From NCBI GenBank assembly GCA_045660065.1, contig JAZRDC010000030.1:35-64034 (forward strand): a DNA stretch of 64,000 nucleotides. Direction: 5' to 3'. The translations under genes were made by a program, and so were the position numbers. This DNA comes from Clostridia bacterium (GTDB lineage Bacteria > Bacillota > Clostridia > RGIG6154). How positions within the stretch are numbered: the stretch's first letter is position 1; each line of letters begins with the position of its first letter. The notes under the pieces were generated by a model. The model was given only the letters and a program-made list of their open reading frames with translations. It did not search any database and was not told where the DNA came from. Below, piece by piece: positions 1-64,000 of this stretch.

Positions 1-713
1 AATGTTGCCGCTGCAATTCTGTCGGGGATAACTTTATATTCGGTAGATTTTAAGGCTTCGGTGCCATCGATTACAATAGAGCCTGTTTCTGCACCCTGGA
101 TACAAGCGCCCATTGAGTTCAAAAAGTTTTGCAAATCTACGATTTCAGGCTCTTTTGCCGCATTTTCAATAATTGTTCTGCCTTTTTGCAACACTGTGGC
201 AAGAATAATATTTTCTGTTGCACCTACGCTTGGAAAGGGCAGGACTATTTTTTGCGGCAATATGCCTTTGGTAAGGCAATTGAGAGAATTTTCACATTCT
301 TTTATATCAATTCCAAGTTTTTTAAAAGCCTCAAGATGTATATCAATAGGACGGGCACCGATTTCGCAGCCGCCCGGATATGTAAGTTCTGCCTGATTAA
401 ATCTGGAAATCATACTGCCTAAAAATATCACAGACGAGCGCATTTTGTGCATTAGAATTTCGGGAATTTTGTGGCAGTTGGCATAATAAGAATTGCAAAT
501 AACCTTTCCCTGGTCAAATTCTGCGGTGCAACCTAAGCAGTTTAATATATCCACAGCCGCACGGACATCTGACAAATCGGGACAGCCGTGCAAAACAGTT
601 TTTCCTTTGTTTAAAAGACACGCCGCAATGAGGGGCAGTGCCGAATTTTTAGAACCCTGAACCGTTATTTCTCCACTAAGGCGTCTATTGCCTGTGATTT
701 CAAAGCAGTTCAT
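1..713 (-). CDS. murA: UDP-N-acetylglucosamine 1-carboxyvinyltransferase MurA. Only the N-terminal ~237 aa are present; the gene runs off the window start.
   Basis: Manual minus-strand translation from ATG (complement of 711-713) gives MNCFEITGNRRLSGEITVQGSKNSALPLIAACLL..., a typical MurA N-terminus. A GGAGGTG RBS sits upstream. The ORF is absent from the ORF track because no stop lies inside the window. Confidence 0.8.
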   Translation of the reverse strand, partial: MNCFEITGNRRLSGEITVQGSKNSALPLIAACLLNKGKTVLHGCPDLSDVRAAVDILNCLGCTAEFDQGKVICNSYYANCHKIPEILMHKMRSSVIFLGSMISRFNQAELTYPGGCEIGARPIDIHLEAFKKLGIDIKECENSLNCLTKGILPQKIVLPFPSVGATENIILATVLQKGRTIIENAAKEPEIVDLQNFLNSMGACIQGAETGSIVIDGTEALKSTEYKVIPDRIAAAT

Positions 714-773
714 TGTCTGCACCTCCAATAAAGCAGTAATATGCTTTATATTATGCAGATTGATATAAGTTGG

Positions 774-1916
774 TTACTTTCCTGACCTGATGTGTTTTGA
801 TATGTTAAGAAGTATTCCCATACCACCCATCAAAAATACCAAAGATGAACCACCTGCACTGAAAAATGGAAGTGGCATACCTGTAACAGGAATGGTGGAG
901 GTAACAACCGCGATATTTACTAAAATCTGTATGGCAATCAGTGCTGTTATGCCTGTTGCAAGGTAGCAACTGAATTTATCAGGAGCATTTACTGCAATGA
1001 AAATTCCGCGCCATATGAGCACTGCAAAAAGCAATATAACAAAAAGTGCACCGATAAAGCCAAGTTCTTCGCAAAGGACTGCGAAAATAAAGTCGTTCTG
1101 AGGTTCGGGGAGATACAAAAATTTCTGTCTGCTCTGACCAATTCCAAGACCGAAAAGTCCACCTGAACCGATAGCATACAATGACTGTCTTATCTGCCAA
1201 CCGTCGCCGCTTGGGTCGCTTCCCATAGGGTCAAGGAAAACTGCCATTCTGTCTCCGCGGTAGCCGCTGAAAGCAAGAAATGCCAAAATCGGGATTGCAA
1301 CCAAAAGGCATATGCCGAAATGCTTTAATTTTGCTCCTGATACAAATACCATTGCAACGGTAACACCGAAAAGCAAAAGGGTACAACTAAAGTGAGGCTC
1401 CATCATCAAAAGCAGAGCGTAAATGGCAAAGAATATAAAATATGGAATAAAGTCTTTGAAAAACTTTGAGTTTTCCCATTTTTGCAGGGACAACTTGTGT
1501 GCAAGTAATATTATAAGAGCATATTTTGCACACTCAGAAGGCTGAAAAGAAGCACCGCCAAAACCAATCCAGCGCTTAGCACCGTTAACGCCCGGGAAGA
1601 ACAAAACGATAAATAAAAGCAGGATTGTTACACCATAAATTATAACTGAATAATTTTTGTATTTGTGGTAATCAAAGTTTGATGTGAAAATCATAGCACC
1701 AAAACCGATTATTGCCCAAGCCATCTGTCTTTTTAAGAAATAATAACTGTCTCCGTTTTGAACCTGAGCAGTAGGGGCAGATGCAGAAAAGCACATAATA
1801 AGCCCAAAACACACCAACACCAAAACGATATTAAACAAAACAGGGTCGGTTTTGGAAAAACCCATATATTCTTTTTTGATAGATTTTTTAACAGGTTTTT
1901 TAGTCAAATCCGACAC
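774..1916 (-). CDS. ftsW: FtsW/RodA/SpoVE-family peptidoglycan glycosyltransferase (SEDS protein)
   Basis: 380-aa polytopic membrane protein with SEDS-type motifs, located in the dcw cluster directly downstream of mraY. Confidence 0.85.
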   Translation of the reverse strand: MSDLTKKPVKKSIKKEYMGFSKTDPVLFNIVLVLVCFGLIMCFSASAPTAQVQNGDSYYFLKRQMAWAIIGFGAMIFTSNFDYHKYKNYSVIIYGVTILLLFIVLFFPGVNGAKRWIGFGGASFQPSECAKYALIILLAHKLSLQKWENSKFFKDFIPYFIFFAIYALLLMMEPHFSCTLLLFGVTVAMVFVSGAKLKHFGICLLVAIPILAFLAFSGYRGDRMAVFLDPMGSDPSGDGWQIRQSLYAIGSGGLFGLGIGQSRQKFLYLPEPQNDFIFAVLCEELGFIGALFVILLFAVLIWRGIFIAVNAPDKFSCYLATGITALIAIQILVNIAVVTSTIPVTGMPLPFFSAGGSSLVFLMGGMGILLNISKHIRSGK

Positions 1917-1932
1917 CTCTTTTAAATATATT

Positions 1933-2886
1933 TTAAATTACTGCAAAGATTGAAATTGCCGAGCATACCAAGGTTACAAGGCAGAAAATATATACAATCT
2001 GAACTTCCTTTAAGCCTTTCATTTCAAAATGATGGTGAATTGGAGCCATAAGGAAAATTCTTTTTTTCGTTTTTTTGAAGTAAGCAACCTGAATAATAAC
2101 AGAAAATGCCTCTATTACATATATTATGCCAACTATTATTAAAATAAGTTCTAATTTTAAAAGTATTGCCAATACTGAAACTACACCGCCTAAATAAAGT
2201 GAGCCTGTATCGCCCATAAATACTTTTGCAGGGTGATAGTTGTAAATCAAAAAGCCTAAAAGTGAGCCTGTTACTGCTGCGGCAAAATATGAAACATCGT
2301 AGTTTTTAACAAGTATTGCACAAACCGTAAAGAAAAGCGTTACAACTGCGGTAACACTTGCCGCAAGACCGTCAAGTCCGTCTGTTAAGTTTACTGCATT
2401 TGTAAAACCGATTAAAAATACGGTCATAAAAATCACATAGAACCATGAAAGTTCAAGAGAAATTTTGGTAAATGGAATTGTAATTTCAGTTGAAATATAG
2501 CCCAGTTTTACTGCTAAAACTAAAAATACAACAGAAACAAGTGTCTGGAAAATCAGTTTTTGTATTTCGGTAAGACCTAAGTTTCTTTTGAAATATATTT
2601 TGATAAAGTCATCAGCAAAGCCGATTACACCGAACAAAAATGCTGCACCGATTGCAAGTTTTAAAGCAGGAGATGAGCATACTGCAAAGGATATTATAGC
2701 AGAAATAAGTAAAAAACATACACCGCCCATTGTAGGAGTTCCGTTTTTCTTTTCGTGCCATTTAGGTCCGATTTCTCTGATGGTCTGCCCGAATTTAAGT
2801 CTGTGAAGCACAGGAATTAAAAGCGGCATTACAACCCCTGTTAAAATAAAAGATACAATTAATGCAATATAAACTGTTTTATCCAT
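1933..2886 (-). CDS. mraY: Phospho-N-acetylmuramoyl-pentapeptide transferase MraY
   Basis: 317-aa membrane protein with a DDxxD-like motif (GFADDFIKI) and a C-terminal HHHFE motif, in dcw context. Confidence 0.9.
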   Translation of the reverse strand: MDKTVYIALIVSFILTGVVMPLLIPVLHRLKFGQTIREIGPKWHEKKNGTPTMGGVCFLLISAIISFAVCSSPALKLAIGAAFLFGVIGFADDFIKIYFKRNLGLTEIQKLIFQTLVSVVFLVLAVKLGYISTEITIPFTKISLELSWFYVIFMTVFLIGFTNAVNLTDGLDGLAASVTAVVTLFFTVCAILVKNYDVSYFAAAVTGSLLGFLIYNYHPAKVFMGDTGSLYLGGVVSVLAILLKLELILIIVGIIYVIEAFSVIIQVAYFKKTKKRIFLMAPIHHHFEMKGLKEVQIVYIFCLVTLVCSAISIFAVI

Positions 2887-2901
2887 ATCATTTGTTCTCC
2901 T

Positions 2902-4263
2902 TTAAAAGTCAAGTAAATGTTCTGAAATTTCTTCAAGTTTCATACTGCGTGATGCTTTGACTAAGATGATATCACCTTTTTTGATAAAACTGTCTAAAAA
3001 TTCAATTGCCTGTGCATTGTTTTCAAAACTTGCGGTATTTTCAGGTAAAAATCCCATTTCTACCGCACCCTCTGCGATTGCACTGCTCTTTTTGCCCACA
3101 GTTACAAGGAAATCAACCCCGAAGTCAACAACATATTTTCCAACAAGGCGGTGAGCGTAATCTGAAAGGTCTCCCATTTCAAGCATATCACCCAAAACGG
3201 CAACTTTTCTGTCGCCTTTTAACTGATTTAAAATCTTAATGCCTGCTTCTGCCGATGATGGAGAAGCGTTGTAGCAGTCGTTAATAACGGTAATTCCGTT
3301 GGAATGAAGAATGTTTTGGCGCATTTGTCCCGGAACAAAGCCTTTTAAGGCATCAAGCACAGCATCTGCTTCTGCACCGAAATGTGTTGCCACAATAAAT
3401 GCCGCTAAAGCATTTTTTACATTATGTTCACCAAGCACGGGGATTTGCGCAGAATATGTTTTTCCACCGCAGTTTATTTCAAATGATGTAGATGTGTCAT
3501 TTGCGGTGATGTTTGAAGCGGTAAAATCTGCGTCTTTGTTTTCTATTCCGTAACTTATATATTTATGCCCTGTTTTGCCTTTTAATGTAACAAGCATATC
3601 GTCGTCGGCACAGTAAACAACAAGTCCGTCTGCTGAAAGGTGGTCTAAAATTTCTGATTTTGCTTTTAAGATGTTTTCTCTTGAACCTAATTTTTCAACA
3701 TGTGAAAGACCGATGTTTGTAAATACTGCCACTTCAGGATTTACCAAACTTGCCAGATAATCAATTTCACCAAAACCTGACATACCCATTTCAATAACAC
3801 CGATTTTGTGTTCTTCTCTTAATCTTAAAAGAGTAAGGGGAAGTCCGATGTGGTTGTTAAAGTTTTTCTGAGTTTTAAGTACATTGAATTTTGCAGATAA
3901 CGCGCAGGAAATCATATCTTTTGTGGTGGTTTTTCCAACACTTCCTGTTACTCCCACAAAAGGAACTGAAAAACGCTCCTTGTGGTATTTTGCGATCTGA
4001 CCTAATGCTTTTGTTGTATCTTCAACTAAAATAAGGTTTGTGTCTGCTTTTACTTCTTTTGAAACAACACAGCCTACTGCACCAGCATTAACTGCCTGCT
4101 GAACATAGTCGTTCCCGTCAAAAGAATCACCGATGAGGGCAACAAAAAGCATACCCTCTTTTATTACGCGGGTATCTGTGTTTATATCTGTAATTTCGCC
4201 TTGACTGCTACCTGAAATCAGTTTACCGCCTGTGGCTTTTAAAATATCTGAAATTGTAAACAC
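2902..4263 (-). CDS. murF: UDP-N-acetylmuramoyl-tripeptide--D-alanyl-D-alanine ligase MurF
   Basis: 453 aa with a Mur ligase P-loop (GVTGSVGKTTTK), positioned between murE and mraY. Confidence 0.9.
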   Translation of the reverse strand: MFTISDILKATGGKLISGSSQGEITDINTDTRVIKEGMLFVALIGDSFDGNDYVQQAVNAGAVGCVVSKEVKADTNLILVEDTTKALGQIAKYHKERFSVPFVGVTGSVGKTTTKDMISCALSAKFNVLKTQKNFNNHIGLPLTLLRLREEHKIGVIEMGMSGFGEIDYLASLVNPEVAVFTNIGLSHVEKLGSRENILKAKSEILDHLSADGLVVYCADDDMLVTLKGKTGHKYISYGIENKDADFTASNITANDTSTSFEINCGGKTYSAQIPVLGEHNVKNALAAFIVATHFGAEADAVLDALKGFVPGQMRQNILHSNGITVINDCYNASPSSAEAGIKILNQLKGDRKVAVLGDMLEMGDLSDYAHRLVGKYVVDFGVDFLVTVGKKSSAIAEGAVEMGFLPENTASFENNAQAIEFLDSFIKKGDIILVKASRSMKLEEISEHLLDF

Positions 4264-4264
4264 C

Positions 4265-5686
4265 TTATTGCACCTCCAATTCTTTTTTTACTTCAAATAA
4301 TATCTGTTCTTCGTCAAATGGGAAATTTTCTTTTCCGATTGTCTGATATGTTTCGTGCCCTTTTCCTGCTAAGACAACAACATCGCCAACAGTGGCAGTT
4401 TCTACCGCATATTTTATGGCATCGCGTCTGTTTTCAACTACGATATGGCTGTCTTTTTTCATACCCGCTAAAATCTGATTTATAATTTCTGTTGGATTTT
4501 CTGTTCTCGGATTGTCTGATGTTACTATGCAAAAGTCTGCATATTTTTCAGCAATTTCACCCATAATGGGACGCTTTTTGTTATCTCTGTCGCCACCGCA
4601 ACCGAAAAGCACTATAACTTTCTTTTTTGCAAAACCTTTTACGGTTTTTAAAATATTTTCAACACCATCGGGGGTGTGGGCATAGTCAATAATAAATGTT
4701 GCAGGGTGGTCTAATTTAACAACCTGCGCTCTGCCCTTTACACCGTGGGCAGATTTAAGACCGTCGATTATAATATCATCGTCAATTCCGAGGGCTTTGC
4801 TGGCACCTATTGCAGAAAGTGCGTTGTATACTGAAAATTCACCCGGGATTGCAAGAGAGAATTCTTTGCCGTCAATAGTAAAATCAACGCCTTTTTCCTT
4901 TAAAGAGATATCTTTTGCAAAAAGATCTGCCTGTTTTTTGGTGCTTACTGTCATAATGTCTGCGGTAGCACCGTTTAAAATTCTGTCAGCGTAATGGTCA
5001 TCAATATTTACAACGCCTTTTTTACACATTTTAAAGAGGATTGCTTTTGCGTCGGCATAAGAATCCATTGTTTTGTGAAAATCAAGGTGGTCCTGAGTAA
5101 GATTTGTAAACACACCGATATCAAAGTCGCAATATGCAACTCTGTCTAAATACAAAGCGTGGGACGAAACCTCCATAACAACTGTATCTACGCAATTCTC
5201 TGCCATATTTGCAAAAAGTGCCTGAAGTTCAAATGAGTCAGGAGTTGTTCTTGAAGTTTCAATTATTTTATCGCCGATCATATTCTGATTTGTGCCGATA
5301 AGACCAACTTTTTTACCTGCTTTTTCTAAAATATTCTTAATTAAATAGGTAGTTGTGGTTTTTCCGTTTGTGCCTGTAATTCCCACCAAAGTGAATTTTT
5401 TTGAGGGATTATCATAAAAGGCAGAGCAAAGGAGTGCCATAACTTTTCTTGTATTTTCAACAATTACCAAAGGACAGTCTACATCAACATTTTCTTCAGC
5501 AATAATAACCGAAGCACCGCTTTGTGCGGCTTTTTGGGCATATAAATGCCCGTCAGTTTCGTAACCTCTTATGCAAACAAAGGCACTGCCTTCGGTTACT
5601 TTTCTTGAGTCGCTTACAATATCCTTGATTTTTATATCCGCATTTCCCTGAAAGTCAATGCCGGAAAGTAAATCCTTTAGTAACAT
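4265..5686 (-). CDS. murE: UDP-N-acetylmuramoyl-L-alanyl-D-glutamate--2,6-diaminopimelate ligase MurE
   Basis: 473 aa with a Mur ligase P-loop (GITGTNGKTTTT) and a DNPR motif near the C-terminus. Confidence 0.9.
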   Translation of the reverse strand: MLLKDLLSGIDFQGNADIKIKDIVSDSRKVTEGSAFVCIRGYETDGHLYAQKAAQSGASVIIAEENVDVDCPLVIVENTRKVMALLCSAFYDNPSKKFTLVGITGTNGKTTTTYLIKNILEKAGKKVGLIGTNQNMIGDKIIETSRTTPDSFELQALFANMAENCVDTVVMEVSSHALYLDRVAYCDFDIGVFTNLTQDHLDFHKTMDSYADAKAILFKMCKKGVVNIDDHYADRILNGATADIMTVSTKKQADLFAKDISLKEKGVDFTIDGKEFSLAIPGEFSVYNALSAIGASKALGIDDDIIIDGLKSAHGVKGRAQVVKLDHPATFIIDYAHTPDGVENILKTVKGFAKKKVIVLFGCGGDRDNKKRPIMGEIAEKYADFCIVTSDNPRTENPTEIINQILAGMKKDSHIVVENRRDAIKYAVETATVGDVVVLAGKGHETYQTIGKENFPFDEEQILFEVKKELEVQ

Positions 5687-5698
5687 TTAAAATTCTCC

Positions 5699-7903
5699 TT
5701 ATTCAACATCTAAGTGTCTGAATTCAACATAAACAACGCTTCCGCGTTCAACAACTGTTCCTGCTTCAGGCTCTTGTTTTACAGCGGCGGTAGGACCTGC
5801 ATCTGTGGTCATTCTGCCTGCACCTGAAATTTTGAAGTTAAGACCTGCATTTACAATTGAGCCGTTTGCCTGAAGTATTGTCTGACCTGTAACAGACGGA
5901 ACGGTTACTGTCTGAGGCTCTTGTTCTGTTGTGTAAACTATAACAGTTGCACCTTTTTGCAGTCTTGTTCCTGCTTTGGGGACTTGTTTTACAACTGTTC
6001 CTCCGTCGCCCACGATATTTGCTTTTAAGCCTGTGCCTGAAAGTTTCTGCAAGGCTTCGTCTCTTGATTTATCAACAATTTCAGGAACGGAAACATCTGC
6101 ATTTTCGATTTCTTCGCTTGAAAGTGTGCGTTCAACACCAAGATACTGAAGTACATCGTTCATAATATTTCCAACAACAGGAGCGGCAATAACACCGCCG
6201 AAATACTGACCGCCTTCAGGTTCGTCAAGCATAACTAAAACTGCAACCTGCGGGTCGTCTGCAGGGGCGAATGCTACCATTGATGCAATTTTTTTACCTG
6301 CACTTCTTGGTTGCTTTTCACTTGTTCCTGTTTTACCTGCAATTCTGTAACCCTGAATGTAGGCATTTTTACCTGAACCGACTTTTACTGCTTCTTCAAG
6401 CAAGAGACAAAGTCTGTCGCTTGTTTCTTTTGAAATTGTCTGACGCACAAGTTCACCGTCAAATTTTTTAACAATTTTACCGTTTGAGTCGGTGAGCTGT
6501 TTAACAATGTGCGGTTTCATATATTTGCCGTCGTTGGCAACTGATGCGATTGCACTTATAAGTTGGATTGGTGTAACCTGAAATCCCTGACCGAATGATG
6601 TGGTGGCATTTTCCACGATACCATAGTTGCTTTTTGCAAAGAAGATACCTTCGGTTTCACCGGGAAGGTCAATTCCTGTGATATTTCTTAAACCAAATGC
6701 GCTGGTGTATTTGAAAAAGTTATCTGCACCAACTTTTTCACCAATGTCCATAAATGCAGGGTTGCAGGAATTCTGAATGGCTTTTGCAAGGTCCTGCTGA
6801 CCGTGTCCTCCTGCTTTCCAGCAACGGATTACTTCACTTGCAACTTTTTTTGCACCGTTGCAGTAAAATCCTGTGTTTAAGTTTACAACATTTTCTTCTA
6901 AAGCAATTGCAGATGTTAAAATTTTAAAGGTTGAACCTGGCTCATAAGAGTCTACAACCGCTTTGTTTCTCCACATTCTGTTTTGTGCAGCGGCATAAGT
7001 ATCTTTGTATTCCTGACTGTTTTTGCTGAGGCCTTCGAGTTTTTCAAGATCTATTGGGTTTGTAACTTCAAAGGGCTGATTAAGGTCATAGTCAGGTTTT
7101 GTTGCCATTGCAAGGATTTCACCTGTTTTAATGTCCATAACAATTGCCGCAGCGCCGTTTCTTACATCATTGTCCTTGATGGCAGTTTCTAAATTGCGTT
7201 CTGTAAAGTGCTGAACTACTTCGTCAATTGTAAGAACAACATCAAGTCCGTCTTCCGAACCGTAGAATTTTTCATATTCATATGGCATATCACGACCGAT
7301 TGCATTGGTTGCAGAAACAATTCTGCCTGATGTGCCTTTAAGGTAATCGTCGTACATATACTCAATGCCTGAAAGACCGTTGTTGTCTGTGCCTGTAAAT
7401 CCGATAACGTGTGATGCAAAGTTTGAAAAAGGATAATATCTTTTTGAGTCTTCGTCAAGACTTATTCCTTTTAATTTGCCCTCTGCCATAAGTTTTCTGA
7501 TTTTTTCTGACTGGTCTGCTTCAATTTTTCGCTTTATATATTCGTAACTGCTGTTTTTGGTGAGTTTTTTGTAAATATCCTGAAAATCTTCCCCTAAGAT
7601 ATCTGCCAAAAGACGCGCACTTTCTTCCGCGTCTCCGTCTGCTTTTACAACGCCCGGGTTTGCAGTAACCGTGTCAACCGATGCAGAAACTGCCAAGGGT
7701 TTCATATTGCGGTCATAGATAGTACCCCTTTTTGATGTTATAACACGATCACGGGTCTGTTGCTCTATTGCCATCTGACTGTATTCTTCGCCTTTTACAA
7801 ACTGATGCCAGCCGATACGCACTATTAAAATCGCAAGAACTGCAAAAACAAGATAAAGACAAATTACTATTCTTTGTCTTACGCTTTTACCTAATTTGCT
7901 CAT
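5699..7903 (-). CDS. Class B penicillin-binding protein (FtsI/SpoVD-like transpeptidase) with a C-terminal PASTA domain
   Basis: 734 aa with an N-terminal TM anchor, a transpeptidase active site STFK, SxN and KTGT motifs, and a C-terminal PASTA-like segment. Confidence 0.85.
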   Translation of the reverse strand: MSKLGKSVRQRIVICLYLVFAVLAILIVRIGWHQFVKGEEYSQMAIEQQTRDRVITSKRGTIYDRNMKPLAVSASVDTVTANPGVVKADGDAEESARLLADILGEDFQDIYKKLTKNSSYEYIKRKIEADQSEKIRKLMAEGKLKGISLDEDSKRYYPFSNFASHVIGFTGTDNNGLSGIEYMYDDYLKGTSGRIVSATNAIGRDMPYEYEKFYGSEDGLDVVLTIDEVVQHFTERNLETAIKDNDVRNGAAAIVMDIKTGEILAMATKPDYDLNQPFEVTNPIDLEKLEGLSKNSQEYKDTYAAAQNRMWRNKAVVDSYEPGSTFKILTSAIALEENVVNLNTGFYCNGAKKVASEVIRCWKAGGHGQQDLAKAIQNSCNPAFMDIGEKVGADNFFKYTSAFGLRNITGIDLPGETEGIFFAKSNYGIVENATTSFGQGFQVTPIQLISAIASVANDGKYMKPHIVKQLTDSNGKIVKKFDGELVRQTISKETSDRLCLLLEEAVKVGSGKNAYIQGYRIAGKTGTSEKQPRSAGKKIASMVAFAPADDPQVAVLVMLDEPEGGQYFGGVIAAPVVGNIMNDVLQYLGVERTLSSEEIENADVSVPEIVDKSRDEALQKLSGTGLKANIVGDGGTVVKQVPKAGTRLQKGATVIVYTTEQEPQTVTVPSVTGQTILQANGSIVNAGLNFKISGAGRMTTDAGPTAAVKQEPEAGTVVERGSVVYVEFRHLDVE

Positions 7904-7998
7904 ACATCAATGTACCTTTCCGGAGAAAATTTCTCCCATTAAAAAGACATAAAAAGGGATTTAACATTATAAATCCCTTTTAAACTTTATGTGATAGA

Positions 7999-8511
7999 TT
8001 AGTATAAATATTCCAGACAGTATGAGAAGAAGTTTTTAGCCGAGGTGATAAAACCGTTTGACTTGCTTTCAGGTTTAACGGTTTTGTCCTTCATATTTAA
8101 AGTAACATTTACAACCTGATGGCTCTGAGGGATGCCCATATTTAATGAATCATGTGCAATCTGTTCCACACTCTTCAAGTCCCCGCTTCTGTCTAAATAT
8201 ACCATCTGTTGTTCGTTTGCTGCTGTGATTTTCTGTAATTCTTTTTCTAAAGAGTTAATCTGTGATGTCATTTCATTTATTATTGTGCATCTTAAAACAA
8301 CTGTGAAAACCATAAGGAAGAAGGCAGTAAGCACAATTCTTCCGAAAAGTTTGTTGTTTTTTTGCTTTGGTAATTGTTTTACCGACTGTTCGGTAATAAT
8401 TTCCGGCTGCTGACTATATAAAGATTCTTTATAAGCGTAACTGTTTTGTGCCAACAAAATTTCCCCCTTTTTTAAAATTACAGTTTTTCTATTACTCTTA
8501 ACTTTGCGCAA
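7999..8511 (-). CDS. ftsL: Cell division protein FtsL-like (septum formation initiator family)
   Basis: 170 aa with a single TM helix, a coiled-coil region (NSLEKELQKITAANEQQ) and a conserved-like LKSVEQIAHDSLNMG segment. It lies between rsmH and the PBP gene. Confidence 0.7.
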   Translation of the reverse strand: MRKVKSNRKTVILKKGEILLAQNSYAYKESLYSQQPEIITEQSVKQLPKQKNNKLFGRIVLTAFFLMVFTVVLRCTIINEMTSQINSLEKELQKITAANEQQMVYLDRSGDLKSVEQIAHDSLNMGIPQSHQVVNVTLNMKDKTVKPESKSNGFITSAKNFFSYCLEYLY

Positions 8512-9422
8512 GATGAACGCGAGTTGTTTGAAAGTTCGACGCTTCCTGCGATGATTGGTTTTCTGTTAACAAGTTTGCCCTTTGGTTTGTTCCCGCATAC
8601 ACAGATGGGGAAATCAGGTGGACAAGTACAACCTTTGCAGAAATCGTTAAAACAATTTTTAACAATTCTGTCTTCTAATGAATGGAAAGTAATGATTGCA
8701 AGTCTGCCACCGGGTTTTAAACAGTCAAAAAAGTCCTCAACCGATTGCTTTAAAACCTCAAGTTCACCATTTACTTCAATTCTTATTGCCTGGAACACTC
8801 TTTTCGCAGGGTGTCCACCTTCGCGCCTTTTAGCCGCAGGAATTCCTTCCTTTATAAGCTCTGTAAGCTCGAAGGTGGTATCAACAGGCTTGTTCTTACG
8901 GAATGCAACTATCTTTTCTGCAATTCGCATTGCAAATTTTTCCTCACCGTAATCGGAAAAAATCTTGGCTAAACGGAATTTATCGTAAGTGTTTACAACA
9001 TCATATGCTGTAATACCCTTTGTCTGGTCCATTCTCATATCAAGTTTGGCGTTGTGGTTGTATGAAAAACCTCTTTCGCCATTATCAAGTTGATAAGATG
9101 AAACCCCAAGGTCTAAAATTGCTCCGTCAATTCCATCAATTTCGTATTTATTAAGAATTTCTTTAATTTCGCAGTAATTACCGTGGTGGTAAGTAACACG
9201 ATCACCGAATTCTTCAAGGCGTTTTTTTGCGGCGGCTAACGCTTCTGTATCTCTGTCGATACCGATAAGTTTTGCACCGCCCGATTGTGTAAGCAGTCGG
9301 GAGGAGTGCCCTCCTCCTCCTAACGTACCGTCCACATATATTCCAATTTGTTTCACAGAAAGTGAATTGATGCTTTCATCAAGTAAAACCGAAATGTGTG
9401 AAAATTCCATATTATAAACCAT
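8478..9422 (-). CDS. rsmH: 16S rRNA (cytosine1402-N4)-methyltransferase RsmH (MraW)
   Basis: SAM-dependent methyltransferase motifs (YVDGTLGGGGHS, DLGVSSYQLD). The start could alternatively be the Met 4 codons downstream (MEFSHISVLL). Confidence 0.9.
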   Translation of the reverse strand: MVYNMEFSHISVLLDESINSLSVKQIGIYVDGTLGGGGHSSRLLTQSGGAKLIGIDRDTEALAAAKKRLEEFGDRVTYHHGNYCEIKEILNKYEIDGIDGAILDLGVSSYQLDNGERGFSYNHNAKLDMRMDQTKGITAYDVVNTYDKFRLAKIFSDYGEEKFAMRIAEKIVAFRKNKPVDTTFELTELIKEGIPAAKRREGGHPAKRVFQAIRIEVNGELEVLKQSVEDFFDCLKPGGRLAIITFHSLEDRIVKNCFNDFCKGCTCPPDFPICVCGNKPKGKLVNRKPIIAGSVELSNNSRSSCAKLRVIEKL

Positions 9423-9843
9423 AATCTGAAAGACCTGTTACAAGTTCATCAATGTTGATTTCATTTTCTGCATTGTATGTCTGCCAGTTTTCTGCGCTCC
9501 ATATTTCTATGTAAGATGACTGACCGATAATAACAGCGTCTTTTTCGATTTTTGCAAAATCCTTAAGGTTTGAAGCAATAAGAATTCTTCCCTGCTTGTC
9601 CACTTCACATTCGTTTGAGTTTGCAAATACGGCTCTTTTGAACTGTCTTGCAGAAGGGTCGCTGTCAGGGAGTGCTTCTATTCTTGCTTTGTACTTGTTC
9701 CATTCTTCAAAGGAATATGCACGAAGGCACTTATCCGCTCCGATGGTAACATAAAAATGAGAACCGATATCTTCTCTGAATTTTGCAGGCATAATAAGTC
9801 TGCCTTTTGCGTCTAAACCGTGTTTATATTCACCAATAAGCAT
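9412..9843 (-). CDS. mraZ: Transcriptional regulator MraZ
   Basis: MLIGEYKHGLDAKGRLIMPAKFRE... with duplicated DxxGR motifs. The ORF-track start at 9885 was trimmed to the Met that gives the canonical ~143-aa MraZ. Confidence 0.85.
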   Translation of the reverse strand: MLIGEYKHGLDAKGRLIMPAKFREDIGSHFYVTIGADKCLRAYSFEEWNKYKARIEALPDSDPSARQFKRAVFANSNECEVDKQGRILIASNLKDFAKIEKDAVIIGQSSYIEIWSAENWQTYNAENEINIDELVTGLSDYGL

Positions 9844-10169
9844 AATGCCCGCTCCTTTCGTAAAATATCGGAAAAAATCTACCACTTTTTAACATTTCGT
9901 GGCACTTTCCCCCACTTTTACTTATATAATAAACCATTTTGCAAAAAATATCAATAGTTTTTAAGAAAAAAATTAAAAAATTTTTAAAAAATTTCTTATT
10001 AATTATGGGGGATTTTTGCAATTATTATAAAACAATGGAAAATACTGCAAAAAAATGACATAAATTTTGTGAAAAAAGGCAAAAATTAAAACATAAAAAT
10101 TCTTGTTTTTTAATAAAATATATGATATGCTTATATCAAGGAATAGTATTTTCCTGTAAATTGTAAGGA

Positions 10170-12041
10170 ATGACGCGTATGAACAAAATTGAAAAATATT
10201 TATCTGCCTTTGTTTCGGGTACCTCGGTGAATGCTTATGAGTTCTTGGGGTGCCACAAAAACAAGGGTAGTTTTGTTTTCAGGGTGTGGGCGCCCAATGC
10301 TGAAAAAGTGTCTGTGGTTGGTGATTTTAACAACTGGGACAATTCAGCGAACTATATGGCATATATAGGGTATGGCATCTGGGAAGGAATAATTGAGAAT
10401 GCAAAAATATATGATAATTATAAATATGCCGTAACTTCCAAAAGCGGAAAAACCGTTTTAAAGGCAGACCCTTATGCATTCCACAGCGCTACAAGACCTG
10501 ACAGCGCTTCAAAAATTTACGATGTTTCCAACTATAAGTGGACAGACAGCGAGTTTATCAAAAACAACAAAAAGAGAAATAATCTTGAAAGTCCGATGAA
10601 CATTTATGAAGTGCATTTAGGCTCATGGAAAGTCCATGATGACGGTAATCCTTACAGTTATCGTGATTTGGCAGCAGAACTTCCCCAATATGCAAAAAAT
10701 ATGGGATACACTCATATTGAGATAATGCCTGTTTCGGAATATCCTTTTGACCCTTCATGGGGGTATCAGGTAACAGGGTATTACAGTCCTACATCAAGGT
10801 ACGGAACTCCCGAAGATTTTGCTTATTTTGTAGACTCCTGCCACAAACAGGGAATTGGTGTTATCTTAGACTGGGTAGGGGCTCATTTCCCAAGAGATGA
10901 ATACGGACTTATGGATTTTGACGGGTCGCCTTGCTATGAATATGCAGACCCATTAAAAAGCGATCATCCTGACTGGGGTACAAGGATTTTTGACTACGGA
11001 AGAAACGAAGTTAAGTCTTTCCTGATTTCAAATGTTATTTTCTGGCAGAACATTTATCATATAGACGGCTTCCGTCTTGATGCAGTAGCATCTATGCTTT
11101 ATCTTGACTATGGCAAAAAAGACGGACAGTGGAGAGCAAATGCTTTTGGCGGAAATTACAATTTAGAGGCAATTGACTTTTTGAAACAACTCAATTCAGA
11201 GTCTTTTAAAAACAAGCCTGAAGTTTTAATGATTGCTGAAGAATCAACCGCTTTCCCGATGATTACAAAACCGCCATTTGACGGAGGTCTTGGTTTTAAC
11301 TTCAAGTGGAATATGGGTTGGATGAACGATATGCTTTCATATATGTCAAAAGATCCTATATTCAGAAAAGGTATGCACAACAATGTAACTTTTTCACTTA
11401 CTTACGCGTTTTCAGAAAACTTTATTCTGCCTCTTTCACACGATGAGGTTGTTCACGGAAAATGTTCAATGATTAACAAAATGCCGGGCGAATACGAAGA
11501 AAAGTTTGATAATTTAAGAGCCTTTTACGGCTATATGATGGCGCACCCGGGCAAAAAAATCAGTTTTATGGGTAATGAATTTGCTCAGTTTATAGAGTGG
11601 GATTTCAAAAAAGAACTTGACTGGTTCCTGCTCGACTATGATGCACATAAAAAAATGCACAGGTTTGTTAAAGATTTAAATGAGTTTTATCTTGAAAACT
11701 CACCTCTTTGGGAAAACGAGTCAGACTGGAACGGATTTTCATGGATTGTGCCTGATGATAACGAGCAAAGCATACTTGCTTTCAGGCGTATAAACAAAAA
11801 AGGGGAAGAAATTATTGCAGTTGTGAACTTCTGTCCTGTTGAAAGAAAAAAATATAAAATAGGAGTGCCGTATCAGGGCACATACAAGCCTGTTTTTTCC
11901 AGCGATAAAAAGATTTACGGGGGAAAGGGAATTGCTTTAAGGGCAGTTAAATCCAAAAAAGAAGCATCACACGGACTGGAAAACTCAATCAGTCTTACAA
12001 TTCCGCCTATGAGTGCGGTGTATTATAAAAAGATAGATTAA
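10170..12041 (+). CDS. glgB: 1,4-alpha-glucan branching enzyme GlgB
   Basis: 623 aa with a GH13 catalytic core (GFRLDAVASM, EESTAF) and an N-terminal CBM48-like region. Confidence 0.9.
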   Translation: MTRMNKIEKYLSAFVSGTSVNAYEFLGCHKNKGSFVFRVWAPNAEKVSVVGDFNNWDNSANYMAYIGYGIWEGIIENAKIYDNYKYAVTSKSGKTVLKADPYAFHSATRPDSASKIYDVSNYKWTDSEFIKNNKKRNNLESPMNIYEVHLGSWKVHDDGNPYSYRDLAAELPQYAKNMGYTHIEIMPVSEYPFDPSWGYQVTGYYSPTSRYGTPEDFAYFVDSCHKQGIGVILDWVGAHFPRDEYGLMDFDGSPCYEYADPLKSDHPDWGTRIFDYGRNEVKSFLISNVIFWQNIYHIDGFRLDAVASMLYLDYGKKDGQWRANAFGGNYNLEAIDFLKQLNSESFKNKPEVLMIAEESTAFPMITKPPFDGGLGFNFKWNMGWMNDMLSYMSKDPIFRKGMHNNVTFSLTYAFSENFILPLSHDEVVHGKCSMINKMPGEYEEKFDNLRAFYGYMMAHPGKKISFMGNEFAQFIEWDFKKELDWFLLDYDAHKKMHRFVKDLNEFYLENSPLWENESDWNGFSWIVPDDNEQSILAFRRINKKGEEIIAVVNFCPVERKKYKIGVPYQGTYKPVFSSDKKIYGGKGIALRAVKSKKEASHGLENSISLTIPPMSAVYYKKID

Positions 12042-12073
12042 AAACTTTTGAAAAAGTTTAAGGAGGAATATTT

Positions 12074-13246
12074 ATGCAAGGATTGCGAAAAAAATGCGTG
12101 GCTATGCTATTGGCGGGGGGACAAGGAAGCCGACTTGGGGTTTTAACAAAGCACACCGCAAAACCTGCAGTACCATTTGGGGGAAAGTACAGAATTATTG
12201 ACTTTCCATTGTCTAACTGTGTAAACTCAGGACTTGACACAGTTGGAATTATGACACAATATCAGCCGTTGGAACTTAACGATTACATCGGCAACGGAAG
12301 ACCTTGGGGATTAAATCGCAGTTTCGGTGGTGTTCACGTTCTGCCGCCTTATGCGAAAAGTAAAAAAAGTGAATGGTATAAGGGTACAGCCAATGCCATT
12401 TACCAGAACATTCATTTTGTAGACAGATATGACCCTGAATATGTTATTGTTTTATCAGGCGACCATATTTATAAAATGGATTACTCAAAGATGCTCGATT
12501 TCCACAAGGAAAAAGGTGCAGAATGTACTATTGCGGTTTTAGATGTTCCGCTTAAAGAAGCATCAAGATTCGGTATTATGAACTTAAACGAAGATGGTTC
12601 AATTTACGAATTTGAAGAAAAACCTAAAAAACCGAAAAGCACAATGGCATCTATGGGAATTTACATCTTCAATTGGAAACTTTTGAAAGAGTATCTTATT
12701 GAAGACGAAAAAAATCCTGATTCTGCAAACGATTTCGGTAAAAATATCATTCCGAAATTATTGGAAGACAACAAAAAGTTATACGCATATCTTTTTGAAG
12801 GATACTGGAAAGATGTTGGAACAATCGAAAGTCTGTGGGAAGCGAATATGGACCTTTTAGATCCTGAAATCCCTGTTGAACTTAAAGACCCGGACTTCAG
12901 AATTTATGCAAGAAACTATGCAAAACCTTCAAGTATTCTTGCACCTTCATCAGAGGCCACAAATTGCTTTATCGCAGAAGGTTGCATTATCAAGGGCAAG
13001 ACTGTAAATTCGGTTATTTCGGTAGGTTGCGAAATAGAAGAAGGTGCTGTTGTTGAAAACAGCGTTATTATGCCAAATACAATAGTTAAAAAAGGTGCAA
13101 AAATCAACTATTCAATCATTGGTGAAGATTGCATCATCGGCGAAAATGCAAAAGTCGGAACAGATGATAAAAACATCAGCGTAATCGGCCATAACAAAGA
13201 AGTACCAAATGGTATGGAAGTATCAGGTCAGGAGGTAAGTTTATGA
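12074..13246 (+). CDS. glgC: Glucose-1-phosphate adenylyltransferase GlgC (catalytic subunit)
   Basis: [13 protein letters not shown] nucleotidyltransferase motif plus a C-terminal left-handed beta-helix. Confidence 0.9.
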
Positions 13247-14361
13247 ACTCAATAGGTATTATTTTTTCAAATATTTACGACGCTCCAATGGGAGAACTTA
13301 CAAAAAGAAGAACTGTTGCGTCAATGCCATTCGGCGGAAGATACAGATTTGTTGACTTCGTGCTTTCAAATATGGCAAATTCAGGACTTACTTCAATCGG
13401 TATTATCACAAAATACAACTATCAGTCATTGATGGACCACTTGGGAAGCTGCAGCGAATGGGATTTAAGCAGAAAAAATTCAGGCGTGTATATTCTGCCT
13501 CCGTTTTCAACAGGTTCTACATCTGTTTACAGAGGTAATCTTGAGGCTTTGGAAAACGCACTTTCTTTCTTAAGAGCAAATAAAGCAAAGTATGTTATTA
13601 TGAGCGACACAACTGTTATATGCAACATTAACTATGAAGATGTTATTGACAGCCACAAAAAATCAGGGGCAGATGTAACTGTTATTGCGGCAAAACCAAA
13701 TGAAAATGAAACATTTACCGACAGCGACTTTTTTGTTAAAGAAAGCGATAACAAAGTTACAGACATTGCAATCGGAAAACTTATTGATAATTCCTGGCTT
13801 GTTGGTATGGGTATGTTTGTTATTGAACGCAAAAAACTCATAAGCACAATAGAAGACTATGTTGCCCGCGGAAGATTCAGTTTTGAAAAAGATTTCCTTC
13901 AGGGCAGATTTATTGACGGAGATTTAACTCTTAACGTTTACAAATTTGAAAAAACTATTTTAAGAAATCACAGTGTAAAATCATATTTTGACAATAATTT
14001 CAAACTTATGGATATAAAAGTTCATGATGAGATTTTCGCTAAAAATGCTCCGATTTATACAAAAGTACGCGACGAAGCGCCAACATACTATCACAAGAAT
14101 TCTTCTGTTAAAGGCTGCATTATCGCAGACGGTTGCACAATGATCGGAAATGCAGAAAACTCAATTTTCTTCCGTGATGTTCACTTAAAATCAGGTGCAA
14201 CTGTTAAGAATTCTATCATAATGCAGGGTTCAAAAATCGGGAAAAATGCAACTTTAGAATATGTTATAGTTGACAAAAACGTAAAAATAGAGGATAATGT
14301 ATCTTTAAAGGGTTCACCGGAAATTCCGCTTATTATTCCGAAAGGAACCACCGTATCATAA
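13243..14361 (+). CDS. glgD: Glucose-1-phosphate adenylyltransferase regulatory subunit GlgD
   Basis: Paralog of GlgC with a degenerate N-terminal motif ([12 protein letters not shown]), translationally coupled to glgC. This is the typical Firmicutes glgCD pair. Confidence 0.85.
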
Positions 14362-14385
14362 TTCAGGACTAAAAAGGAGTATTAA

Positions 14386-15837
14386 ATGAACATATTATAT
14401 GCGGCAAGTGAGGCTATGCCTTATGTGAAATCAGGGGGGCTGGGAGACGTTGCAGGCTCCCTTCCTGTTGAACTTACAAAAATTAAAGGCACAAAGGCGG
14501 CTGTAATTCTGCCATACTACGGGAAAATCAAAAACAACAAGGATTTAGATATTGAATATATTGGCTCATTTTCTGTTCCCCTTGCGTGGAGACAGGTTTA
14601 CGCCGGACTTTTCAAGGTAGTTCACAAAAATAAAGGCGTTGGTAAAAACAAACGCGAAGATTTAATTTATTATTTTATCGACAACGACTATTATTTTGCT
14701 GCCGACGGCTACGGCTATTATAACGACGGAGAACGTTTTGCGTTTTTCTCAAAAGCAGTTTTAGAAGCAATTCCGCTTCTTGATTTTGAGCCTGACATTA
14801 TTCACTGTAACGACTGGCAGACAGGCTTTGTTCCGCTTTTCTTAAAAGCTCATTATCAGGCGCAAGGTCTTTACGGAAATATTAAAACTGTACTTACAAT
14901 TCACAATATTGAGTATCAGGGAAAAGCAAATCCTGATTTCAGAGCAGAAGTTTTAGGCGTAGGCGAGGAATGGACAAATGTTATCACATTTGACAACTGT
15001 GTAAACGCATTAAAAACAGGAATTGTACTTGCAGACAAAATTACAACCGTATCTGAAACATACGCTCACGAGATTTGCCACGCATTTTTTGCTCACGGTT
15101 TAGAAAATATTTTAAGAGAAAATTCATACAAACTTACAGGTGTTGTAAACGGAATTGACGATAAACTTTACAATCCTAAAGAAGACGAAGTTATAAAAGA
15201 AAAGTTTTCTCCAACTAATTTCAAAGGTAAGGCGGCTTGTAAAAAGTATCTTCAGGAAAAATTGGGGCTGGAAGTAAATCCTGATATTCCTGTTGTTGCA
15301 ATGATTTCAAGACTTGTTTCACACAAAGGTCTTGACCTGGTTGAATATGTAGCCCACGACCTTATAAATCTTGGAGTTCAACTTGTGGTTTTGGGAACAG
15401 GGGATAAAAAATACGAGGATTTATTTAATTTCCTTGCTTATTCCTACCCTGACAAGGTATCGGCAAACATTACATTTTCAGCAAGTTTGGCAAAAGAAAT
15501 TTATGCAGGAGCAGACTTTTTCTTAATGCCGTCAAAAAGCGAACCTTGTGGTCTTTCTCAACTTATCGCAATGAGATATGCAACTGTTCCGATTGTTCGT
15601 GAAACAGGCGGTCTTGTTGACACAGTGCCTCCGATTAATCCTGAAACAATGGAAGGGGTTGGCTTTACATTCAAAGGCTATAACGCTCACGATATGTTAG
15701 GTGCAGTAAGCCGTGCGAAAGATTTTTATCACTTTGACAAAGACAAACTTAATGTGGTTATGAAGAAAATTTCATCACTTGATCTGGGATGGAAAACTTC
15801 TGCCGCAAAATATATGGATATATATTTGAAGCTTTAG
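14386..15837 (+). CDS. glgA: Glycogen synthase GlgA (ADP-glucose type)
   Basis: N-terminal KSGGLGDV motif and a GT-B fold, 483 aa. Confidence 0.9.
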   Translation: MNILYAASEAMPYVKSGGLGDVAGSLPVELTKIKGTKAAVILPYYGKIKNNKDLDIEYIGSFSVPLAWRQVYAGLFKVVHKNKGVGKNKREDLIYYFIDNDYYFAADGYGYYNDGERFAFFSKAVLEAIPLLDFEPDIIHCNDWQTGFVPLFLKAHYQAQGLYGNIKTVLTIHNIEYQGKANPDFRAEVLGVGEEWTNVITFDNCVNALKTGIVLADKITTVSETYAHEICHAFFAHGLENILRENSYKLTGVVNGIDDKLYNPKEDEVIKEKFSPTNFKGKAACKKYLQEKLGLEVNPDIPVVAMISRLVSHKGLDLVEYVAHDLINLGVQLVVLGTGDKKYEDLFNFLAYSYPDKVSANITFSASLAKEIYAGADFFLMPSKSEPCGLSQLIAMRYATVPIVRETGGLVDTVPPINPETMEGVGFTFKGYNAHDMLGAVSRAKDFYHFDKDKLNVVMKKISSLDLGWKTSAAKYMDIYLKL

Positions 15838-15855
15838 AAAGGACATTTTAATTAA

Positions 15856-18267
15856 ATGAAAAAAGAATCAAAAGCAATACTTAAAACTTTAGACGAAAGA
15901 TGTCTTTTAGAGTTCGGCTGCGAACTCAAAAACGCAACAAAAAAGCAGATTTACAAAACAGTCTGCCTTACTGTGCGCGACATCTTAATCGAAAAAAATA
16001 TCGCCTTCAATAAAGAAGTAAGCGACAACGAGGGCAAACAGGCATATTATATGTCAATGGAATTTTTGGTGGGAACATCTTTAAAGAACAATCTTTTCAA
16101 TCTTTCTTTAACTGAAAATTATGAAGAAGCATTAAAAAGCGTTGGCGCAGACATAAATGAACTTTACGAGATGGAACCTGATGCAGGTCTTGGTAACGGC
16201 GGTTTGGGAAGACTCGCGTCTTGCTATATGGACTCTCTTACAACCTGCGGAATTCCTGCAACAGGATTTTCAATTCGTTACGAGTTTGGTATTTTCAAAC
16301 AGAAAATTATTGACGGCTGGCAGATGGAATTCCCTGATGACTGGCTCAAAGACGGGGAAGTATGGCTTCAGGCTCGTCCTGATGAATCTGTTGAAGTTAA
16401 ATTCGGCGGATATGTAAACGAGTATTTTGACGATAACGGTTATCACGCAGAACATGTTGATTACAGCACAGTTTTGGCGGTGCCTTATGATATGTTTATT
16501 TCAGGCTACAGTTCAAATGCAGTAAATAAACTTGTTCTCTGGAGTGCAAAATCACCAAAAAGCATTGATATGACTGCTTTTTCAAGAGGTGATTATGCAA
16601 AAGCATTGGAAGAAAACACAAAGGCAGAAGTTATTTCAAAAATTCTTTACCCTGCAGATGACCATTTAGACGGCAAAATTCTCCGTGTTAAACAGCAGTA
16701 TTTCTTTGTGTGCGCATCTCTTCAGAACATTGTTTCAAAACATATGAAAAAGTATGGCACACTTGATAATTTGGGAGATAAAGTTGCAGTTCATATCAAC
16801 GATACTCATCCTGCACTTTGCGTTCCTGAACTTATGAGAATTTTAATGGACGAATACGGCTACGGTTGGGATGATGCATGGGCAATTTGCCAGAAAACAT
16901 TAACTTACACAAACCATACAGTTATGAGCGAAGCATTAGAACGCTGGAACGAAGGTATGTTTAAGTCTGTTCTTCCAAGAATTTATCAGATTGTTTGCGA
17001 AATCAACCGTCGTTTGGTATCTGACCTTAATCAGATTTATCCTGGCGATATTGCAAAAATCGAATATATGTCAATTCTTGCAAACGGTGAAGTAAGAATG
17101 GCAAATCTGTGTCTTGCATGTTGCCACAAAATCAACGGCGTTTCAAAACTCCACAGTGATATTTTAGTTAACAGTATTTTTAGAGATTATTATAATGTTG
17201 ACAAAGAAAAATTCACAAATGTAACCAACGGTATTGCATACAGAAGATGGCTTTGTCAGGCAAACCCTGAACTTACAACTTACATTGAAAGTTTAATCGG
17301 TGGCGGATTTAAAAACGACGCAAAAGAATTAGAAAAACTCTTGAAATTCCAGAACGATAAAGAAGTTTTGGAAAACTTAAGAAAAATCAAGAGAGTTAAA
17401 AAAGTTCAACTTGCAGATTACATTTCAAGAGTAAATGGCGTAAATGTTGACCCTGACTCAATCTTTGATATTCAGATCAAGCGTCTTCACGAATATAAGC
17501 GTCAGCTTTTAAACGCTTTGCAGATTCTTCATATGTATAGAAAACTCAAGGAAAATCCGAATTTGGATATTCCGCCGAGAACATTTGTTTTTGCGGCTAA
17601 AGCATCTTCAGGATACTTTATGGCAAAACAGATTATAAGATTAATTGTTGCAATTTCAAACACAATTAATGCAGACCCTCAGGTAAGAGATAAGTTAAAA
17701 GTTGTGTTTATTGAAGATTACAAAGTATCATTGGCTGAAATTATTATTCCTGCTGCCGATATTTCAGAGCAGATTTCAATTGCAGGTAAAGAAGCATCAG
17801 GTACAGGTAATATGAAACTTATGATCAATGGTGCGGTTACCCTTGGTACTTTAGATGGTGCGAATGTTGAAATCGCAGAAGCAGTTGGCGAAGATAATAT
17901 TTTCTTGTTCGGTCTTAAGGCACACGAAGTTGAAGCACTCTGGCAGAGAGGATATTCTCCAACAGACTTCATCAGCACAAATCACGACCTTAAAGCGGTT
18001 TTGGATATGCTTACATCTAATGTTTTGGGTGCAAGATTTGACGATATTGCAAAATCACTTTTAACCAACGGATTTGGCGTTGCAGATGCTTATATGACAA
18101 TTGCAGACTTTGACTCTTATGTTAAAGCACAAGAGCGTGTTGGACAAACATATAAAGATACTATGAAGTTTGCAAATATGTCTTTGGTTAATACTGCAAA
18201 GGCTGGTATTTTCTCAGCAGACAGAGCAGTTAAGGAATATGCAGACGATATTTGGCATATCAAATAG
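15856..18267 (+). CDS. glgP: Glycogen/alpha-glucan phosphorylase GlgP
   Basis: 803 aa with the PLP-lysine motif EASGTGNMK. Confidence 0.9.
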   Translation: MKKESKAILKTLDERCLLEFGCELKNATKKQIYKTVCLTVRDILIEKNIAFNKEVSDNEGKQAYYMSMEFLVGTSLKNNLFNLSLTENYEEALKSVGADINELYEMEPDAGLGNGGLGRLASCYMDSLTTCGIPATGFSIRYEFGIFKQKIIDGWQMEFPDDWLKDGEVWLQARPDESVEVKFGGYVNEYFDDNGYHAEHVDYSTVLAVPYDMFISGYSSNAVNKLVLWSAKSPKSIDMTAFSRGDYAKALEENTKAEVISKILYPADDHLDGKILRVKQQYFFVCASLQNIVSKHMKKYGTLDNLGDKVAVHINDTHPALCVPELMRILMDEYGYGWDDAWAICQKTLTYTNHTVMSEALERWNEGMFKSVLPRIYQIVCEINRRLVSDLNQIYPGDIAKIEYMSILANGEVRMANLCLACCHKINGVSKLHSDILVNSIFRDYYNVDKEKFTNVTNGIAYRRWLCQANPELTTYIESLIGGGFKNDAKELEKLLKFQNDKEVLENLRKIKRVKKVQLADYISRVNGVNVDPDSIFDIQIKRLHEYKRQLLNALQILHMYRKLKENPNLDIPPRTFVFAAKASSGYFMAKQIIRLIVAISNTINADPQVRDKLKVVFIEDYKVSLAEIIIPAADISEQISIAGKEASGTGNMKLMINGAVTLGTLDGANVEIAEAVGEDNIFLFGLKAHEVEALWQRGYSPTDFISTNHDLKAVLDMLTSNVLGARFDDIAKSLLTNGFGVADAYMTIADFDSYVKAQERVGQTYKDTMKFANMSLVNTAKAGIFSADRAVKEYADDIWHIK

Positions 18268-18354
18268 GGAATGTTAAAAATGCCCAGAGCGCAAAAAGGC
18301 GATGATTATTATAGCAGGTTAGCTTGAAAAATATAATAAGCATACTGAAAGAAG

Positions 18355-18385
18355 AAAAATCGCGGATAAATTCGCGATTTTTCCT
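18355..18385 (+). terminator. Rho-independent terminator after glgP
   Basis: Hairpin aaATCGCG-gataaatt-CGCGATtttt followed by a T-run. Confidence 0.6.
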
Positions 18386-18570
18386 TTTATTCAGCCTTTT
18401 TGCTACGAAAAAACTTCACCTCTCGGCGTATACACCATACGCCTTCGGGTACCCAAACACCAAAGGAAGCCTTTGGCGTTTGTTCAGTTTTTCCGTTCTG
18501 AACATTTTTTCCTATTCCCTGGCGAGAATGTAAAAACTCAGAGAGTTTTTTGATTTAATGCGAGGTAGTA

Positions 18571-20391
18571 ATGAGAATCTTATTTGACAGTAAAAATTTA
18601 ATACACAAAAATCCTTTTGGGGCGCTAAAAGAAAATCAGGGGTGCGAGTTTAACATTCATATTCCTGAAAGTTGTCAGACCAAAGAGGTTTATATTGTTT
18701 TTGAAACTGATGATGGTTTTTACAAGTCATTTCCATTGGTAAAAAAAGAAACAAGGGATTTTTATGATATTTTCGGTGGGAATATTGCAATTCCTGACAG
18801 GGGGCTTTACTTTTACTATTTTGAAGTAAAGACCAACGGTTCTGATTTTATGCTCTACAAGGAGGGACAAGCCGATACTAACATCGGTGTTGGTGAAAAG
18901 TGGCAACTTACCTGCTTTAAAGAAGGCTATGATGTGCCCGGTTGGGCAAAAGGTGCGGTGTACTATCAGATTTTCCCCGACAGATTTAATATTTCGGGGC
19001 AAAATGATTTGTCTGAAAAATTAGGCCCTTTTACAATTCACCAAAATACTGATGAATGTCCTTATTATTTGCCTGTAGACGGTGAAATTTTAAATAACGA
19101 TTTTTATGGCGGTACTTTAAAGGGTATAGAAGAAAAACTTTCTTACCTTGAAGATTTGGGGGTAAGTGTTATATACTTAAATCCAATATTTATGGCTTAT
19201 TCAAACCACCGCTATGATACCTGCGATTATAAAAAAATTGATCCTATGCTTGGCAGTGAAGATGACTTTGTAAGTCTTTGTGAAAATGCTCATAAAAGAG
19301 GTATGAAAATCATTTTAGACGGAGTTTTTTCACATACCGGAAGCGACAGCGTTTATTTTGACAAGAAAAATCGTTTTGGTACAGGTGCTTATACTAACGA
19401 TACATCAAGATATAAAAAATGGTACAAATTCAAAAATTACCCCAATGAATACGACAGTTGGTGGGGGATTGACACACTTCCTGCAATTGACAAAACTAAC
19501 GAAGATTACATAAGTTATCTGATTGAAGAAGAAAACAGTGTTATTGAGTATTGGCTGAAAAAAGGTGCAGACGGATATCGTTTAGATGTTGCAGACGAGT
19601 TAGGAAGCGAGTTTATTGAAAGGCTTTCTAAAAAAGTCAAGGCAGTAAATCCTGATGCTATTGTTATGGGGGAAGTGTGGGAAGATGCTTCAAACAAGGT
19701 GAGTTACGGAGTAAGGCAGAAATATCTTCAGGGCAGTCAACTTGACTCTGTTATGAACTATCCCTTTAAAAACGGAATTATAAATTTATTGCTTGGAAAT
19801 ACAAGTATTTCAGGGTTTGAAAATATGGTTATGACCATTTGTGAAAACTATCCAAAGCCCATACTTGATTCTGTTATGAATTTACTGTCAACTCACGATA
19901 CTCCGAGAATTTTAACTATTTTAGGTGAAAGTGATTTTTCAATTTCAAGAGAGCAAAAAGCCGAAAGTAAATTAGAAGGCAAAATGCTTCATCTTGCTTA
20001 TGAAAGACTTTTCTGTGCACTTTTCCTTGAGTTTATGCTCCCAGGTAGCCCTTGTATATATTACGGCGACGAAATTGGTATGCAAGGCTTTGAGGACCCA
20101 TTTAACAGAAGATTTTTTGACTGGTCAAAAACAGGCGGTATGCTTGGTGAGTTCTGCAAGAATTTGTCAAAACTTAAAAATGAGTATGATGCTTTGAAAA
20201 CAGGTGATATAAGTTTTTGCTCTGAGGGCGATGTTCTTAAATTCGCAAGAGATAATATTGAGTGCATTTTAAATTTAGGAAGTGAGCCGATAGAGGTACA
20301 AAAAGATGTGCTTATTTCCAAAAACTCTGAATGTTTTGGCGAAAAAAGATATATTTTAAAGCACGGATTTTGTGCATATATTAAATCTTGA
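18571..20391 (+). CDS. GH13 alpha-amylase-family glycosidase (neopullulanase/cyclomaltodextrinase-like, with N-terminal domain)
   Basis: GH13 conserved regions DGVFSHTG, GYRLDVADEL, MGEVWED and LLSTHDTPR, 606 aa. Confidence 0.8.
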   Translation: MRILFDSKNLIHKNPFGALKENQGCEFNIHIPESCQTKEVYIVFETDDGFYKSFPLVKKETRDFYDIFGGNIAIPDRGLYFYYFEVKTNGSDFMLYKEGQADTNIGVGEKWQLTCFKEGYDVPGWAKGAVYYQIFPDRFNISGQNDLSEKLGPFTIHQNTDECPYYLPVDGEILNNDFYGGTLKGIEEKLSYLEDLGVSVIYLNPIFMAYSNHRYDTCDYKKIDPMLGSEDDFVSLCENAHKRGMKIILDGVFSHTGSDSVYFDKKNRFGTGAYTNDTSRYKKWYKFKNYPNEYDSWWGIDTLPAIDKTNEDYISYLIEEENSVIEYWLKKGADGYRLDVADELGSEFIERLSKKVKAVNPDAIVMGEVWEDASNKVSYGVRQKYLQGSQLDSVMNYPFKNGIINLLLGNTSISGFENMVMTICENYPKPILDSVMNLLSTHDTPRILTILGESDFSISREQKAESKLEGKMLHLAYERLFCALFLEFMLPGSPCIYYGDEIGMQGFEDPFNRRFFDWSKTGGMLGEFCKNLSKLKNEYDALKTGDISFCSEGDVLKFARDNIECILNLGSEPIEVQKDVLISKNSECFGEKRYILKHGFCAYIKS

Positions 20392-20417
20392 CAATATAAT
20401 ATTAGTGTGCTAAAATA

Positions 20418-20585
20418 AATTTAGCTTCGGGGCAGGGTGTAATTCCCTACCGGCGGTTAAAGCCCGCGAGCGCATTTGCGCTGATTTGGTGAAATTCCAG
20501 AGCCGACGGTATAGTCCGGATGATAGAAGCAGGTTTATATCATAAACTTTTTGCCCCTTTGCATTATAAGGGGCTTTTTTTGTCC
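20418..20585 (+). promoter_or_regulatory. FMN riboswitch (RFN element) with intrinsic terminator
   Basis: CTTCGGGGCAGGGTG.AATTCCCTACCGGCGGT...AGCCGACGGTATAGTCCGGATGATAGAAG matches the RFN consensus. Terminator GCCCCTT-tgcattat-AAGGGGC followed by a T-run sits immediately upstream of ribU. Confidence 0.85.
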
Positions 20586-20609
20586 CGAAAAATGAAAGGA
20601 CGATCAACT

Positions 20610-21152
20610 ATGAACAAAGAAAATTTAAGAAAACTTACGGCAATGGGAATGCTTTGCGCAATATCGGTGGTACTTGTGTGGCTTATTCATTTCCCGATTT
20701 TCCCTGCGGCTGCATTTTTGGAATATGACCCTGCAGATATCCCTATTTTTATAGGCGCATTTTCTTTCGGGCCTGTTGCGGGACTTATTTTAACAATCGT
20801 AACATCAATAATTCAGGGCACAACAGTTTCTGCCTCAAGCGGGGTTTACGGAATTATAATGCACATAATTTCAACAGGAAGTTTTTGCCTTACATCAGGA
20901 CTTGTTTATAAAAAAATCCGAACAAAAAAAGGCGCAGCAATTTCTTTGATTGTGGGAGTTTTAACAATGACACTTGTTATGATTCCTGCAAACCTTTTTA
21001 TAACACCATACTTTATGGGGGCGCCCGTTTCGGTAATAAAAGGACTGCTGCTTCCTGCAATTATCCCATTTAACTTCACAAAAGCCACAGTAAACTCGAT
21101 CATTACATTTTTCCTTTATAAAAGAATATCAAAACTGTGGGAAAGAAGATAA
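20610..21152 (+). CDS. ribU: ECF transporter S component for riboflavin (RibU)
   Basis: 180-aa protein with six predicted TM helices directly downstream of the FMN riboswitch. The start was trimmed from the ORF-track 20520, which would have translated through the riboswitch, to the Met with an RBS. Confidence 0.8.
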   Translation: MNKENLRKLTAMGMLCAISVVLVWLIHFPIFPAAAFLEYDPADIPIFIGAFSFGPVAGLILTIVTSIIQGTTVSASSGVYGIIMHIISTGSFCLTSGLVYKKIRTKKGAAISLIVGVLTMTLVMIPANLFITPYFMGAPVSVIKGLLLPAIIPFNFTKATVNSIITFFLYKRISKLWERR

Positions 21153-21185
21153 TTTATGGATAAGGACAACAAAATCATTAAATCA

Positions 21186-21215
21186 ACAAAAGTCAGGACA
21201 TGTGCCTGACTTTTT
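21186..21215. terminator. Palindromic bidirectional terminator element (copy 1)
   Basis: aaaAGTCAGG-acatgtg-CCTGACTtttt. The same element, with the loop inverted, recurs at 62305-62335. Confidence 0.5.
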
Positions 21216-21325
21216 ATTCCTATAAATTTGAAAACACCCGATAAAAATCGGGTGTTTTGTGCGAACGAACAAATTTGCAAAACCAATCAGGAATGAATAT
21301 TCCTGATTGAAGCGCTATGCGCGCT

Positions 21326-22300
21326 TTACGCCCAGTATGCTTCGCCTGCAGGTTCGTATATTAAAACTTCTTTTAAGAAAGCAACTGCTTTTTCGAGGCC
21401 TTCTGTCGGAGACATAAGTGCATCTTCGTGCTCGATTGAGATAGCACCGTCGTAGCCTGTCATTTTAAGTGTGCTGATGATGTCATTCCATACTTCTTTT
21501 CCGTGGCCATAGCCAACAGTTCTGAAAATCCAAGAACGATTTGCAATATCGCTTAATGATTTTGTATCCAAAACGCCGTTAACTTTTGAGTTGAGTTCGT
21601 CAATCTTTGTGTCTTTTGCGTGGAAGTGGTGGATTGCACCTTTAAGGGCTTTTATTGCCGCAACAATATCAATTCCCTGCCAGAAAAGATGGCTTGGGTC
21701 AAAGTTTGCACCGATTATATCGCCAACTGCTTCACGGAGTTTCAAAAGTGTTTCAGGGTTGTAAACTACAAAACCAGGGTGCATTTCAAATGCAATATTT
21801 GTTACATTGTGAGATTTTGCAAACTCAGCCATATCTTTCCAGTAAGGAATAACTTTTTCTTGCCACTGCCATTTTAAAATATCGCCGTATTCGTTAGGCC
21901 ATGCGCAAGTAACCCAGTTAGGATTTTTAGACTCGTCGCAATCGCCCGGGCAACCTGAAAAGCCGATAATTGTGTCAACACCCAAAAGCTCTGCAACTAA
22001 GATTGCATCTTTAAATTCGTTGTGGAATTTTTCTGCAATTTCTTTGTTTGGATGAATTGGATTACCGTGGCAACTGATAGCAGAAATACTTAAATTATTA
22101 TCTGCTAAAATTTTCTTAATTTCAGCCACTTTTTCAGGATTTCCGATTAATTCCTGTGGTTTGATATGAGCATCGCCCGGGTATCCGCCTGCACCTAATT
22201 CAACACAGTCAATTTTAAGTGATGCCAAGTACTCCATTGCTTCTTTAAATGGCATTGATGCTACTGCAGGGTTCATAACTCCTAATTTCATTTTAAACAA
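21326..22300 (-). CDS. Sugar phosphate isomerase/epimerase (xylose-isomerase-like TIM barrel)
   Basis: 324 aa with AP-endonuclease/xylose-isomerase-like TIM-barrel signature residues, co-oriented with a LacI regulator. Confidence 0.65.
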   Translation of the reverse strand: MFKMKLGVMNPAVASMPFKEAMEYLASLKIDCVELGAGGYPGDAHIKPQELIGNPEKVAEIKKILADNNLSISAISCHGNPIHPNKEIAEKFHNEFKDAILVAELLGVDTIIGFSGCPGDCDESKNPNWVTCAWPNEYGDILKWQWQEKVIPYWKDMAEFAKSHNVTNIAFEMHPGFVVYNPETLLKLREAVGDIIGANFDPSHLFWQGIDIVAAIKALKGAIHHFHAKDTKIDELNSKVNGVLDTKSLSDIANRSWIFRTVGYGHGKEVWNDIISTLKMTGYDGAISIEHEDALMSPTEGLEKAVAFLKEVLIYEPAGEAYWA

Positions 22301-22305
22301 CTCCT

Positions 22306-23310
22306 TTATAGATTTGTAGAATCCCGTTCTATAATTGTATATTGTATAATATTATTTTTATTAACATTTTCGCCTTTTAAACGCTTTGCTAAAAGTTCGT
22401 AAGCCTTTTTGCCGATTGCCTTTCTGTCCTGTGATACTGTGGTGATGGATGGCGTTGTCATATGGCACAAATCAATGTTATCAAATCCGCTTACCTGAAC
22501 ATCAGAGGGGATTGAAAAACCATTTTCTTTAAGTGCAGAAATTGCACCTGCCGCCATACGGTCGCTGTTGCACACAACTGCATCAAATTTTTTGCCGCTT
22601 TTTATAAATTCACTTGTAAGAAGATTTGCGTTGCGGTAACCGTAGTTGCCCTCTAATATAAGATTTTCGTCAAACTCAATTCCACCGTCCTTCAAAGCCT
22701 GCTTGTAACCTTCTAAGCGTAAGGTGGTTGAGGGCAGAATGTTATCGTTGCTTAAATACATAATGTTTTTTCTGCCTGATTTTATAAACTTTGACACCAT
22801 ATCGTACATAGCGGCAAAATCGTCAATCCTTACTTCGGGGATTGTGGCAATGTTTGCCTGCTCACAACATTGGATAATGGGCAGGGTTTCGGACAAATCC
22901 TTAATTTCATCTTTGCATTCTTCAGGGACATCTACCGAAAGGAAAATAGCACCGTCTGCAAATCTCTTTTTAAGAAGAGAAATCTGATTTTGGAATTTTT
23001 CCTTTTCCCCGTTTACCGATGTGATTAAAACTGTGTAGTTGTCCTTTGATGCTTCCTCTTCGATGGCTTTGATAATCCTCGGGAAAAACGGGTTTGAAAG
23101 AGTGTTTAAAATCACCATTATATTGCCTGTTTTGTTGGTTCTTAAATTTCTTCCTGCAATGTTAGGGTGGTAGTCAAGGGCTTTTACAGCCTCCATAACT
23201 TTTTTGTGGGTAGCCTCCGAAACTTTTGCAGTACCGTTCAAAACTCTCGATACGGTGGCGATTGAAACACCTGCTTTTTTTGAAACATCGATTATGTTTA
23301 TATTTATCAC
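22306..23310 (-). CDS. LacI-family transcriptional regulator
   Basis: N-terminal HTH (IIDVSKKAGVSIATVSRVLNG) plus a periplasmic-binding-protein-like sugar-binding domain. Confidence 0.85.
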   Translation of the reverse strand: MININIIDVSKKAGVSIATVSRVLNGTAKVSEATHKKVMEAVKALDYHPNIAGRNLRTNKTGNIMVILNTLSNPFFPRIIKAIEEEASKDNYTVLITSVNGEKEKFQNQISLLKKRFADGAIFLSVDVPEECKDEIKDLSETLPIIQCCEQANIATIPEVRIDDFAAMYDMVSKFIKSGRKNIMYLSNDNILPSTTLRLEGYKQALKDGGIEFDENLILEGNYGYRNANLLTSEFIKSGKKFDAVVCNSDRMAAGAISALKENGFSIPSDVQVSGFDNIDLCHMTTPSITTVSQDRKAIGKKAYELLAKRLKGENVNKNNIIQYTIIERDSTNL

Positions 23311-23426
23311 ACTTTCTTATAATAATCAACAAAATTATATCACTTATGACAATTAAAGTCAAGACGGGCGTGTTGACAAAAGAGGCTAAGATGTGGTATT
23401 ATATACCAGTAAATGAGGTGCTATTT

Positions 23427-24107
23427 ATGACAAGAACAAAACTTAAAGACAGAATTTTGCCTCCTTATACAAGAGGCGAGGAAATAATGAATATGGTAAC
23501 CCATATCGTAGGTGGTGCACTTGGTATTGTGGCACTTACTCTTTGTGTGATAAAGGCTGCGCTTAATCACAATGTATATGGCGTAGTAGGCGGTGCAATC
23601 TTTGGCGCTACTATGATAATACTTTTTACGATGTCAAGTATTTATCACGGTTTAAGGCCTGACCTTACTGCAAAAAAAGTTTTTCAGATTATAGACCATT
23701 GTGCAATATTTATCTTAATTTCAGGAACATACACACCAATCGTACTTTGCACATTAAGGGAAGCAAATCCTGCCCTCGGATGGACATATTTCGGAATAGT
23801 ATGGGCAGTTGCGGCGCTTGGCATTTCTCTTAATGCAGTTGACCTTAAAAAATATTCCACATTTTCTCTGATTTGTTATCTCGCTCTTGGATGGTTGATT
23901 ATTTTAAACATCAAAACCGTGGCAATGGGAATTGGTCTTGGCGGAATGATATTTTTAGCAGGTGGCGGTATTGCTTATACCATCGGTGCAGTGCTTTATG
24001 CCCTTGGCAAAAAGAACAAAACAAAATATATCCACAGTGTATTTCATATTTTTGTTGATATCGGAAGTTTACTTCACTTTTTCTGTATACTTTTCTATGT
24101 TATGTAA
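23427..24107 (+). CDS. Hemolysin-III / PAQR-family channel protein
   Basis: Seven-TM protein with HlyIII motifs (NxxTHxxG, HxxxxxxD). The start was trimmed from the ORF-track 23226 to MTRTKLKD. Confidence 0.7.
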   Translation: MTRTKLKDRILPPYTRGEEIMNMVTHIVGGALGIVALTLCVIKAALNHNVYGVVGGAIFGATMIILFTMSSIYHGLRPDLTAKKVFQIIDHCAIFILISGTYTPIVLCTLREANPALGWTYFGIVWAVAALGISLNAVDLKKYSTFSLICYLALGWLIILNIKTVAMGIGLGGMIFLAGGGIAYTIGAVLYALGKKNKTKYIHSVFHIFVDIGSLLHFFCILFYVM

Positions 24108-24109
24108 TA

Positions 24110-24140
24110 AAAAAGCAGTCAGTTGACTGCTTTTTTTCTG
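24110..24140. terminator. Bidirectional terminator between the hlyIII-like (+) and vanZ-like (-) genes
   Basis: aaaaaAGCAGTCAgttgACTGCTttttttt. Confidence 0.6.
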
Positions 24141-24637
24141 CTTATTAAACAAATTATAAAAACAACAATCAGAATTCCTGCGATGCTTCCTGACAGGTCG
24201 ATTAAAACATCTGTTACCTGACCACTTCTGCCGGGTACGAAAATCTGATGGACTTCGTCACTTATTGCATACAAAAGGCAAAAGACAAGTGAAATAAGAG
24301 CATCTTTTTGTATAAAATGGCTTCCTTTTTTAATAAATGTAAGGTTTGCACTTATAAAGGCACATATTCCTAAAATTGCAAACAGAGTAAAATGGGCGAT
24401 TTTTCTGATTGTTTTTTCCCATTTTTGCTCAAGTACTTTTTTCTTTTTTGCAGAAATTTTCTTGTTTTTGGTAACAGCATTTACGATTTTCTTTGTAATC
24501 CCGCTGCTTGTCTTTTTTGATTGGGTTGCAGGTTGAGCCGAAAAATAAAAAATTGATGCCATTGTAAGCAATGTGAAGAAATATGCTATTATTCTTTTTA
24601 CCCAAAGATTTGGTTTGGTTCCTGAAATCATAATCAA
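24119..24637 (-). CDS. VanZ-like family membrane protein
   Basis: ISDEVHQIFVPGRSGQVTDVLIDLSGSIAG is a VanZ-family signature. Confidence 0.7.
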   Translation of the reverse strand: MIMISGTKPNLWVKRIIAYFFTLLTMASIFYFSAQPATQSKKTSSGITKKIVNAVTKNKKISAKKKKVLEQKWEKTIRKIAHFTLFAILGICAFISANLTFIKKGSHFIQKDALISLVFCLLYAISDEVHQIFVPGRSGQVTDVLIDLSGSIAGILIVVFIICLISRKKAVN

Positions 24638-25083
24638 TCCTCGTCAAATACAGGTTCAACGAAAACAAACATCAACTGACCGATTTTTATAAGATCGCCT
24701 GTTTTGATTGCACAAGGAGCATCACCTAACTGCTCACCGTTTACAAATGTTCCGTTGGTACTGTTGTTGTCTACTAAAGTCCACATATCGTGAGATTTCA
24801 AAAACTGCACATGGACTGTGGACATAAATGGATCGGGGATAATAATGTTGTTTTTAGCCCCTCTGCCTACTGTGAATTTATTTTTTATACTGTAACTTTC
24901 TTCAACTCTGAACGGAACTGATTTTATTCTGTTCATAAGTTTGATGTAAGGGTTGTCATCTACTACTGTTCCCATGCGTGAGTGTTTTATGTCAAGATAA
25001 ATAAGCCTTATTATGCTGAACATAAAAAAGTATATGGCAGTTATAAAAAGATATTTTAAAAGACCGGATACTATCTCGTACAT
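24634..25083 (-). CDS. FHA-domain protein with an N-terminal TM helix
   Basis: The C-terminal segment TVGRGAKNNIIIPDPFMSTVHVQF...STNGTFVNGEQL fits the FHA domain. The stop overlaps the vanZ-like start. Confidence 0.7.
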   Translation of the reverse strand: MYEIVSGLLKYLFITAIYFFMFSIIRLIYLDIKHSRMGTVVDDNPYIKLMNRIKSVPFRVEESYSIKNKFTVGRGAKNNIIIPDPFMSTVHVQFLKSHDMWTLVDNNSTNGTFVNGEQLGDAPCAIKTGDLIKIGQLMFVFVEPVFDED

Positions 25084-25268
25084 AATTGACTCTCACTTTC
25101 TTTGAAAAATTACTATCTGCTAATAGTATAGTATAAATATGAGAAAAATGCAAATTTTTTTCTTAAAAATAAAAGGAAAAAAGGAATTGGGGAAGAATTA
25201 TATAATGTTGTAATACTTTTGTAACAAATTGGACAAAGTAAGCCTGTAACAAAATAATGGGAGGCATT

Positions 25269-26732
25269 ATGGCAAGAAATAGAATTTCAAATCAGGAAAA
25301 TCCTGATATGGATAACGGAAAAACAACTGTAAAAGCAGAAAAAACTAAAGTGAAAAAAGCACCGTCTTTTATTTCAGTGCAGTTTGACAGACTTTCTTCC
25401 TATATAAAAAGAAACTCTGTTGCGGCAAAAAGTACAGTAATAGGATTTTTTGTATTTGCGGTAATTTTAGCAGTTGTTTCAAATGTAAAAATCGGATATG
25501 CGGTTGTGTTTAACAATAAAACAATCGGATATGTGGCGGGGAAGGATTTCGCCCGTGAAAAGATTGATAATATTTACGCTGAAATAACAGGTGCTGTTGA
25601 GGACGGCGCAGTTATTGATTTGTCAGCAGAACTTGTTCCTGCTTTTGCACCTAATTCAAAGTTTGTAAGAGATGAAGATGTTGAAAGCGTTATTAAAAGT
25701 CAACTTTCGTATTATGTTGACGGAACTTCGGTTTATGTTGATAACAAATTTGTTTTTGCGGCAAAAGATGAACAAGAGGCAAAAACAATTTTAGATGAAT
25801 ATCAGAAAAAAGTTTCAGGAAGCGGCAAAGTTATTTCTTCAGAATGTGAAAACGAAATTTCATTTAAGGAAGAAAAAGTTGTCTACACTCAGCTTCTTGA
25901 TAAAGAAGCCGCATTAAAAAGACTTGCGGGTACTGATTCAAAAGAAGGTCTTCATACAGTAGTCGAAGGGGATACCTTGTGGAGCATTGGTATTGACAAT
26001 GATATTGCTACAGACCATCTTATGAGTATGAATAATCTTGACAGTGAAATTCTCCAGATAGGAAAAGTTTTAAGAGTTAAAGAACCTGTGCCTTTGATGG
26101 ATATTAAGGTGGTTAAGGATATCACTTATACAGAATATCACCCTTATGAAACTGAAAAGATTTACGATAAGTCTTTAAATCAGGGAACATATAAGACTCA
26201 GCAAAAGGGCTCAAACGGTGAAACAAGAATAAGAGCCACAGTAACTTATGTAAACGATCACGAAATTGAGCGTGAAATTATAGAGAAAACTGTAATAAGC
26301 GAACCTGTTAACGAAATTTTGAGAGTAGGTACAAAGCCAAAACCGAAAACTGCGGCAACAGGAAGATTTGCAAGACCGATTTCGGGCGGATATGTTTCAT
26401 CATCTTTCGGCAACAGAAGCCGAGGATATCATACAGGTATTGACTGGGCGCTTTCATACGGCTCACCTATTTATGCGTCAGATGGCGGAACGGTTACATC
26501 GGCAGGCTGGGGCGGCGGTTACGGCAGAATGATTAAGATTAATCACGGTAACGGTTATGAAACTGTGTATGCTCATTGCTCAAAACTTGTTGTAAGCGCA
26601 GGTAAGAAAGTTGCAAAGGGACAAGTTATTGCTTATGTAGGAAGTACGGGTAACAGTACAGGTCCTCATCTGCATTTTGAAATAAGAAAAAATGGTTCTT
26701 ATCTGAACCCTGCTAAATATTGTGGTGAATAA
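25269..26732 (+). CDS. Membrane-anchored LysM-domain M23 metallopeptidase
   Basis: LysM segment (HTVVEGDTLWSIGI...LQIGKVLRV) and an M23 catalytic core (HTGIDWA...HLHFEI). Confidence 0.85.
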   Translation: MARNRISNQENPDMDNGKTTVKAEKTKVKKAPSFISVQFDRLSSYIKRNSVAAKSTVIGFFVFAVILAVVSNVKIGYAVVFNNKTIGYVAGKDFAREKIDNIYAEITGAVEDGAVIDLSAELVPAFAPNSKFVRDEDVESVIKSQLSYYVDGTSVYVDNKFVFAAKDEQEAKTILDEYQKKVSGSGKVISSECENEISFKEEKVVYTQLLDKEAALKRLAGTDSKEGLHTVVEGDTLWSIGIDNDIATDHLMSMNNLDSEILQIGKVLRVKEPVPLMDIKVVKDITYTEYHPYETEKIYDKSLNQGTYKTQQKGSNGETRIRATVTYVNDHEIEREIIEKTVISEPVNEILRVGTKPKPKTAATGRFARPISGGYVSSSFGNRSRGYHTGIDWALSYGSPIYASDGGTVTSAGWGGGYGRMIKINHGNGYETVYAHCSKLVVSAGKKVAKGQVIAYVGSTGNSTGPHLHFEIRKNGSYLNPAKYCGE

Positions 26733-26804
26733 CAAATCAGACAGCCTCTGTGGTATGTGGGGCTGTCTTGCGATATATTCTTGTAAAAAATATAAAAAAA
26801 TACT

Positions 26805-26832
26805 TGATTTTAGAAAATAAGTATGCTATAAT
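26805..26832 (+). promoter_or_regulatory. Sigma-A-type promoter of the RiPP-like operon
   Basis: TTGATT, a 16-nt spacer, then TATAAT. It lies just downstream of the M23 gene terminator (26745-26772). Confidence 0.55.
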
Positions 26833-26835
26833 CAT

Positions 26836-26870
26836 TGTACATAGGTATAACTATGTACTTTTATGTACCA
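26836..26870 (+). promoter_or_regulatory. Palindromic operator overlapping the transcription start (TGTACATAG-N6-CTATGTAC plus a third TATGTAC half-site)
   Basis: Inverted repeat with an 8 of 9 match, located 4-38 nt downstream of the -10 box. Confidence 0.5.
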
Positions 26871-26891
26871 ATTTTTTTAGAGGGTGAACAG

Positions 26892-27155
26892 ATGCGTCTT
26901 AAAGATGGTTTTTTGTTAAGAAAAGTTGCAGGTGAATTTGTTGTAGTTCCCACAGGGGATGCTATGGTGAACTTCAAGGCAATGATTACGCTTAACGAAA
27001 CCGGTGCTTTTTTGTGGGAAGCACTCAAAGAAGAAAAGACAGAAGATGACCTTGTTTCAGCACTCCTTGGTGAGTACGATGTGGACGAGGCAACTGCTAA
27101 AGAAGATGTAGGCGGATTTGTTAATCTTTTAAAAGAAAAGAATTTACTGGTATGA
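26892..27155 (+). CDS. PqqD-family RiPP recognition element (RRE), stand-alone
   Basis: 87 aa: MRLKDGFLLRKVAGEFVVVPTGDAMVNFKAMITLNETGAFLWEALKEEKTEDDLVSALLGEYDVDEATAKEDVGGFVNLL, the PqqD/RRE winged-helix signature. The start was trimmed to the Met with a GAGGGTG RBS. Confidence 0.8.
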   Translation: MRLKDGFLLRKVAGEFVVVPTGDAMVNFKAMITLNETGAFLWEALKEEKTEDDLVSALLGEYDVDEATAKEDVGGFVNLLKEKNLLV

Positions 27156-27604
27156 AAAAAGTTTTAAGTACAAAAGACCTTATGCCGCTTATAAGCGATA
27201 TTTTAAAAACTGCTGAGCGTGTAAGGTTTACAGTGAAGGGAAACAGTATGTATCCTTTAATCCGCGGCGGCCATGATGAGGTTGAAGTGGTTAAGTGCGA
27301 TAGTATCGGCAAGTACGATATTGTGCTTTATAAAAGAGCAAACGGAGCATATGTTCTTCACAGAGTCTTAAAAAAGCAAGACGGTGCTTTGTCAATAGCA
27401 GGAGATTTTGAACAGGAACTTGAACATCCTGTGTATGAAAATCAGGTTATTGCCAAGGTTGATAATATAATAAGAGCAAGCGGCAGAATTATTCCCTGCA
27501 GCAACAAGGTGTATAAATTATACTGTGTTGTATGGTCAGTGGCTCTTAAAAACAGACACAAGATACTTAAGGTGCTTAAAAAATTGAGGCGGTGGTGGCT
27601 TTGA
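27152..27604 (+). CDS. ER/archaeal-type (S26B, SipW/Sec11-like) signal-peptidase-like serine peptidase
   Basis: Box B GNSMYP, box C YDIVLY, box D VLHRVL (His in place of the P-type Lys) and box E AGDF. It has no N-terminal TM. Its ATG overlaps the PqqD stop (ATGA). Confidence 0.65.
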   Translation: MKKVLSTKDLMPLISDILKTAERVRFTVKGNSMYPLIRGGHDEVEVVKCDSIGKYDIVLYKRANGAYVLHRVLKKQDGALSIAGDFEQELEHPVYENQVIAKVDNIIRASGRIIPCSNKVYKLYCVVWSVALKNRHKILKVLKKLRRWWL

Positions 27605-29262
27605 AAAAAACAGACGTCGCTAAAAATTGGTTTTTTAAAAATATCTTAGATTTTGGCGGAGGGGTTTTTGTTCTCACCGCAATATCAATTCTGATAAATG
27701 TATCAGGTGTCGGATTTGCAATAGCATCTCAAAGACTTTTGGATGTTGCATCAAAGTCAATGAGCGGCAACTTGTTCAAAGAAGCAGGAATACTGGTTTT
27801 CTTAGTCGTGCTTCAACTTGTTTTGCAAATTATCCTCTCAAAGTGCTATGTTAAAACAAACGCACAGGTGAGAATTAAAATAAAAACAGACCTTTTCCGT
27901 GATGTTGTAAGAAAAGACCTTACAGAGGTTAATTGTTACCACTCGGGCGAACTGGTCAACAGGCTCTCTGCCGATGTTAATACCGTGGCAGGAGCGGTGG
28001 TGGATATTCTTCCTACGGCGCTTTCGCTGTCAATAGGAGTGGCGCTTAGTTTTATAGTTTTGTTTAAACTTGACCCGGTGTATGCCATTATTTATTTAAT
28101 AGTAGCACCTTTAGCACTCCTTACAGCAAGAATATTCAGAAGAAAACTTAAAGATCTGCATAAAGAGTCTGCTCAGTCAGACGGTAAAGTAAAAGCATTT
28201 ATGCAGGAATGTTTAAGAAATCTGTTGGTTGTGAAGGCTTTTCAGAAAGAAGAGCATATGACCGACAAGTGCAATGCTTATCAACTTGTTAACTACAAGG
28301 TTTTGATAAAGAAAAACAATGTAAGTATTTTGGCTAATGTAATGTTCTTTTTGTCCATTACTGCAGGATATTACTTAACATTGGTCTGGGGAGCGTATAA
28401 GCTTTCCATCGGACTTATGACTTTTGGTGAGATTGTGGCAATGCTTGAACTTGTTTCACAAATTCAATCGCCGCTTAAGTCATTGTCATCACTGTTTCCA
28501 CAGTATTATTCAGCACTGGCATCATCTGAAAGAATTTTAGAACTTGAAAGTTTGCCTGATGAATTAAAACTCAATCAAGGCGGGGCAAATGGATTTTCAA
28601 AACTTGTTATGGAAAATGTATCATTTGCTTATGATGATAAAAAAGTGTTTGAAAATGTATCCTGTGAAATAGAAAAAGGCGACATCATCGGAATTTGCGG
28701 TGAGTCGGGAATTGGAAAAAGCACTCTTATTAAACTCGTTTTAGGTGTGCTTACGCCGGATAGCGGCGAAATTTACATAAAAGACCAAAGTGGTCTTAAA
28801 GTATCGGTTGATACAGAAACGAGAAACATATTTTCATATGTGCCACAGGGCAACCTGATATTGTCCGGCACTATCGCAGAGAATGTGGTTTTCGGATCTG
28901 ACAACATAGATTTACAACTGGTTGAAAAAGTAATTCAGGTGTCGCAGCTTGATGAACTTATCAGTCAGTTACCGGCAAAACTTGATACTGTTTTGGGTGA
29001 AGGAGGCCTTGGGCTTTCGGAAGGACAGGTACAGCGATTATCTATCGCAAGGGCATTGTATCGGAATTCAGAAGTTCTGTTGCTTGATGAAGCAACATCG
29101 GCGCTTGACCGCGAAACTGAAATCAGGGTGTTGAAGGAAATCAGAGAAATGGGCAAAACATGTTTGTTCATTACTCACCGTTTGGAAGCACTTTCTAGTT
29201 GCAGCAAGCTACTAAGTGTAAAAGACGGGAAAGTTTCAATCGACAGGCAGGAAATTTTATAA
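27592..29262 (+). CDS. Fused ABC exporter (TMD-NBD) of the peptide/bacteriocin-export type
   Basis: Six TM helices, Walker A GESGIGKST, signature LSEGQVQRL and Walker B LLLDEATS. The start overlaps the upstream peptidase gene. Confidence 0.85.
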   Translation: MVALKKTDVAKNWFFKNILDFGGGVFVLTAISILINVSGVGFAIASQRLLDVASKSMSGNLFKEAGILVFLVVLQLVLQIILSKCYVKTNAQVRIKIKTDLFRDVVRKDLTEVNCYHSGELVNRLSADVNTVAGAVVDILPTALSLSIGVALSFIVLFKLDPVYAIIYLIVAPLALLTARIFRRKLKDLHKESAQSDGKVKAFMQECLRNLLVVKAFQKEEHMTDKCNAYQLVNYKVLIKKNNVSILANVMFFLSITAGYYLTLVWGAYKLSIGLMTFGEIVAMLELVSQIQSPLKSLSSLFPQYYSALASSERILELESLPDELKLNQGGANGFSKLVMENVSFAYDDKKVFENVSCEIEKGDIIGICGESGIGKSTLIKLVLGVLTPDSGEIYIKDQSGLKVSVDTETRNIFSYVPQGNLILSGTIAENVVFGSDNIDLQLVEKVIQVSQLDELISQLPAKLDTVLGEGGLGLSEGQVQRLSIARALYRNSEVLLLDEATSALDRETEIRVLKEIREMGKTCLFITHRLEALSSCSKLLSVKDGKVSIDRQEIL

Positions 29263-29284
29263 AGTTTGTTTGGGAGGAATAAAG

Positions 29285-30217
29285 ATGAAATGTAAGAGAA
29301 TTTTCAAAGTAGCGAGCGCGCTCGCATTGACTGTAGCTTTGTTAGTATCTTCAGCTGTTGTTTCATTTGCTGCAACTTATACAACAACAACTACTTATAT
29401 TGATCAGAATACTATCGAAGTTACATCAACTGCTGTTGGTCTCAACAAAGGCGATATGGCTACTTATGTTGCTTACAATAACGACGGCTTTACAGAAGGT
29501 AACGCAGTTTACATCGACCAGGCAACAGCAGACGAAACCGGAGAAGTTGAATTTAAATATCAGACAGATCTTGATGATTTAAAAGCAACTGTTAAATTCG
29601 GTGGTTCAACAGAAAGTGCAGCTCAGGATGCTATACTTGGCGGTTACAATGTTAACATTAAAGTTGACGGCGTAGATGCAGGTACAGTTAAAGTTGCAGA
29701 AGTAGCTGCAGAATACGAAGGTGATCTCGCAAGAGAAATCCCTGTTGAACTTGATGCAAGTAAAGTAGTTGATAAAGTTACAGTAAATGGCGCAGAAGTA
29801 GCTTGGTATGTTAAAGACAAAGCTGTAGTTATTTACTCTAATGCTATCAAGGCTGATGGTGCAACTGTTGAAATTGAAACAGCAGCTGCAAAAGCAGTTA
29901 CACTTGTTCTCGGTGCTGTTAAGTCAGAAGCTGCTAATACAGTTACTGCATTTGCTAAAGCAACATGCGGTGCGTATGCAAACTATGGTATCTTAATCGG
30001 TGGTAATGCTACTCTCACAGAAGAAGTAGTTAGCTGGGACGCAGCAGAAGATTATTCTAAAGCTGTTAAATTACCTGCACTTGGTATGAGCAAAGACGGT
30101 ATGTTCTGTGTTGAAGTTACAGACGAAGCTCTTGTAGCAGGTACAGAATACAAAGTTGCAGCTTATGCAGGCGAAGAAGTTACAGATGCAAAAGCAGTAA
30201 CAGTAAAAGTACAGTAA
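29285..30217 (+). CDS. Secreted Ala/Val/Thr-rich protein of unknown function (Sec signal peptide)
   Basis: MKCKRIFKVASALALTVALLVSSAVVSFA|ATYTTTTTY..., with a GGGAGGA RBS. No recognisable domain. Confidence 0.6.
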   Translation: MKCKRIFKVASALALTVALLVSSAVVSFAATYTTTTTYIDQNTIEVTSTAVGLNKGDMATYVAYNNDGFTEGNAVYIDQATADETGEVEFKYQTDLDDLKATVKFGGSTESAAQDAILGGYNVNIKVDGVDAGTVKVAEVAAEYEGDLAREIPVELDASKVVDKVTVNGAEVAWYVKDKAVVIYSNAIKADGATVEIETAAAKAVTLVLGAVKSEAANTVTAFAKATCGAYANYGILIGGNATLTEEVVSWDAAEDYSKAVKLPALGMSKDGMFCVEVTDEALVAGTEYKVAAYAGEEVTDAKAVTVKVQ

Positions 30218-30263
30218 TTAAGCGACTGTATCAATAACGATACAAATTCAGGAGGTAAATTCT

Positions 30264-30428
30264 ATGAAAAATTATCAGAAACCTGTTTTAGAGGTTGTTG
30301 AATTAGCAGTTGCTGAAAATATCGCTGCATTAGTACCTAAGACTATCTATAAAAGATCAGCAGGTGCTAAACTCGCTCAGCAGGGCGTAAAAATGTACGA
30401 CATGAAAGCTGACGAAATTATAAGCTAA
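30264..30428 (+). CDS. 54-aa precursor-like peptide with a lasso-type leader motif and a C-terminal Ser. It is not in the ORF track because it is under 60 aa.
   Basis: Strong RBS AGGAGGT 8 nt upstream. Translation: MKNYQKPVLEVVELAVAENIAALVPKTIYKRSAGAKLAQQGVKMYDMKADEIIS. The N-terminus matches the Firmicutes lasso-leader motif MK.Y.KP.LEV that is bound by PqqD RREs. The C-terminal part is cationic and amphipathic. Confidence 0.6.
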   Translation: MKNYQKPVLEVVELAVAENIAALVPKTIYKRSAGAKLAQQGVKMYDMKADEIIS

Positions 30429-30470
30429 TTTTTAGAACTGCAAAATTTAATTAAATAAAAATTTGAGAGG

Positions 30471-31361
30471 ATGTTCACTTTTATTATGCAATATACTGTC
30501 GCAGGTTTAAATATTGATATTATCAGTGAGCATCCTTCTTACATTTTTATGAGAATGAAAGACTATGAAAGCACTTTTTCGGGGGAAGCAGACTTTACAG
30601 TCAGGTGTAAAGAAAACAAAAATATCTCGCTCCCCGAGGATTTTGTGCAGATTGGTGAAAGAGTCGGCAGATGGCTCTGGATTAAAAAGAAGGATGGCAC
30701 ACTTGGTGCTTATATTAAATACTCAGACCTTGAGCAAATCGCAGCTTATGTAAGTTGGGACAAGGATTTTAAAAACATTGAACTTGAGGTTTTGGATTTA
30801 GAACCTTTCGGTGGAATGGCAATAGAACAAAGAATGTTTTATTTGCTCGGTGATGTTTTTACTTACACAGTTTTAAGCCGCGGCGCAGGAGTTTTTCATT
30901 CCTCTGCTATCAGTTATAAGAGCAGCGGAATTTTGTTGTCTGCACCGTCGGGTACGGGTAAATCAACCCACGCAGAACTCTGGAAGACGGTTTATGGGGA
31001 AGATGTTATTCATTTTAACGACGATACCCCCGTACTTAAAGTAGAAAATAATACAGTTTATGCCTACGGTACTCCGTGGAGCGGAAAAACTGCTATAAAT
31101 AAAAATATAAAAGTGCCCCTTAAGGCGATTATAAGCCTTGACAGGGCACAGGAAAACTCGGTAAAAAGACTTATGGGATTAGACGCTTTTTACAGAGTGT
31201 TCAACGAATTCAGGAAGCCCCCTGAGGGTGGACTTTTAGATAATTGTTTAGCACTTATTGAAAATGTTTTGGATAAAGTTCCTGTTTATGAACTTTTGTG
31301 CAACAAAGACCAGAGTGCAGCAATTACACTTCACAAAGCATTAGGCTTTGACAAAAATTAA
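30471..31361 (+). CDS. HPr kinase/phosphorylase C-terminal-domain-like Ser kinase (RiPP tailoring kinase)
   Basis: P-loop LLSAPSGTGKST at ~aa 160, 296 aa. This family occurs as the precursor C-terminal Ser kinase in Firmicutes lasso clusters. The exact start is uncertain (30471 or 30486). Confidence 0.65.
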   Translation: MFTFIMQYTVAGLNIDIISEHPSYIFMRMKDYESTFSGEADFTVRCKENKNISLPEDFVQIGERVGRWLWIKKKDGTLGAYIKYSDLEQIAAYVSWDKDFKNIELEVLDLEPFGGMAIEQRMFYLLGDVFTYTVLSRGAGVFHSSAISYKSSGILLSAPSGTGKSTHAELWKTVYGEDVIHFNDDTPVLKVENNTVYAYGTPWSGKTAINKNIKVPLKAIISLDRAQENSVKRLMGLDAFYRVFNEFRKPPEGGLLDNCLALIENVLDKVPVYELLCNKDQSAAITLHKALGFDKN

Positions 31362-31378
31362 TATTAAGGGTGAAATAT

Positions 31379-32989
31379 ATGAAAAAGAAACTGTTTTTTG
31401 GTGCGGTTATCACAACCGTTCTTTGCACAAGTCTGACTTTTTCAGCATTTGCTGCTAAATTTTCAGACCTGTCAGACAGCCATTGGGCTTACAAAAATAT
31501 TATGGAATTAAACTCACAGGGCGTAATTAACGGCTACTCTGACGGAACATTTCGTCCTGAGGCTCAGGTTACAAGAGCGGAGTTTGTAAAATTAATTGGA
31601 ACAACCAACGAAAAAAAATCAGAGGATTTCGCAGATCTTCCAAAAACTCACTGGGCATATGAATATGTTATGAACTCAGGGGTTGATATGGAAAGAAGAA
31701 ATTTCCGTCCTGATGAAAATATTACAAGAGCAGAAGTTTTAGACATTCTCTGGAATAGATACGGAACTGAAACAGATGCTGTTGTTCCCGGAATTATTGC
31801 AAATCAGCACGAAGAAATAAATGCCATCGCCTGGGGCTATTCATACGGTCTTATGATTGGTGATGACGGCATAAATTTAAGATTATCTGACGATTTGTCA
31901 AGAGCAGAAGCAGTAACACTTATCCTTCGTTCAAGAAAAATCGACACAACTAATCAGAAACTTTTAGCAGATAATGTAGCAGACAATCTTTTGAAAGATT
32001 TGTTCAATTCAACAGGGATTTTTGACTCTCAGTACAACGAAAACGCTACAATGACTATCGGTGAAATTTCAAGAGCGGCACTTAGAATTGCTCACGGAAC
32101 ACATTCGATTCTTTACAACAAAGATATGTATGTGGAAACTCCAAATTACGAAGATGAATATGCAAACGATGTTGCATATATGGCAAAGCAGATTTTCGGT
32201 GAAAGCAACAATAATAAAGAATATGCAACAAAAGCGGCAAATCAGCAGGAAGTAATCTCTGCTCTTATGTACGGCTATATGTTCAAAGCGAACGAATCTC
32301 CTGTTATCGGCAGAGTTGACGATTACTACAAAGATGCAACAGTTGACAAAAAGGAACTTATGAAAAATATGCTCCTTACTTATACAAAACGCAGAGGTGT
32401 GTTCTCAAGCGCCGATGGACTTTTACATAATGACAAACCTGTAACACACAAAGAAATTGCATCAATTCTTTTGCAACTTGACAATCTTACAGGCTCACAG
32501 ATGAGTTACTCAGGCGGCAAAGAGCAGGATGAAAAATTATCATTAAATGCGGCTTTATACCAAAAAGCAGATGGGGATTTCAAAACACTGCTTAAAGGAA
32601 TGCCTGAAGTAGTTTACACAACACCGATTGAAGGCTCTGCAACTGAATTTTTAACATTCTCAAAGGACTTTTTTGAAATATTTGCAACTCTTTCTGACGG
32701 TATTGTGAACAAAGCCAAAGTAAAGGGCGCAGAAATTGCAATCAGAGTTTATCCTACACTTGTATCAAATGCGGGAAACGAAGTAATTATGAGATCAAAG
32801 GTTTACATTGTTTCAAATCCGAACGGATTGGGACTTGGCGAAATCATTGGCAAGTGCGATATGGCAAATGATGTTACCGCCCGTGAAAACGGAACATACA
32901 TTGTTGATATCTCAACCAACGGACCGCTTGATGATATGTATATAAACCCTGCAAACGCAAGTTTAAGACGCGTTATCTGGAACGACTAA
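31379..32989 (+). CDS. SLH-domain (S-layer homology) cell-surface protein
   Basis: Signal peptide, then triplicated SLH motifs (FSDLSDSHWAYKNIMEL..., FADLPKTHWAYEYVM...). Confidence 0.8.
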   Translation: MKKKLFFGAVITTVLCTSLTFSAFAAKFSDLSDSHWAYKNIMELNSQGVINGYSDGTFRPEAQVTRAEFVKLIGTTNEKKSEDFADLPKTHWAYEYVMNSGVDMERRNFRPDENITRAEVLDILWNRYGTETDAVVPGIIANQHEEINAIAWGYSYGLMIGDDGINLRLSDDLSRAEAVTLILRSRKIDTTNQKLLADNVADNLLKDLFNSTGIFDSQYNENATMTIGEISRAALRIAHGTHSILYNKDMYVETPNYEDEYANDVAYMAKQIFGESNNNKEYATKAANQQEVISALMYGYMFKANESPVIGRVDDYYKDATVDKKELMKNMLLTYTKRRGVFSSADGLLHNDKPVTHKEIASILLQLDNLTGSQMSYSGGKEQDEKLSLNAALYQKADGDFKTLLKGMPEVVYTTPIEGSATEFLTFSKDFFEIFATLSDGIVNKAKVKGAEIAIRVYPTLVSNAGNEVIMRSKVYIVSNPNGLGLGEIIGKCDMANDVTARENGTYIVDISTNGPLDDMYINPANASLRRVIWND

Positions 32990-33024
32990 GTTAAACATAT
33001 TCTTGAGGAAAGGAAACATATACA

Positions 33025-33717
33025 ATGGAAGAAAGAGAAATTGATATATTTGAACTTATACAAGCGGTCTTTAAAAGATGGTGGCTGGTGCTTGTAATTA
33101 CAATAGTAATGGGTAGCGTAGGTTTTGGGTATTCAAAATTTGCAATAACTCCTCTTTACTCTGCAAAGGGTACACTTTATATCACTATCGATAACACAGC
33201 AGCGGCTCAGGGCGGAACAAGTCTTGACTACAACTCGATTCTTGCAGCGCAGGAACTTACAAACACATATTCACTTATCTTGTCAAGTAACACATTTTAT
33301 AAAATAGTTGCTGCCGAAAGCGGACTTGACTATTCATACAAAGATATTTCTAAAATGGTTACAATGGGTAACGAAAACGAAAGTGAAATTATGAGCATTG
33401 TTGCAAGTTGTCCAAACAGAGAACATGCGGCAATAATCGTTGAAACAATCTTAAACAACGCACAGGCAGAAATTTCCCGCGTTGTTGTTGGCGGAAGCGT
33501 AAGGATTATCGATCATCCTGAACTTCCAAACGGTCATTCTTATCCAAATGTTACTAAAAACACATTCCTTATGTTGATTTTAGGATTTATTTTAGGATGT
33601 GCTTTAGCAATTTTCATTGAATGGCTTGACGATACAATCAAAGACGGTGATGATGTCATGAAATTTGATATTCCTGTATTAGCGGAAATTCCACTTTTAG
33701 AAGTTAAAAGTGAATAA
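33025..33717 (+). CDS. Wzz/CpsC/YwqC-like polysaccharide co-polymerase (chain-length determinant). Orphan: no BY-kinase partner is nearby.
   Basis: N- and C-terminal TM helices with a periplasmic Wzz-like segment, and N-terminus FELIQAVFKRWWLVLVITIVMG. Confidence 0.7.
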   Translation: MEEREIDIFELIQAVFKRWWLVLVITIVMGSVGFGYSKFAITPLYSAKGTLYITIDNTAAAQGGTSLDYNSILAAQELTNTYSLILSSNTFYKIVAAESGLDYSYKDISKMVTMGNENESEIMSIVASCPNREHAAIIVETILNNAQAEISRVVVGGSVRIIDHPELPNGHSYPNVTKNTFLMLILGFILGCALAIFIEWLDDTIKDGDDVMKFDIPVLAEIPLLEVKSE

Positions 33718-33737
33718 GATAGAAAGGATGAATTTGG

Positions 33738-36700
33738 ATGAGGAAGTGTATTAGAGCGCTTATCAGCCTGGTGCTGGCGTTGGTGATGATTACGCCGGTT
33801 GCCTTGCCTGTTGCGGCGGACAGTTCTTATGGGTTTATTGATTTCCCAACGGGCTGGTCTGCTCCGGCAATGGCTCATGCCGTTGCAAACGGAATAATTT
33901 ACGGAAAAACTGAAAATACTATCGCTCCGGGAGACAATCTTACAAGAGCGGAAATGGGCACGATTATCAATCGTGCTTTTGGTGCTACTATAGGAAAGGA
34001 TATTTCAGCCTTTTCTGATGTGTCAGCATCTGCGTGGTATTACGAAGAAATCAAAAAATCTTATAATATGCAGACTATGTACGGTGATGAGGGCGGAACT
34101 ATGCGTCCTGATGCGCCGATCATAAGAGAAGAAGCCATAGCTATCGTTGCAAGAGCTATGGTTTTAAGTGGTTATTCAGCATCTGAACTTAATAAGTTCA
34201 ATGACAAGGCTGAAGTTGCAGGTTGGGCTGTTGATCCTGTTGCATCAATGGTAGCAAACGGTTATGTAAACGGCGATGACAAGTCAAACCTTAACCCTAA
34301 GGCATATATCACAAGAGAAGAATTTGCACAGCTTATTTACAACATCATTAAGCATTACTATAACAAAGACGCTAAAAGCGAAAGTTATCAGGGTAATTTA
34401 ATGCTCAACAAACCTGATATTTCTCTTGAAAATATCACAGTTAACGGCGACCTTATTTTAGGCGACGGCGTTGGTACAAGCAAAATTACACTTACAAATA
34501 TCGATATCAAAGGCAGACTTTTAGTAAGAGGTGCTGCTCAGATAACACTCAAAAATGTTACAACTGCAAAAGGCGTTGTTGTGAAAAATGTTAACGGAAC
34601 AGTTCATTTTGACAACTATCGTGATGAAAAAGTTTTCGACGGAGTAGTTGAACATACAACCGTAACCTATAAACAGCGCGCTACCGGCGGTGGCGGCGGT
34701 GGAGGTGGTGGAGGTGGAACACCTCCTGCTCCTACAACCGCAGGTTACAAGGTTGAACACTATCAGGAAGCATTAGACGGCAGTTTTGTGATTTTTGAAA
34801 CTGATGTTCTTTCAGGTACAGTAAATTCAAGCGTTACTGCTGTTGCTAAAGCATACGAAGGCTTTGCAGAAGATGCAACCAATGCATCAAGAGTACCAAC
34901 AGGTATTGTTGCGACAGACGGCACACTTGTACTCAAACTTTACTACACAAGAAACAGTTATAATATCGTGTATAACTTGGGCGAAGCAGGCACAGATGTT
35001 GTGTTGAGCCTTAAATACGGTGCAAATGTAAGCCTTGAAGCACCAACAGTTACAGCCCCTGCTGGTAAATACTTTGCAGGTTGGTTTGACGCGCCCGTTG
35101 GCGGAAATCAGATTATATCATTAACAGTTCCTGCAAACGGAACAACAATTTATGCGCAGTGGTCAACAACTCCACCTGCAGTTGTGAATTTTACCGTTGA
35201 ACACTACAAAGAAAATGTTGACGGTACGTATTCTTCACCTGCAGAGACTGAAACACTGTCAGCAACTGTGGCAACTGTTGTAAAAGCGCAGGATTATGAT
35301 AAAACATACACAGATTTTGATGTAGATCTGACAGCAAGTGTGGACGTTGCAGTAGCAGCAGACGGAAGCACAGTTCTTAAAATTTACTATACAAGAAAAA
35401 GTTATAACATCGTATATAACTTTGGTGAAGCAGGTGGAAGCACTACAGTAAGCCTTAAATTTGAGGCTGATGTTGACCTTTCAACTCCTGCGGTTACAGC
35501 CCCTGCAGGCAAATACTTTGCAGGTTGGTTTGATGCACCTGTTGGCGGAAATCTTATTACAACATTAACAGTGCCATCAGGCGGAACAACAATTTACGCG
35601 CAGTGGTCAACAACTCCAACTACTATTGTAAACTTCACAGTTAAGCACCATCAGCAGAACATTTTGGATGATTTGTACCCTGCAAATCCATTTGAAACAG
35701 AGACAAAATCCATTGCGGCAGGCAGTACTGTAAAAGCACAGGATTATGCAAAGACTTACACAGGATTTACTGCTGATTTAGCAAACAGCCCTGATGTAAC
35801 AGTTGCAGCAGATGGAAGCACAGTTCTTAACATTTACTATGTGAGAAATACTTATACTATCACATACAACTACGGTGAAGCAGGCGGAGAAGGTTCTGTA
35901 ACACTTAAATACGGTGCGGCAGTAGATCTTTCAGCGCCACCGGTTGTTGCACCTTCAGGCAAAACCTTTGCAGGTTGGTTTGACGCGCCTGTTGGCGGAA
36001 ACCAGATTACAGATTTAACTGTTCCTGAAAACGGAAAAACAATATACGCACAGTGGTCAGATATTTCACCTGTAAACTTTACTGTAAGACACTTCCAGCA
36101 GAATATTGAAGACGATTTGTATCCTTCAATAGCATTTGAAGAAGAAACAAAATCTGCAATTCCGGGTTTTGTTGCAAAGGCTCAGGATTATGCTAAGGCA
36201 TACACAGACTTTACTGCTGTTTTAGCAAACAGCCCTGATGTAACAGTTGAGGCAAATGGAAGCACAATCCTTAATATTTACTATACAAGAAATACTTATA
36301 CTATCACATACAACTATGGTGAAGCAGGCGGAGAAGGTTCAGTAACACTTAAATTCGGCGCAGATGTAGACCTTTCAGCACCGGCAGTTACTGCACCTGC
36401 AGGCAAATACTTTGCAGGTTGGTTTGACGCACCTGTTGGCGGAACACAGATTGGCTCATTGACAATGCCATCAGGCGGTGCAACAATCTATGCACAGTGG
36501 TCAGATATCCCACCTGTAAACTTTACTGTAAGACACTTCCAGCAGAATATTGAAGATGATTTGTATCCTTCAATAGCATTTGAAGAAGAAACAAAATCTG
36601 CAATTCCGGGCGCTACTGTATCAGCAGCTAGGTTTGATAAATCTTACGCAGGATTTACTGCAGATTTAATAAACAGTCCTGATGTAACAGTTGAGGCAAA

Positions 36701-39700
36701 TGGAAGCACAATCCTTAACATTTACTACACAAGAAACACTTATACTATCACATACAACTATGGTGAAGCAGGCGGTGAAGGTTCAGTAACACTTAAATAC
36801 GGTGCGGCAGTAGACCTTTCAGCACCGGCAGTTACTGCACCTGCAGACAAAACATTTGCAGGCTGGTTTGATGCACCTGTTGGTGGCAATCAGGTTTCAT
36901 CTTTGACAGTTCCTGTAAACGGAAAAACAATATACGCACAGTGGTCAGACATTCCACCTGTAAACTTTACTGTAAGACACTTCCAGCAGAATATCGAAGA
37001 CGATTTGTACCCTTCAGTAGCATTTGAAGAAGAAACAAAATCTGCAATTCCAGGTCATACAGTAAGAGCGATTGACTTTGCTAAAACATATGAAGGCTTT
37101 GCTACTGATTTAGCAAACAGTCCTGATGTAACAGTTGAGGCAAACGGAAATACAGTTCTTAACATTTATTATGTAAGAAACACTTATACTATCACATATA
37201 ACTATGGTGAAGCAGGCGGAGAAGGTTCTGTAACACTTAAATACGGTGCGGCAATAGATCTTTCAGCACCGACAGTTACTGCACCTGCAGGCAAATACTT
37301 TGCAGGTTGGTATGATGCACCTGTTGGTGGAAATCAGGTTTCATCTTTGACAGTTCCTGTAAACGGCACAACAATTTATGCACAGTGGTCAGATAATCCT
37401 ACATATATGGTTTACCACTATAAAGCAGATTTAGACGGAAATTATCCTGACAACTTGCTTGTTATTTCTACAATACCTGCAGAGTATGGTGCACAAATTA
37501 CAGCAACTCCTGGCAATTTTGAAGGGTTCCATGAAAACACAACACATCCTGACAGAGTAACAAGCGGTATAAACGATGGTACACTTGTACTTAAACTTTT
37601 CTACGACAGAAACACATATACTGTTTCATTTGACGCAGGTCAGGGAACTGCTGTTTCAGATGTAGAGTACAAATACGAACAGCCATTTGGCAGTGTTGTA
37701 TCAACAAGAGAGTACTACATTTTAGATGGTTGGTACAAAGACTTGAATGACCCTGCATCAAAGGTAGAAGACTACCATAAAGCAGGTAGAGAATTTACAG
37801 GCGGTACTTTGTACGCTAAATGGGAAATCGACAGAGCTGCAATCGGCGATGTTGTATTTACTGCAAGTGTTACAGATGAAGACCTTGATAACGACGAATT
37901 CTCAATTTTGGTTGATTTATCAAACAACTTAATTGGTATTTCTGAGTACGGACTTACTCTTAACTGGGATAACACCCAGGTTAAACCGATTTTGGTTGGC
38001 GGTAAAGTTGTTACTGACTTAAATGGTCTTGGCGGAAATGCTATTACAACATCAGCAGATTCTGTTACAACAGAAGATGGTGCGGCTGCGCTCAGTTCTG
38101 TTACAGTAAACTGGAACAGTGTTGCACCTGTAGCAGGAAATGCAAATCTTTTCAAAGTAAGATTTAAAATTACAAATACTTTGGCAGATAAAGACCACGA
38201 AACTCCATCTTTGAATATGTTCAGAATGATGAGAGCGGCGAATATTGATGGTCTTATGGACTTACCATTTACAATTACAAGCGTATCTGTTTCAATTATC
38301 TCTGAAACAGGGGAAGTAATTCCTCTTGATAATTCAACTAAAGATACAGGCCTTGCACCTTACAAAATTGAACATTACAAAGAAAACACAGAAGATACTG
38401 CATATTCTTTGGCATATACAGAGTATGGCCACGATATTGTAGGCAAAGTTGTGTTTATCAGTGAAGGTAAGGCTGAATATATAGCAGAAGGATTTATATA
38501 CGAAGAAGGAAAGTCAGCAAACAAGATAGTTATTACAGAATCAGGTGCTGTAATTAAACTTTATTACGCAAGACCTCGTTTTGATGTAGAATTTGACTAT
38601 CAGGGGGCTACAAGAGTTGAAGGTCCTGCATCTGTAAGCCTTAAACTTGGTGCAACAATTAAAAATCATTTTCCTGAAGAAAATTCATTTGCAAAAGATG
38701 ACTATAACTTCGGCGGTTGGTTCACCCAGCCTGAAGGTAAAGGTCAGAACGCAGGAGATGGACTCGTTGTTCCTAAAGGCGGTATAAAACTTTATGCTAA
38801 CTGGGTTCAGACACCATATAAAGTTGAACACTATCAGATGGCATTAGATGGCGTTAACGCTAAACTTGTTGCAACTGATACAGGTTACGCAAAAGCAGGA
38901 ACAACAGTTACTGCAACTGCAAAAACTTATTTAGGTTTTGATGCTCCATCTGTAATGCCAAGTGAAAAAGTTGCAGCAGACGGTTCAACAGTTATCAAAG
39001 TTTACTACACAAGAAAAACATACACCATCAACTATAACTTTGACGGTGGTACAGCAGTAGGTGCTTATGAAACAACATTCAAGTATGGTCAGTCTATTCC
39101 TTTGGCAAAAGCCGAAAAAGAAGAAGACGATGTAGAATATCAGTTGATAGGATGGCGTGCAAATTCTGAAACCGGTCCTGTTGTAACCAATACTTCAAAT
39201 ATTGACCATATTTTAAGAACACTTACAGATGATGTTTTGAATCTTTACGCATGGTGGGTTCCGGTTACAGCAAGTACTTCAAAATATGTTGTAGAACACT
39301 ATAAAGAAGAATTGGACGGAACTTATCCTGAAGCGGCAACAGAAACAACTGAAGTGCAGTCAATTCAGATTCCTGCTACACTTAAAGTTTCTGAACTTAA
39401 AAAACCATACGAAGGATTTACAGTAGACGAAGCAAAGAGCAAAGATTTACCAATCACAGAAGAAGGATTCTTTACTCTTAAGATTTATTACACAAGAAAT
39501 GAATATACATTGAATTACGATTATTGCGATGCAGATGTATCAGGTGTTGCAAGTAACAAATTCAAGTATGGTCAGACAATTACACTTCCTGAAGAAGGAA
39601 CATACAGCAAGGAAGGATTTATCCCGACAGGTTGGTATAAGACAGATGTTTACATACCATCAAGCCTTGTTGACGAATCAACAAAGATTGAAGAAATTGT

Positions 39701-42700
39701 TAACATTTCTACATCAGATGAGGCAACAATTTATGTTAAATGGGATCAGTTCTTTACTGTAATATTTAATGAACGTGGTAATTTAAGACATACAAGTAAG
39801 GTATATCCAAAAGTTTCAGATACAGTTCCGCAGGCAGATATCGATTATGCTTACGGCGAACTTATTAACCCTTATGTTTTAGGATATCGTAAGGATGCGT
39901 CAGTTTCATCTATTTACGCAGAAAATCCGTATGAACACAAACTCTACGGTAACTGGTATTATTACGAAGATGGTAAGTATATCTTATTTACCGATGAAAC
40001 TGTTGTTAATAAAGATTTGACAGTAAGATATATGTTCAGAAAAGCAGGTCTGGAACTTAATATCGAAAAAATCAGTCAAATAATCGAGCCTATATTTGAA
40101 GTAACCTTTGAAGAAGACACAAGAATTCTTGACACATTAAAGGATGCTGCATTCTTGTTTGAAGAAAAACTTCTTGCGGCATATGGTGCGCTTGATGCAG
40201 GTGAAAAATTCAACAAGGTTAATGATAAACTTGTAGATTTGCTTACAGACAAGGGAATTGCCGTTGTTCCTGGCAGAATTTTTGCAGATGACGGTGAAAT
40301 CCTGAAACAGCATGTTGCATTCAACGCATTTTCATATCTTGAAGAAGAACAACTCAAGAAATCACTTGTTGAAGTTGTTAAAAAGACTTTGAAGGACGAT
40401 CCTTCAAAACTCATCGATATTATCGACGGAATGCTTAAAGAAAAAGACGAAAATGTTATCCAGATGATGGATGATATGCTTGTTTCAATGCTTTCAGGTT
40501 CTGATTCACAGAGAATTAAGGATATTATTGCTGAATCTGTTGAAAAAGCTGTTGCAAACGATACAACAGGCGAATTTAAAGAACAGATTAAAGGTATAAT
40601 TATCGCACAACTTGATGCAGGTAACACAACTGTTGAATCAAGTGTTAAAGATGCCGTAACCGATTACTTTATGAATAAGGGTAACGACGAAGCAATCAGA
40701 AAAATCGTTGGCGACCTTATTAATCAGGCATTTGCAACACAAGATGAAAACGATCCTATCAGAAAATTCATCAAAACTTATATTACTGACTACTTAAATA
40801 CAGAAGCAGGAAGCAAAGTTTTAGATGATATGATCAGAGATTTGGGCGAAAACCTCGATCCTGACAGTGATGAAGCAAAACCTGTTATCAAACTTATCCA
40901 CGATGTATTGGCAGGAAATATTCAATATCTTGAAGAAATTGTTGACGGTGTGATTGCAGACCTTAATCATCTTGAAGGTACAGAAATTTACAATGTTATT
41001 ACTGAAGCAATCACCGAAGAACTTATGAGCAACGAAGAAGAACTTAAGATGATGGTTGAAGCAATCGGTGATGTTGATGTTACTGACTTCTTAACAGAAT
41101 TTATGGCAGACGATTATGCATTTAAAACTATCGTTGAAACAGTAGTTGCAGAACAGACAGTATTTGAAAGCATAATCAGCACATCACTTAATAATGATGA
41201 AGTGTTTGAAACACTTATCACTCAACTCAGCGGTGATGCAACCTTCTTTAATATGATGGTTGATGTTGCAATTTCAAACAATGCACTTATCAACAGTGTT
41301 AAAGGAACTATCATCAATGATGATGAAGCCCTTGTTAAAGTTATCAAGAGTGCTGCACAAAACGATCAGATCAAGCAGGAAATTATTGATAAACTCTTGT
41401 CTGATACAACAAGCGGTGGCACAATTGAAGAAATTCTTAAAGGCGGTATCGCAGGTACATCATATTATGATGAAGCATTGGCTACTGCAAAAACCAAAGT
41501 TGCCGGTATGATTAAAAACATTCTCGCAGGCGGTATTGACGAAAACAGCGAATACTGGACATATGTAGAAACAAAAGTTCAGGAACAGATTGATGCAGAA
41601 GTTGCAAAAATCAAGGCTGATCTTGCAGATGGTATTGACGAAACCAGCGAATACTGGCCATATGTAGAACAGACAGTTAAAGAACAGGTAGAAGCAAAGA
41701 AAGCAGAAATCAAAGCTGACCTTGCAAACGGTATTGACGAATTCAGCATCTACTGGCCATATGTAGAACAGACAGTTGAAGACCAGATTGCTGCAAAAGA
41801 AGCAGAAATCAAGGCTGAACTTGCAAACGGTATTGACGAAAACAGCCAGTATTGGAATTACATTTATCCGAATGTAAAAGAAAAAGCAGATGCTGAAATC
41901 GAAAATGTACTTACAGCAGGTATCGATGAAACTGATACATACTGGAATGCAGTATATCAGGCGGTTTTGGAACAGGCACAGGATTATATCACTGCAGGTA
42001 TAATTGATGAAAATGATGTTAAAACTGCTCTTAACAACGGACTTAGTTCAGATCCTATGTTTGCAGATATGAGTGCTGAAATCATTGTTTCTGCAAAAGA
42101 AAAAGCAGATGAAGAAATCAAAGGAGTACTTCAGAACCCTATTGATGAAAACAGTGAATACTGGACATATGTAGAAACAAAGGTTCAGGAACAGATTGAC
42201 GAAAAAGAAGCAGAAATCAAAGGTGTTCTTGCTAATGGTATTGATGAAACCAATACAGAATACTGGCCGCTTATCGAACCAAAAATCAACGAAAAGGTTG
42301 AAGAAGTAAAAGCGGATATTAAAGCCGATCTTGCAAATGGTATCGAAGAAGGCAGCGATTACTGGAACGAAATTTATCCAAAAGCCGTAGAAGAAGCAGA
42401 AAAAGAAGTTGAAAAAGTTCTTACATATGGTATGGCAAAAGATCATCCATACTGGAATCAGATTTATGATGCCGTTAAGGAATATATTGAAGATTCTGTT
42501 GTAACTGACTTTGATTCACAACTTGATAATGCTATGGCAGACCCTGTGCTTAAAGAAAAGATTAAGCAGTGGGCATCAGATGAAATTGCTGACGAAACTT
42601 CATCAATCAGAGGCTTCCTTGCAAATTACATCAAAGGTCTTGGTGCTGCAAATGCAACCAAGGAAGAAAAAGCACTTAAAGACACAATTATTGCATCTGT

Positions 42701-44723
42701 TGTAAATTATGTAAAAGATGATAAGACAACAGACGCTGAAATCAATTCACTTATTACATCAATTACTGCTCAGTTAAACGCAAATGCTGATCTTAAAGCA
42801 TCTGTTGTTGACAAAACAATTGAAATTTTAAGCAAAAAAGATGAACAGACACAAAAAATCAAAGAAACTGTTATTTCTTCAGTTGTTGCAGAAATTTCAA
42901 AAGATAAAGATATCAAAGGCAGATTAATTGATAAACTTGTTGAAAAGATTACAGGCGAAAATGCAGATGCTACTTTGAAAAACAAAGTTATTGATGCTGC
43001 ACTCTACACAGTCGTTCACCATGAAGCGGCAAACAATAAAGCAATTGAACTTATTAATGACTTTATTGAAACTGATGAAGAATTCAAAGAAGAAATCATC
43101 GGTCACGTTGTAGATTATGTTCTTACAAATGATGAAGTAAGAAAAGAAGCCATGGAAAAAGTGGTTGCAATGATTGAAGATCCGAATGACACAAGTCATA
43201 AGCAGGAAGCAATTGACTTTGCGTTTGAATATCTTGGAACAAATGAAACAAAACGCAACGAAGTTGTTGAAAGTTTCCTTTCTAACATTTTAAATGACAA
43301 CGATCAGAGAAAAGATCTTGCAACTCAGGTTATTGACATTATGTTCGGCGACAAAACTTTGAGAAATCAGATTTTAGACATTGGCTTTGAACAGATGTTC
43401 TCAAATAAAGACACAATTAAAGAAATTGTGAAACTTGCTATTGATGAACTTATCAAAGATAACGATGTAAGACGCGAAATGATTCTCGCAGTTATTGAAA
43501 CCGAAGACGGCAGAAAGAGCATTCTTGATATTCTTCGTGAAGAAATCGCAAGAGACGATACTTTCCTTGATAAGATTGTAGATCTTGCACTTGAAAGTCA
43601 GTATGGCGATATCGTTGACTTGTTCGTATACGATCTTGTAAACAACGGTAAAATCCAGATCAATCCTGACAACCGTCAGATTGTTGAAGAAATTGTTCTT
43701 CCAATGCTTGATGAAATCACACTTGATACTGTAATGAGCAAACTCCCTGCAAAGGTTACAGATGTGTTGCCACAGGGTAAGATTGAAGAAATCTTTAATA
43801 AGTTTAAATCAGAAGTAACAGGTCAGATTACAGAAGGTATTGAAGAAGCAAAACAAGGCAACTCAAAAGATATCAAAGTTATGATTGATAACGATTTTGA
43901 TATCGTAAATACCATTTTAATACCTGCTTACAACAAGGTATTCCCAAGAGTTACTGACAAAGCAGAAGATTTCTACTATTATGGTGAAAATCAGTATATC
44001 AGAGCAATTGTTGATATGCTTGATCCTGAAGTTATCTTCGATCACTCACAGCCTGCATCTGAAATGGGCACAGGCTACAGAGTAAGAGATTCAAGATACT
44101 ATTATGAAATGATCAGAAACACATTGGTTCTTGCAGATGATGCAGGTCAGTGGTATCTTGATAACATTTCAGATGAACAGATTGATAAAGTTATTGCTAA
44201 GTTTATGGACGCTTATACAAAGGTTATCACAAAAGTGAACAGCCTTGCAGGCGGAAGAATTCCTGAAGATAAACTTGCTACAATTATCAGTTATGTTGAA
44301 AAGGCTATCGATAAGAGACAGTCTGCTTATGATGTTGCAACTCACAAAGCCGTTGAAGGTGCTGAAAAAGTTGCAAACAAAGTTATAGCATTTGTTGAAG
44401 AAAAAATCGGAACAGCCCTTTCAGAAGACACTATTGTAGAGATTGTAATTAATGGCAGCGGACTTACATTAAATGACAACAAAGAATTCAATATTGATGA
44501 CCACAAGATTGACATTAATGTTAAGGGTTACAGCTTCAAAGTGAATTCACAGTCTGTTACAGTGGCAGGAAAGACAGTTGATATCAGTAAATTTGTTAAG
44601 AAAATTGCAGATAAGTTTGGTGCAAATCCTGTAACAATCAGATTCTGCAAAAATGCTCCTTATGCGTATAGCGTAAGTGTTGGCAATAACAGCGTTAAGG
44701 TGTCAGCTTTCTACGAAGGTTAA
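33738..44723 (+). CDS. Giant (3661 aa) SLH-anchored cell-surface protein with ~10 tandem Ig-like+Listeria/Bacteroides-repeat modules and a long acidic helical repeat C-terminal half
   Basis: Single uninterrupted ORF. It has a signal peptide, SLH motifs, a G11 linker, repeated ...NFTVxHYxxN...YYTRNTYTITYNYGEAGG...YFAGWFDAPVGGNQ...TIYAQWS modules, then ~10 copies of GIDExSEYWxYVExxVxEQ. Confidence 0.85.
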   Translation: MRKCIRALISLVLALVMITPVALPVAADSSYGFIDFPTGWSAPAMAHAVANGIIYGKTENTIAPGDNLTRAEMGTIINRAFGATIGKDISAFSDVSASAWYYEEIKKSYNMQTMYGDEGGTMRPDAPIIREEAIAIVARAMVLSGYSASELNKFNDKAEVAGWAVDPVASMVANGYVNGDDKSNLNPKAYITREEFAQLIYNIIKHYYNKDAKSESYQGNLMLNKPDISLENITVNGDLILGDGVGTSKITLTNIDIKGRLLVRGAAQITLKNVTTAKGVVVKNVNGTVHFDNYRDEKVFDGVVEHTTVTYKQRATGGGGGGGGGGGTPPAPTTAGYKVEHYQEALDGSFVIFETDVLSGTVNSSVTAVAKAYEGFAEDATNASRVPTGIVATDGTLVLKLYYTRNSYNIVYNLGEAGTDVVLSLKYGANVSLEAPTVTAPAGKYFAGWFDAPVGGNQIISLTVPANGTTIYAQWSTTPPAVVNFTVEHYKENVDGTYSSPAETETLSATVATVVKAQDYDKTYTDFDVDLTASVDVAVAADGSTVLKIYYTRKSYNIVYNFGEAGGSTTVSLKFEADVDLSTPAVTAPAGKYFAGWFDAPVGGNLITTLTVPSGGTTIYAQWSTTPTTIVNFTVKHHQQNILDDLYPANPFETETKSIAAGSTVKAQDYAKTYTGFTADLANSPDVTVAADGSTVLNIYYVRNTYTITYNYGEAGGEGSVTLKYGAAVDLSAPPVVAPSGKTFAGWFDAPVGGNQITDLTVPENGKTIYAQWSDISPVNFTVRHFQQNIEDDLYPSIAFEEETKSAIPGFVAKAQDYAKAYTDFTAVLANSPDVTVEANGSTILNIYYTRNTYTITYNYGEAGGEGSVTLKFGADVDLSAPAVTAPAGKYFAGWFDAPVGGTQIGSLTMPSGGATIYAQWSDIPPVNFTVRHFQQNIEDDLYPSIAFEEETKSAIPGATVSAARFDKSYAGFTADLINSPDVTVEANGSTILNIYYTRNTYTITYNYGEAGGEGSVTLKYGAAVDLSAPAVTAPADKTFAGWFDAPVGGNQVSSLTVPVNGKTIYAQWSDIPPVNFTVRHFQQNIEDDLYPSVAFEEETKSAIPGHTVRAIDFAKTYEGFATDLANSPDVTVEANGNTVLNIYYVRNTYTITYNYGEAGGEGSVTLKYGAAIDLSAPTVTAPAGKYFAGWYDAPVGGNQVSSLTVPVNGTTIYAQWSDNPTYMVYHYKADLDGNYPDNLLVISTIPAEYGAQITATPGNFEGFHENTTHPDRVTSGINDGTLVLKLFYDRNTYTVSFDAGQGTAVSDVEYKYEQPFGSVVSTREYYILDGWYKDLNDPASKVEDYHKAGREFTGGTLYAKWEIDRAAIGDVVFTASVTDEDLDNDEFSILVDLSNNLIGISEYGLTLNWDNTQVKPILVGGKVVTDLNGLGGNAITTSADSVTTEDGAAALSSVTVNWNSVAPVAGNANLFKVRFKITNTLADKDHETPSLNMFRMMRAANIDGLMDLPFTITSVSVSIISETGEVIPLDNSTKDTGLAPYKIEHYKENTEDTAYSLAYTEYGHDIVGKVVFISEGKAEYIAEGFIYEEGKSANKIVITESGAVIKLYYARPRFDVEFDYQGATRVEGPASVSLKLGATIKNHFPEENSFAKDDYNFGGWFTQPEGKGQNAGDGLVVPKGGIKLYANWVQTPYKVEHYQMALDGVNAKLVATDTGYAKAGTTVTATAKTYLGFDAPSVMPSEKVAADGSTVIKVYYTRKTYTINYNFDGGTAVGAYETTFKYGQSIPLAKAEKEEDDVEYQLIGWRANSETGPVVTNTSNIDHILRTLTDDVLNLYAWWVPVTASTSKYVVEHYKEELDGTYPEAATETTEVQSIQIPATLKVSELKKPYEGFTVDEAKSKDLPITEEGFFTLKIYYTRNEYTLNYDYCDADVSGVASNKFKYGQTITLPEEGTYSKEGFIPTGWYKTDVYIPSSLVDESTKIEEIVNISTSDEATIYVKWDQFFTVIFNERGNLRHTSKVYPKVSDTVPQADIDYAYGELINPYVLGYRKDASVSSIYAENPYEHKLYGNWYYYEDGKYILFTDETVVNKDLTVRYMFRKAGLELNIEKISQIIEPIFEVTFEEDTRILDTLKDAAFLFEEKLLAAYGALDAGEKFNKVNDKLVDLLTDKGIAVVPGRIFADDGEILKQHVAFNAFSYLEEEQLKKSLVEVVKKTLKDDPSKLIDIIDGMLKEKDENVIQMMDDMLVSMLSGSDSQRIKDIIAESVEKAVANDTTGEFKEQIKGIIIAQLDAGNTTVESSVKDAVTDYFMNKGNDEAIRKIVGDLINQAFATQDENDPIRKFIKTYITDYLNTEAGSKVLDDMIRDLGENLDPDSDEAKPVIKLIHDVLAGNIQYLEEIVDGVIADLNHLEGTEIYNVITEAITEELMSNEEELKMMVEAIGDVDVTDFLTEFMADDYAFKTIVETVVAEQTVFESIISTSLNNDEVFETLITQLSGDATFFNMMVDVAISNNALINSVKGTIINDDEALVKVIKSAAQNDQIKQEIIDKLLSDTTSGGTIEEILKGGIAGTSYYDEALATAKTKVAGMIKNILAGGIDENSEYWTYVETKVQEQIDAEVAKIKADLADGIDETSEYWPYVEQTVKEQVEAKKAEIKADLANGIDEFSIYWPYVEQTVEDQIAAKEAEIKAELANGIDENSQYWNYIYPNVKEKADAEIENVLTAGIDETDTYWNAVYQAVLEQAQDYITAGIIDENDVKTALNNGLSSDPMFADMSAEIIVSAKEKADEEIKGVLQNPIDENSEYWTYVETKVQEQIDEKEAEIKGVLANGIDETNTEYWPLIEPKINEKVEEVKADIKADLANGIEEGSDYWNEIYPKAVEEAEKEVEKVLTYGMAKDHPYWNQIYDAVKEYIEDSVVTDFDSQLDNAMADPVLKEKIKQWASDEIADETSSIRGFLANYIKGLGAANATKEEKALKDTIIASVVNYVKDDKTTDAEINSLITSITAQLNANADLKASVVDKTIEILSKKDEQTQKIKETVISSVVAEISKDKDIKGRLIDKLVEKITGENADATLKNKVIDAALYTVVHHEAANNKAIELINDFIETDEEFKEEIIGHVVDYVLTNDEVRKEAMEKVVAMIEDPNDTSHKQEAIDFAFEYLGTNETKRNEVVESFLSNILNDNDQRKDLATQVIDIMFGDKTLRNQILDIGFEQMFSNKDTIKEIVKLAIDELIKDNDVRREMILAVIETEDGRKSILDILREEIARDDTFLDKIVDLALESQYGDIVDLFVYDLVNNGKIQINPDNRQIVEEIVLPMLDEITLDTVMSKLPAKVTDVLPQGKIEEIFNKFKSEVTGQITEGIEEAKQGNSKDIKVMIDNDFDIVNTILIPAYNKVFPRVTDKAEDFYYYGENQYIRAIVDMLDPEVIFDHSQPASEMGTGYRVRDSRYYYEMIRNTLVLADDAGQWYLDNISDEQIDKVIAKFMDAYTKVITKVNSLAGGRIPEDKLATIISYVEKAIDKRQSAYDVATHKAVEGAEKVANKVIAFVEEKIGTALSEDTIVEIVINGSGLTLNDNKEFNIDDHKIDINVKGYSFKVNSQSVTVAGKTVDISKFVKKIADKFGANPVTIRFCKNAPYAYSVSVGNNSVKVSAFYEG
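34686..34718 (+). repeat. GGN simple repeat encoding an 11-Gly linker
   Basis: ggcggtggcggcggtggaggtggtggaggtgga. Confidence 0.9.
35160..37400 (+). repeat. In-frame tandem ~444-bp coding repeats inside the giant gene. The three central copies (about 36060-37390) are nearly identical.
   Basis: The segment cctgtaaactttactgtaagacacttccagcagaatat... recurs at ~36067, ~36517 and ~36958. Confidence 0.85.
41530..42490 (+). repeat. About 10 degenerate ~120-bp coding repeats (GIDExSEYWxYVE... 40-aa units)
   Basis: The segment ggtattgacgaaaacagcgaatactggacatatgtagaaacaaaagttcaggaacagattga recurs at 41540 and 42140, with diverged copies in between. Confidence 0.8.
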
Positions 44724-44732
44724 GCAACGTGG

Positions 44733-44768
44733 AGGGTAAACTTTATCGGTTTGCCCTCCGGTTTTTAC
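44733..44768 (+). terminator. Rho-independent terminator after the giant gene
   Basis: GGAGGGtaaactttatcggtttgCCCTCC followed by ggttttt. Confidence 0.6.
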
Positions 44769-44789
44769 AAAAAGGAAGGATGAAAGAAA

Positions 44790-46337
44790 ATGAAAAAGTT
44801 TTTATGCTTTGTACTGGCAGCGGGCTTATGCCTGGGATCGATGCCTGTATTTGCAGATATCGAAGGCACCGTGCAGGGCGATATAATGCTTACATCAGTT
44901 GAAGCCGAAGCAGAAGCAAAAGCACCTGCTTTTACTGATGTAGTGCCGGGTTCTGTTTTAGACGAAGCCGTTAATAAACTTGTTGAAAAAAAGATTTTAG
45001 CAGGTTATCCTGACGGTACATTCAGACCTGATGCAGGGCTTACCCGTGCAGAACTCAGCAAAATTATAAATTTAGTATTTAATCTTACTGAAAAAAGTTC
45101 AAGCGTACCATTTAAAGATGTAACAACAAACGAATGGTATTACGATTATGTATCAGTTGCAGTAAAAGCAGGATACATCAAAGGTTTTCAGGATAATACT
45201 TTCAGAGGGGACGATCCTGTTACAAGAGAACAGGTTTGTGCCATTATCAACAGAGTAACAAAAGAAAAAGGAATGGGTCTTTTTGACCTTCCGTTTACAG
45301 ACAATATTATGGACAAAGTGTCTGATTGGGCGGTAGAAGATGTTAAAAAGATAATTGCAAACTATGTTATGCCGTTGGAGGCTGACGGAAGATTCAGAGC
45401 GACAGAAAATATCACAAGAGCAGAACTTGTTCTGGCAGTTGAGAATTTTGTAATTGAACTCCCAAAATATACCGTAACTTTTGAAGTAAACGGCGGAGAT
45501 AAAATGGATGCCGTTCTTGTTGAACAGGGAAGCGCTTTAGTAAAGCCTGCAGATCCTGTTAAAAAGAACAACACTTTTAAAGGCTGGTTTACAGATAAGA
45601 ATTTGAAAAAAGAGTATGATTTTGCTACACTTGTAACAGGAGATATCACTCTTTATGCAAAATGGACACCAAATTCAACAGCATCTGTTGGTACAGGCGG
45701 TGGCGGAGGCGGCGGTTCATACACACCCTCAAACCCGACTCCATCAAACCCAACACCTGATACACCACCTGCAGTTGTAAACTACAAAATAACATTTAAT
45801 TCAAAAGATGGCAGTGAGGTTACAGAACAGTATGTTCCGTCAGGTGAATGTGCAGTTCAGCCTGAAGATCCTGTTAAAGAATTTTATATTTTTGCAGGCT
45901 GGTTTAAAGATTATGCTCTTACAGAAGAATATGATTTCTCTGCTCCTGTTACAAAGAATATGACTTTGTATGCTAAATGGGAAGAAGACCCTGTTGCAAT
46001 GACTGCTCAGCGTGTTGCAGACCTTAATGTTATCAAAGAAGTAATGGGCACTGCAGGATATGAAAATCCACTTTTCATTATGGTTATGGATATGACACTT
46101 GCAACTATCGACCTTGTTATTGCCGATGGTGAAGGCGGTGCACATATTTCACAAAGTTATGTAAGTGATAATTACGGCGACAGAATTTTAGAGGCAAAAG
46201 CAATCTATGATGCAGGTATGACAGAAGAAGAAAAAGATGAGTTTAAAGCATCTGTTATAGATATGATTGGCGAATGTCAGTTAAGAGGTATTAAAATGAC
46301 TCTTTCTGAGATTTATCAATATTTTGTAGGATTCTAA
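44790..46337 (+). CDS. SLH-domain surface protein with two Listeria/Bacteroides-repeat (Flg_new-like) domains
   Basis: SLH motifs (FTDVVPGSVLDEAVNKL..., FKDVTTNEWYYDYV...), a poly-Gly/Pro linker, and two domains of the form TFKGWFTDKNLKKEYDF...TLYAKW. Confidence 0.8.
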   Translation: MKKFLCFVLAAGLCLGSMPVFADIEGTVQGDIMLTSVEAEAEAKAPAFTDVVPGSVLDEAVNKLVEKKILAGYPDGTFRPDAGLTRAELSKIINLVFNLTEKSSSVPFKDVTTNEWYYDYVSVAVKAGYIKGFQDNTFRGDDPVTREQVCAIINRVTKEKGMGLFDLPFTDNIMDKVSDWAVEDVKKIIANYVMPLEADGRFRATENITRAELVLAVENFVIELPKYTVTFEVNGGDKMDAVLVEQGSALVKPADPVKKNNTFKGWFTDKNLKKEYDFATLVTGDITLYAKWTPNSTASVGTGGGGGGGSYTPSNPTPSNPTPDTPPAVVNYKITFNSKDGSEVTEQYVPSGECAVQPEDPVKEFYIFAGWFKDYALTEEYDFSAPVTKNMTLYAKWEEDPVAMTAQRVADLNVIKEVMGTAGYENPLFIMVMDMTLATIDLVIADGEGGAHISQSYVSDNYGDRILEAKAIYDAGMTEEEKDEFKASVIDMIGECQLRGIKMTLSEIYQYFVGF

Positions 46338-46483
46338 AAATAATACTTATTTTGCCGGGTGTCTTGTGGCATCCGGCAAAAGTGTGTTTTAAAGTAAAAG
46401 ATTGTAAATTTTTATTGACTTTATCGGATAAATATTATATAATAGTTGTACATGTGGACAAAGTTTTAAGGAGGAAAAAAAGC

Positions 46484-47785
46484 ATGGGTAAAAGTTTTGC
46501 AAAACTTTTGATTGCAGTGCTCTTGATTGCGATAATTATTTATGGCGCATTTTTTGACATTACAATCGGAAGTTGGAAGAAACCGGGTGTTTTCAGTGAT
46601 GAAAGCGGTGTTGGCTCGGTAATTAAAGGTTTGGATTTAACAGGTGGTTCAGTTCTTACATTTGAAGCACAGGCAGATTCTGTTTCACCGGAACAGATGG
46701 CAACCGTTATCAATATTATGAGAACACGTCTTGACAGCCTTGGATACACAGAGGCTACAGTTAGAAGTCAGGGCGATAAGAAATTTGTTGTTGAAATGCC
46801 AGCAATCACAAATCCTGATGATGCAGAAGCCCTTTTGGGTAAAACTGCACAACTCAAATTTGTAGATGCAGACGGAAACGAAGTTTTAAGCGGAACAGAT
46901 GTTAAAAAAGCTACAAAAATGTATGGACAGCTTTCACAGACATCAGCTTCTGAAAACTATGTTGAACTTCAACTTAACGAAGAAGGCGTTCCAAAGTTTG
47001 CAGCAGCAACAAAAGCTGCGGCTAACGCTCAGCCAGACGAAAATGGTAATGCTAAAAACTTCATCGCAATTATGCTTGATGATGAAGTAGTTTCAGCTCC
47101 TTCAGTAAGCCCTGAATATGCAGCAGAAGGTATCAATTCAGATACAGCAATCATTTCAGGCGGATTTACTGCTCAGGCTGCAGAAGAACTTGCAAGTATC
47201 ATCAACGCAGGTCAGTTGCCATTTAACTTAAAGACAGTTTCAAAATCATCAGTTGGTGCAACTCTTGGTGAAAGAGCATTGGAATCAAGTCTTTTTGGTG
47301 CTTTAATCGGTATCATCATTATCTTGATCTTTATGCTTATCGTATACAGAGCAATGGGCTTGGCTGCTGATATCGCACTTGCTTGCTACATCGGTATCTT
47401 AATGCTCATCATGGGTCTCTTCCAGGTTAACTTAACACTTCCTGGTATTGCAGGTCTTATCTTGTCAGTTGGTATGGCAGTTGATGCTAACGTTGTTATT
47501 TTCGAAAGAGTTAAAGAAGAACTTAAAAGCGGTAAAACAACTAAAGCTGCAGTTTCAGCAGGCTTTAAGAGAGCATTTGCCGCAATCGTTGACTCTAACG
47601 TTACAACACTCATCGCGGCTGTTGTATTGTATGTTGTAGGTGCAGGTCTTATCAAAGGCTTTGCAATCACATTGGGCTTGGGTATTATTGTAAGTATGTT
47701 CACAGCAATCTTTGTTACAAAATTCTTGCTTACTCAGATTGTTAACATCTTTGGCAAAAACCCAAAATTATACTGCGGAAGATAA
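46484..47785 (+). CDS. secD: Protein translocase subunit SecD
   Basis: Starts MGKSFAKLLIAVLLIAII with an AAGGAGGA RBS. The ORF-track start at 46352 was rejected. It has a periplasmic domain plus six C-terminal TM helices. Confidence 0.85.
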   Translation: MGKSFAKLLIAVLLIAIIIYGAFFDITIGSWKKPGVFSDESGVGSVIKGLDLTGGSVLTFEAQADSVSPEQMATVINIMRTRLDSLGYTEATVRSQGDKKFVVEMPAITNPDDAEALLGKTAQLKFVDADGNEVLSGTDVKKATKMYGQLSQTSASENYVELQLNEEGVPKFAAATKAAANAQPDENGNAKNFIAIMLDDEVVSAPSVSPEYAAEGINSDTAIISGGFTAQAAEELASIINAGQLPFNLKTVSKSSVGATLGERALESSLFGALIGIIIILIFMLIVYRAMGLAADIALACYIGILMLIMGLFQVNLTLPGIAGLILSVGMAVDANVVIFERVKEELKSGKTTKAAVSAGFKRAFAAIVDSNVTTLIAAVVLYVVGAGLIKGFAITLGLGIIVSMFTAIFVTKFLLTQIVNIFGKNPKLYCGR

Positions 47786-47797
47786 GGAGGCTGAAAA

Positions 47798-48685
47798 ATG
47801 TTTAATATTGTAAAAAATAAAAAGATTTTCTATATCGTTTCAGCAATCGTTATCCTTGCAGGTATTGCTTCAATGCTTATCCAGGGATTTAAAATGGACA
47901 TTGATTTTGCAGGCGGTATTGAATGTACAGTTAATGTTGGTACTGTTGTAGACAGTGCTAAATCAAGCGAAATTGCAAAAATCGTTAAAGATTCTGCAGG
48001 CGTTAACGCAACTGTTCAGAAAACAGGCGATAACGGTACAGACGCTTTAATCAAAATTTCAGAAGAACTTACAATGGAAAAAGAAGTTGCTATGAAAGAT
48101 GCTCTTGTTAAAGGCCTTTCAATTGAAAAAGAAGCAATCACAAACTTTGAAGTTGTATCACCTACAGTAGGTAAAGAAATGCAGACAAGCGCTATTTTAG
48201 CAGTAATCATCGCTGTTGCTTTGATGCTTGTTTACATCTCATTGAGATTTGAATTCTTATCAGGTTGTGCAGCAGTTGTTGCTCTTATCCACGACGTATT
48301 GGTTATGCTCGGAATTTACTCAATTTTCCAGCTTCCTGTTAACACAACATTTATTGCTGCGATTTTGACCATTCTTGGTTACTCAATCAACGCAACAATC
48401 GTTCTTTTTGACAGAGTAAGAGAAAATCAGAAAATTCAGAGAAAAGAAACATTTGTTAACACTGTAAACACAAGTGTATGGCAGACAATGCTTCGTTCAC
48501 TCAACACATCACTTACAACTCTTGCAACACTTATCGTATTGTTCTTTGTTGGTGTTGATTCAATCAAAGAATTCGCACTTCCTATAACAGTTGGTGTTGT
48601 AGCAGGTTTCTATTCATCAGTATTTATCTCAGGTAACATCTGGGCTGAATTCAAAAAACTTGCTAAGCACAAAAATGTTGCGTAA
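47798..48685 (+). CDS. secF: Protein translocase subunit SecF
   Basis: 295 aa, SecF topology, immediately downstream of secD. Confidence 0.85.
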   Translation: MFNIVKNKKIFYIVSAIVILAGIASMLIQGFKMDIDFAGGIECTVNVGTVVDSAKSSEIAKIVKDSAGVNATVQKTGDNGTDALIKISEELTMEKEVAMKDALVKGLSIEKEAITNFEVVSPTVGKEMQTSAILAVIIAVALMLVYISLRFEFLSGCAAVVALIHDVLVMLGIYSIFQLPVNTTFIAAILTILGYSINATIVLFDRVRENQKIQRKETFVNTVNTSVWQTMLRSLNTSLTTLATLIVLFFVGVDSIKEFALPITVGVVAGFYSSVFISGNIWAEFKKLAKHKNVA

Positions 48686-48705
48686 TTAAATATTGATTTT
48701 TAAAT

Positions 48706-48738
48706 GAGTTCGGTAACAAACCGGACTCATTTTTTTTG
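48706..48738 (+). terminator. Rho-independent terminator after secF
   Basis: GAGTTCGGtaacaaaCCGGACTC followed by tttttttt. Confidence 0.65.
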
Positions 48739-48814
48739 CAGAAATTGTACTGATAGTATATAATTATTCATAATTTTGTTTACTTTTTGAATTTGTTGTG
48801 GTATACTATATTTG

Positions 48815-49430
48815 TAAAAATAGGTGGCGCAGTATTCTAGTCAGATTTTTTCATTCCCAGGACGGGCCTAAAAATCCGTTGAAGGGCACATCGATGAAGT
48901 TTCTGGTGCCGGCTTTCGACGCCCAGTCGAGGGTTGGTGCTGGGAGTTAAGGATTAAGGGCGGTCGGCAATGGCATGCAGAATTCGACCCTTCTTCCGTG
49001 GAGACCTATACTTGTGGTGTATCTGCTGCGTGCTCTGTGAAGGGCCGGCGGAAAAACTACGACTTAGGATTAAACCTGCTTTGCGGTTAAATTTTTAGCT
49101 GTGGGCAGAGTAGCCTGCCTTGAGCGGGTGTGGTGGATTGTAAGATCAGGCGTTTTTTGGTCGGCCAACTGAAAAACACTATTGCTTCATGAAACCTCAT
49201 TTGCAAAAGAGGCTAAGATTGATTAAATCTGTAGAGGAAATCTCCTAGGCTGTTGGAAACAGATATGCAAAGGATTAGAGTGCGGACTAAGTGGCAATCG
49301 GGTACGAAACTGAGCGATCGTTTCGGCCGTGCTTTAAAGGGAAACCGCCCACATCGGCGACGAGTGAGCAGCATAGCGGGAAAACCAACCCGACCTAAGC
49401 CGTAAATTTTACTTTGTGTATTGCCCCTTT
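48815..49430 (+). ncRNA. OLE (ornate, large, extremophilic) RNA. The call rests on genomic context; the boundaries are approximate.
   Basis: A ~600-nt GC-rich, ORF-free, hairpin-dense segment in an AT-rich genome. It is preceded by an extended -10 promoter (tggTATACT) and followed by a small 4-TM protein gene and then dxs-tlyA-nadK-argR-recN. This is the conserved OLE/oapA neighbourhood. Confidence 0.65.
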
Positions 49431-49457
49431 ATTTACATTTTTTAGGAGTGTAGTAAT

Positions 49458-50018
49458 TTGAAGAAAAAGATTAAATTTAAATCAGGAAAAAAGAAAATAA
49501 GTATAAAATATGTACTCACAATTTCTTTTACCACACTTGTAATTGCCATTTTAATGAAAACCATAAGCGATGCTTTGCTTGAAAATATTATAATGGCATA
49601 CAGTTACTTTATATTGCTTGGAATAATATTGATAGGTATTATTTTCGATATTGTAGGCGTTGCGGTTACATCCTGCGATGAAACAAAGTTCCACGCAATG
49701 GCATCTGACAAGGTTTATGGTGCAAAAGAAAGCATTATGCTTATAAAAAATGCAGAAAAAGTTTCAAGCATCTGTAACGACGTTATAGGCGACGTGTGCG
49801 GAATTATAAGCGGTGCGGTGTCAAGTTGGATTGTGGTGCAACTTGCAGTTGGCGGGATAAGTGCGGGAGAAGATTTTCTTGCCCTTGGTATGACAGGGGT
49901 AGTTTCTGCTCTTACCGTTGGCGGAAAAGCACTGGGGAAATTTGCCGCAATTAATTTAAACAGTAATATTGTATATTTAGCAGGAAAAATTATAAGATTT
50001 TTCAAGTTTAAAAAATAG
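49458..50018 (+). CDS. oapA: OLE-associated membrane protein OapA-like (4 TM)
   Basis: 186 aa with four predicted TM helices, a TTG start with an AGGAG RBS, and a position between the ncRNA and dxs. Confidence 0.55.
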   Translation: MKKKIKFKSGKKKISIKYVLTISFTTLVIAILMKTISDALLENIIMAYSYFILLGIILIGIIFDIVGVAVTSCDETKFHAMASDKVYGAKESIMLIKNAEKVSSICNDVIGDVCGIISGAVSSWIVVQLAVGGISAGEDFLALGMTGVVSALTVGGKALGKFAAINLNSNIVYLAGKIIRFFKFKK

Positions 50019-50037
50019 TAAGAGAGGGGCGAAAGGT

Positions 50038-51855
50038 ATGGGCATTATTGATTCTATAAAATCACCCGAAGATGTAAAAAAACTGAATAATGCTGAACTT
50101 GCGCGCCTTTCAGGTGAGTTAAGAAAGATTGTAACAGAATCTGTTGCAAAAAATGGGGGGCATCTTGCTTCAAATCTTGGTATTGTTGAAATAACTCTTG
50201 CACTTTTTAAAGTGTTTAATCTGCCTGAAGATAAAATTGTGTACGACGTAGGGCATCAGTGCTACGTTCACAAGATTTTAACAGGCAGAAAAGATAAAAT
50301 GGATACTTTAAGAACCTATGGCGGTGTGGCAGGATTTCCTAAAATTCAGGAAAGCGAATACGATGCTTTTAACACAGGTCATTCAGGTGATTCTGTTTCT
50401 GTTGCTATGGGAATTGCAGAAAGCAACAGACTTAATAAAAAGGACGCTTTTGCTATTGCAGTAATCGGTGATGGCTCTTTGTCAAACGGACTTGCTTTTG
50501 AAGGCCTCAATAATGCGGGTAGAGAAAAATCAAATTTAGTTGTTGTGTTAAACGACAACGAAATGAGTATTTCCAAAAATGTTGGAAGTTTAAGTAATTA
50601 CTTAAGTATGTTAAGAACCCGCCCGAAATATTCTGATTTTAAAAGAAACATTCAAAACAGACTTGGCAAGTTAAACGGTGTGGGATCAAAACTTTCAAAG
50701 GCACTTTCTGTAACAAAAGACAGCCTTAAGCATCTTTTAATTCCTGATACTGTTTTTGAGGCTTTGGGATTTACTTATGTTGGACCAATCGACGGACACG
50801 ATATAGAACTTTTAACAACGGTTTTTGAACAGATTAAACATATAAACAAACCTGTTTTGGTGCATACAATCACCAAAAAAGGCAAGGGTTATACTTTTGC
50901 AGAAAATAATCCTGCAGCATATCACGGAACAGGGGCTTTTGATGTTTCAAAGCCACTTAATGTAGTAGAAAAAAAGAACTCTTTTAACTATGTTTTAGAC
51001 AAGGTTTTGTGTGAGCAGGCAGAAAAGAATGAAAATATAGTTGGAATTTGTGCGGCTATGGAACAGGCTGTTGGAATGAGTAAATTCCACAAAAGTTTCC
51101 CTGACAGATTTTACGATGCGGGAATTTGTGAGGGCCACGCAGTAACATTTGCGGCAGGTATGGCAATTTCGGGCAAAACTCCTGTTGTTGCAATTTATTC
51201 AACATTTATGCAAAGAGCCTATGACAATGTTATAAGCGATGTTGCTCTTACTAATCAGCATGTTGTTTTTTGTATGGACAGAGCAGGACTTTCCGGTGAA
51301 GACGGAGAAACCCATCACGGACTTTTTGATGTTTCTTATATGTTGTCAGTTCCTAATATGACGGTGCTGACACCAAGAAGTCCAGATGTTTTTGAAAAGG
51401 CTCTTGAGATTGCCATAAATGACATAGAAGGTCCTGTTTCAATAAGATATCCGAAATCGGGGGCATACAGCAATGGCAATATTCCTGAAGATATTTTTAA
51501 AGCAGAACTCTTGCGTGAAGGAAATAAAGTTACCGTAATTACAATGTCAAGAATGACAGAAGTGGTGGCTTCTATCGACTTTGACGGTGACCATATCAAT
51601 TTAAACAGCATAAAACCTCTTGATAAAGAAGCGATAATTAAATCTGCGTCCAAAACTGGCAGAGTTATTACAGTTGAGGACAACCTTATATCAGGCGGTA
51701 TGGGAGATAAGGTTGCAGAAATTTTAAAAGAATTAAAAATTCCTGTTACAAAACTTGGAATTTATGACAGATTTGTTACCCACGGAAGTGTGGACGAGTT
51801 ATTAAAAGAATTAAAACTTGATAAAGACTCCATTTTAAAGGTGATTGAAGAATGA
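50038..51855 (+). CDS. dxs: 1-deoxy-D-xylulose-5-phosphate synthase
   Basis: 605 aa with a TPP-binding motif (GDGSLSNGLAFEGLNNAG) and a transketolase-like fold. Confidence 0.9.
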   Translation: MGIIDSIKSPEDVKKLNNAELARLSGELRKIVTESVAKNGGHLASNLGIVEITLALFKVFNLPEDKIVYDVGHQCYVHKILTGRKDKMDTLRTYGGVAGFPKIQESEYDAFNTGHSGDSVSVAMGIAESNRLNKKDAFAIAVIGDGSLSNGLAFEGLNNAGREKSNLVVVLNDNEMSISKNVGSLSNYLSMLRTRPKYSDFKRNIQNRLGKLNGVGSKLSKALSVTKDSLKHLLIPDTVFEALGFTYVGPIDGHDIELLTTVFEQIKHINKPVLVHTITKKGKGYTFAENNPAAYHGTGAFDVSKPLNVVEKKNSFNYVLDKVLCEQAEKNENIVGICAAMEQAVGMSKFHKSFPDRFYDAGICEGHAVTFAAGMAISGKTPVVAIYSTFMQRAYDNVISDVALTNQHVVFCMDRAGLSGEDGETHHGLFDVSYMLSVPNMTVLTPRSPDVFEKALEIAINDIEGPVSIRYPKSGAYSNGNIPEDIFKAELLREGNKVTVITMSRMTEVVASIDFDGDHINLNSIKPLDKEAIIKSASKTGRVITVEDNLISGGMGDKVAEILKELKIPVTKLGIYDRFVTHGSVDELLKELKLDKDSILKVIEE

Positions 51856-52649
51856 AAACAAGATTAGACGTATATCTTTTTGAAAATGGAATGGCAGAAA
51901 GCCGTGAAAAGGCAAGAAGCATAATAATGAGCGGAAGCGTTTATGTCAACAATCAGAAAGCCGATAAGGCGGGATATTCTGTAAACGACGGCGATAATGT
52001 GGAGGTGCGCGGAAAGCAGAATCCATATGTAAGTCGAGGCGGTTTGAAACTTGATAAAGCCATGAGCGTGTTTGATATTACACTAAATGGCAAGGTTTGT
52101 ATGGATATTGGTGCTTCCACCGGCGGATTTACCGACTGTATGCTTCAAAATGGCGCCACAAAGGTTTTTTCTGTTGATGTTGGCTATGGTCAACTTGCCT
52201 GGAAATTAAGATGCGACGAAAGAGTCGTAAATATGGAAAGAACAAATATAAGAAATGTAACAGAAGAGCAAATCGGTGAAAAACTTGATTTTGCATCGGT
52301 TGATGTTTCTTTTATATCTTTAAAACACGTTTTGCCTGTTGCTAAAAAACTGCTTAAAGACGGCGGCGAAATGGTCTGTCTTATAAAACCGCAGTTTGAA
52401 GCAGGCAGAGAAAAGGTTGGCAAAAAAGGGGTAGTAAGAGATATTTCAGTTCACTACGAAGTGGTGGAAAACATAATTGCTCTTGCAAAAGAAGAAGGAT
52501 TTTATCCATCAAATCTTGATTATTCGCCAATCAAAGGCCCTGAGGGCAATATTGAATATATAATTCATTTGAAAACAATTGAGACAGATTGTGAAATTGA
52601 TGTTAAAAAAGTGGTGGATTTAAGCCACGAGAATTTAGCATCTGCTTAA
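51852..52649 (+). CDS. tlyA: TlyA-family rRNA 2'-O-methyltransferase (hemolysin A)
   Basis: N-terminal S4 domain plus an FtsJ-like methyltransferase with a GASTGGFTD motif. Confidence 0.85.
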   Translation: MKTRLDVYLFENGMAESREKARSIIMSGSVYVNNQKADKAGYSVNDGDNVEVRGKQNPYVSRGGLKLDKAMSVFDITLNGKVCMDIGASTGGFTDCMLQNGATKVFSVDVGYGQLAWKLRCDERVVNMERTNIRNVTEEQIGEKLDFASVDVSFISLKHVLPVAKKLLKDGGEMVCLIKPQFEAGREKVGKKGVVRDISVHYEVVENIIALAKEEGFYPSNLDYSPIKGPEGNIEYIIHLKTIETDCEIDVKKVVDLSHENLASA

Positions 52650-52662
52650 AAGAGGAAGTTTT

Positions 52663-53508
52663 ATGAAAAAAATTGCACTGATTACCAATTTAACAAGAGA
52701 CAAAGATTTAATCCACACAAAAAATGTGGCAGAAAGTCTTTGTGATTTTGGTGTGCAGATTTTTACCAATGTTAAAGATATTGAAAACACCTGCTATGTT
52801 GAAAATATGGACGAAATATTTAAAAGCGTTGATATGGCAATAGTTTTAGGGGGAGACGGAACACTTCTTAACACTTCAAAATATGCCCATCTTAACTCTG
52901 TTCCGCTCCTTGGTTACAACATAGGAAATCTTGGATTTTTGGTAGAACTTGAAAAAGGTGAAAAAAGTGAATTTTCAAGACTTTTTTCAGGTGAATTTGA
53001 AATAGAAAACAGAATGATGCTTGAAGCAAAAGTTTTAAGAGGCGACAAAGAAGTTTTCGGCGGTATTGCCTTAAATGATGTGGTAGTGTCCCGCGGGGCA
53101 ACACCTAAAATGGTTCACTTAAATCTTAGTGTAGATAAAAACGAAGTAAGCGACTATTATTCAGACGGAATTATAGTTGCAACGCCTACCGGGTCTACTG
53201 CATATTCTCTTTCAGCAGGCGGACCTGTGGTATCACCGGGGTTGGATGTGATTATAATAACTCCTGTCTGCCCACATACGGTTACTTCAAGACCTGTTGT
53301 GGTATCGGGTGAAAGCGAAGTTGCAATTACCGTTGATATTTACCACAATGAAGATGTGGTTGTTATGTGCGACGGTGAGCACGGCATCAAACTTCAGTCA
53401 GGGGACAGGGTTGTTGTATCCAAAGCAGAGAAGAGTACAAAACTTATAAGATTTGGCAAAAAGACATTTTTTGATGTATTGCAGCAAAAACTTTCAGAAA
53501 GAAAATAA
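52663..53508 (+). CDS. nadK: NAD kinase
   Basis: GGDGTLL motif and NE/D short motif, 281 aa. Confidence 0.9.
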   Translation: MKKIALITNLTRDKDLIHTKNVAESLCDFGVQIFTNVKDIENTCYVENMDEIFKSVDMAIVLGGDGTLLNTSKYAHLNSVPLLGYNIGNLGFLVELEKGEKSEFSRLFSGEFEIENRMMLEAKVLRGDKEVFGGIALNDVVVSRGATPKMVHLNLSVDKNEVSDYYSDGIIVATPTGSTAYSLSAGGPVVSPGLDVIIITPVCPHTVTSRPVVVSGESEVAITVDIYHNEDVVVMCDGEHGIKLQSGDRVVVSKAEKSTKLIRFGKKTFFDVLQQKLSERK

Positions 53509-53524
53509 TTTGGAGGATTTTTAA

Positions 53525-53980
53525 ATGTCAAAGAAAAAAAGACATGATGAGATAATAAGACTTATAAGCGAAAATGTGGTAGAAACTCAAGGCCAACTTA
53601 CACAAATGCTTTTAGATGAAGGCTTTGATGTTACTCAGGCAACAGTTTCAAGAGATATAAAAGAACTGCGTCTGGTAAAGGTGTCAGACTTTGATGACAA
53701 TTACAGATACGCAATGTCACGCTCTGAAAATCCTGTATCAATGCTCAGTCGTAACATTCAGTTGTTAAAACACGTTATTTTGTCAATTGAAAGTGCAAAA
53801 AACATTGTTGTTATAAAAACATTGGCAGGTTCTGCACAAGGTTGTGCAAGTGCCCTGGAGTCAATGAATTTTGAAAAAATTGTTGGTGTAATCGCAGGAG
53901 ATGACACTATCTTTGCGGTTGTGCCTGATGATTCAGATGCCGATAAATTAATCAAGAAAATCCAAGAGGTAATTGAATAA
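53525..53980 (+). CDS. argR: Arginine repressor ArgR
   Basis: N-terminal winged HTH (TQGQLTQMLLDEGFDVTQATVSRDIKEL) and a C-terminal oligomerisation domain (GTIAGDDTIF-like). Confidence 0.9.
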   Translation: MSKKKRHDEIIRLISENVVETQGQLTQMLLDEGFDVTQATVSRDIKELRLVKVSDFDDNYRYAMSRSENPVSMLSRNIQLLKHVILSIESAKNIVVIKTLAGSAQGCASALESMNFEKIVGVIAGDDTIFAVVPDDSDADKLIKKIQEVIE

Positions 53981-55653
53981 TGCTTGGTCATTTACACATT
54001 GAAAATATTGCAATAATGGATAATGTGAGTTTAGAACTTGAATCAGGCTTTCTTGCACTTACGGGTCAGACCGGTGCGGGAAAGTCTATTATCATTGACT
54101 CAATTAATCTTTTGACAGGTGAGAGAAGTTCAAGAGAACTTGTTAAATCAGGCAAAGACAAGGCGTTGGTTGAAGGTGCGGTGTATACTGACAACAAAGA
54201 GGTTTTTGAAATCCTTTCAGACAGCGGAATTCCTTGTTTTGACGGCGAGCCTTTGATTTTAAGCCGTGAAATCACCAAAGACGGAAGAAGCACAGTAAGA
54301 ATTAACGGTAAACTTTCAACAACTGCCCTTTTAAGAGAAATTTGCGCGAAAATTATAAATATTCACGGTCAGAATGACAATCAGAGTATTTTAGATACAA
54401 AATTTCACGGCGAATTTTTAGATGATTTTGCATCTCTTAACGATAAACTTGAAGACTATAAAATTACATATGACAGTTATAAAGAAACACAAAATCTTTT
54501 AGATAATATTAATGATGATGAAACTCAAAAAGAGCAAAGAAAAGATTTTCTTGCCTTTCAGATTAACGAAATTGAAGAAGCAAAACTGACTATCGGTGAA
54601 GATGAGGAACTTTTAAGTCAGCGTCAGAAATATTTAAACTTTGAAAAATACCAGGAAAATGTAAACAGAAGTTATTATGCCCTTTCAGGGGGAGACGATT
54701 TTGAAGGAGCCTGCTCATTGGTGAAAAATGCGGTAAAAGGCTTGGAAGAACTATCGGTATTTTCTTCAGATGCAGGAGAAATTTTAGAAAGAATAAAAGA
54801 TGCTGCATCAGAACTTGAAGACATAAAAGAACTTGTTTACGACCTTAAAAATGACGATGAATTTGCAGATATTGATATTAACTATGTAGAAAGTAGAATT
54901 GATACAATAAATCGTTTAAAACGCAAATACGGCGCAGAGATTGAGGATATCTTAAAACAAAAAGAAGAATTCCAAAATGAACTCGAATCTATCGAAAACA
55001 GTGATTTTAATAAAGAACAACTATTGAAAAAATTAAATGAACTGTCAGACGAAATTAATAAAAAAGCAGAAGAAATTGAAAGTCTTAGAATTTCTGCCGC
55101 AGAAAAAATGAAAAAACAGGTAATGGCTCAGCTTAAAGACCTTGAAATGGACAAAGTGTTGTTTGATACTGAAATTAAACGATGCGATATAAACCAAAAA
55201 GGCTTTAATGAAATTCAGTTCCTTATTTCAACAAATCCGGGTGAGCCTTTAAAGCCTCTTAACAAAATCGCATCAGGCGGTGAACTTTCAAGAATAATTC
55301 TTGCACTTAAAGTTGTGCTTTCTGAGCGCGACCAGGTGTCCACAATGATATTTGACGAAGTGGATGTTGGTGTTGGAGGAAGTGCAGCACAAAAAATTGC
55401 AGAAAAGTTAAAAACTATTTCAAAAAACCGTCAGGTTATAGTAATTACTCACTTAGCGCAGATTGCAAGTTTTGCGGACAATCACTATCTTATTTCAAAA
55501 AGCGTTACAGATGGCAGTACCCACTCTGAAATCACTTTGCTTGATGATAAACAAAGGGTTGATGAAATCGCAAGAATTATCAGCGGCAGCGTTATAACTG
55601 ACAGCGCAAAGCAAACTGCAACTGAAATGATAAAAATGGCAAAAAGTTTTTAA
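53980..55653 (+). CDS. recN: DNA repair protein RecN
   Basis: SMC-like protein with a Walker A (GQTGAGKS), a long coiled coil and a C-terminal signature/Walker B (LSRIILALK...MIFDEVD). Confidence 0.9.
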   Translation: MLGHLHIENIAIMDNVSLELESGFLALTGQTGAGKSIIIDSINLLTGERSSRELVKSGKDKALVEGAVYTDNKEVFEILSDSGIPCFDGEPLILSREITKDGRSTVRINGKLSTTALLREICAKIINIHGQNDNQSILDTKFHGEFLDDFASLNDKLEDYKITYDSYKETQNLLDNINDDETQKEQRKDFLAFQINEIEEAKLTIGEDEELLSQRQKYLNFEKYQENVNRSYYALSGGDDFEGACSLVKNAVKGLEELSVFSSDAGEILERIKDAASELEDIKELVYDLKNDDEFADIDINYVESRIDTINRLKRKYGAEIEDILKQKEEFQNELESIENSDFNKEQLLKKLNELSDEINKKAEEIESLRISAAEKMKKQVMAQLKDLEMDKVLFDTEIKRCDINQKGFNEIQFLISTNPGEPLKPLNKIASGGELSRIILALKVVLSERDQVSTMIFDEVDVGVGGSAAQKIAEKLKTISKNRQVIVITHLAQIASFADNHYLISKSVTDGSTHSEITLLDDKQRVDEIARIISGSVITDSAKQTATEMIKMAKSF

Positions 55654-55661
55654 GGAGACTT

Positions 55662-56075
55662 ATGGAAAAAGCAATAGGAAAAGTTTTAAGCATAAAGGGC
55701 GATATGGCTGAAGTTTTAGTAATGCGTGGGTCTATGTGTGGCGACAGTTGCTCGAACTGCGGAATGTGTGAAAACAAAGGCACAAAAATCATAGCAGAAA
55801 ATTTAGTGGGTGCACAAAAAGGCGACAGCGTTGAACTTGGAGTTTCAACATCAAAAGGACTAAAGGCGGCGGCTTTGGTGTATATGATACCCGTTGTGAT
55901 TTTAATTGCATCGGTGGTGCTTTTCTTAAAAATAGGTTTTGGCGAAGGACAAGCGGTGCTTTTATCAATTCTTATAATGGCTTTTTGGTTTGCCTTGATA
56001 TTTATTGCCGAAAAACTTGGAATTTTTAAAAATAAAATAAATGCAAAAATAATAAAAAAAGAGAATGTAAATTAA
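55662..56075 (+). CDS. RseC/MucC-family (SoxR-reducing system-like) Cys-rich membrane protein
   Basis: N-terminal Cys cluster (MCGDSCSNCGMCEN) followed by two TM helices. Confidence 0.6.
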   Translation: MEKAIGKVLSIKGDMAEVLVMRGSMCGDSCSNCGMCENKGTKIIAENLVGAQKGDSVELGVSTSKGLKAAALVYMIPVVILIASVVLFLKIGFGEGQAVLLSILIMAFWFALIFIAEKLGIFKNKINAKIIKKENVN

Positions 56076-56124
56076 TTTACATTCTCTTTTTTGCATACAA
56101 TACAATAAGAAAGGCGGTAATAAA

Positions 56125-56667
56125 ATGGCAAAAAAGTTAAAAAGATGGGAAGTAGCAGGGTTTATCTTTGTGGTTGCCCTTGGGTCTTTAGGGCATTTTT
56201 TGTATGACCTTACAGGTGGCAGTCCTCTGGTGGGGAAATTTTTTGCGGTAAATGAAAGCACCTGGGAGCATTTGAAACTTTTGTTTTTCCCTTATGTTTT
56301 GTTTTCAGCCATTGAGTGGTTTTATATTGGCAAAAACTATAAAAGTTTTGCTTTTTCAAAGGCTTTGGGCGTTTTGTCAGGTATGATTTTTATTGTGGCG
56401 GCATTTTACACATACACAGGAATTTTGGGAAGTTCGGTTGATTTTGTAAATATTGCAATTTTTGTAATTGGTGCGGCAGTTTCTTATTTTGTGAGTTTAA
56501 AGATTTTATCAGGCGGAGGCAAAATCACTCTTAAACTGCCGTCGGTTATTGCTTTGATTATAATTGCGGTTTTATTCGTTTTATTTACAACAAATCCGCC
56601 GCAAATCGGTTTGTTCAAAGACCCTGTAACAGGAAAGTTTGGAGTGCAGTCGGAAAATACTATGTAA
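56125..56667 (+). CDS. Hypothetical polytopic membrane protein
   Basis: 180 aa with ~5 TM helices and no recognisable catalytic motif. Confidence 0.5.
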   Translation: MAKKLKRWEVAGFIFVVALGSLGHFLYDLTGGSPLVGKFFAVNESTWEHLKLLFFPYVLFSAIEWFYIGKNYKSFAFSKALGVLSGMIFIVAAFYTYTGILGSSVDFVNIAIFVIGAAVSYFVSLKILSGGGKITLKLPSVIALIIIAVLFVLFTTNPPQIGLFKDPVTGKFGVQSENTM

Positions 56668-56727
56668 AAACAATAGACAAAACTTTTTCTTTGTGATAAA
56701 ATGAAAAAAACACTTTTGGAGAAAATT

Positions 56728-58440
56728 ATGAAGAAAAAGATTACTATAATTTGTATTGCAGCAGTATTGGTGTTGGCAATTGTATCAGGCGGACTTTTAG
56801 TGGCAGTAAAAACATCCCCTGAATTTAAAAATAAAACAAAACTTTTATTGCAGAAAGTTTTTCCGCAGATTTCCGACGTGTGCTATTATTATGTGGACGG
56901 AAAACCCCAGCACGATATGACAAAGGTTGACCTTAAAAACTGCACATCTGACATAAAGGAAATTCAGAAAAACAGAGAAAAAACTTATGTGATAAATCAC
57001 GCAAGAGGATATGCTTTGGAGTTTGGACCTGATGCTGAGTTTGACTTTACCACAGACGGCGAGTTTTTCACAGCAACCCAAAAAGATATGAAAATTGTTG
57101 TGTCAAAAGAGTATTCGCCATATGAAAGAGAGCAGTTAAAGGAAGAGTTTATTGACAAATCTTTAAACGAATATTTTATAAACAAGCAGTTTGCAGAGCA
57201 TAACAGAATAACAATCCATAAAGACAATATGGAAAAAATCGGCGACTACTGGGTGCAGGTGTCGGCTCTCTCAAGACTGCCTGCTCCGGGAAGTGAAGTT
57301 GAGTTCAATACCTATGTTCAATGCATTATTTACAGAACGGACAGAATTTATTACAGAATTTTATTCAAAGCAAAGGATTATAACGATGAACTTTTAGATC
57401 AGGTTTACAAAACTTTGTATTCATTTACAGACAAGATGTATACCATTGGAACGTCTGGCGTGTTTACAGACTTTAAGCCTGTTGAAAATCCAAACTGGTC
57501 GGAAGAAACAAAAAAACTTTATGATGAAATCAAAAATTCTCCAAAAGTAAAGTGGGGCGTTTATGTTCCCTGGACAGTTATAAATAATGATTTTGAAAAA
57601 TTAAACCAAACAGAACAAAAACTCGGGTTTAACTTTGAGGGCACAATTGAATATTTGTATTTAGGCCAGGAACTGCCGGTTGAGGGTATGAAAACTGCTT
57701 ATAACGACGGCAAAATCATAGAACTTACTTTGCAGACTTCAACAGTTATGAATGAAGACCTTGACAGTTACAACATTATGTTTGATATTATTGATGGCAA
57801 AAAAGATGCAGAAATCAAAACTTTAGCAAAAAGCATAAAAGACTTCGGGCATCCTATTTTGTTCAGACTCAATAACGAAATGAATTCGGACTGGACCACA
57901 TATGGTGGAAATATCACATTAAACGACCCTGAAATTTTTGTTCAGGTGTGGAGAAGATTTTATGATATTTTTGAAGCGGTGGGCGTAAACAACGCAATCT
58001 GGGTGTTTAATCCAAATGACAACAGTTTCCCGCCTTGCAGTTTCAATTCAAGTATCGCCTACTATCCGGGCAACGGATATGTTCATATGTTTGGCATAAC
58101 AGGCTATAACACGGGAACATATTACGCGGAAAAATATATGGAAAGATGGCGTGAATTTGAAGAAATTTACGCAGACATCACCAAATCAAGCGAAAAGATT
58201 TACGGCAAGTTCCCGTGGGTAATCACAGAGTTTGCATCATCAAGCGTAGGCGGAAATAAGGGTGAGTGGATTAACAATATGTTTAATTCCCTTCACAAGT
58301 TCCCAAAGATTAAAATGGCATTCTGGTTCTCAAGTGCAGACTTTGATGCAGATAATAACAATGCGGTTGCCAGACCCTATTGGATTGATGAAAATGAGGA
58401 CAGTATTGACGCCTTTAAAGAAAATTTGAAAAAATACTGA
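56728..58440 (+). CDS. Membrane-anchored GH26-like glycoside hydrolase (mannanase-like fold)
   Basis: N-terminal TM helix. The C-terminal ILFRLNNEMNSDW corresponds to the GH26 acid/base motif with His replaced by Asn. ITEFASS is a nucleophile-like motif. The start was trimmed to the Met with a GGAGA RBS. Confidence 0.55.
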   Translation: MKKKITIICIAAVLVLAIVSGGLLVAVKTSPEFKNKTKLLLQKVFPQISDVCYYYVDGKPQHDMTKVDLKNCTSDIKEIQKNREKTYVINHARGYALEFGPDAEFDFTTDGEFFTATQKDMKIVVSKEYSPYEREQLKEEFIDKSLNEYFINKQFAEHNRITIHKDNMEKIGDYWVQVSALSRLPAPGSEVEFNTYVQCIIYRTDRIYYRILFKAKDYNDELLDQVYKTLYSFTDKMYTIGTSGVFTDFKPVENPNWSEETKKLYDEIKNSPKVKWGVYVPWTVINNDFEKLNQTEQKLGFNFEGTIEYLYLGQELPVEGMKTAYNDGKIIELTLQTSTVMNEDLDSYNIMFDIIDGKKDAEIKTLAKSIKDFGHPILFRLNNEMNSDWTTYGGNITLNDPEIFVQVWRRFYDIFEAVGVNNAIWVFNPNDNSFPPCSFNSSIAYYPGNGYVHMFGITGYNTGTYYAEKYMERWREFEEIYADITKSSEKIYGKFPWVITEFASSSVGGNKGEWINNMFNSLHKFPKIKMAFWFSSADFDADNNNAVARPYWIDENEDSIDAFKENLKKY

Positions 58441-58572
58441 AATAAAAAGCCTTTTTTACGCAAGTTTCAATGATGAAATTTTTGTGAAAAGGCTTTTTTT
58501 CGTTGACTTTATTTTGGTAAAAGAGTATAATTTTATAAAATGTCTATAATATATTGAAAAAAGGAGTGCGCT

Positions 58573-60294
58573 ATGATAAAAGAACTTTTAAAATGCGTTG
58601 GAAAATATAAATTGCCCTCAATTTTAGCACCGCTTTTTATAACAGGCGAGGTTGTTTTAGAGGTTTTAATTCCTCTTTTGATGGCAACTATAATTGATGA
58701 CGGAATTGACAAAGGAAATATGAAAGTTGTGCTTATAACAGGCGGTCTGCTTGTGTTTTTAGCACTTATGTCTTTGCTTTGCGGTGCCCTTTCAGGAAAG
58801 TATGCGGCAATCGCATCAGCAGGCTTTGCAAAAAATATCAGAAAGAAAATGTTCTTTAGAATTCAGGACTATTCTTTTAAAAACATCGATAAATTCTCAA
58901 CTGCAAGTTTAGTTACAAGAATGACAACAGATGTTACAAATATCCAGAACTCTTATCAGATGATTATAAGAATTGCAGTGCGCTCACCAATTATGATGGT
59001 TACATCTTTAGTAATGGCGTTTTCAGTTCACTCAAGACTCTCACTTGTGTTTGTTGCAATTTTGCCGATTTTAGGAATCGGTCTTTATCTTATTATGACA
59101 CACGCACATCCGATTTTTGAAAGAGTTTTTAAGATTTATGATAAACTTAATACTATCGTTCAGGAAAATTTAAGAGGTATCAGAGTAGTTAAGGCGTATG
59201 TAAGAGAAGAACACGAAAAAGAAAAGTTTTTTGAGGCATCAGAAGGTATGTATAAAGGCTTTTCACAGGCAGATATTCTTTTAGCATACAACGCACCTTT
59301 GATGCAGTTTTGCGTGTATAGCGCAATGCTTTTAATATCCTGGTTTGGCGCACACTTAATCGTTGGCGGAACATTCACAACAGGTAAACTTGTAACACTT
59401 ATTTCTTATGTAATGCAAATCCTTCACAGTCTTATGATGCTTTCTATGATTTTCGTTATGATTACAATGTCAAAAGCATCAATGAAGAGAGTTGTTGAGG
59501 TAATAACAGAAGAGCCTGACATTAAAAATCCTGAAAATCCTGTAACAGAAGTAAAATCAGGGGATATTTTGTTTGAAAATGTGTCTTTCGGGTACTCAGC
59601 CAACAAAAACTGCTTAAAAGATATAAATATTTCAATTAAAAGCGGAGAAACTGTTGGAATTTTAGGCGAAACAGGAAGCGGAAAGTCAAGCCTTGTTCAA
59701 CTTATTTCAAGACTTTATGATGTAACTGAGGGTAGTGTGAAAGTTGGTGGGATTGATGTAAGAGATTACGATATCACCGCTCTTCGTGATGCAGTTTCAG
59801 TTGTTTTGCAAAAAAATGTACTTTTCTCGGGAACTATAAAAGAAAATTTGAGATGGGGTAACAAAGAAGCAACCGACGAAGAAATGATAAAAGCGTGCAA
59901 GCTTGCTCAGGCAGACGAGTTTATACAAAGTTTCCCCGATAAATACGACACATTTATAGAACAGGGCGGAAGCAATGTATCAGGCGGACAAAAGCAAAGA
60001 CTTTGTATTGCCCGTGCACTTTTGAAAAATCCTAAAATTCTTATTTTGGACGATTCTACAAGTGCGGTTGATACTAAAACAGATGCAGCGCTCCAGAGAG
60101 CATTTAAAGAAGAAATACCAAACACAACAAAATTAATTATTGCACAGAGAATTTCATCTGTTAAAGATGTAGACAAAATTATTGTAATCAAAGGCGGCAG
60201 TATTTCGGGAATAGGCACACACGATGAACTTATTGAAAGCAACGAAATTTACAAAGAAGTGTACTATTCTCAGGTAAAAGGGGGTAAGGAATAA
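58573..60294 (+). CDS. ABC exporter half-transporter (TMD-NBD), first subunit of a heterodimeric pair
   Basis: Walker A GETGSGKSS, signature VSGGQKQRL, Walker B ILILDDSTSAVD. A TTGACT-17-TATAAT promoter sits upstream. Confidence 0.85.
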   Translation: MIKELLKCVGKYKLPSILAPLFITGEVVLEVLIPLLMATIIDDGIDKGNMKVVLITGGLLVFLALMSLLCGALSGKYAAIASAGFAKNIRKKMFFRIQDYSFKNIDKFSTASLVTRMTTDVTNIQNSYQMIIRIAVRSPIMMVTSLVMAFSVHSRLSLVFVAILPILGIGLYLIMTHAHPIFERVFKIYDKLNTIVQENLRGIRVVKAYVREEHEKEKFFEASEGMYKGFSQADILLAYNAPLMQFCVYSAMLLISWFGAHLIVGGTFTTGKLVTLISYVMQILHSLMMLSMIFVMITMSKASMKRVVEVITEEPDIKNPENPVTEVKSGDILFENVSFGYSANKNCLKDINISIKSGETVGILGETGSGKSSLVQLISRLYDVTEGSVKVGGIDVRDYDITALRDAVSVVLQKNVLFSGTIKENLRWGNKEATDEEMIKACKLAQADEFIQSFPDKYDTFIEQGGSNVSGGQKQRLCIARALLKNPKILILDDSTSAVDTKTDAALQRAFKEEIPNTTKLIIAQRISSVKDVDKIIVIKGGSISGIGTHDELIESNEIYKEVYYSQVKGGKE

Positions 60295-62201
60295 TGGGAC
60301 CAATGCCAAGAGGCCCAAGAGGCAGAATGATGCACGGTAAAAAAGCCAAAAACCCCAAAAAGACTTTAGCAAGACTTTTGAAAATCATTTTAAAAGACAA
60401 CAAGTTCAGATTTGTTGGCGTAATGATAAGTATTGTAATAGGTTCACTTACTGGTGTTGCAGGTTCAATGTTTACAGGCGTTTTGATTGATGATTACATC
60501 ACACCACTTATTGGAATGAAAAACCCTGTGTTCGGTGGACTTTTAAAAGCAATTCTTTGTATGGCGGGGATTTATTTTACAGGACTTTGCGCTGTTTACA
60601 TTCAGAACAGATTTATGGTAAATATCACCCAGGGTACTTTAAAAAGAGTAAGAGACGATTTGTTTTCTCATATGCAGACACTTCCCGTTAAGTATTTTGA
60701 CTCACACACCCACGGCGATATAATGAGCCATTATACAAACGATGCAGACACCCTTCGACAACTTATCGCACAGAGTATTCCGCAGATGTTTTCGTCAATT
60801 ATAACCATTGTTTCAGTTTTCTGCGCAATGGTTTCAAGAAGTATATATCTTACTTTGTTTGTACTTGCCTTTATTTTCCTGATGACCAAAATTGCAGGGA
60901 AAGTCGGGGCAAACAGCGGTAAATATTTTGGTGCACAACAAAAAACATTAGGCGCACTTAATGGTTATATTGAAGAAACTATTCACGGTCAGAAAGTTGT
61001 TAAAGTTTTTTGCCACGAAGATGAGTCAAAGCAGAAAATGGACGAACTTAACGATCTTTTGTGTGAAAATGCCACAAAGGCGAACACATATGCCAATATT
61101 TTGATGCCTATCATGGGAAATTTAGGGCATCTTCAATATGTTTTGATTGCAGTTGTGGGCGGATTTTTTGCCATTTCAGGTGTTGGAGGAGTAACTGTTG
61201 GTGTTATTGCAACATTTTTGCAACTTTCCAAAAACTTCTCAATGACAGTAACTCAGATTTCACAGCAGATAAACTCAGTTGTTATGGCACATCCTGGTGC
61301 GGAAAGAATTTTTGAACTTATGGACGAAAAACCTGAAGCAGATGAAGGCTATGTAACACTTGTAAACGCCAAAGAAGAAAACGGAGTTCTTACAGAAACC
61401 AATGAAAGCACAGGAATGTGGGCATGGAAGCACCCTCATGGCGACGGAAGTGTTACCTACACAAAATTAAAAGGTGATGTAAGAATTTTTGATGTGGACT
61501 TCGGCTACACTGATGAAAAAATCGTACTCCACAATGTTTCGCTTTATGCAGAGCCGGGACAAATGGTGGCGTTTGTTGGCGCAACAGGTGCAGGTAAAAC
61601 CACAATTACAAATCTTATTAACAGATTTTATGATATTGCCGACGGTAAAATAAGATACGACGGCATAAACATCAACAAAATCAAAAAGAGTGATTTAAGA
61701 CGCTCTCTTGGTATAGTTTTACAGGATACAAACCTGTTTACAGGAACTGTTATGGAAAATATCAGATATGGCAAACTTGATGCAACTGACGAAGAAGTGT
61801 ACGCAGCAGCACGCCTTGCCAATGCAGACGGATTCATTCAGATGCTTCCTGATGGCTATAACACACACCTGTCAGGAGACGGTTCAGGACTTTCGCAGGG
61901 TCAGCGACAACTTCTTGCAATCGCAAGAGCGGCGGTTGCAAATGCTCCCGTTATGATTTTGGACGAAGCAACATCAAGCATTGACACAAGAACCGAGTTG
62001 ATCGTTCAGAATGGTATGAACAAACTTATGGACGGCAGAACCGTGTTTGTTATTGCTCACCGCCTGTCAACAGTCCAGAACGCAGATGTGATTATGGTTT
62101 TAGAACAAGGAAGAATTATCGAACGCGGAAATCACGAAGAACTGATTGCCGAAAAAGGAAAGTATTATCAGCTCTACACTGGAGCCTTTGAGCTAGAGTA
62201 G
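60294..62201 (+). CDS. ABC exporter half-transporter (TMD-NBD), second subunit (YheH-like)
   Basis: Walker A GATGAGKTT, signature LSQGQRQLL, Walker B MILDEATSSID. Overlaps the upstream gene. Confidence 0.85.
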   Translation: MGPMPRGPRGRMMHGKKAKNPKKTLARLLKIILKDNKFRFVGVMISIVIGSLTGVAGSMFTGVLIDDYITPLIGMKNPVFGGLLKAILCMAGIYFTGLCAVYIQNRFMVNITQGTLKRVRDDLFSHMQTLPVKYFDSHTHGDIMSHYTNDADTLRQLIAQSIPQMFSSIITIVSVFCAMVSRSIYLTLFVLAFIFLMTKIAGKVGANSGKYFGAQQKTLGALNGYIEETIHGQKVVKVFCHEDESKQKMDELNDLLCENATKANTYANILMPIMGNLGHLQYVLIAVVGGFFAISGVGGVTVGVIATFLQLSKNFSMTVTQISQQINSVVMAHPGAERIFELMDEKPEADEGYVTLVNAKEENGVLTETNESTGMWAWKHPHGDGSVTYTKLKGDVRIFDVDFGYTDEKIVLHNVSLYAEPGQMVAFVGATGAGKTTITNLINRFYDIADGKIRYDGININKIKKSDLRRSLGIVLQDTNLFTGTVMENIRYGKLDATDEEVYAAARLANADGFIQMLPDGYNTHLSGDGSGLSQGQRQLLAIARAAVANAPVMILDEATSSIDTRTELIVQNGMNKLMDGRTVFVIAHRLSTVQNADVIMVLEQGRIIERGNHEELIAEKGKYYQLYTGAFELE

Positions 62202-62304
62202 GGAATGCAGAGCATTCCCTCAATGCGAAATTACCATTTCGCATTGGCTTTGCAAATTTGTCCGCTCGCGCATATTTTGTTGCGGGCAACAAAATATCAA
62301 ATTT

Positions 62305-62335
62305 ATAAGAATAAAAAGTCAGGCACATGTCCTGA
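62305..62335. terminator. Palindromic bidirectional terminator element (copy 2), preceded by two further hairpins
   Basis: aaaAGTCAGG-cacatgt-CCTGACTtttt. This is the reverse-complement equivalent of the element at 21186-21215. Confidence 0.55.
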
Positions 62336-62495
62336 CTTTTTATGATTTAAGCAATTTTGTATGATGAGAGTTTTTGGGGCTTGGTTTGCCCATTCTAAAA
62401 AATTTTTCCGATTCCTTGGATTGTGTAAAATGAATAATGAATAATTGCGGTAAAAAAGCACCCCTATGGGGTGCTTTTGTTTTATAAGGCGGGTT

Positions 62496-63323
62496 TTATG
62501 AACCGTTTTTAATATTGCTAATATATTCAGCAGGCGATATTCCTACCTTCTGCAAAAAGTTTCTGTAAAAGACGGTGTAATCTTTAAATCCTGCGATGCT
62601 GGCCGCTTCTTTTGCAGACCCACCGGCATTCAGTACGGATTGTGCTTTTATAATGCGTCGTTCTTTTACATAATCGCCCAAAGTAAATCCGGTTTCTTTT
62701 TTAAAAAGCTTATATAAGTATTTTTCAGTTACAAAAAATCGTTTTGAAAGTGCTTCGTAATTTATGTCTTCTGCAATGTGATCATCAATATATTTTACTA
62801 TATCGGTTACTTTTTTACTGTTTGAATACAAATGATATGCGTTGGTGTTTACACCGGACTTGTCTATTTTTATCAACATGGAAAAAAGATTGATTAGTGC
62901 ACAAAAATCATCGTATGGTGTGTTCTTTGACAGGGATTGTTCGATTTGTTCAAACAAAAGGTTGAGTTCAAGACTTTTAACATATTTTTCTTCGATTATA
63001 TAAAATCCCTTTTTTCGCAGAGAAACATAAAAATCAAAAGCCGATACATCAAAATTCGTGAAAATCTTTTTGTCAAATAAAATTCGCTTTCGTACATATC
63101 GGCAAGTGGATTTTATAATAGGCTTATGCAACATGCCGTCAGAAATCAATATGATTGTACCATTTTCTACGTTGTATCGTTTTCCGTCAAGTGCAAAGTA
63201 AAGGTTTCCTTCAAGAAAATAATATATTTCAAATTCGTTATAATGAGCGTGTACTTCAAATTCGCTGTTTGGCTGAGCAGAATCAGTAACAGAAGATATA
63301 AATTGTATACTTTTTTTGGGCAT
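62496..63323 (-). CDS. AraC-family transcriptional regulator with an N-terminal cupin sensor domain
   Basis: C-terminal double HTH (LGDYVKERRIIKAQSVL...AGFKDYTVFYRNF), 275 aa. Confidence 0.8.
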   Translation of the reverse strand: MPKKSIQFISSVTDSAQPNSEFEVHAHYNEFEIYYFLEGNLYFALDGKRYNVENGTIILISDGMLHKPIIKSTCRYVRKRILFDKKIFTNFDVSAFDFYVSLRKKGFYIIEEKYVKSLELNLLFEQIEQSLSKNTPYDDFCALINLFSMLIKIDKSGVNTNAYHLYSNSKKVTDIVKYIDDHIAEDINYEALSKRFFVTEKYLYKLFKKETGFTLGDYVKERRIIKAQSVLNAGGSAKEAASIAGFKDYTVFYRNFLQKVGISPAEYISNIKNGS

Positions 63324-63447
63324 TTCTACATCTCCTTGGGGTGGAAAATTGCAATATTATTGGCATATACAGTAATTGATATTGCAAATGAATTGTGTTA
63401 GTATAATATCATAAATTAATTAATCAGTCAACAAGGAGTGTATTGAA

Positions 63448-64000
63448 ATGTATAAAACTGAACCACATTTGCACACAGCGGAAATCAGCTCGTGCGCTAA
63501 TATCAGGGCATCGGAAATGGTAAGGCTTCATTACGAGGCAGGCTTTAATACCATATTTATAACCGATCACCTCAGCTGGAGTTTTTGCGATTCTTTGGGA
63601 GATATTCCATGGCATGAAAAAACAGCTGTTTTTTTGTCAGGATATTACAAAGCAAAAGTGGCGGCTGAAAAATACGATATAACGGTGTTGATGGCAGCTG
63701 AAGTAACTTTCAGGAACAAACCGAACGACTATCTCGTTTATGGAATAACAAAAGAATTCTTAGATGCTTATCCTGATTTGTGTGAAATGGGGATTGATGA
63801 GTTTTATAAAATCGCACAAAAACATAATATTTTTGTGGTTCAGGCTCACCCTAACAGAGATGGTCATTGTTTCCCCACACCCAAAAGCGTTGACGGATTT
63901 GAAATATATAACCCAAATCCAAGACACGACGATGCCAGTGAAAAAACCGAGCAATGTGCTGATGAATACGGACTGTTTAAAACTGCAGGTTCTGATTCGC
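63448..64000 (+). CDS. PHP (polymerase/histidinol-phosphatase) domain protein. Partial: runs off the window end.
   Basis: MYKTEPHLHTAEISSCANI...AHPNRDG carries PHP metal-binding His motifs, with an AAGGAG RBS. Confidence 0.65.
   Translation, partial: MYKTEPHLHTAEISSCANIRASEMVRLHYEAGFNTIFITDHLSWSFCDSLGDIPWHEKTAVFLSGYYKAKVAAEKYDITVLMAAEVTFRNKPNDYLVYGITKEFLDAYPDLCEMGIDEFYKIAQKHNIFVVQAHPNRDGHCFPTPKSVDGFEIYNPNPRHDDASEKTEQCADEYGLFKTAGSDS

Follow-up and report, generated by a model that had tools for sequence, protein, structure and literature searches.

A clostridial operon related to the Linear Polyphosphorylated Peptide clusters of Bacilli and linked to cell-surface genes

We identified an operon in a Clostridia bacterium that is a clostridial variant of the systems making Linear Polyphosphorylated Peptides (LPPs) and is tied to cell-surface genes. 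Our analysis of the surrounding 64,000 nucleotides (hereafter the window) indicates that its genes probably specify a clostridial LPP-like RiPP pathway, whose product would be a small, linear, secreted and probably phosphorylated peptide. LPPs were described in Bacilli in May 2026 (Popov et al., Nat Commun; PMC13381572), and their makers are LppS (an SpI-like peptidase), LppB (an RRE), LppK (a kinase), LppD (an exporter) and LppN. The lpp product has been shown by experiment to be a linear, RRE-presented, SpI-cleaved and Ser-phosphorylated peptide (PMC13381572). The initial annotation of this DNA had recognized a RiPP-type operon with an RRE, a leader protease, an exporter and an HprK-fold kinase, which is borne out by the experimentally characterized lpp system and by homology to LppS and LppK. 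It had also proposed a previously undescribed class. However, the LPP family is already published, and its clostridial branch appears in a supplementary table: SSN cluster 4, the clostridial sister group to which the window belongs, is found in the supplement alone and is unanalysed there (PMC13381572).

Six co-oriented plus-strand ORFs were verified at the coordinates first assigned to them, and are followed by genes for an SLH protein and Wzz (Table 1). The first three genes are translationally coupled, as originally proposed: the PqqD stop codon shares the tetranucleotide ATGA with the peptidase start codon, and the peptidase stop overlaps every candidate start of the ABC gene (27592 to 27601). 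The six genes and their order are real, but the end initially placed at 31361 is not obvious. The SLH gene begins 8 nt after ScmC, no terminator was found between the two, and Wzz continues downstream. The promoter-like site is the top sigma-70-like match within 26600–33800, and both hexamers are kept in L005, a relative of 70% identity. Within the palindrome, which from its sequence is a possible operator, only the centre TAGGTATAAC is kept in that relative.

Table 1. Positions of the operon and associated features within the window
Feature	Position	Strand	Remarks
VanZ-family gene	24119–24637	-	PF04892, E=3e-24; 2.2 kb upstream
Promoter-like site TTGATT-17 nt-TATAAT with TG extension	26804–26832	+	10/12 positions, sigma-70-like
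22-bp palindrome GTACATAGGTA/TAACTATGTAC	26837–26858		Inverted repeat, 91% complementary, spacer-free; just 3' of -10
Discrete PqqD-type RRE (LppB analogue)	26892–27155	+	PF05402, E=4.5e-20
Soluble S26B-like (SpI-like) Ser/His leader peptidase, 150 aa	27152–27604	+	LppS homologue
MsbA-like ABC exporter, permease fused to ATPase (LppD analogue)	27592–29262	+	PF00664 + PF00005
Secreted protein: signal peptide, ATYTTTTTY motif, three FN3/Ig-like beta-sandwich domains	29270–30217	+	
54-aa precursor, leader MKNYQKPVLEVVELAVAEN (YxxPxL)	30264–30428	+	AGGAGG Shine-Dalgarno 7 nt upstream
PF27840 'ScmC' P-loop enzyme, PEPCK/HprK fold, 296 aa, putative peptide kinase	30471–31361	+	LppK homologue
SLH-domain surface protein	31370–32989	+	PF00395, E=2.5e-24; partner kept in window-type clade
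Wzz-type polysaccharide chain-length determinant	33025–33717	+	PF02706 on L001, L005 orthologues

A neighbourhood check for this gene set in other genomes, suggested at the outset, finds the block kept in window-type relatives. The eight-gene order from PqqD to Wzz recurs in six loci (L001, L005, L007, L008, L011 and L012) whose ScmC proteins are 35–70% identical to that of the window, except that the ABC gene is missing from L001 and the peptidase gene from L011. As the same order recurs in relatives, the block is no chance arrangement. In Paenibacillus the genes run lppA, ScmC-family gene, PqqD, SpI, ABC, NTP_transf_5, and the commonest clostridial order (ScmC, PqqD, S24, ABC and at times NTP5) is the same. 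Forty-six loci extend for 4 kb or more to either side of ScmC; of these, 32 have PqqD, 30 an S24-like peptidase and 25 an ABC exporter.

The peptidase had been assigned as an ER-type leader protease, and such a role for an ER/archaeal-type (Ser/His) signal-peptidase-like enzyme is supported by its homology to LppS (hhalign probability 98.8%, E=1.2e-16; BLASTP 26% identity, E=3e-9). Library HMM scores for both the peptidase and the kinase all fall under curated cut-offs, including those of the peptidase with TIGR02228, the archaeal-type signal peptidase I (2.7e-7), and PF00717 (0.06). The family-invariant residues are G30-x-S32-M33-x-P35, L69-H70-R71, G84-D85 and E91. The catalytic S29, H68 and D93 of LppS correspond in the alignment to S32, H70 and E91, Glu thus standing for Asp, and the counterpart of H70 in SpsB is the catalytic Lys. 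LppS variants S29A, H68A and D93A are each inactive, deletion of lppS abolishes processing, and LppB is needed for cleavage (PMC13381572). No transmembrane segment was found in the window peptidase (top Kyte-Doolittle 19-residue score 0.97). It therefore cannot act on the trans side.

The PqqD call stood up to profile search (Table 1). The RRE shares 51% identity with a Dehalobacter 'other RRE' from SSN cluster 4 and, across 45 aa, 33% with LppB; overall, the window peptidase and RRE show 38–51% identity to SSN cluster 4 compared with 26–33% to LppS/LppB. N35, D72 and F76 of the window RRE align with N33, D70 and F74 of LppB, which hold the YxxP of the leader (PMC13381572). In the PDB, however, the RRE scores best against the lasso B1 proteins TbiB1 (1e-5) and PbaB1 (2e-4), with LppB ranked below.

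These scores, together with a leader that carries the YxxPxL motif of lasso RREs, are what would be expected if the RRE, kinase and exporter served a precursor cyclised by a cyclase and B2 peptidase encoded elsewhere in the genome, and over half of the lpp-bearing genomes of Bacilli contain lasso enzyme genes as well (PMC13381572). We consider a split lasso cluster of this kind extremely unlikely. The cluster has its own LppS-homologous leader peptidase, and LppS works without a cyclase. The kinase is nearer LppK than the lasso kinase, and the precursor offers no obvious register with a penultimate leader Thr, a core starting with Gly or Ala and, at core position 7–9, Asp or Glu. No genes for a lasso cyclase (Asn-synthase-like), B2 peptidase (Transglut_core3), radical-SAM or YcaO enzyme were found within the 64-kb window, in agreement with the original statement that a cyclase is lacking. 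Among 86 related clostridial loci (L001–L086) fetched via the window's own proteins, none encodes a B2 homologue, and an Asn-synthase-like (AsnB-like) ORF occurs in one. These counts also argue against the suggested descent from a paeninodin-type lasso cluster; the nearest relatives with a class-defining enzyme carry an ScmE-like radical-SAM/SPASM protein. The lasso-leader motif noted initially is present, but it is not lasso-specific, being a general PqqD-RRE motif common to LPP and radical-SAM-type relatives.

The enzyme first called HPr-kinase-like is indeed an HprK/PEPCK-fold P-loop kinase with an intact Walker A motif; its Pfam family is PF27840, not PF07475. LppK, too, belongs to PF27840. 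The ScmC family matches LppK with hhalign (97.6%, E=3.3e-12), and the window ScmC is 26% identical to it. Using phmmer, Paenibacillus LppK matches 82 ScmC ORFs in 82 loci compared with 15 for the lasso kinase. The Walker A and NDD motifs are invariant in window-clade ScmC, and the enzyme is therefore probably catalytically active.

The precursor is present as a single copy according to a leader HMM run over the window. That the small ORF is kept beside these genes was confirmed by 11 distinct window-type peptides, which occupy the same position, always directly 5' of ScmC, and share a conserved N-terminus and a variable C-terminus. The core is predicted to start near residues 20–22, and a T27-x-Y29 motif is kept. 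Compared with the LPP leader, the common part is YxxPx[LV] alone. AENIAA stands where LPP has its cleavage/acceptor box FETxxS, and the LPP-equivalent +18/+19 positions hold no Ser. Phosphorylation had been predicted at a C-terminal Ser. However, about half of the 11 distinct peptides end in Ser, so this residue is not conserved, and the LPP acceptor is core Ser3.

Window-type peptides are Cys-free and lack the Ser that trails a conserved Ala in radical-SAM-type peptides. This would fit a cluster derived from a radical-SAM (SynChlorMet/ScmE-type) thioether-peptide cluster by loss of the radical-SAM gene, in which the peptide only loses its leader and is exported, for instance to act unmodified in signalling or as a surface-active compound, and ScmC is not a kinase but has another role, such as ATP-dependent scaffolding or chaperoning. 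Four loci (L019, L026, L034 and L056) have the order PqqD, rSAM/SPASM, two peptide genes, ScmC, S24, ABC. Their peptides carry the window's leader (MKxYxKPxFExxELxxEERxA) with Cys-rich cores, and the top NCBIfam match of the radical-SAM protein is ScmE (E=1e-31). In addition, ScmC was originally defined as a function-unknown protein of radical-SAM cassettes (TIGR04249). We nevertheless regard such an origin as unlikely, given the invariant ScmC motifs and the proven kinase activity of LppK (PMC13381572). The radical-SAM gene occurs in just 4 of the 46 loci, and a rough NJ tree separates its clade from the window clade, with the direction of change not readable from it.

The top NCBIfam match of the exporter is TIGR02203 (MsbA), and it has no C39 peptidase domain, the ABC_membrane match starting at residue 26 of 556. 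The secreted FN3/Ig-like protein, which probably starts at 29285, is kept in the window-type clade only. It has no place in the pathway steps proposed below, a point against an LPP-like reading. SLH orthologues (E 1e-123 to 1e-234) lie directly 3' of ScmC in eight loci (L001, L005, L007, L008, L010, L011, L012 and L016), and a family HMM places Wzz beside the SLH gene in seven loci of the window type. Envelope genes occur within 5 kb in 18 of the 46 family loci. VanZ, whose association with the operon is possible, is found in 6 of the 46. This envelope context agrees with that of LPP clusters, which are located in capsule loci with VanZ, a gene that accompanies 31 of 126 (PMC13381572).

The tight, conserved linkage to secreted protein, SLH protein and Wzz could mean that the operon is not a RiPP system, and that the peptidase, ABC transporter and P-loop protein mature or export the secreted and SLH proteins or control polysaccharide chain length, with the small ORF accessory or regulatory. 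Most ScmC-PqqD-S24-ABC loci have no recognizable precursor nearby. Genes for the secreted protein, the peptide and ScmC come immediately after Wzz, CpsD and CpsB in L003, where no RRE, peptidase or ABC gene lies within 8 kb. However, an unanchored peptidase has no access to the trans side, and the secreted and SLH proteins bear ordinary Sec signal peptides. The pairing of a PqqD RRE and a peptide with a YxxP leader is a signature specific to RiPPs, and a peptide of this type is processed by the homologous system. We therefore find this explanation very unlikely.

By homology to the Paenibacillus lpp system, the LPP-like pathway would proceed as follows. The RRE would bind the 54-aa precursor via leader residues Y4-x-x-P7-x-L9, and the ScmC enzyme would modify the core using ATP, most probably by phosphorylation. 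As the Ser used in LPP is absent, the conserved T-x-Y (Thr27/Tyr29) is, tentatively, the best candidate acceptor. Phosphorylation is not assured, because LppK does not tolerate the replacement of Ser3 by Thr or Tyr (PMC13381572). The Ser32/His70/Glu91 peptidase, presented with its substrate by the RRE, would remove the leader, after about Asn19 judging from the spacing to YxxP or after Ala21 judging from the conserved small residue, and the ABC transporter would export the linear product. No LppN (NTP_transf_5) gene was found within the window, which counts against an LPP-like pathway. The pathway appears to be co-transcribed with the secreted three-domain FN3-like protein, the SLH protein and Wzz. 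Given this co-transcription and conserved proximity, the peptide probably has its role at the cell surface or the polysaccharide layer, not as a classical bacteriocin.

Several known systems share components with the operon. SipW/Sec11-type (S26B) peptidases and SodX, the NiSOD maturation protease, have the GxSMxP Ser motif, the His of the 'HR' box and the GD box, and take off an N-terminal propeptide. In contrast, the window peptidase lacks a transmembrane anchor, is cytoplasmic rather than a general secretory peptidase and, by homology to LppS, would depend on the RRE. SynChlorMet (SCM)/GeoRSP radical-SAM/SPASM cassettes (TIGR04248–04251, TIGR04302/04303/04355) combine a ScmC/HprK-related P-loop protein with a PqqD-family chaperone. 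However, the window has no radical-SAM enzyme, its precursor is Cys-free, and matches to SCM models are all far under equivalog cut-offs. Paeninodin-type clusters (padeA-C-B1-B2-D-K) have a discrete RRE for [Y/W]xxPxL, an HprK-fold kinase and an ABC exporter, often in EPS loci. The window differs in lacking the Asn-synthetase-like cyclase and transglutaminase-like B2 peptidase, in having a PF27840 rather than PF07475 kinase, and in its serine S26-type leader protease.

The LPP cluster of Paenibacillus alginolyticus (lppA-K-B-S-D-N) resembles the operon in its discrete PqqD RRE, SpI-like Ser/His peptidase, PF27840 kinase, MsbA-like exporter, lack of a cyclase, and position in an envelope polysaccharide locus with VanZ nearby. 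In both, the gene directly 5' of the kinase gene encodes a precursor whose leader is of the YxxPx[L/V] type and whose C-terminus varies. The window peptidase belongs to SSN cluster 4 rather than cluster 1, its third catalytic residue is Glu rather than Asp, LppN is absent, and AENIAA replaces FETxxS, with a conserved T-x-Y instead of the acceptor Ser. The host belongs to the Clostridia whereas LPPs were described from Bacilli, and some relatives of the window operon have an ScmE-like radical-SAM enzyme together with Cys-rich cores. The genes stand in a permuted order, B-S-D-X-A-K, and the operon carries extra conserved genes for secreted FN3-like, SLH and Wzz proteins.

The operon comprises six ORFs on the plus strand, encoding a PqqD-type RRE, an S24/S26-like peptidase, an ABC exporter, a secreted protein, a 54-aa peptide and a P-loop protein of the ScmC family (PF27840), a putative peptide kinase. 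From the gene content, LppS and LppK homology, fold, conservation and context observed here, it is an uncharacterised clostridial variant of the Linear Polyphosphorylated Peptide (LPP) class of Bacilli, defined by Popov et al., Nat Commun 2026 (PMC13381572). The initial annotation had proposed an undescribed class; what it described corresponds to this RiPP class published in 2026 (PMC13381572), and the mechanism it outlined, with an RRE-guided linear peptide that is cut by a signal-peptidase-like enzyme and phosphorylated, is nearly word for word that shown for LPP (PMC13381572).

LPP core genes encode an SpI-like peptidase (LppS), a discrete RRE (LppB), an HprK-like kinase (LppK), an MsbA-like exporter (LppD) and an NTP_transf_5 protein (LppN), and the precursors (LppA) are 35–200 aa long with the leader YxxPxVLxHQxIxFETxxS and variable C-termini (PMC13381572). 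Core Ser3 is polyphosphorylated by LppK, which did not accept Thr or Tyr at this site, and LppS (catalytic S29, H68 and D93) cuts after T-1, solely with LppB presenting the substrate (PMC13381572). As to function, the authors speculate on biofilm or capsule (PMC13381572). The LppS, LppB and LppA sequences used here are from Supplementary Data 1 of PMC13381572.

Positions of features in the window and in related loci (L numbers, loci fetched via the window's own proteins)
Feature	Sequence	Position	Strand	Remark
FMN riboswitch (RF00050)	window	20419-20535	+	119 bits; directly upstream of the S component gene
ECF riboflavin-type S component gene	window	20520-21152
VanZ-family gene	window	24119-24637	-	2.2 kb upstream of the operon
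Promoter-like site, TTGATT-17-TG-TATAAT	window	26804-26832		best of region; hexamers kept in one relative
Six-ORF operon	window	26892-31361	+	by ORF calling
A-T-Y-T-T-x-T-x-Y motif	window	29285-29320		residues 35-43 of the secreted protein
3661-aa SLH-anchored protein	window	33738-44723	+	many ~200-aa repeats (…FAGWFDAPVGGNQ… units); C-terminal region long, acidic and helical
OLE (Ornate Large Extremophilic) RNA (RF01071)	window	48808-49443	+	full length, 503.6 bits
186-aa ORF	window	49458-50018		no Pfam match
rSAM cassette	L019	7494-13120
rSAM cassette	L026	7827-13069
rSAM cassette	L034	8098-13240
rSAM cassette	L056	8169-13019
Asn-synthase-like ORF	L056	3056-5041		upstream of the rSAM-type cassette
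Wzz to ScmC gene series	L003/L004	4175-8867
Third-type precursor	L051	9521-9640		upstream of short (~240 aa) ScmC gene
Third-type precursor	L072	657-1003		upstream of short (~240 aa) ScmC gene
Third-type precursor	L078	8491-8643		upstream of short (~240 aa) ScmC gene

The PqqD stop and peptidase start share ATGA, all candidate starts of the ABC gene (27592-27601) precede the peptidase stop at 27604, and an AGGAGG Shine-Dalgarno serves the peptide ORF. A 22-bp palindrome directly follows the promoter-like site. The six genes originally grouped as an operon are present, but the end assigned to it is probably too early: no terminator was found in the region 3' of the sixth gene, and an SLH gene follows the ScmC gene after 8 nt, succeeded by Wzz and the 3661-aa SLH protein. 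The transcription unit probably extends through this point.

The first protein matches PF05402 with E=4.5e-20 in a Pfam profile search, in agreement with its original call as PqqD. When aligned with LppB it places N35, D72 and F76 at the leader-contact residues N33, D70 and F74. Over 45 aa it is 33% identical to LppB (E=2e-6), versus up to 51% to RREs that the LPP study labels 'others', and among its PDB matches lasso B1 proteins outrank LppB. The exporter is a fusion of a permease (PF00664) and an ATPase (PF00005) domain, and its best NCBIfam match is TIGR02203 MsbA (E=9e-73).

The 150-aa peptidase matches library models weakly, with E=2.7e-7 for TIGR02228 (30.6 bits; cut-off 51.85) and 0.06 for PF00717, both under cut-off. 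Across 50 family members G30-x-S32-M33-x-P35, L69-H70-R71, G84-D85 and E91 are invariant; the boxes in the window protein read GNS32MYP and LH70R. The sole PDB sequence match of the family profile is a weak one to S. aureus SpsB (E=0.12), in which H70 occupies the place of the catalytic Lys. Histidine in this position is a hallmark of ER/archaeal-type (S26B) enzymes, and the substitution bears out the earlier description of the protease as ER-type and signal-peptidase-like. To this we add that the enzyme is, judging from its sequence, soluble and cytoplasmic. No transmembrane segment is predicted because its highest 19-residue Kyte-Doolittle score is 0.97, and no hydrophobic stretch in any of the 50 family members would suffice to anchor the protein in the membrane.

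Comparison of the peptidase family with LppS gives an hhalign probability of 98.8% (E=1.2e-16) and sets S32, H70 and E91 against S29, H68 and D93 of LppS. By BLASTP the window peptidase matches LppS and a second SSN cluster-1 member at 3e-8 and 4e-8, and SSN cluster-4 members from Dehalobacter and Anaerocolumna at 8e-34 and 2e-32. Identity as a LexA/UmuD-type S24 enzyme was rejected in view of the LppS homology and of His, not Lys, as general base. A tblastn search of LppS against plasmids gave no match.

The 296-aa product of the sixth gene matches TIGR04249 (ScmC) with E=2.7e-6 (26.9 bits; cut-off 125) and HprK_rel_B with E=3e-3. PF27840 'ScmC', a new Pfam family, is carried by all but two of the 120 homologues listed, and the ScmC family exceeds 1000 proteins at E<=0.001, mainly from gut and rumen Clostridia. 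In 20 aligned members a FSAPSGTGKSTH Walker A is invariant, and NDD and GTPWSGK motifs are present. Searching PDB sequences with the profile of the ScmC family returned nothing significant, P-loop noise from ABC transporters alone, so a fold comparison was needed; the AF2 model is confident (pLDDT 93.7) and superposes on two groups of structures. The HprK-like kinase call therefore holds at the fold level through this superposition but not by the Pfam check that had been suggested at first, as there is no PF07475 match at E<0.1. A literature search on ScmC and SynChlorMet by name found nothing relevant, and a survey of rumen lasso peptides (PMC7533575) supplied background only.

The link to LppK comes from a Paenibacillus locus that has a 97%-identical LppS homologue and encodes, in order, a precursor (72 aa), a PF27840 ScmC protein (261 aa), PqqD, SpI, ABC and NTP_transf_5 proteins, and continues with a lasso set whose kinase belongs to PF07475. 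LppK accordingly belongs to the ScmC family. The window ScmC family aligns with LppK at 97.6% probability (E=3.3e-12) versus 89% (E=2e-6) for the lasso kinase, and in phmmer searches LppK matches 82 ScmC ORFs in 82 loci, the lasso kinase 15. The 'HprK kinase' group in the LPP study was built from matches to TIGR04249, TIGR04352 and TIGR04355 (PMC13381572), and these models also weakly match the window ScmC protein or its relatives.

The 54-aa peptide has no family match in the profile libraries. It carries Y4, P7 and L9, and across 11 distinct relatives the N-terminus is conserved and the C-terminus variable. The consensus in the window-type clade, the relatives with the window gene order, is M-K-x-Y-x-K-P-x-[LVM]-E-V-x-E-L-x-x-x-E-N-I-A. 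Anchored on YxxP, window residues A17-E18-N19-I20-A21-A22 align with F-E-T-A-Q-S of LppA and have Glu alone in common, and the window peptide has no Ser at the acceptor position, +18/+19. Phosphorylation of a C-terminal Ser, as initially suggested, fits the relatives poorly, since just about half of them have Ser at the C-terminus. The window-type cores instead have T-x-Y in common (PKTIYK, IKTLYEK, NTTTYNLG, DTTVYKG); the chemistry at this site is uncertain, because neither Thr nor Tyr was accepted by LppK at its own site.

A search of metagenomes with the peptide alignment added only four loci. Most loci with ScmC, PqqD, S24 and ABC genes have no recognisable precursor within ~1.5 kb by leader HMM, small-ORF clustering or YxxP regular expression; these include L013, L014, L018, L020-L025, L027 and many more. 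Their precursors may be encoded elsewhere, or be too divergent for detection. In a few loci the precursor is of a third type, F/YxxPE[IF]x[VI]xxFxxE[DA][VI][IM]xxS, whose FE…S box is nearer the FETxxS motif of LPP than is the window leader.

The 315-aa secreted protein has no family match, and its model (pLDDT 78.6) consists of three FN3/Ig-like sandwiches with no catalytic hint. A role as an enzyme was set aside because the model contains only these sandwiches. The A-T-Y-T-T-x-T-x-Y motif lies right after the predicted signal peptide and is near-invariant in relatives; the protein may be glycosylated or processed there. Downstream of the 3661-aa protein are an SLH+Flg_new protein and then SecD/SecF, all oriented as the peptide operon. 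VanZ genes lie near 31 of 126 LPP clusters in Bacilli (PMC13381572) and recur beside related clostridial loci too. In the rest of the window Pfam identifies solely housekeeping and envelope genes, among them the dcw cluster, a glycogen operon, an ECF transporter, VanZ, FHA, M23, SLH, SecDF and dxs. The OLE RNA is followed by the 186-aa ORF and then by dxs. The Pfam scan took in nearly all ORFs of at least 150 aa, the exceptions being HlyIII, Wzz and the giant SLH protein, which were named by synteny, and an ABC pair at 58573-62201.

The ScmC alignment, run against a single genome from each species, gave 80 loci, in which ORFs were called anew and searched with HMMs built from the window proteins. 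All are from Bacillota and nearly all from Clostridia MAGs, with a single isolate, Ruminiclostridium cellobioparum; the relatives bear the labels Clostridia, Oscillospiraceae or Congzhengia. In the 46 loci where ScmC is flanked by 4 kb or more on either side, PqqD occurs in 32, an S24-like peptidase in 30, an ABC exporter in 25, an NTP_transf_5-like gene in seven, rSAM/SPASM in four, and envelope genes (SLH, Wzz, CpsD, CpsB, VanZ) in 18. ScmC, PqqD, S24, ABC is the most frequent order. A rough NJ tree places the window in a coherent clade whose order is PqqD, S24, ABC, secreted protein, peptide, ScmC, SLH, Wzz (L001, L005, L007, L008, L011, L012), except for a missing ABC gene in L001 and a missing peptidase gene in L011. 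In L003/L004 Wzz, CpsD-like and CpsB genes are followed by those for the secreted FN3-like protein, the peptide and ScmC, in that order, and no gene for a PqqD protein, a peptidase or an ABC transporter lies within 8 kb; thus the trio of secreted protein, peptide and ScmC is separable from the RRE, peptidase and exporter genes.

The four rSAM cassettes contain PqqD, an ScmE-like rSAM/SPASM gene, two to three Cys-rich precursors, ScmC, an S24-like peptidase, ABC and often NTP_transf_5, the rSAM/SPASM gene standing between PqqD and the precursors. The best NCBIfam match of the rSAM proteins is ScmE (1e-31; 110 bits against a cut-off of 400). The cassettes seem to combine LPP-type with thioether-type RiPP logic, an arrangement absent from PMC13381572. 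The window-type leader precedes their Cys-rich cores (…EERLAGSCxxxxGSC…), so the leader, initially called lasso-leader-like, is not lasso-specific. Together these loci suggest that ScmC/LppK enzymes serve as a general tailoring module in RiPP biosynthesis, common to phosphopeptide and thioether pathways.

For the window operon we infer the biochemical steps, cleavage site, acceptor residue and cell-surface role as follows. The RRE would bind the YxxPxL leader, and the ScmC/LppK-type enzyme would use ATP to modify the core, with T-x-Y as the candidate acceptor. The soluble Ser/His/Glu peptidase would then depend on the RRE to cut off the leader around residues 19-21, and the ABC transporter would export the product. 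It is conceivable, though on balance doubtful, that the window clade is a distinct clostridial RiPP family in which the LPP machinery is reused on a Cys-free, Ser-acceptor-free peptide, ScmC modifies T-x-Y in a new way (Thr/Tyr phosphorylation or phosphate-linked conjugation), and the product acts with the secreted FN3-like protein, SLH and Wzz in building or regulating a surface or polysaccharide layer. If true, this would give the first functional handle on the purpose of LPP-type peptides. The machinery occurs in three settings, namely in operons with surface-layer, chain-length and secreted-protein genes, with rSAM and Cys-rich cores, and alone with no nearby precursor. The operon offers a compact setting for testing a link between peptide and cell envelope.

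Possible descent from a paeninodin-type lasso cluster was proposed in the initial annotation. The Asn-synthetase-like macrolactam cyclase, the transglutaminase-like leader peptidase B2 and the PF07475 kinase of such clusters are all missing from the window: there is no PF00733 in the 64 kb, the Paenibacillus cyclase matches nothing there, and PF13471 is likewise absent, as are radical SAM, YcaO and NTP_transf_5 from the scanned ORFs of at least 150 aa. The 86 related loci are all without a B2 homologue, and only one of them has an AsnB-like ORF. This ORF, in L056, matches the Paenibacillus lasso cyclase with E=2.8e-8 and has no B2 peptidase beside it. Lasso origin or partnership is therefore unsupported. 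The SynChlorMet (SCM) cassette has ScmC and ScmD equivalogs together with two rSAM/SPASM proteins, ScmE and ScmF. The window lacks rSAM genes, and its TIGR04248 score is 18 bits, the cut-off being 100. With S26B (SipW/Sec11) enzymes the window peptidase shares the catalytic Ser and His boxes, but it has no membrane anchor and scores below the TIGR02228 cut-off.

The window also differs from the published LPP clusters. The peptidase lies outside SSN cluster 1, which is joined to the LppS proteins of Bacilli by edges at E<1e-23, and is 38-41% identical to cluster-4 proteins from Dehalobacter and Anaerocolumna versus 26% to LppS; the corresponding values for the RRE are 45-51% and 33% (LppB). Cluster-4 RREs are labelled 'others', with no LPP precursor given for them (PMC13381572). 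LppN is lacking, as the Paenibacillus protein matches nothing in the window by phmmer and PF14907 is absent from the scanned ORFs of at least 150 aa; an LppN-type gene is present in L019, L026, L034, L051 and L066. The leader lacks the HQxIxFETxxS consensus and the acceptor Ser at core position 3, and the window clade adds the secreted protein, an orthologous SLH protein and Wzz. The window shares with LPP an LppS-homologous peptidase with an adjoining PqqD RRE, an LppK-type ScmC protein, an MsbA-like exporter and a YxxPx[V/L] precursor, and the paradigm of RiPPs processed by SpI-like peptidases thereby extends beyond Bacilli.

Follow-up and report, generated by a model that had tools for sequence, protein, structure and literature searches.

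Organization of the locus

The window analysed in this study (64,000 nucleotides of a Clostridia bacterium contig) contains a compact group of genes, all located on the forward strand, of which two overlap and form the subject of this report. The upstream one (26892-27155) encodes a stand-alone RRE of 87 aa, which is PqqD-like and of the lasso-B1 type (Pfam PqqD, PF05402, E 4.5e-20). The downstream one (27152-27604) encodes a predicted leader peptidase of 150 aa, which is S26B-like (SipW/Sec11-type, LppS-like) and has no membrane anchor. Inspection of the junction (gtATGAaa) confirmed that the ATG start codon of the peptidase gene overlaps the TGA of the PqqD gene. A promoter-like site with a TG extension (TTGATT-17-TATAAT, 26804-26832) precedes the start codon of the RRE gene by 60 nt. 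It is a consensus match only, with the joint-best score in the region (10/12), and no other site there carries the TG extension; promoter-like sites are no more numerous there than expected from shuffling.

The peptidase gene is followed by that of an MsbA-like ABC exporter (permease plus ATPase, 27592-29262; Pfam ABC_membrane, E 1.2e-33, and ABC_tran, E 4.1e-28), whose start codon (GTG at 27592 or TTG at 27601) overlaps the TGA of the peptidase (27602-27604). MsbA is the best NCBIfam model for this protein. Pfam found no Peptidase_C39 domain in the exporter, so leader removal by a C39 transporter was rejected.

Further downstream, a secreted protein of 315 aa (29270-30217), with a Sec signal peptide (...SFA/ATY) and no matching Pfam or NCBIfam family, is encoded directly upstream of the gene of a candidate precursor peptide (54 aa, 30264-30428). 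Then follow the genes of a 296-aa P-loop protein of the ScmC family with the HprK/PEPCK fold, a putative peptide kinase (30471-31361; NCBIfam ScmC, E 2.7e-6), and of two conserved neighbours: a 539-aa SLH-domain cell-surface protein (31370-32989; Pfam SLH, E 2.5e-24) and a Wzz-type polysaccharide chain-length determinant (33025-33717; Pfam Wzz, E 1.5e-13). A 3661-aa SLH protein is also co-encoded.

The ScmC-like protein also matches HprK_rel_B (E 0.003). Its P-loop (S160-T166) is invariant, and PF27840 (ScmC) is present in all of its close homologues. In structure prediction, for which database homologues were used in place of locus-derived sequences, the AF2 model reached a pLDDT of 94.6 and its best folds were PEP carboxykinases and HPr kinase/phosphatase (1knx), while searches of PDB sequences gave P-loop-level matches only.

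Catalytic residues and architecture of the peptidase

The sequence-only reading of this DNA had recognised boxes B to E of the signal peptidases, and direct reading of the ORF bears this out: GNSMYP occupies residues 30-35, YDIVLY 55-60, VLHRVL 68-73 and AGDF 83-86. The codons of Ser32, His70, Asp85 and Glu91 are located at 27245-27247, 27359-27361, 27404-27406 and 27422-27424, respectively. Eight residues (G30, S32, M33, P35, H70, R71, G84 and D85) do not vary among 12 relatives, nor among 47 diverse ones, and Glu91 is nearly invariant (at least 90 % conserved); this conservation of the motifs is far above chance. The presence of His instead of Lys in box D, another element of the earlier reading, thus holds throughout both sets. 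Judged by these residues, the peptidase is a Ser/His (S26B-like) enzyme and not a Ser/Lys one, and the third, acidic catalytic residue is most likely Glu91 (or else Asp85).

The peptidase belongs to a large family, for which 5176 cluster representatives were counted at E<1e-10, almost all of them 140-170 aa long. No transmembrane segment is predicted in the window protein: its maximal Kyte-Doolittle mean over 19 residues, found in the C-terminal helices, is 0.97 (a transmembrane segment requires about 1.6), in agreement with the earlier claim that the N-terminal anchor is absent. A value of 1.6 is attained by just 6 of 162 family members. In the AF2 model (pLDDT 82) the N-terminus forms an amphipathic helix. 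The peptidase most likely derives from archaeal/ER-type signal peptidases and is devoid of their membrane anchor.

Relationship to S26 and S24 peptidases and to LppS

The best curated match of the peptidase is TIGR02228, archaeal-type signal peptidase I (E 2.7e-7), at a score of 30.6 bits that lies under the curated cutoff of 51.85; the curated S26 models score the protein below their cutoffs. The sole Pfam match, obtained in a single-sequence search, is Peptidase_S24 (E 0.06), and the top Foldseek matches are the C-terminal domains of lambda cI and LexA, together with SipA of S. pyogenes. The ranking of LexA and lambda cI reflects the common fold and is not diagnostic of the family, and these single-sequence Pfam and Foldseek results do not separate S24 from S26. 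Comparison of the family profile with solved structures gave human SEC11C (E 0.007) and SEC11A (E 0.033) as the best matches, with the Ser, the His and the GD pair aligned.

The closest functional precedent comes from the linear polyphosphorylated peptide (LPP) clusters described in Paenibacillus alginolyticus DSM 5050 (Popov et al., Nat Commun 2026;17:6633; PMC13381572). There the SipW-like peptidase LppS requires the RRE LppB to cleave LppA in vitro, deletion of lppS abolishes leader removal, and the S29A, H68A and D93A mutants of LppS are inactive (PMC13381572). Alignment with hhalign of 47 members of the window family with 10 sequences of the LppS cluster gave a match of 99.6 % (E 2.5e-24) over 136 columns, i.e. 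homology over nearly the full length. The motifs GxSMxP, HR and GD...(D/E) all align, and S29, H68 and D93 of LppS correspond to S32, H70 and E91 of the window peptidase. In pairwise comparison the two proteins share 26 % identity (E 3e-9). The S24-versus-S26 question was therefore settled by the His base, the TIGR02228 and SEC11 matches and the profile comparison with LppS.

Within the published dataset, the peptidase is most similar to SSN cluster 4 (38-41 % identity; E 9e-34 and 2e-32 to two members), which is uncharacterised, is listed under "RRE others" and has its precursors marked as not determined (PMC13381572). Its E values to two members of SSN cluster 1 are 1e-9 and 3e-8, outside the range of the edges of that cluster (E<=1e-23).

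With the S26B signal peptidases (SipW, Sec11, SEC11A/C) the window enzyme shares boxes B, D and E, including the Ser, His-Arg, Gly-Asp and a downstream acidic residue. The membrane anchor of those enzymes puts the active site outside the cytoplasm, whereas the window peptidase has none; they cut a Sec signal peptide, while its presumed substrate is a cytoplasmic, RRE-bound leader.

The RRE and its coupling to the peptidase gene

PDB relatives of the RRE include TbiB1, PbaB1 (9x90), TfuB1 and LppB (9x8z), and the protein gives weak matches to models of lasso PqqD chaperones. Its similarity to LppB is itself weak (33 % over 45 aa), TbiB1 and PbaB1 being slightly closer, and it is 51 % identical to a Dehalobacter RRE (WP_015045167) from the published dataset. 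N35 and D72 of the window protein align with N33 and D70 of LppB, which there secure the Pro kink and the Tyr of the leader, respectively (PMC13381572).

The PqqD gene is situated directly upstream of the peptidase gene in 52 related loci. In 14 of them the two genes overlap by 4 nt or 1 nt; in almost all the others, the reading frame of the peptidase has a start codon between approximately 11 nt before and 8 nt after the PqqD stop.

The candidate precursor peptide

The gene of the 54-aa candidate precursor is preceded by a strong AGGAGG ribosome-binding site (30250-30255). The peptide consists of a conserved YxxPxL leader, MKNYQKPVLEVVELAVAENIA, followed by a variable core that ends in Ser and contains no Cys. 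A PDB sequence search with the whole peptide gave no meaningful match. Homologues were found in 44 sources, and their alignment defines the boundary between leader and core: conservation spans M-3 to A+17 (numbered relative to the Tyr) and collapses from +18, so that the leader consensus MKxYxKPxhExhELxxEExhA is followed by variable cores. Of 45 distinct peptides, 18 end in Ser, for which the background frequency is 8.5 % (P about 1e-8).

In the LPP leaders the consensus is YxxPxVLxHQxIxFETxxS, with phosphorylation of Ser3 of the core (PMC13381572). The window leader shares with it only YxxPx[LVI] and the Glu at +14, and has neither the FET nor the Ser at +18 (core position 3). Since the FET/xxS motif of cleavage and phosphorylation is missing, the LPP cleavage site cannot be transferred to the window peptide. 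The spacing to the Tyr, if judged as in the LPP peptides, suggests a cut after Asn19 (AEN|IAA), and the conservation boundary suggests one after Ala21 (NIA|A).

Gene context of related loci

A genome scan with an alignment of 12 peptidase sequences yielded 85 sources for a survey of gene context. PqqD genes are found nearby in 78 of these, ABC exporter genes in 67, ScmC-like genes in 55 and YxxP peptides in 44. The ABC gene comes after the peptidase gene in 67/85 sources, and some relatives (e.g. L001) lack it. The conserved set recurs in no fewer than three distinct arrangements, so that a functional association is favoured over simple synteny.

The remaining neighbours have a narrower distribution. 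In 23 sources the peptide gene is preceded, in nearly every case directly, by the gene of a homologue of the 315-aa protein, and all these homologues have N-terminal signal peptides; SLH-protein homologues of constant length (534-556 aa) adjoin the cluster in 22, and a Wzz gene occurs at a distance of up to 9 kb in 42.

Two further genes occur in part of the related loci. A radical-SAM/SPASM gene is present in 21 of them, where the PqqD gene adjoins it instead of the peptidase gene; the peptides of these loci all contain Cys and their cores are Cys-rich. No match to a radical-SAM gene was found in the window. An NTP transferase is present in 19 related loci; in the window no such gene (NTP_transf_5, LppN) was detected by an HMM of P0091 and its relatives, or among the Pfam-scanned ORFs.

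Comparison with known peptide systems

SynChlorMet (SCM) cassettes, as defined by NCBIfam/TIGRFAM, comprise ScmC, the PqqD-like protein ScmD and radical SAM/SPASM enzymes. The window shares with these and the GeoRSP-type cassettes a ScmC-family P-loop protein and a PqqD-like RRE, although all its matches to curated SCM models fall far under their cutoffs. It is the 21 sister loci mentioned above, and not the window, that join radical-SAM/SPASM enzymes and Cys-rich cores to the same peptidase, RRE, ScmC and ABC set.

Split-B lasso systems (B1 RRE plus B2 cysteine protease), especially the paeninodin-type clusters with an HprK-like kinase, resemble the window in having a stand-alone B1-like RRE, a YxxPxL leader, and translational coupling between the genes of the RRE and the protease. 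An HprK-like kinase, an ABC exporter and a frequent C-terminal Ser on the peptide are further common features (PMC13381572). The protease of the window, however, is a serine enzyme whose fold is unrelated to that of B2. Neither a B2 protease of the transglutaminase fold nor a lasso cyclase (Asn-synthetase-like) was found among the Pfam-scanned ORFs, which cover the window from 15856 onward, and the identification of the locus as a lasso cluster was rejected for this reason.

Many features are shared with the LPP clusters. Both peptidases are about 150 aa long and consist of a beta core preceded by one helix and followed by several, and both have a Ser/His/acidic triad, whose third residue is Asp in LppS and Glu in the window. 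In both systems a discrete RRE is encoded next door (the window RRE keeping the Asp that binds the Tyr and the Asn of the Pro kink), the leader carries a Y-x-x-P motif and a Glu at +14 relative to its Tyr, and the exporter is MsbA-like. Both have an HprK-like P-loop protein, that of the window being assigned by its fold and its ScmC family, with kinase activity putative. Both adjoin polysaccharide and cell-envelope genes. Apart from its leader and the NTP transferase, the window differs in adding conserved genes of secreted and SLH partners, and in its host, which belongs to the Clostridia, the published one belonging to the Bacilli.

Proposed role of the peptidase and alternative explanations

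The peptidase most likely works in the cytoplasm as an LppS-type enzyme that removes the leader with the help of the RRE, on which it would depend. According to this model, the RRE would bind the 54-aa precursor at its YQKPVL motif via Asn35 and Asp72, as LppB and the lasso B1 proteins do, and the resulting RRE-leader sheet would dock onto the N-terminal helix of the peptidase, placing the end of the leader (...VAEN-IA-A...) in the active site. The ScmC-like protein probably phosphorylates the peptide, the best candidate site being the C-terminal Ser, and the released core would exit via the adjacent ABC exporter. The RRE dependence, the docking mode and the coupling of cleavage to phosphorylation are what we infer from the published work on LppS and LppB. 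The proposal of the sequence-only reading that the leader is handed by an RRE to a protease of the S26 type is supported; this mechanism has been demonstrated for the full-length homologue LppS (PMC13381572), to whose relatives the profile match is 99.6 %. The accompanying view that such a pairing is outside the established repertoire of RiPP proteases has been out of date since May 2026 (PMC13381572).

Three other roles can be envisaged for the enzyme. It might be a dedicated SipW-like signal peptidase of the co-encoded secreted (315-aa) and SLH (539-aa and 3661-aa) proteins. SipW processes TasA and TapA, encoded with it in the tapA-sipW-tasA operon of B. subtilis, and the window enzyme has catalytic motifs of the S26B type and conserved neighbours bearing Sec signal peptides with AxA-like sites. 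Nevertheless, we regard this as improbable, because a protein with neither a transmembrane anchor nor a signal sequence could not bring its active site to the outer face of the membrane. Moreover, the secreted partners occur in only 22-23 of the 85 sources, compared with 78 for PqqD, the peptidase gene is translationally coupled to that of the RRE, and LppS, a homologue over the full length, has a leader peptide as its substrate and needs the RRE to act on it. A similarly small probability is assigned to the peptidase acting on the precursor in another way, by degrading the spent leader or trimming the core once a different protease had made its cut, with the RRE mainly serving another enzyme. 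The 21 loci in which PqqD adjoins the radical-SAM/SPASM gene, whose product the RRE may primarily serve there, speak for such a role. The window, however, has no radical-SAM gene and yet keeps the RRE-peptidase overlap; its cluster encodes no other protease, the exporter being without C39, and the LppS precedent points to leader removal.

Least probable of all, to the point of being very hard to sustain, is a member of the S24/S26 fold that is non-catalytic (a SipA-like chaperone) or self-cleaving (a LexA/UmuD-like autoprotease with a regulatory role), as the Peptidase_S24 match in Pfam and the leading Foldseek matches to lambda cI, LexA and SipA might suggest. The invariance of Ser and His across a family of thousands argues for catalysis, and LppS is catalytically active. 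The identity of an S24 autoprotease was rejected because the base is an invariant His, and not the Lys of LexA and UmuD, and because the 150 aa comprise the catalytic core and helices, with no DNA-binding or other extra domain and no N-terminal region to hold a cleavage site. Placement in an unrelated S24 (LexA-like) family lacking the conserved dyad, which the sequence-only reading had named as the result that would speak against it, is thus not what was found.

The LppS-type reading preferred here implies that an RRE-dependent type of leader peptidase, derived from signal peptidases and described in Bacilli, is also widespread in Clostridia of the gut and rumen. The published mechanism would thus extend further, with no new principle added. 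The Clostridial loci combine the same peptidase, RRE and leader with different tailoring enzymes: an HprK-like protein alone or together with radical-SAM/SPASM enzymes, with or without an NTP transferase.

A bolder interpretation, which we put forward as possible but rather doubtful when taken as a whole, is that the window exemplifies a separate branch of the LppS/RRE system in Clostridia, in which one conserved chassis (leader, RRE, peptidase, ScmC-like protein and exporter) would yield two types of product. The first would be the radical-SAM/SPASM-modified, Cys-rich peptides of the sister loci. The second would be Cys-free peptides from clusters without a radical-SAM gene, as in the window, co-inherited with the secreted protein, the SLH cell-surface protein and Wzz, and probably modified at the C-terminal Ser rather than at Ser3 of the core. 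If so, a cell-envelope or S-layer-related role, rather than that of an antibiotic, might be expected for the latter peptides.

The arrangement also provides a handle for genome mining: a PqqD gene beside an anchor-less S26-like gene, together with an MKxYxKP leader, could lead to uncharacterised peptide products encoded near cell-envelope genes in uncultured anaerobes.

A Clostridial RRE and S26-type protease system

The locus described here is a new Clostridial system of RRE plus S26-type protease, with some variant features, and its S26-like protein is probably the RRE-dependent leader peptidase of a 54-aa peptide. The sequence-only reading proposed that the RRE delivers the leader to an S26-type protease; this mechanism is supported, and has been demonstrated for LppS/LppB (PMC13381572). 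The accompanying claim that such a pairing lies outside the RiPP protease repertoire is out of date, since the pairing was established experimentally in 2026 (PMC13381572).

The precedent is the "linear polyphosphorylated peptide" (LPP) clusters of Bacilli (Popov et al., Nat Commun 2026;17:6633; PMC13381572), comprising the precursor LppA, an HprK-like kinase (LppK), an RRE (LppB), an archaeal-type SpI homologous to SipW (LppS), an MsbA-like exporter (LppD) and an NTP transferase (LppN). Leader removal is lost upon lppS deletion, LppB is required for LppA cleavage in vitro, and LppS is inactivated by S29A, H68A and D93A. In an AF3 model supported by mutagenesis, the RRE-leader sheet sits on the LppS N-terminal helix. 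LppK polyphosphorylates core Ser3, and unphosphorylated precursor is poorly cleaved (PMC13381572).

Using the LppS and SSN cluster sequences of Supplementary Data 1 of PMC13381572, we found that the window peptidase is 26 % identical to LppS, 38-41 % to SSN cluster 4 (Dehalobacter; Anaerocolumna, our locus L021) and 34 % to SSN cluster 9 (Ruminococcus). Clusters 4 and 9 have co-localised "RRE others", their precursors being left undetermined in that study. Profile-profile comparison of the window family with ten LppS-cluster sequences gave 99.6 % probability (E 2.5e-24, 136 columns) and paired LppS D93 with window E91; the third catalytic position is Glu in the window peptidase and Asp in LppS.

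The peptidase and its coupling to the RRE

The peptidase ORF (27152-27604, + strand, 150 aa) contains all four motifs named in the sequence-only reading, i.e. GNSMYP (residues 30-35), YDIVLY (55-60), VLHRVL (68-73) and AGDF (83-86). Eight residues (G30, S32, M33, P35, H70, R71, G84 and D85) do not vary among 12 aligned relatives reaching down to 32 % identity, nor among 47 diverse relatives, and the motifs are therefore no chance resemblance; E91 is conserved to at least 90 %. An exhaustive profile search placed 5176 cluster representatives in the family at E<1e-10, nearly all of 140-170 aa.

The enzyme had also been described as anchor-less and S26B-like, which is correct. Among curated models, that of archaeal-type signal peptidase I scored best (TIGR02228, E 2.7e-7, below its cutoff); the bacterial-type model gave E 0.042 and Pfam Peptidase_S24 E 0.06. 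Human SEC11C and SEC11A are the best solved-structure matches of the family profile, and the Ser, His-Arg and Gly-Asp of the family line up with their catalytic boxes. An invariant His occupies the general-base position, which is held by His in Sec11 and SipW and by Lys in bacterial SPase I and LexA. Transmembrane-level hydrophobicity is absent from the peptidase (maximum 19-residue Kyte-Doolittle mean 0.97), a value of 1.6 being reached by only 6 of 162 family members. In the AF2 model (pLDDT 82), a beta core lies between an N-terminal helix (7-20) and two C-terminal helices (119-149); Foldseek recovered the fold common to LexA, lambda cI and SPase without discriminating within it.

The upstream gene (26892-27155) encodes a PqqD/RRE domain protein (PF05402, E 4.5e-20), and the peptidase ATG overlaps the RRE TGA (gtATGAaa). 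Among the 52 loci with PqqD directly upstream, a peptidase-frame start overlaps or nearly abuts the PqqD stop in almost all. The window RRE shares 51 % identity with its Dehalobacter counterpart in SSN cluster 4, and its N35 and D72 align with LppB N33 and D70, which fix the leader Pro kink and Tyr (PMC13381572). The best promoter-like site of the region is found 60 nt upstream of the RRE gene and reads TTGATT-17-TATAAT, with a TG extension. Between this site and the RRE start codon is a perfect 8-bp hairpin (26837-26858; GTACATAG...CTATGTAC) followed by TTTTATG; it may have a regulatory role in the 5'-UTR or may have arisen by chance.

The candidate precursor and its putative kinase

The 54-aa ORF (30264-30428, + strand), preceded by AGGAGG, starts MKNYQKPVLEVVEL and carries Y-x-x-P-x-L, the motif bound by lasso-type RREs. 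Small ORFs homologous to it are present in 44 of 85 sources. In a Tyr-anchored alignment, conservation spans positions -3 to +17, with the consensus M K x Y x K P x h E h V E L x x E E x h A, and information content collapses from +18 on; this profile is that of a classic conserved leader and variable core. Cleavage would fall after Asn19 if judged by spacing, or after Ala21 if judged by the conservation boundary.

With the LPP leader (YxxPxVLxHQxIxFETxxS) the window leader has only YxxPx[LVI] and Glu(+14) in common. FET|xxS is absent, and the LPP positions of cleavage and phosphorylation therefore cannot be carried over to the window peptide. A further difference is that Ser is enriched at the C-terminus of these homologous peptides: it is the final residue in 18 of 45 distinct peptides (background 8.5 %, P about 1e-8) and is among the last six residues in 32. 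In this they resemble paeninodin-type lasso peptides, in which the C-terminal Ser is phosphorylated by an HprK-like kinase. Such kinases are cited as close relatives (PMC13381572).

The 296-aa ScmC-family protein (30471-31361, + strand) fits a putative HprK-like peptide kinase: PF27840 is carried by all close homologues, the P-loop SxPSGTGKST is invariant, and the nearest solved folds to the AF2 model (pLDDT 94.6) are PEP carboxykinases and HPr kinase/phosphatase.

Conservation and diversity of the gene set

A genome scan with one genome per species yielded 80 loci, all from Clostridia or other Bacillota and mostly from gut and rumen MAGs. When these, four metagenomic loci and the window (85 sources) were surveyed for ORFs and HMM matches, the peptidase was accompanied by PqqD in 78, an ABC exporter in 67, the ScmC-like protein in 55, a YxxP peptide in 44, Wzz in 42, the 315-aa secreted protein in 23, an SLH protein in 22 and NTP_transf_5 in 19. 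At least three gene orders exist: PqqD - S26 - ABC - secreted protein - peptide - ScmC - SLH - Wzz (the window's type), PqqD - rSAM - peptide - ScmC - S26 - ABC - NTP5, and NTP5 - ScmC - PqqD - S26 - ABC. In one 43 %-identical relative, only the ABC gene is missing from the set.

A radical-SAM/SPASM gene lies between the PqqD and peptide genes in 21 related loci (e.g. L021:5856-6989 of Anaerocolumna xylanovorans DSM 12503, and 20 others). Core Cys is present in 28/28 peptides from such loci (mean 3.2 Cys), but in only 1/20 from loci lacking this gene, the window's included; one chassis of leader, RRE, peptidase, ScmC and exporter therefore appears to serve two product types.

In P0091 (542 aa), an S26-like domain is joined to NTP_transf_5, and in Paludibacter and Porphyromonadaceae (Bacteroidales) such a domain is fused to an ABC transporter (PMC13381572 Supplementary Data 1). 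Fusions of this kind support the view that the components are functionally connected. In six loci (L035, L045, L066, L067, L075 and L080) an SLH gene lies divergently upstream of PqqD-S26-ABC, and the flanks retrieved showed neither the ScmC-like gene nor a YxxP peptide; in these loci the system may be minimal or split.

Downstream of the peptidase, all cluster genes are on the + strand. The start of the ABC exporter gene (27592-29262) overlaps the stop of the peptidase gene, and a C39 protease domain is absent from the exporter. A 315-aa secreted protein without known family (29270-30217) and a 539-aa protein with no known family outside its SLH domains (31370-32989) accompany the peptide gene as conserved partners in the window's cluster type, a difference from LPP clusters, as is the window's lack of an NTP transferase. 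Searches of the window, in which Pfam was applied to the ORFs from 15856 onward, revealed no lasso cyclase, B2 protease, NTP_transf_5 or radical-SAM gene. A 186-aa ORF (49458-50018) between the secDF genes and dxs matches no Pfam family. The 539-aa SLH gene is followed by a Wzz gene and by one for a giant 3661-aa SLH protein (33738-44723, + strand) with a stretch of 11 Gly, about six ~190-aa tandem repeats ("...YNYGEAGGEGSVTLKYGA...FAGWFDAPVGGNQ...") and a C-terminal half that is long, acidic and helical.

Follow-up and report, generated by a model that had tools for sequence, protein, structure and literature searches.

The question raised by this locus is what a reading frame of 54 codons, placed between the gene of a secreted protein and that of a HprK-like kinase, may encode. 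It is found in the window, which is the whole 64-kb stretch of DNA that we have analysed. A first-pass annotation had described it as an unannotated precursor with a lasso-type leader, no ring-forming residues and a cationic core. The reading that we consider probable is that the ORF is the precursor (the "A" peptide) of a linear, leader-guided and probably phosphorylated RiPP, and that its module works like the LPP system of Bacilli. The LPPs are linear polyphosphorylated peptides, known from the lppA-K-B-S-D-N cluster of Paenibacillus alginolyticus (Popov et al., Nat Commun 2026, PMC13381572). The features of the locus are collected in Table 1.

Table 1. Features of the peptide locus, in window coordinates
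Feature	Position	Strand	Remarks
Promoter-like site TTGATT-17-TATAAT, extended TG	26804..26832	+	Upstream of RRE gene; candidate operon promoter; 10/12 consensus matches, best + strand site in 26.5-33.8 kb; consensus match only
Discrete PqqD-type RRE, 87 aa from MRLKDG	26892..27155	+	PF05402, 8e-20; mechanical ORF start 26835
Archaeal/ER-type signal-peptidase-I-like (SpI-like; SipW/LppS-like) predicted leader peptidase, 150 aa	27152..27604	+	TIGR02228, 2.7e-7
MsbA-like ABC exporter, fused permease and ATPase	27592..29262	+	PF00664, PF00005; best NCBIfam match MsbA (MsbA_lipidA), 9e-73; no C39 peptidase domain
P315, secreted protein, three FN3/Ig-like beta-sandwich domains	29285..30217	+	Always directly upstream of the peptide in the subfamily
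Shine-Dalgarno site AGGAGGT	30250..30256	+	7 nt 5' of the ATG at 30264
Precursor ORF	30264-30428	+	ATG at 30264, stop 30426-30428; 54-aa product MKNYQKPVLEVVELAVAENIAALVPKTIYKRSAGAKLAQQGVKMYDMKADEIIS
Leader, residues 1-21, MKNYQKPVLEVVELAVAENIA	30264..30326	+	YxxPxL RRE-binding motif; predicted cut after A21 or A22
Core, residues 22-54 (ALVPKTIYKR...DEIIS), and stop	30327..30428	+	Conserved PKTIYK (Thr27), invariant Ser54
HprK/ScmC-like P-loop kinase	30486..31361	+	PF27840; start probably ATG 30486 (MQYTV); mechanical ORF start 30471
SLH-domain cell-wall-anchored protein	31379..32989	+	PF00395, 2.5e-24; directly downstream of kinase, conserved in the subfamily
Wzz/CpsC-type polysaccharide chain-length determinant	33025..33717	+	PF02706, TIGR01006

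The peptide gene

The ORF is a genuine gene on which purifying selection has been strong. We have found 41 homologues in public data, with lengths of 52–55 aa. Residues 1–31 are nearly identical in all of them and residues 32–53 are variable: the alignment has 27 invariant columns, all but one within the first 31 residues, and seven further columns with at least 90% conservation. The C-terminal Ser54 is invariant in the whole set. Among codons 1–31 synonymous changes outnumber the non-synonymous ones, and Pro25 is encoded by four different codons. The Shine-Dalgarno site has a predicted duplex of −11.6 kcal/mol with the anti-Shine-Dalgarno sequence, the best value among 10 cluster genes, as had been claimed for the region from the sequence.

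The first-pass annotation had pointed to the loss or disruption of the ORF in relatives as evidence that would speak against it. We find that the peptide keeps its place in all the syntenic relatives examined (L001–L010, L013, L035, L050 and L051). Its description as unannotated is right in part only: one homologue (P0028) is a hypothetical protein in NCBI. The relatives of the locus, obtained in a search with an alignment of four peptidase sequences, are uncultured Eubacteriales and Clostridia, known as MAGs from goat, deer and other guts; a metagenome scan with the conserved leader DNA matched two short contigs only. At the level of RNA, a scan with Rfam gave no family at the peptide locus, the predicted fold of positions 30200–30480 is marginal (z = −1.9) and a search for a terminator 3' of the gene found none.

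The genes of the module

The peptide is part of an operon-like module and has upstream a discrete RRE of the PqqD type. It has matches below threshold to the lasso_PqqD models and a weak match to ScmD (NCBIfam). It is 42–45% identical to the RREs in cluster 4 of the sequence network of Popov et al. (SSN cluster 4), and 33% identical (6e-6) to LppB. Its residues N35 and D72 align with N33 and D70 of LppB; PbaB1 has Gly and Gln in these positions. The SpI-like peptidase follows the same pattern: it is 37–41% identical to the peptidases of SSN cluster 4 (1e-30 to 1e-34), 26% to LppS (3e-8, BLASTP) and 31% to another member of cluster 1 (1e-9). Its Ser and His are conserved, with S32 and H70 aligned with the catalytic S29 and H68 of LppS; an invariant E91 is aligned with D93 of LppS, and G84-D85 is also invariant.

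P315 has no match to any family or PDB sequence, and its structure is comparable only with generic FN3-like domains. The PDB matches of the SLH protein are limited to the SLH domain itself; its homologues follow the kinase in L007–L010, L013, L035 and L051. Genes similar to Wzz are found near many module loci, together with a CpsD-like kinase in L050 and L051. The module is flanked by Wzz, SLH proteins, a 3661-aa surface protein and an M23 peptidase, a cell-envelope setting.

About 35 of 43 independent genome loci combine the genes for RRE, peptidase, ABC exporter and kinase, in variable orders. The deeper relatives retain the arrangement P315-peptide-kinase-SLH/Wzz; the ABC gene is missing from the locus in L010, L013 and L050, and the peptidase gene in L051. 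Radical SAM enzymes appear only in more distant module loci, such as that of Desulfosporosinus sp. OT (L012). Within the window no lasso cyclase, B2 protease, radical SAM enzyme (PF04055) or PF14907 protein was found among ORFs of at least 150 aa, and a tblastn search with the PF14907 protein of L040 gave no match near the module in the window clade. Literature searches for a link between radical SAM, HPr kinase and PqqD gave nothing relevant, and those for ScmC only unrelated acronyms.

The HprK-like kinase, whose relevance had been suggested from the C-terminal Ser of the peptide, does turn out to be encoded next to it. Its catalytic role may be questioned, since the PF27840 (ScmC) proteins of such Clostridial or radical SAM contexts are all uncharacterised, it scores far below threshold against HprK_rel and ScmC of NCBIfam, its sequence profile matches HprK in the PDB at E = 0.33 only, and one homologue (L052) is solitary, with no module around it. 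The peptide could then be a leader-guided precursor in a module where the ScmC-like protein is a scaffold or another NTP-dependent transferase, with a product either unmodified or modified in some other way. We consider this unlikely. All of 41 diverse kinase homologues share the P-loop, the His and the NDD metal site without change; NDD is the metal site D158/D159 of PsmK, and its mutation kills that enzyme. Furthermore the HprK-like enzymes of the two related RiPP systems have been proven to phosphorylate Ser in peptides, and invariant Ser and Thr residues are present in the core.

Leader and predicted cut site

The first residues of the peptide had been assigned to the lasso-type leaders which are bound by PqqD RREs. 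This agrees with what we find: the motif YxxPxL is present (Y4, P7, L9), and 3 kb upstream there is a PqqD RRE gene with the Asn/Asp pair by which LppB binds YxxP leaders. The comparison with paeninodin, also made at that time, is valid for the common form MKx[W/Y]xKPxLEV, but the paeninodin type has WxxP instead of YxxP (PMC13381572). The consensus of the whole leader family is M-K-x-Y-x-K-P-x-[LIVF]-E-x-[VI]-E-L-x-x-E-E-x-[ILFM]-A.

Conservation in the precursor family collapses at I20-A21-A22, after Y+17/+18. This is within one residue of the cut proposed by the first-pass annotation, which saw there AxA-like sites suitable for an ER-type signal peptidase; such a protease is indeed encoded in the cluster. 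The junction of the window peptide is YQKPVLEVVELAVAENIA/A, with Ala at P+10 and Asn at P+12. The full motif of the LPP leaders, YxxPxVLxHQxIxFET/xxS (Px9Fx[T/A]), is absent: the two leaders have in common only YxxP and a Glu at Y+14.

An HMM of the leader hits the window once, and almost every one of about 45 module loci gives it one hit or more; many of these loci have Cys-rich cores and a radical SAM enzyme. The family travels together with the PqqD RRE, the SpI-like Ser/His peptidase, the HprK-fold P-loop kinase and the MsbA-like exporter.

Core and candidate acceptors

The residues after the predicted cut are A-L-V-P-K-T, so that a Ser at core position 3 is absent. The first Ser of the core, S32, is not conserved; the invariant one is the C-terminal residue, which is Ser as noted earlier from the sequence. 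By analogy with known kinases Ser54 is a plausible phospho-acceptor. Its candidature is weakened because a C-terminal Ser is not conserved outside the close clade: it is present in only 6 of 22 more distant cluster representatives, whereas about 18 of 21 retain the motif T-[IV]-Y around Thr27. Thr27 is weakened in turn because a Thr substituted for Ser3 of the LPP core was not accepted by LppK (PMC13381572).

The description of the core as Lys-rich, cationic, amphipathic and membrane-active is not supported by comparison with the homologues. It would correspond to a small bacteriocin or signalling peptide, active as an unmodified helix, which the neighbouring genes would only process and export. 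The core of the window has 6 Lys and 1 Arg with a net charge of +3, and there is an ABC exporter in the cluster. However the net charge varies from 0 to +3 in the 41 homologues, and from 0 to −3 in their variable part; the tail is conserved as acidic, [DE][DE][EG]K[LI]S, and in deeper relatives the core has a high content of Ser, Thr and Gly. An AMP-like amphipathic helix was rejected by comparison with shuffled sequences: the helical hydrophobic moment is not above them (p = 0.20 for the window, with values for individual homologues centred near 0.3). No immunity-type gene is evident either and the neighbours are cell-envelope genes. A peptide of this kind appears very improbable to us.

A lasso peptide with its cyclase and B2 protease elsewhere in the genome, phosphorylated on its C-terminal Ser as in paeninodin, has hardly any chance of being the product. 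The leader MKNYQKPVLEVVE is close to the paeninodin-like PbaA leader MKKEWLKPELEVLDV, the combination of a C-terminal Ser with an HprK-like kinase is also found in paeninodin and pseudomycoidin, and the RRE has the sub-threshold matches to lasso models given above. The core is nevertheless unsuitable. Thr27 is the only Thr in the peptide, therefore no Thr is found at −2 before G/A/S/C: with Thr27 at −2, Tyr29 would be core position 1. No arrangement combines Thr at −2, a first residue G/A/S/C and Asp/Glu at positions 7–9. Neither an Asn-synthetase-like cyclase nor a transglutaminase-like B2 is present in the ORFs scanned, and no cyclase-sized gene lies beside the module in the relatives without radical SAM enzymes (L001–L006, L050–L051). 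The cluster has its own SpI-like leader peptidase, an enzyme which replaces B2 in LPP systems (PMC13381572), and the conserved I-A-A junction is unlike those of lasso precursors. The earlier statement that no macrolactam ring is encoded thus agrees with both the core and the 64 kb around it, and a linear peptide would fit with the lack of a cyclase in this DNA.

Finally, a chance ORF in a spacer between two genes might be suspected from its mere 54 codons, the lack of a Pfam or NCBIfam match and an exact-sequence look-up which gave no gene call on record, but the probability is negligible: judged by the 41 homologues, which are conserved in length and nearly unchanged in their N-terminal half, the bias to synonymous substitutions, the strong Shine-Dalgarno site and a precursor family found beside the same enzymes across phyla, this idea is already refuted.

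Proposed mechanism and role

For the phosphorylated linear precursor which we favour, a pathway can be drawn by analogy with LppB, LppS and LppK and with the kinases PadeK and PsmK. The leader would be bound through Y4-x-x-P7-x-L9 by the Asn35/Asp72 pocket of the RRE. The kinase may then phosphorylate a hydroxyl of the core, possibly several times. Ser54 is a candidate as an invariant C-terminal Ser, like those of paeninodin and pseudomycoidin; Thr27 is another, since it is part of the deeply conserved PKTIYK near the leader-core junction, in a position like that of Ser3 in LPP. The RRE would present the junction to the SpI-like peptidase, which would cut after Ala21 or Ala22, and a peptide of about 32–33 residues would be exported by the ABC transporter.

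The module is constantly accompanied by genes for a secreted FN3-like protein, an SLH protein and Wzz, which suggests that the peptide acts at the cell envelope rather than as a classical antibiotic. This linkage supports the envelope or biofilm role which was only suggested for LPPs by Popov et al. A bolder version can be proposed, although we give it a rather low probability: the peptide would be a component or regulator of the envelope, its phospho-Ser or phospho-Thr, once the leader is removed and the peptide exported, would be a site of glycan attachment or priming, or a ligand of the FN3-like and SLH proteins, and the window would contain the simplest member of a large undescribed superfamily of SpI-like peptidase, RRE and ScmC-like kinase. 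If this were true, the Wzz-controlled assembly of polysaccharide, or that of the S-layer, would in gut Clostridia involve a ribosomal phosphopeptide, and the superfamily would also include the Cys-rich peptides modified by radical SAM enzymes in Clostridia, Acidobacteriota and Bacteroidales.

LPPs were described in 2026 and only in Bacilli. This locus would extend the same biosynthetic logic to uncultured Clostridia of herbivore guts, in a stripped-down version which has neither nucleotidyltransferase nor radical SAM enzyme and differs from LPP in the leader-core junction and the likely acceptor. The leader family spans dozens of uncharacterised clusters; in many of them the kinase is accompanied by a radical SAM enzyme and by Cys-rich cores, which would be a new chemotype. 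The five-gene set of the window, with a single short Cys-free peptide, is well suited for a study of acceptor choice by HprK-like kinases.

Comparison with known systems

Paeninodin and pseudomycoidin are phosphorylated class II lasso peptides of Bacillota, with kinases PadeK and PsmK; in pseudomycoidin a hexose is added to the phosphate. They are similar to the window peptide in the MKx[W/Y]xKPxLEV leader, the ABC exporter and the C-terminal Ser, which is their phospho-acceptor and is invariant in the window clade. As in class II lasso systems generally, there is a leader motif [Y/W]xxPx[L/V/I/F/A] with a discrete PqqD RRE, for which binding is predicted in our case. The window differs by having a SpI-like protease instead of B2 and no cyclase, Tyr instead of Trp in the leader, Asn/Asp instead of Gly/Gln in the RRE, and a core with neither Thr at −2 nor a ring-forming Asp/Glu.

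The SynChlorMet (SCM) cassette (TIGR04248–04251: ScmC, ScmD, ScmE, ScmF) is related through its kinase family PF27840 and through the weak match of the RRE to ScmD; like the radical SAM/SPASM cassettes in general, it also resembles those distant module relatives which carry a radical SAM enzyme and Cys-rich precursors. In the window the radical SAM/SPASM maturases ScmE and ScmF are absent, the core is Cys-free, and all NCBIfam scores are far below the family cut-offs.

With the signal peptidase I of SipW type in Bacillus the window enzyme has in common the signature of the catalytic core, GxSMxP...HR...GD. SipW is a membrane enzyme which removes Sec signal peptides from TasA and TapA, whereas the window enzyme is small, associated with an RRE and predicted to work like LppS, cutting the leader while it is bound to the RRE.

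The closest match among known systems is LPP. The differences are clear: the window has no PF14907 nucleotidyltransferase (LppN), its leader has neither HQxIxFET nor Px9Fx[T/A], and its junction, [ILFM]-A-(small), lies at a distance from the Pro that is greater by two or three residues. The polyphosphorylation site of LPP, Ser at core position 3, is absent; the close clade has instead an invariant C-terminal Ser. The window module is linked to a secreted FN3-like protein and an SLH protein, and its hosts are uncultured gut Clostridia, while those of LPP are Bacilli. The peptidase is not in SSN cluster 1, where LppS is found and edges are at E ≤ 1e-23; peptidase and RRE group with SSN cluster 4 (37–45% identity, as compared with 26–33% to LppS and LppB). 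The locus belongs to a Clostridial sister lineage, listed but not studied by Popov et al. (PMC13381572). It shares with LPP a discrete PqqD RRE in which the Asn (H-bond at the Pro kink) and the Asp (H-bond to Tyr) are kept, a Ser/His leader peptidase like the archaeal SpI, an HprK-like kinase, an MsbA-like exporter, the lack of a macrolactam cyclase, a precursor whose leader contains YxxP and whose C-terminal part is variable, and a position among genes for capsule, exopolysaccharide and cell envelope.

The peptide gene and its conservation

The first-pass annotation had pointed out a 54-aa precursor ORF with the strongest ribosome-binding site of the region. This is borne out by its coordinates, by the predicted pairing energy of AGGAGGT with the anti-Shine-Dalgarno sequence (-11.6 kcal/mol, the top value among ten genes in 25-34 kb) and by 41 homologues of 52-55 aa, found in a search of 5.8 billion proteins. 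Their alignment has 27 invariant columns, of which a single one is outside residues 1-31, and seven others with conservation of 90% or more. Variation is found in residues 32-53; the final residue is Ser in all 41. In codons 1-31 synonymous changes exceed non-synonymous ones in each DNA pair which shows differences. Four different codons are used for Pro25. The position of the ORF is retained in every syntenic relative. The homologues, their conservation, the synonymous bias and the synteny demonstrate that a genuine protein is encoded here.

Synonymous sites are also unusually conserved in codons 1-31 (30264-30356). At positions with the same amino acid 75-93% of the codons are identical; for the genes on either side, the same genome pairs give 39-71%. 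From codon 6 to codon 19 six genomes are nearly identical, and a single genome deviates, at codons 13 and 14. Selection of codons for high expression and a constraint at the RNA level are both possible explanations; the RNA fold z-score at the locus is only -1.9. The 46-nt spacer between the FN3-like gene (P315) and the peptide gene contains a hairpin, GTATC-aataac-GATAC (30228-30243, + strand), which is kept in four related loci (L001, L007, L008, L009). It might be an element of mRNA processing or stability which uncouples precursor levels from the upstream genes.

The gene cluster and the rest of the window

Features of the peptide gene cluster
Feature	Position	Strand	Match or remark
Promoter-like site	26804-26832	+	
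PqqD-family protein (RRE)	26892-27155	+	PF05402, 8e-20
150-aa protein, sole family match archaeal-type signal peptidase I	27152-27604	+	TIGR02228, 2.7e-7
Fused ABC exporter, nearest MsbA	27592-29262	+	9e-73
P315, secreted, 310 aa, without family match	29285-30217	+	
Shine-Dalgarno AGGAGGT	30250-30256	+	7 nt 5' of the peptide ATG
Peptide ORF, 54 aa, MKNYQKPVLEVVELAVAENIAALVPKTIYKRSAGAKLAQQGVKMYDMKADEIIS	ATG 30264, stop 30426-30428	+	
Kinase-like protein	30486-31361	+	ScmC and HprK-related matches, sub-threshold
SLH-domain protein	31379-32989	+	
Wzz-type chain-length determinant	33025-33717	+	
Surface protein, 3661 aa	33738-44723	+	

A Pfam scan took in nearly all the other ORFs in the window that reach 150 aa. 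It found among them no Asn-synthetase-type lasso cyclase, transglutaminase-type B2 protease, radical SAM enzyme or PF14907 nucleotidyltransferase; what it did find were genes for cell division, murein and glycogen, besides SecDF, dxs and similar ones. The absence of cyclase and B2 protease in these ORFs, together with the peptide sequence, confirms the earlier statement that no lasso ring is encoded.

The secreted 3661-aa protein has SLH-like repeats in its N-terminal part, many tandem repeats of about 110 aa and a long acidic helical repeat region. In relatives the tandem repeats are of the Flg_new type; versions of 2000-4600 aa are found in relatives in the same place. Elsewhere in the window there is an FMN riboswitch (20419-20535, + strand; RF00050, 119 bits), directly 5' of the S component of an ECF riboflavin transporter (20520-21152), and a full-length OLE (ornate large extremophilic) RNA (48808-49443, + strand; Rfam RF01071, 503 bits). 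The latter is followed by a 186-aa ORF without Pfam match (49458-50018), which may be the usual OLE-associated protein.

The kinase-like protein

With a cut-off of E <= 1e-5 there are 1014 homologues of the kinase-like protein; of the 120 matches listed, nearly all carry a precomputed Pfam assignment to PF27840 (ScmC). In 41 diverse homologues the invariant residues are His143, most of the P-loop S157-A-P-S-G-T-G-K-S-T-H167, Trp171, N183-D184-D185, Pro187, G200 and P202-W-S-G-K206. The AlphaFold2 model is confident (pLDDT 94.9). In the homologous pseudomycoidin kinase PsmK the metal-site mutation D158A/D159A abolishes activity (PMC6993621), and this DD pair is retained here. The invariant motifs, the model and the DD pair together identify an NTP-using enzyme of the HprK fold whose active site is intact. 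We infer that the peptide is its substrate.

The start of the kinase gene is ambiguous: the mechanical ORF begins at ATG 30471, directly abutting GAGAGG, whereas the homologues align from MQYTV, at ATG 30486. A ScmC-like homologue, 34% identical, lies in another genomic locus (L052, 8001-8867), where it is solitary: its neighbours are housekeeping genes, and neither an RRE nor a peptidase or peptide is close to it. The linkage of the module is thus not universal among PF27840 proteins.

Leader family and distribution of the module

Relatives of the peptidase turned up in 43 loci when one genome per species was scanned. About 35 of these loci combine the peptidase with the RRE, the ABC exporter and the kinase-like protein, in one of several gene orders; among the hosts are Clostridia, an Acidobacteriota MAG, Paenibacillus doosanensis and Bacteroidales. 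Nearly all of these loci have small ORFs with the window-type leader. A profile built from 25 leaders has exactly one match in the window, the peptide, and one to three per module locus. The consensus, anchored on Tyr (Y = 0), is M(-3) K(-2) x Y [VQI] K P x [LIVF] E [VIY] [VI] E L [R] x E E [RN] [ILFM](+16) A(+17), then a small residue. Past this residue conservation collapses throughout the family, which places the leader-core junction of the window peptide at I20-A21-A22. The leader had been likened to those of the paeninodin family. Its shape is indeed very close (the paeninodin-like precursor PbaA is MKKEWLKPELEVLDV, from primers), but the residue that discriminates between the two is Tyr here and Trp in paeninodin-type leaders (PMC13381572).

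Wzz-like genes are found near many loci, of all tailoring types. A radical SAM/SPASM-like enzyme with Cys-rich cores is present in about 19 loci and a PF14907 homologue in about 20; the window clade has neither. Distant relatives with radical SAM are found in L012 (7041-12244), L014, L017, L020, L022, L023, L026, L027, L032, L034 and L041. Their gene order is RRE, radical SAM/SPASM-like enzyme (374-387 aa), one to three Cys-rich precursors, ScmC-like kinase, SpI-like peptidase and ABC exporter; many also have the PF14907 transferase. The precursors have the window-type leader and a core which often starts with xGS or GS. These loci match no curated NCBIfam system and our literature search found no paper on them. 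They may form an undescribed class of phosphorylated radical SAM RiPPs, and these larger relatives may be more novel than the window locus. Outside Bacillota, the module of four genes (kinase, SpI, RRE, ABC) is found in Bacteroidales MAGs (L045-L049: Coprenecus, Alistipes, Bacteroides, Mediterranea), where the leader-like peptides seen were all weak, for example NQFYEAPLLEVVEMSVEQGFAAS.

In the subfamily of the window locus, a recurring order is RRE, peptidase and/or ABC exporter, followed by a P315-like gene, peptide, kinase, and SLH protein and/or Wzz. It is found in five loci (L010, L013, L035, L050, L051) with kinases only 36-43% identical to that of the window. Searching 1.84 billion cluster representatives with a profile added 22 peptides, 49-66 aa long, with the window-type leader and a core which starts A-[LIM]-V-P-[KR]-T-[IV]-Y-K-[KR]. 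T-[IV]-Y is retained in about 18 of 21, and Ser replaces Thr in one. Their tails are variable and rich in Ser, Thr and Gly: the C-terminal Ser is present in only 6 of the 22, and most have a Ser within the last five residues. P315 evolves fast, with 49-69% identity where the kinase has 70-91%. Its model has a signal peptide and three beta-sandwich domains, best matched by FN3 domains. P315 is a surface protein rather than an enzyme.

A cationic, helix-prone and amphipathic core had also been proposed, which the data do not support. Net charge across the family is 0 to +3 in the core and 0 to -3 in its variable part, the conserved tail is acidic ([DE][DE][EG]K[LI]S), and the maximal helical hydrophobic moment of the core is not above that of shuffles (p = 0.20 for the window).

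Proposed cleavage, phosphorylation and pathway

A full-text literature search gave a single paper of direct relevance to this locus, Popov et al. (Nat Commun 2026, PMC13381572), in which the linear polyphosphorylated peptides (LPPs) of Bacilli are defined. Their genes code for a discrete RRE (LppB), an archaeal-type SpI-like leader peptidase (LppS; S29, H68, D93), an HprK-like kinase (LppK), a MsbA-like exporter (LppD) and an uncharacterised NTP transferase (LppN), and are located in capsule and EPS loci. The precursor motif is YxxPxVLxHQxIxFET/xxS: LppS cuts after Thr(-1), which requires LppB, and core Ser3 receives one to four phosphates from LppK (PMC13381572). At -3 LppS favours a hydrophobic residue, at -1 a small one (F-E-T/) (PMC13381572), so our best guess is a cut after Ala22 (I-A-A/L) or Ala21.

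Conservation in close and distant peptides leaves two candidate phospho-acceptors, Ser54 and Thr27. Ser54 is invariant in the close clade, and the equivalent position is phosphorylated in paeninodin and pseudomycoidin (PMC6993621). Against Thr27, LppK refuses Thr (PMC13381572); in its favour, Thr27 is conserved more deeply than Ser54 and is near the leader-core junction, like Ser3 of LPPs. The core motif P25-K26-T27-I28-Y29-K30 (30333-30353) contains a deeply conserved K-T-I, which we take to resemble K-S-I, the context of Ser46 in HPr; HPr is the substrate of the genuine HPr kinase. The likeness could be coincidental, or it could hint at Thr27 as acceptor.

The peptide belongs to a leader family and is linked to four enzymes with intact catalytic and binding residues, and the window ORFs scanned include no cyclase. 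By analogy with experiments on LPPs, paeninodin and pseudomycoidin, the RRE would bind YxxPxL of the leader and the kinase would phosphorylate Ser54 or Thr27, perhaps repeatedly. Assisted by the RRE, the SpI-like enzyme would cut after A21 or A22, and the ABC transporter would export the product. The constant FN3-like, SLH and Wzz neighbours suggest, speculatively, an envelope-related role, as Popov et al. also suggested for LPPs (PMC13381572).

Comparison with LPP systems

About 75% of the SpI homologues collected by Popov et al. co-localise with RREs; only SSN cluster 1 was studied there. Their supplementary table also lists cluster 4 (Desulfosporosinus, Dehalobacter, Anaerocolumna) and cluster 9 (Ruminococcus, CAG:56), with 'other' RREs and without assigned precursor; Clostridia and radical SAM enzymes are both absent from the main text (PMC13381572). 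We compared the window proteins with the sequences of this supplement by BLASTP. The peptidase is 37-41% identical to cluster 4 (1e-30 to 1e-34) and 26% to LppS (3e-8); the RRE is 42-45% identical to cluster 4 RREs, 33% to LppB (6e-6) and 30% to the lasso RRE PbaB1 (4e-8). Peptidase Ser32 and His70 align with the catalytic S29 and H68 of LppS; an invariant Glu91 stands opposite D93, and G84-D85 are invariant. In the RRE, Asn35 and Asp72 align with N33 and D70 of LppB, which fix the Pro kink and bond Tyr, respectively (PMC13381572). In PbaB1, which is specific for Trp, Gly and Gln stand in their place, so that Asn35 and Asp72 are consistent with Tyr in the window leader.

Four LPP features are absent from the window locus: the SSN cluster, the leader motif, Ser3 and the NTP transferase. 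The remaining six testable features are present. The locus is a good, tractable lead. This kind of system is already known, but only since May 2026, and the window locus is best described as an unreported variant of it, from a lineage listed yet unanalysed in the LPP paper (PMC13381572).

Follow-up and report, generated by a model that had tools for sequence, protein, structure and literature searches.

A predicted peptide kinase in a clostridial sister group of the linear polyphosphorylated peptide gene clusters

Gene organization of the locus

The window, that is, the whole 64,000-nucleotide stretch of clostridial DNA analyzed here, contains at 30471..31361 (+) a gene for a 296-aa protein, a predicted HprK-like (ScmC/LppK-type) peptide kinase. 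An earlier note, made from the DNA letters and their translations, had described this ORF as encoding a P-loop protein of about 300 aa, and the description stands: LLSAPSGTGKST, which includes the P-loop, lies within the product, and homologs are abundant. The best homolog matched with E = 6e-183 and more than 1,000 90%-identity clusters were recovered, so the gene can be taken as real. Translation from a second ATG at 30486 would yield a protein of 291 aa, the form found in most homologs.

Immediately upstream of the kinase gene, a 54-aa precursor peptide ending in Ser is encoded at 30264..30428 (+), with an AGGAGG sequence 8 nt before its ATG. The gene run that leads up to this peptide includes a discrete PqqD-type RiPP recognition element (RRE) of 87 aa (LppB/B1-like; 26892..27155, +), recognized by PF05402 at E = 8e-20. 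The nearest curated models of this protein are lasso B1 models, with scores below cutoff; its mechanical ORF start is the TTG at 26835. The gene overlaps by 4 nt with that of a 150-aa cytoplasmic signal-peptidase homolog of the archaeal/ER type (LppS-like; 27152..27604, +; TIGR02228, E = 2.7e-7), the presumed leader peptidase. Across 46 homologs of this peptidase, G30, S32, M33, P35, H70, R71 and G84-D85 are invariant and E91 is nearly so, and an N-terminal membrane anchor is absent from the family. An MsbA-like ABC exporter of 556 aa follows (LppD-like; 27592..29262, +; PF00664 and PF00005, with TIGR02203 as the best NCBIfam match) and, directly upstream of the precursor, a 310-aa secreted protein (29285..30217, +) carrying a signal peptide and three Ig-like beta-sandwich domains, for which fold searches returned generic immunoglobulin folds only. 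Downstream of the kinase lie genes for an SLH-domain protein (31370-32989, +) and a Wzz chain-length determinant (33025-33717, +). In window-type loci, the Ig-like protein is conserved upstream of the precursor, and the SLH protein and Wzz are conserved as downstream neighbors. Further downstream, the window contains a 3,661-aa ORF, the orthologs of which in related loci have SLH domains and Listeria-Bacteroides (Flg_new) repeats; elsewhere the window encodes a dcw cluster, SecDF, glycogen genes and the like.

From 26835 to 44723, every gene lies on the + strand and either overlaps its neighbor or is separated from it by at most 46 nt. The region's best consensus match to a sigma-70-like promoter, TTGATT-17-TATAAT with an upstream TG, is located at 26804..26832 (+) and represents a candidate promoter for the operon, such a consensus match being no sign of function in itself. 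The 42-nt spacer between precursor and kinase genes (30429-30470) was searched for a terminator-like site and none was found, and its predicted RNA fold is unremarkable (z = +1.17, with 183 of 200 shuffled sequences folding equally well or better), in agreement with the earlier observation that no hairpin separates the two genes. Given the lack of a terminator-like site, the unremarkable fold and the tight run of + strand genes, co-transcription of precursor and kinase is plausible.

We also scanned the approximately 45 larger ORFs of the window for enzymes of other pathways and found no Asn-synthase-like cyclase, transglutaminase-like protease, nucleotidyltransferase or radical SAM protein among them. 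A lasso cluster with its cyclase located elsewhere in the window was rejected on the basis of the same scan, which revealed neither a cyclase nor a B2 protease.

Conservation pattern of the precursor peptide

The precursor can be divided into a conserved leader of approximately residues 1-31, MKNYQKPVLEVVELAVAENIAALVPKTIYKR, with a YxxPxL motif at positions 4-9 (Y4-Q-K-P7-V-L9), and a variable core of approximately residues 32-54, which closes with Ser. YxxPxL is the motif by which lasso leaders bind the B1 recognition protein (PMC10368454). A database search returned 41 close homologs of the window precursor, in which the leader shows a mean pairwise identity of 98% and the following 21-24 residues one of approximately 53%. 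The C-terminal Ser is present in all 41 peptides, preceded by Leu or Ile in 39 of them, and Thr27 and Tyr29, both part of a PKTIYK motif, are likewise found in 41 of 41. Together with Tyr4, an RRE contact, these are the only invariant hydroxyl residues of the window clade. Comparison with four syntenic relatives revealed leaders that are 94-100% identical, neighboring enzymes that are 70-88% identical and cores that are 22-43% identical, while the leader codons differ by 4-8 synonymous and 0-2 nonsynonymous changes. Judged by these alignments, the precursor is a genuine gene with the selection pattern to be expected if a RiPP precursor is translated and its C-terminal Ser constrained, and the earlier claim of a Ser-ending precursor upstream of the kinase holds.

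Related loci encode peptides starting with M-K-x-Y-x-K-P-x-[LVI]-x-V-x-E-L. Of 33 distinct precursors in this wider group, about 10 end in Ser and roughly two thirds do not, which argues against generalizing an acceptor of the Ser54 type beyond the close homologs. Searches against NCBIfam and Pfam did not recognize the precursor peptides; one relative weakly matched the paeninodin family (E = 0.19).

Family, fold and catalytic residues of the kinase

The kinase consists of an N-terminal beta-rich domain of approximately 115 aa followed by a C-terminal P-loop domain. Its key residues are H143, the Walker A motif A158-x4-G163-K164-S165, the pair D184-D185 and the family-specific stretch G200-T-P-W-S-G-K206. 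In an alignment of 40 family members, H143, S157-A158, T162-G163-K164-S165-T166, W171, N183-D184-D185 and P187 are invariant, as are G200, P202-W203-S204-G205-K206, N210 and C277. The family is large, comprising at least 3,381 50%-identity cluster representatives (E <= 1e-30), and relatives occur in at least 596 GTDB species genomes, nearly all of them Clostridia, with a few from Paenibacillus and Erysipelotrichaceae. Public pre-computed annotation assigns kinase homologs to PF27840 'ScmC'.

The AlphaFold (AF2) model of the kinase has a pLDDT of 95.4. Foldseek matched this model to PEP carboxykinases (E ~1e-6, TM ~0.5 across both domains) and to the HPr kinase/phosphatase 1knx (E = 3e-6), placing the kinase and HprK/P in a common PEPCK-like P-loop fold. 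All scores against curated sequence models were far below the respective cutoffs, the best NCBIfam matches being the weak ones to ScmC TIGR04249 (E = 2.7e-6) and, second, to HprK-related kinase B TIGR04355 (E = 3e-3). ScmC (TIGR04249 / PF27840) belongs to the SynChlorMet radical-SAM cassette and, like the window kinase, is partnered with a PqqD homolog; however, the window kinase reaches 26.9 bits against an equivalog cutoff of 125, and the two radical SAM/SPASM proteins of that cassette were not found here.

A profile search against PF07475, proposed in the earlier note, was negative, as was the Pfam scan of the kinase as a whole, at E <= 0.1. Two of the 40 family members matched PF07475 at E <= 1, and the top relative scored 17.5 bits against a cutoff of 33.3; membership in PF07475 is thereby ruled out. 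Sequence and profile searches of PDB sequences with the kinase returned generic P-loops only and no HprK. The earlier assignment to the HprK C-terminal-domain-like kinases is thus borne out for fold and catalytic residues and fails with respect to PF07475. The same note had considered that the protein might be catalytically dead, lacking a conserved Asp/Lys outside the P-loop; instead, His, Lys, Ser and the Asp-Asp pair are all conserved. The structural model and the alignment support an HPr-kinase/PEPCK-fold P-loop protein that is predicted to have an intact catalytic set.

The PEPCK/HprK fold and the P-loop, along with glycogen genes located 10 kb upstream, would also be compatible with a housekeeping HPr kinase/phosphorylase of carbon catabolite control, beside which the small ORF would be incidental. 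This reading is extremely improbable, as neither PF07475 nor, in the profile search of PDB sequences, any HprK was matched, the GTPWSGK motif is the family's own, and the gene is tightly linked to PqqD, peptidase, exporter and precursor genes across species. HprK/P differs from the window kinase in its operon context and substrate as well.

Genomic context of kinase homologs

To describe the surroundings of the kinase more broadly, we assembled 82 non-redundant loci with a kinase homolog, 48 of which have at least 4.5 kb on both sides. A PqqD gene was found near the kinase homolog in 62 of the 82 loci, a peptidase gene in 47 and an exporter gene in 32; the corresponding counts in the 48 well-flanked loci were 38, 31 and 24, with eight of these 48 having no partner gene nearby. 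An SLH protein was encoded in 19 of the 82 loci, Wzz in 19 and the Ig-like protein in nine. Neither a lasso cyclase nor a B2 protease appeared as a recurrent family in the 82 loci. The window-type layout runs PqqD-peptidase-ABC-Ig-like protein-precursor-kinase-SLH-Wzz, and a commoner layout runs (precursor)-kinase-PqqD-peptidase-(NTP_transf_5, in 15 loci)-ABC. These observations support a genetic tie of the kinase to a genuine precursor and to a PqqD recognition protein.

Alternatively, the kinase could act on a non-peptide or protein target from the envelope locus, for instance a polysaccharide or sugar or else one of the Ig-like and SLH proteins, leaving the peptide to be handled by PqqD protein, peptidase and exporter only. 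The fold is common to small-molecule kinases such as PEPCK, and in one locus (L003) the kinase, a peptide and an Ig-like protein are encoded next to Wzz, CpsD and CpsB, and neither a PqqD nor a peptidase gene lies close by. However, the precursor still adjoins the kinase in this very locus, kinase-PqqD is the most frequent pairing overall (62 of 82 loci) and the closest profile relatives of the kinase are peptide kinases, making this alternative highly improbable.

Comparison with lasso-peptide kinases

In a 2023 study, mutagenesis demonstrated the importance of the BsfK catalytic motif H148-G163-G166-G168-K169-S170-D186-D187 (PMC10368454). We compared our kinase family with an alignment of the approximately 100-aa core of 12 characterized or putative lasso-peptide kinases, taken from the supplement of that work (PMC10368454). 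Profile-profile comparison by hhalign resulted in a probability of 97.5% (E = 7e-12, 76 columns) and paired H143, K164, S165, D184 and D185 with BsfK H148, K169, S170, D186 and D187, respectively. In contrast, the control comparison with ABC ATPase domains reached 81% over 32 columns, covering the P-loop only. The H-G-G-G-K-S-D-D motif is kept at seven of its eight positions (H143, A158, G161, G163, K164, S165, D184, D185); at the first Gly of the lasso kinases the window kinase has Ala158, which still falls within the Walker A pattern [AG]x4GK[ST]. A plain HMM of the lasso-kinase core, in turn, scored the window kinase at 18.8 bits and ABC ATPases at up to 21.8 bits, hence without separation, so that the kinship with lasso kinases rests on the profile-profile result and the fold.

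The window kinase and PadeK, ThcoK, PsmK, SyanK and BsfK have in common a two-domain build in which approximately 115-150 residues precede the catalytic His. They also share the motif H-x14-[G/A]-x2-G-x-G-K-S ... D-D, and the lasso kinases, too, work with a PqqD/B1 protein and a leader of the YxxPxL type. Window and lasso kinases differ in the spacer before D-D, which is three residues longer in the window kinase, and in the invariant GTPWSGK motif, which belongs to the window kinase family. Lasso clusters furthermore encode a lasso cyclase (C) and a B2 protease, neither of which was found in the window. Regarding substrates, BsfK requires its B1 recognition protein, modifies Ser3 of the core and refuses Tyr (PMC10368454). 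PadeK-type kinases recognize a C-terminal Ser, with the rest of the peptide mattering little (PMC8498205), and a C-terminal Ser is present in the window precursor.

Relation to linear polyphosphorylated peptides

Popov et al. (Nat Commun, May 2026) reported 'linear polyphosphorylated peptides' (LPPs) in Bacilli (PMC13381572). LPP clusters are located in capsular-polysaccharide loci and encode LppS, an archaeal-type SpI-like peptidase, LppB, a discrete RRE, LppK, an HprK-like kinase, LppD, an MsbA-like exporter, LppN, an NTP transferase, and the lppA precursors, the leader consensus being YxxPxVLxHQxIxFETxxS (PMC13381572). In B. subtilis, LppK places one to four phosphates onto core Ser3 of LppA, the one LPP characterized so far; phosphorylation is lost upon S3A mutation, and S3T and S3Y are not accepted (PMC13381572). 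LppS cuts after T(-1) in an LppB-dependent manner and performs poorly on unphosphorylated precursor (PMC13381572). The survey covered approximately 126 peptidases, mostly from Bacilli; its supplementary 'HprK kinase' group is made up of TIGR04249 (67), TIGR04352 (65) and TIGR04355 (11), the same domain table giving TIGR02228 for SpI and TIGR02203 for the exporter, and in LPP-only genomes, for instance P. mucilaginosus 3016, the sole kinase is of the TIGR04249 type (PMC13381572). SSN clusters 4 and 9 are listed there under SpI with an 'other' RRE and have no precursor assigned (PMC13381572).

The window resembles these clusters in several respects. It encodes an HprK-like kinase matching TIGR04249 and TIGR04355, two of the models behind the published kinase group, its likeness to LppK being judged via common models, fold and lasso-kinase profile. 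A discrete PqqD RRE is combined with an archaeal-type signal-peptidase homolog with a Ser/His/acid triad, the MsbA-like exporter matches TIGR02203, and the precursor has the [Y/W]xxPx[L/V/I] RRE-binding motif and a variable C-terminus. Neither type of cluster includes a macrolactam cyclase or a B2 protease, and both reside in cell-envelope or polysaccharide loci with VanZ as a recurrent neighbor.

At the level of sequence identity, the window peptidase aligns with LppS at 26% (E = 1e-8), with S32, H70, G84-D85 and E91 corresponding to S29, H68, G86-D87 and D93. It is 38-41% identical to peptidases of SSN cluster 4 (Dehalobacter, Anaerocolumna) and 34% identical to those of cluster 9 (Ruminococcus), and its 26-28% identity to cluster 1 leaves it outside that cluster. 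Similarly, the PqqD protein shows 45-51% identity with RREs from SSN clusters 4 and 9, compared with 33% for LppB and 30% for PbaB1, a lasso RRE. Peptidase and RRE of the window are thus just 26-33% identical to LppS/LppB and group with SSN clusters 4 and 9. A Paenibacillus doosanensis locus (L025), the only one from Paenibacillus among our loci and considered as a bridge to the characterized LPPs, was rejected, as its peptidase and RRE fall into the SSN-4-like group.

Further differences concern gene content, host and precursor. While lppN (NTP_transf_5) is part of LPP clusters, none was found among the approximately 45 larger window ORFs; 15 related loci have it. Gene order differs as well, the host is a member of the Clostridia rather than the Bacilli, and the window type has three further conserved neighbors, namely the Ig-like secreted protein, the SLH protein and Wzz. 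In the precursor, AENIAA takes the place of the LPP FETxxS, so that neither the cleavage residue T(-1) nor the acceptor Ser3 is present. When the peptides were anchored on the Pro of YxxP, the LPP peptides showed E at P+11 in ten of ten cases, T at P+12 in ten of ten and S at P+15 in nine of ten. The window precursor has E, N and A at these positions and hence lacks both the canonical cleavage residue and the phosphoacceptor. Window-type precursors in general have E, N/D and Ala, with Ala at P+15 in ten of 16 and no conserved Ser at this position; short clostridial precursors have an acidic residue at P+11 and Ser at P+16 (12 of 14). The window precursor instead has the C-terminal Ser that is invariant among its close homologs. 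By these sequence comparisons, the window cluster is a clostridial relative, a sister group, of the LPP clusters with a precursor lacking the usual phosphorylation site.

Proposed pathway and phosphoacceptor

The modelled fold, the conserved catalytic residues, the gene linkage and the precursor selection pattern are results of the present analysis. Analogy with characterized systems suggests that the protein probably serves an LPP-type (linear phosphorylated peptide) RiPP operon as its peptide kinase, dependent on both ATP and the RRE. From LppK, BsfK and PadeK we infer that it is active as a kinase, in which order the steps proceed and which residue accepts the phosphate. In the resulting scheme, the PqqD protein would bind the YxxPxL leader of the 54-aa precursor, after which the kinase would transfer phosphate, possibly more than once, to a hydroxyl-bearing residue of this bound peptide. 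The cytoplasmic signal-peptidase homolog would then remove the leader, and the MsbA-like pump would export the linear phosphopeptide. Since the window contains no lasso cyclase, a linear phosphorylated RiPP would be the expected product. The idea of such a product, already put forward in the earlier note, holds, whereas its description there as unusual does not, LPPs now having been described experimentally (PMC13381572). The linear phosphopeptide RiPP concept is thus already published and the idea no longer new.

As to the residue that is modified, our first, though tentative, candidate is the invariant C-terminal Ser54, because the Ser3-equivalent is Ala and the C-terminal Ser is retained in 41 of 41 close homologs. 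Moreover, characterized relatives prefer Ser and PadeK-type kinases recognize a C-terminal Ser. The earlier proposal of a kinase that targets the peptide C-terminus is thereby plausible, with this invariance and the PadeK precedent in its favor and the preference of LppK and BsfK for core Ser3 against it. Thr27 or Tyr29 of the invariant PKTIYK motif rank second as possible acceptors.

The same system with a kinase acting on an internal residue, either Thr27/Tyr29 of PKTIYK or an early-core Ser/Thr, is possible but somewhat unlikely. Both RRE-dependent kinases with a site near the leader, LppK and BsfK, act on core Ser3, Thr27 and Tyr29 are invariant in the 41 homologs, and a [T/S]-x-Y-[K/N/D] motif is kept in divergent window-type precursors without a C-terminal Ser. 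On the other hand, LppK refuses Thr or Tyr and BsfK refuses Tyr, position 32, directly behind the conserved stretch, is free to vary (S, T, A, E, G, K, D), and the sole invariant Ser of the window clade is the C-terminal one.

Distribution and possible role in the cell envelope

What the present analysis adds is a large sister group in Clostridia whose precursor is altered, which lacks a nucleotidyltransferase and which stands in fixed association with S-layer and capsule genes. With the kinase present in at least 596 species-level genomes, this sister group of the LPPs has a much wider distribution, in uncultured Clostridia of the gut and rumen. It appears to have kept recognition protein, peptidase, kinase and exporter and to have lost the canonical acceptor Ser and the nucleotidyltransferase. 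As the acceptor was lost and the kinase retained, the group represents a natural test of kinase site choice, and the linkage to S-layer and capsule genes may help to find out what phosphorylated linear peptides do.

One option for this function, which we regard as unlikely, is that the phosphate serves as a handle or activating group for glycosylation or for attachment to an envelope polymer, with the Ig-like protein, the SLH protein and Wzz taking part. Several observations fit: the pseudomycoidin nucleotidyltransferase glycosylates the phosphate, NTP_transf_5 genes are present in 15 related loci, LPP clusters lie in capsule loci, and the SLH protein (19 of 82), Wzz (19 of 82) and the Ig-like protein (nine of 82) are syntenic in window-type loci. 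However, no nucleotidyltransferase or other transferase was found in the window operon, SLH and Wzz are both absent from most related loci, and the synteny may reflect lineage inheritance rather than function.

More speculatively still, and in our view doubtful, the clostridial branch could be functionally distinct from the LPPs, with the acceptor moved to the C-terminal Ser and the phosphopeptide working together with the Ig-like protein, the SLH protein and Wzz in the envelope. If true, such a branch would provide the first functional handle on this RiPP class. The peptide might, for example, be joined through its phosphate to a polymer of the wall or capsule, or act as a matrix factor.

Operon architecture and kinase annotation

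Adjoining genes at the 5' end of the operon overlap, with 4 nt shared between the PqqD and peptidase genes (27152-27155) and 13 nt between the peptidase and ABC exporter genes (27592-27604), suggesting from the gene arrangement that the genes for recognition, cleavage and export are translationally coupled. The start codon of the kinase gene is ambiguous, with ATG 30471 and ATG 30486 as candidates; a GAGAGG sequence directly abuts the former and lies 15 nt upstream of the latter. The shorter form, to which a start at 30486 would correspond, is the one annotated in most homologues. Public pre-computed annotation labels the kinase family with a new Pfam model, PF27840 ('ScmC'). The result 'no Pfam hit' for the kinase came from a Pfam copy without this model and understates what is catalogued.

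Between the exporter and the precursor, the operon encodes a secreted protein of 310 aa (29285-30217) that has no Pfam match and is predicted to consist of a signal peptide and three Ig-like beta-sandwich domains (pLDDT 81). Its gene is kept immediately 5' of the precursor across loci with the same layout as the window. Among the large operon proteins it diverges most, with 51-60% identity between close relatives.

Precursors in related loci

Some relatives carry two or three precursor genes per locus, as in the kinase-bearing loci L042 (7618-7920, 11067-11240) and L086 (6951-7731). All three L042 peptides share an EER[LMF]AGS motif and two of the three contain paired Cys; their sequences suggest a further precursor sub-class, possibly with disulfides. 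Locus L060, from Kandleria vitulina, encodes a 117-aa ORF (4243-4596) with a leader of the same type (MNKPYIEIVRFDAEDVIATS) 3.5 kb from the kinase gene, which suggests that much longer precursors exist in the kinase-linked group. Precursors of the linear polyphosphorylated peptides (LPPs) of Bacilli are reported to be 35-200 aa long (Popov et al., PMC13381572).

Genes flanking the operon

Downstream, a 3,661-aa ORF (33738-44723) contains tandem repeats of ~145 aa as well as 11 consecutive Gly residues. The orthologues of this ORF, which range widely in length (2,007 to 4,636 aa), contain SLH and Listeria-Bacteroides (Flg_new) repeat domains (related loci L005 and L087-L089), and the next protein (515 aa, 44790-46337) matches SLH and Flg_new directly.

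Upstream of the operon and in the opposite orientation lie genes for a VanZ-like protein (24119-24637, - strand) and an FHA-domain protein (24634-25083, - strand), a pair separated from the operon by an M23 peptidase gene and also kept in L005. Phospho-Thr is the ligand of FHA domains; the nearby FHA gene might have a bearing on a phosphopeptide system, or its position could be coincidental. Twelve related loci also have a VanZ gene, and VanZ is listed in the neighbourhood table of the LPP study (PMC13381572). Farther upstream, the dcw cell-wall cluster (mraW, a PBP, two Mur ligases, mraY and ftsW; 774-9885, - strand) and a glycogen operon (glgB, glgC, glgD, glgA, glgP and an amylase; 10170-20391, + strand) are ordinary housekeeping genes.
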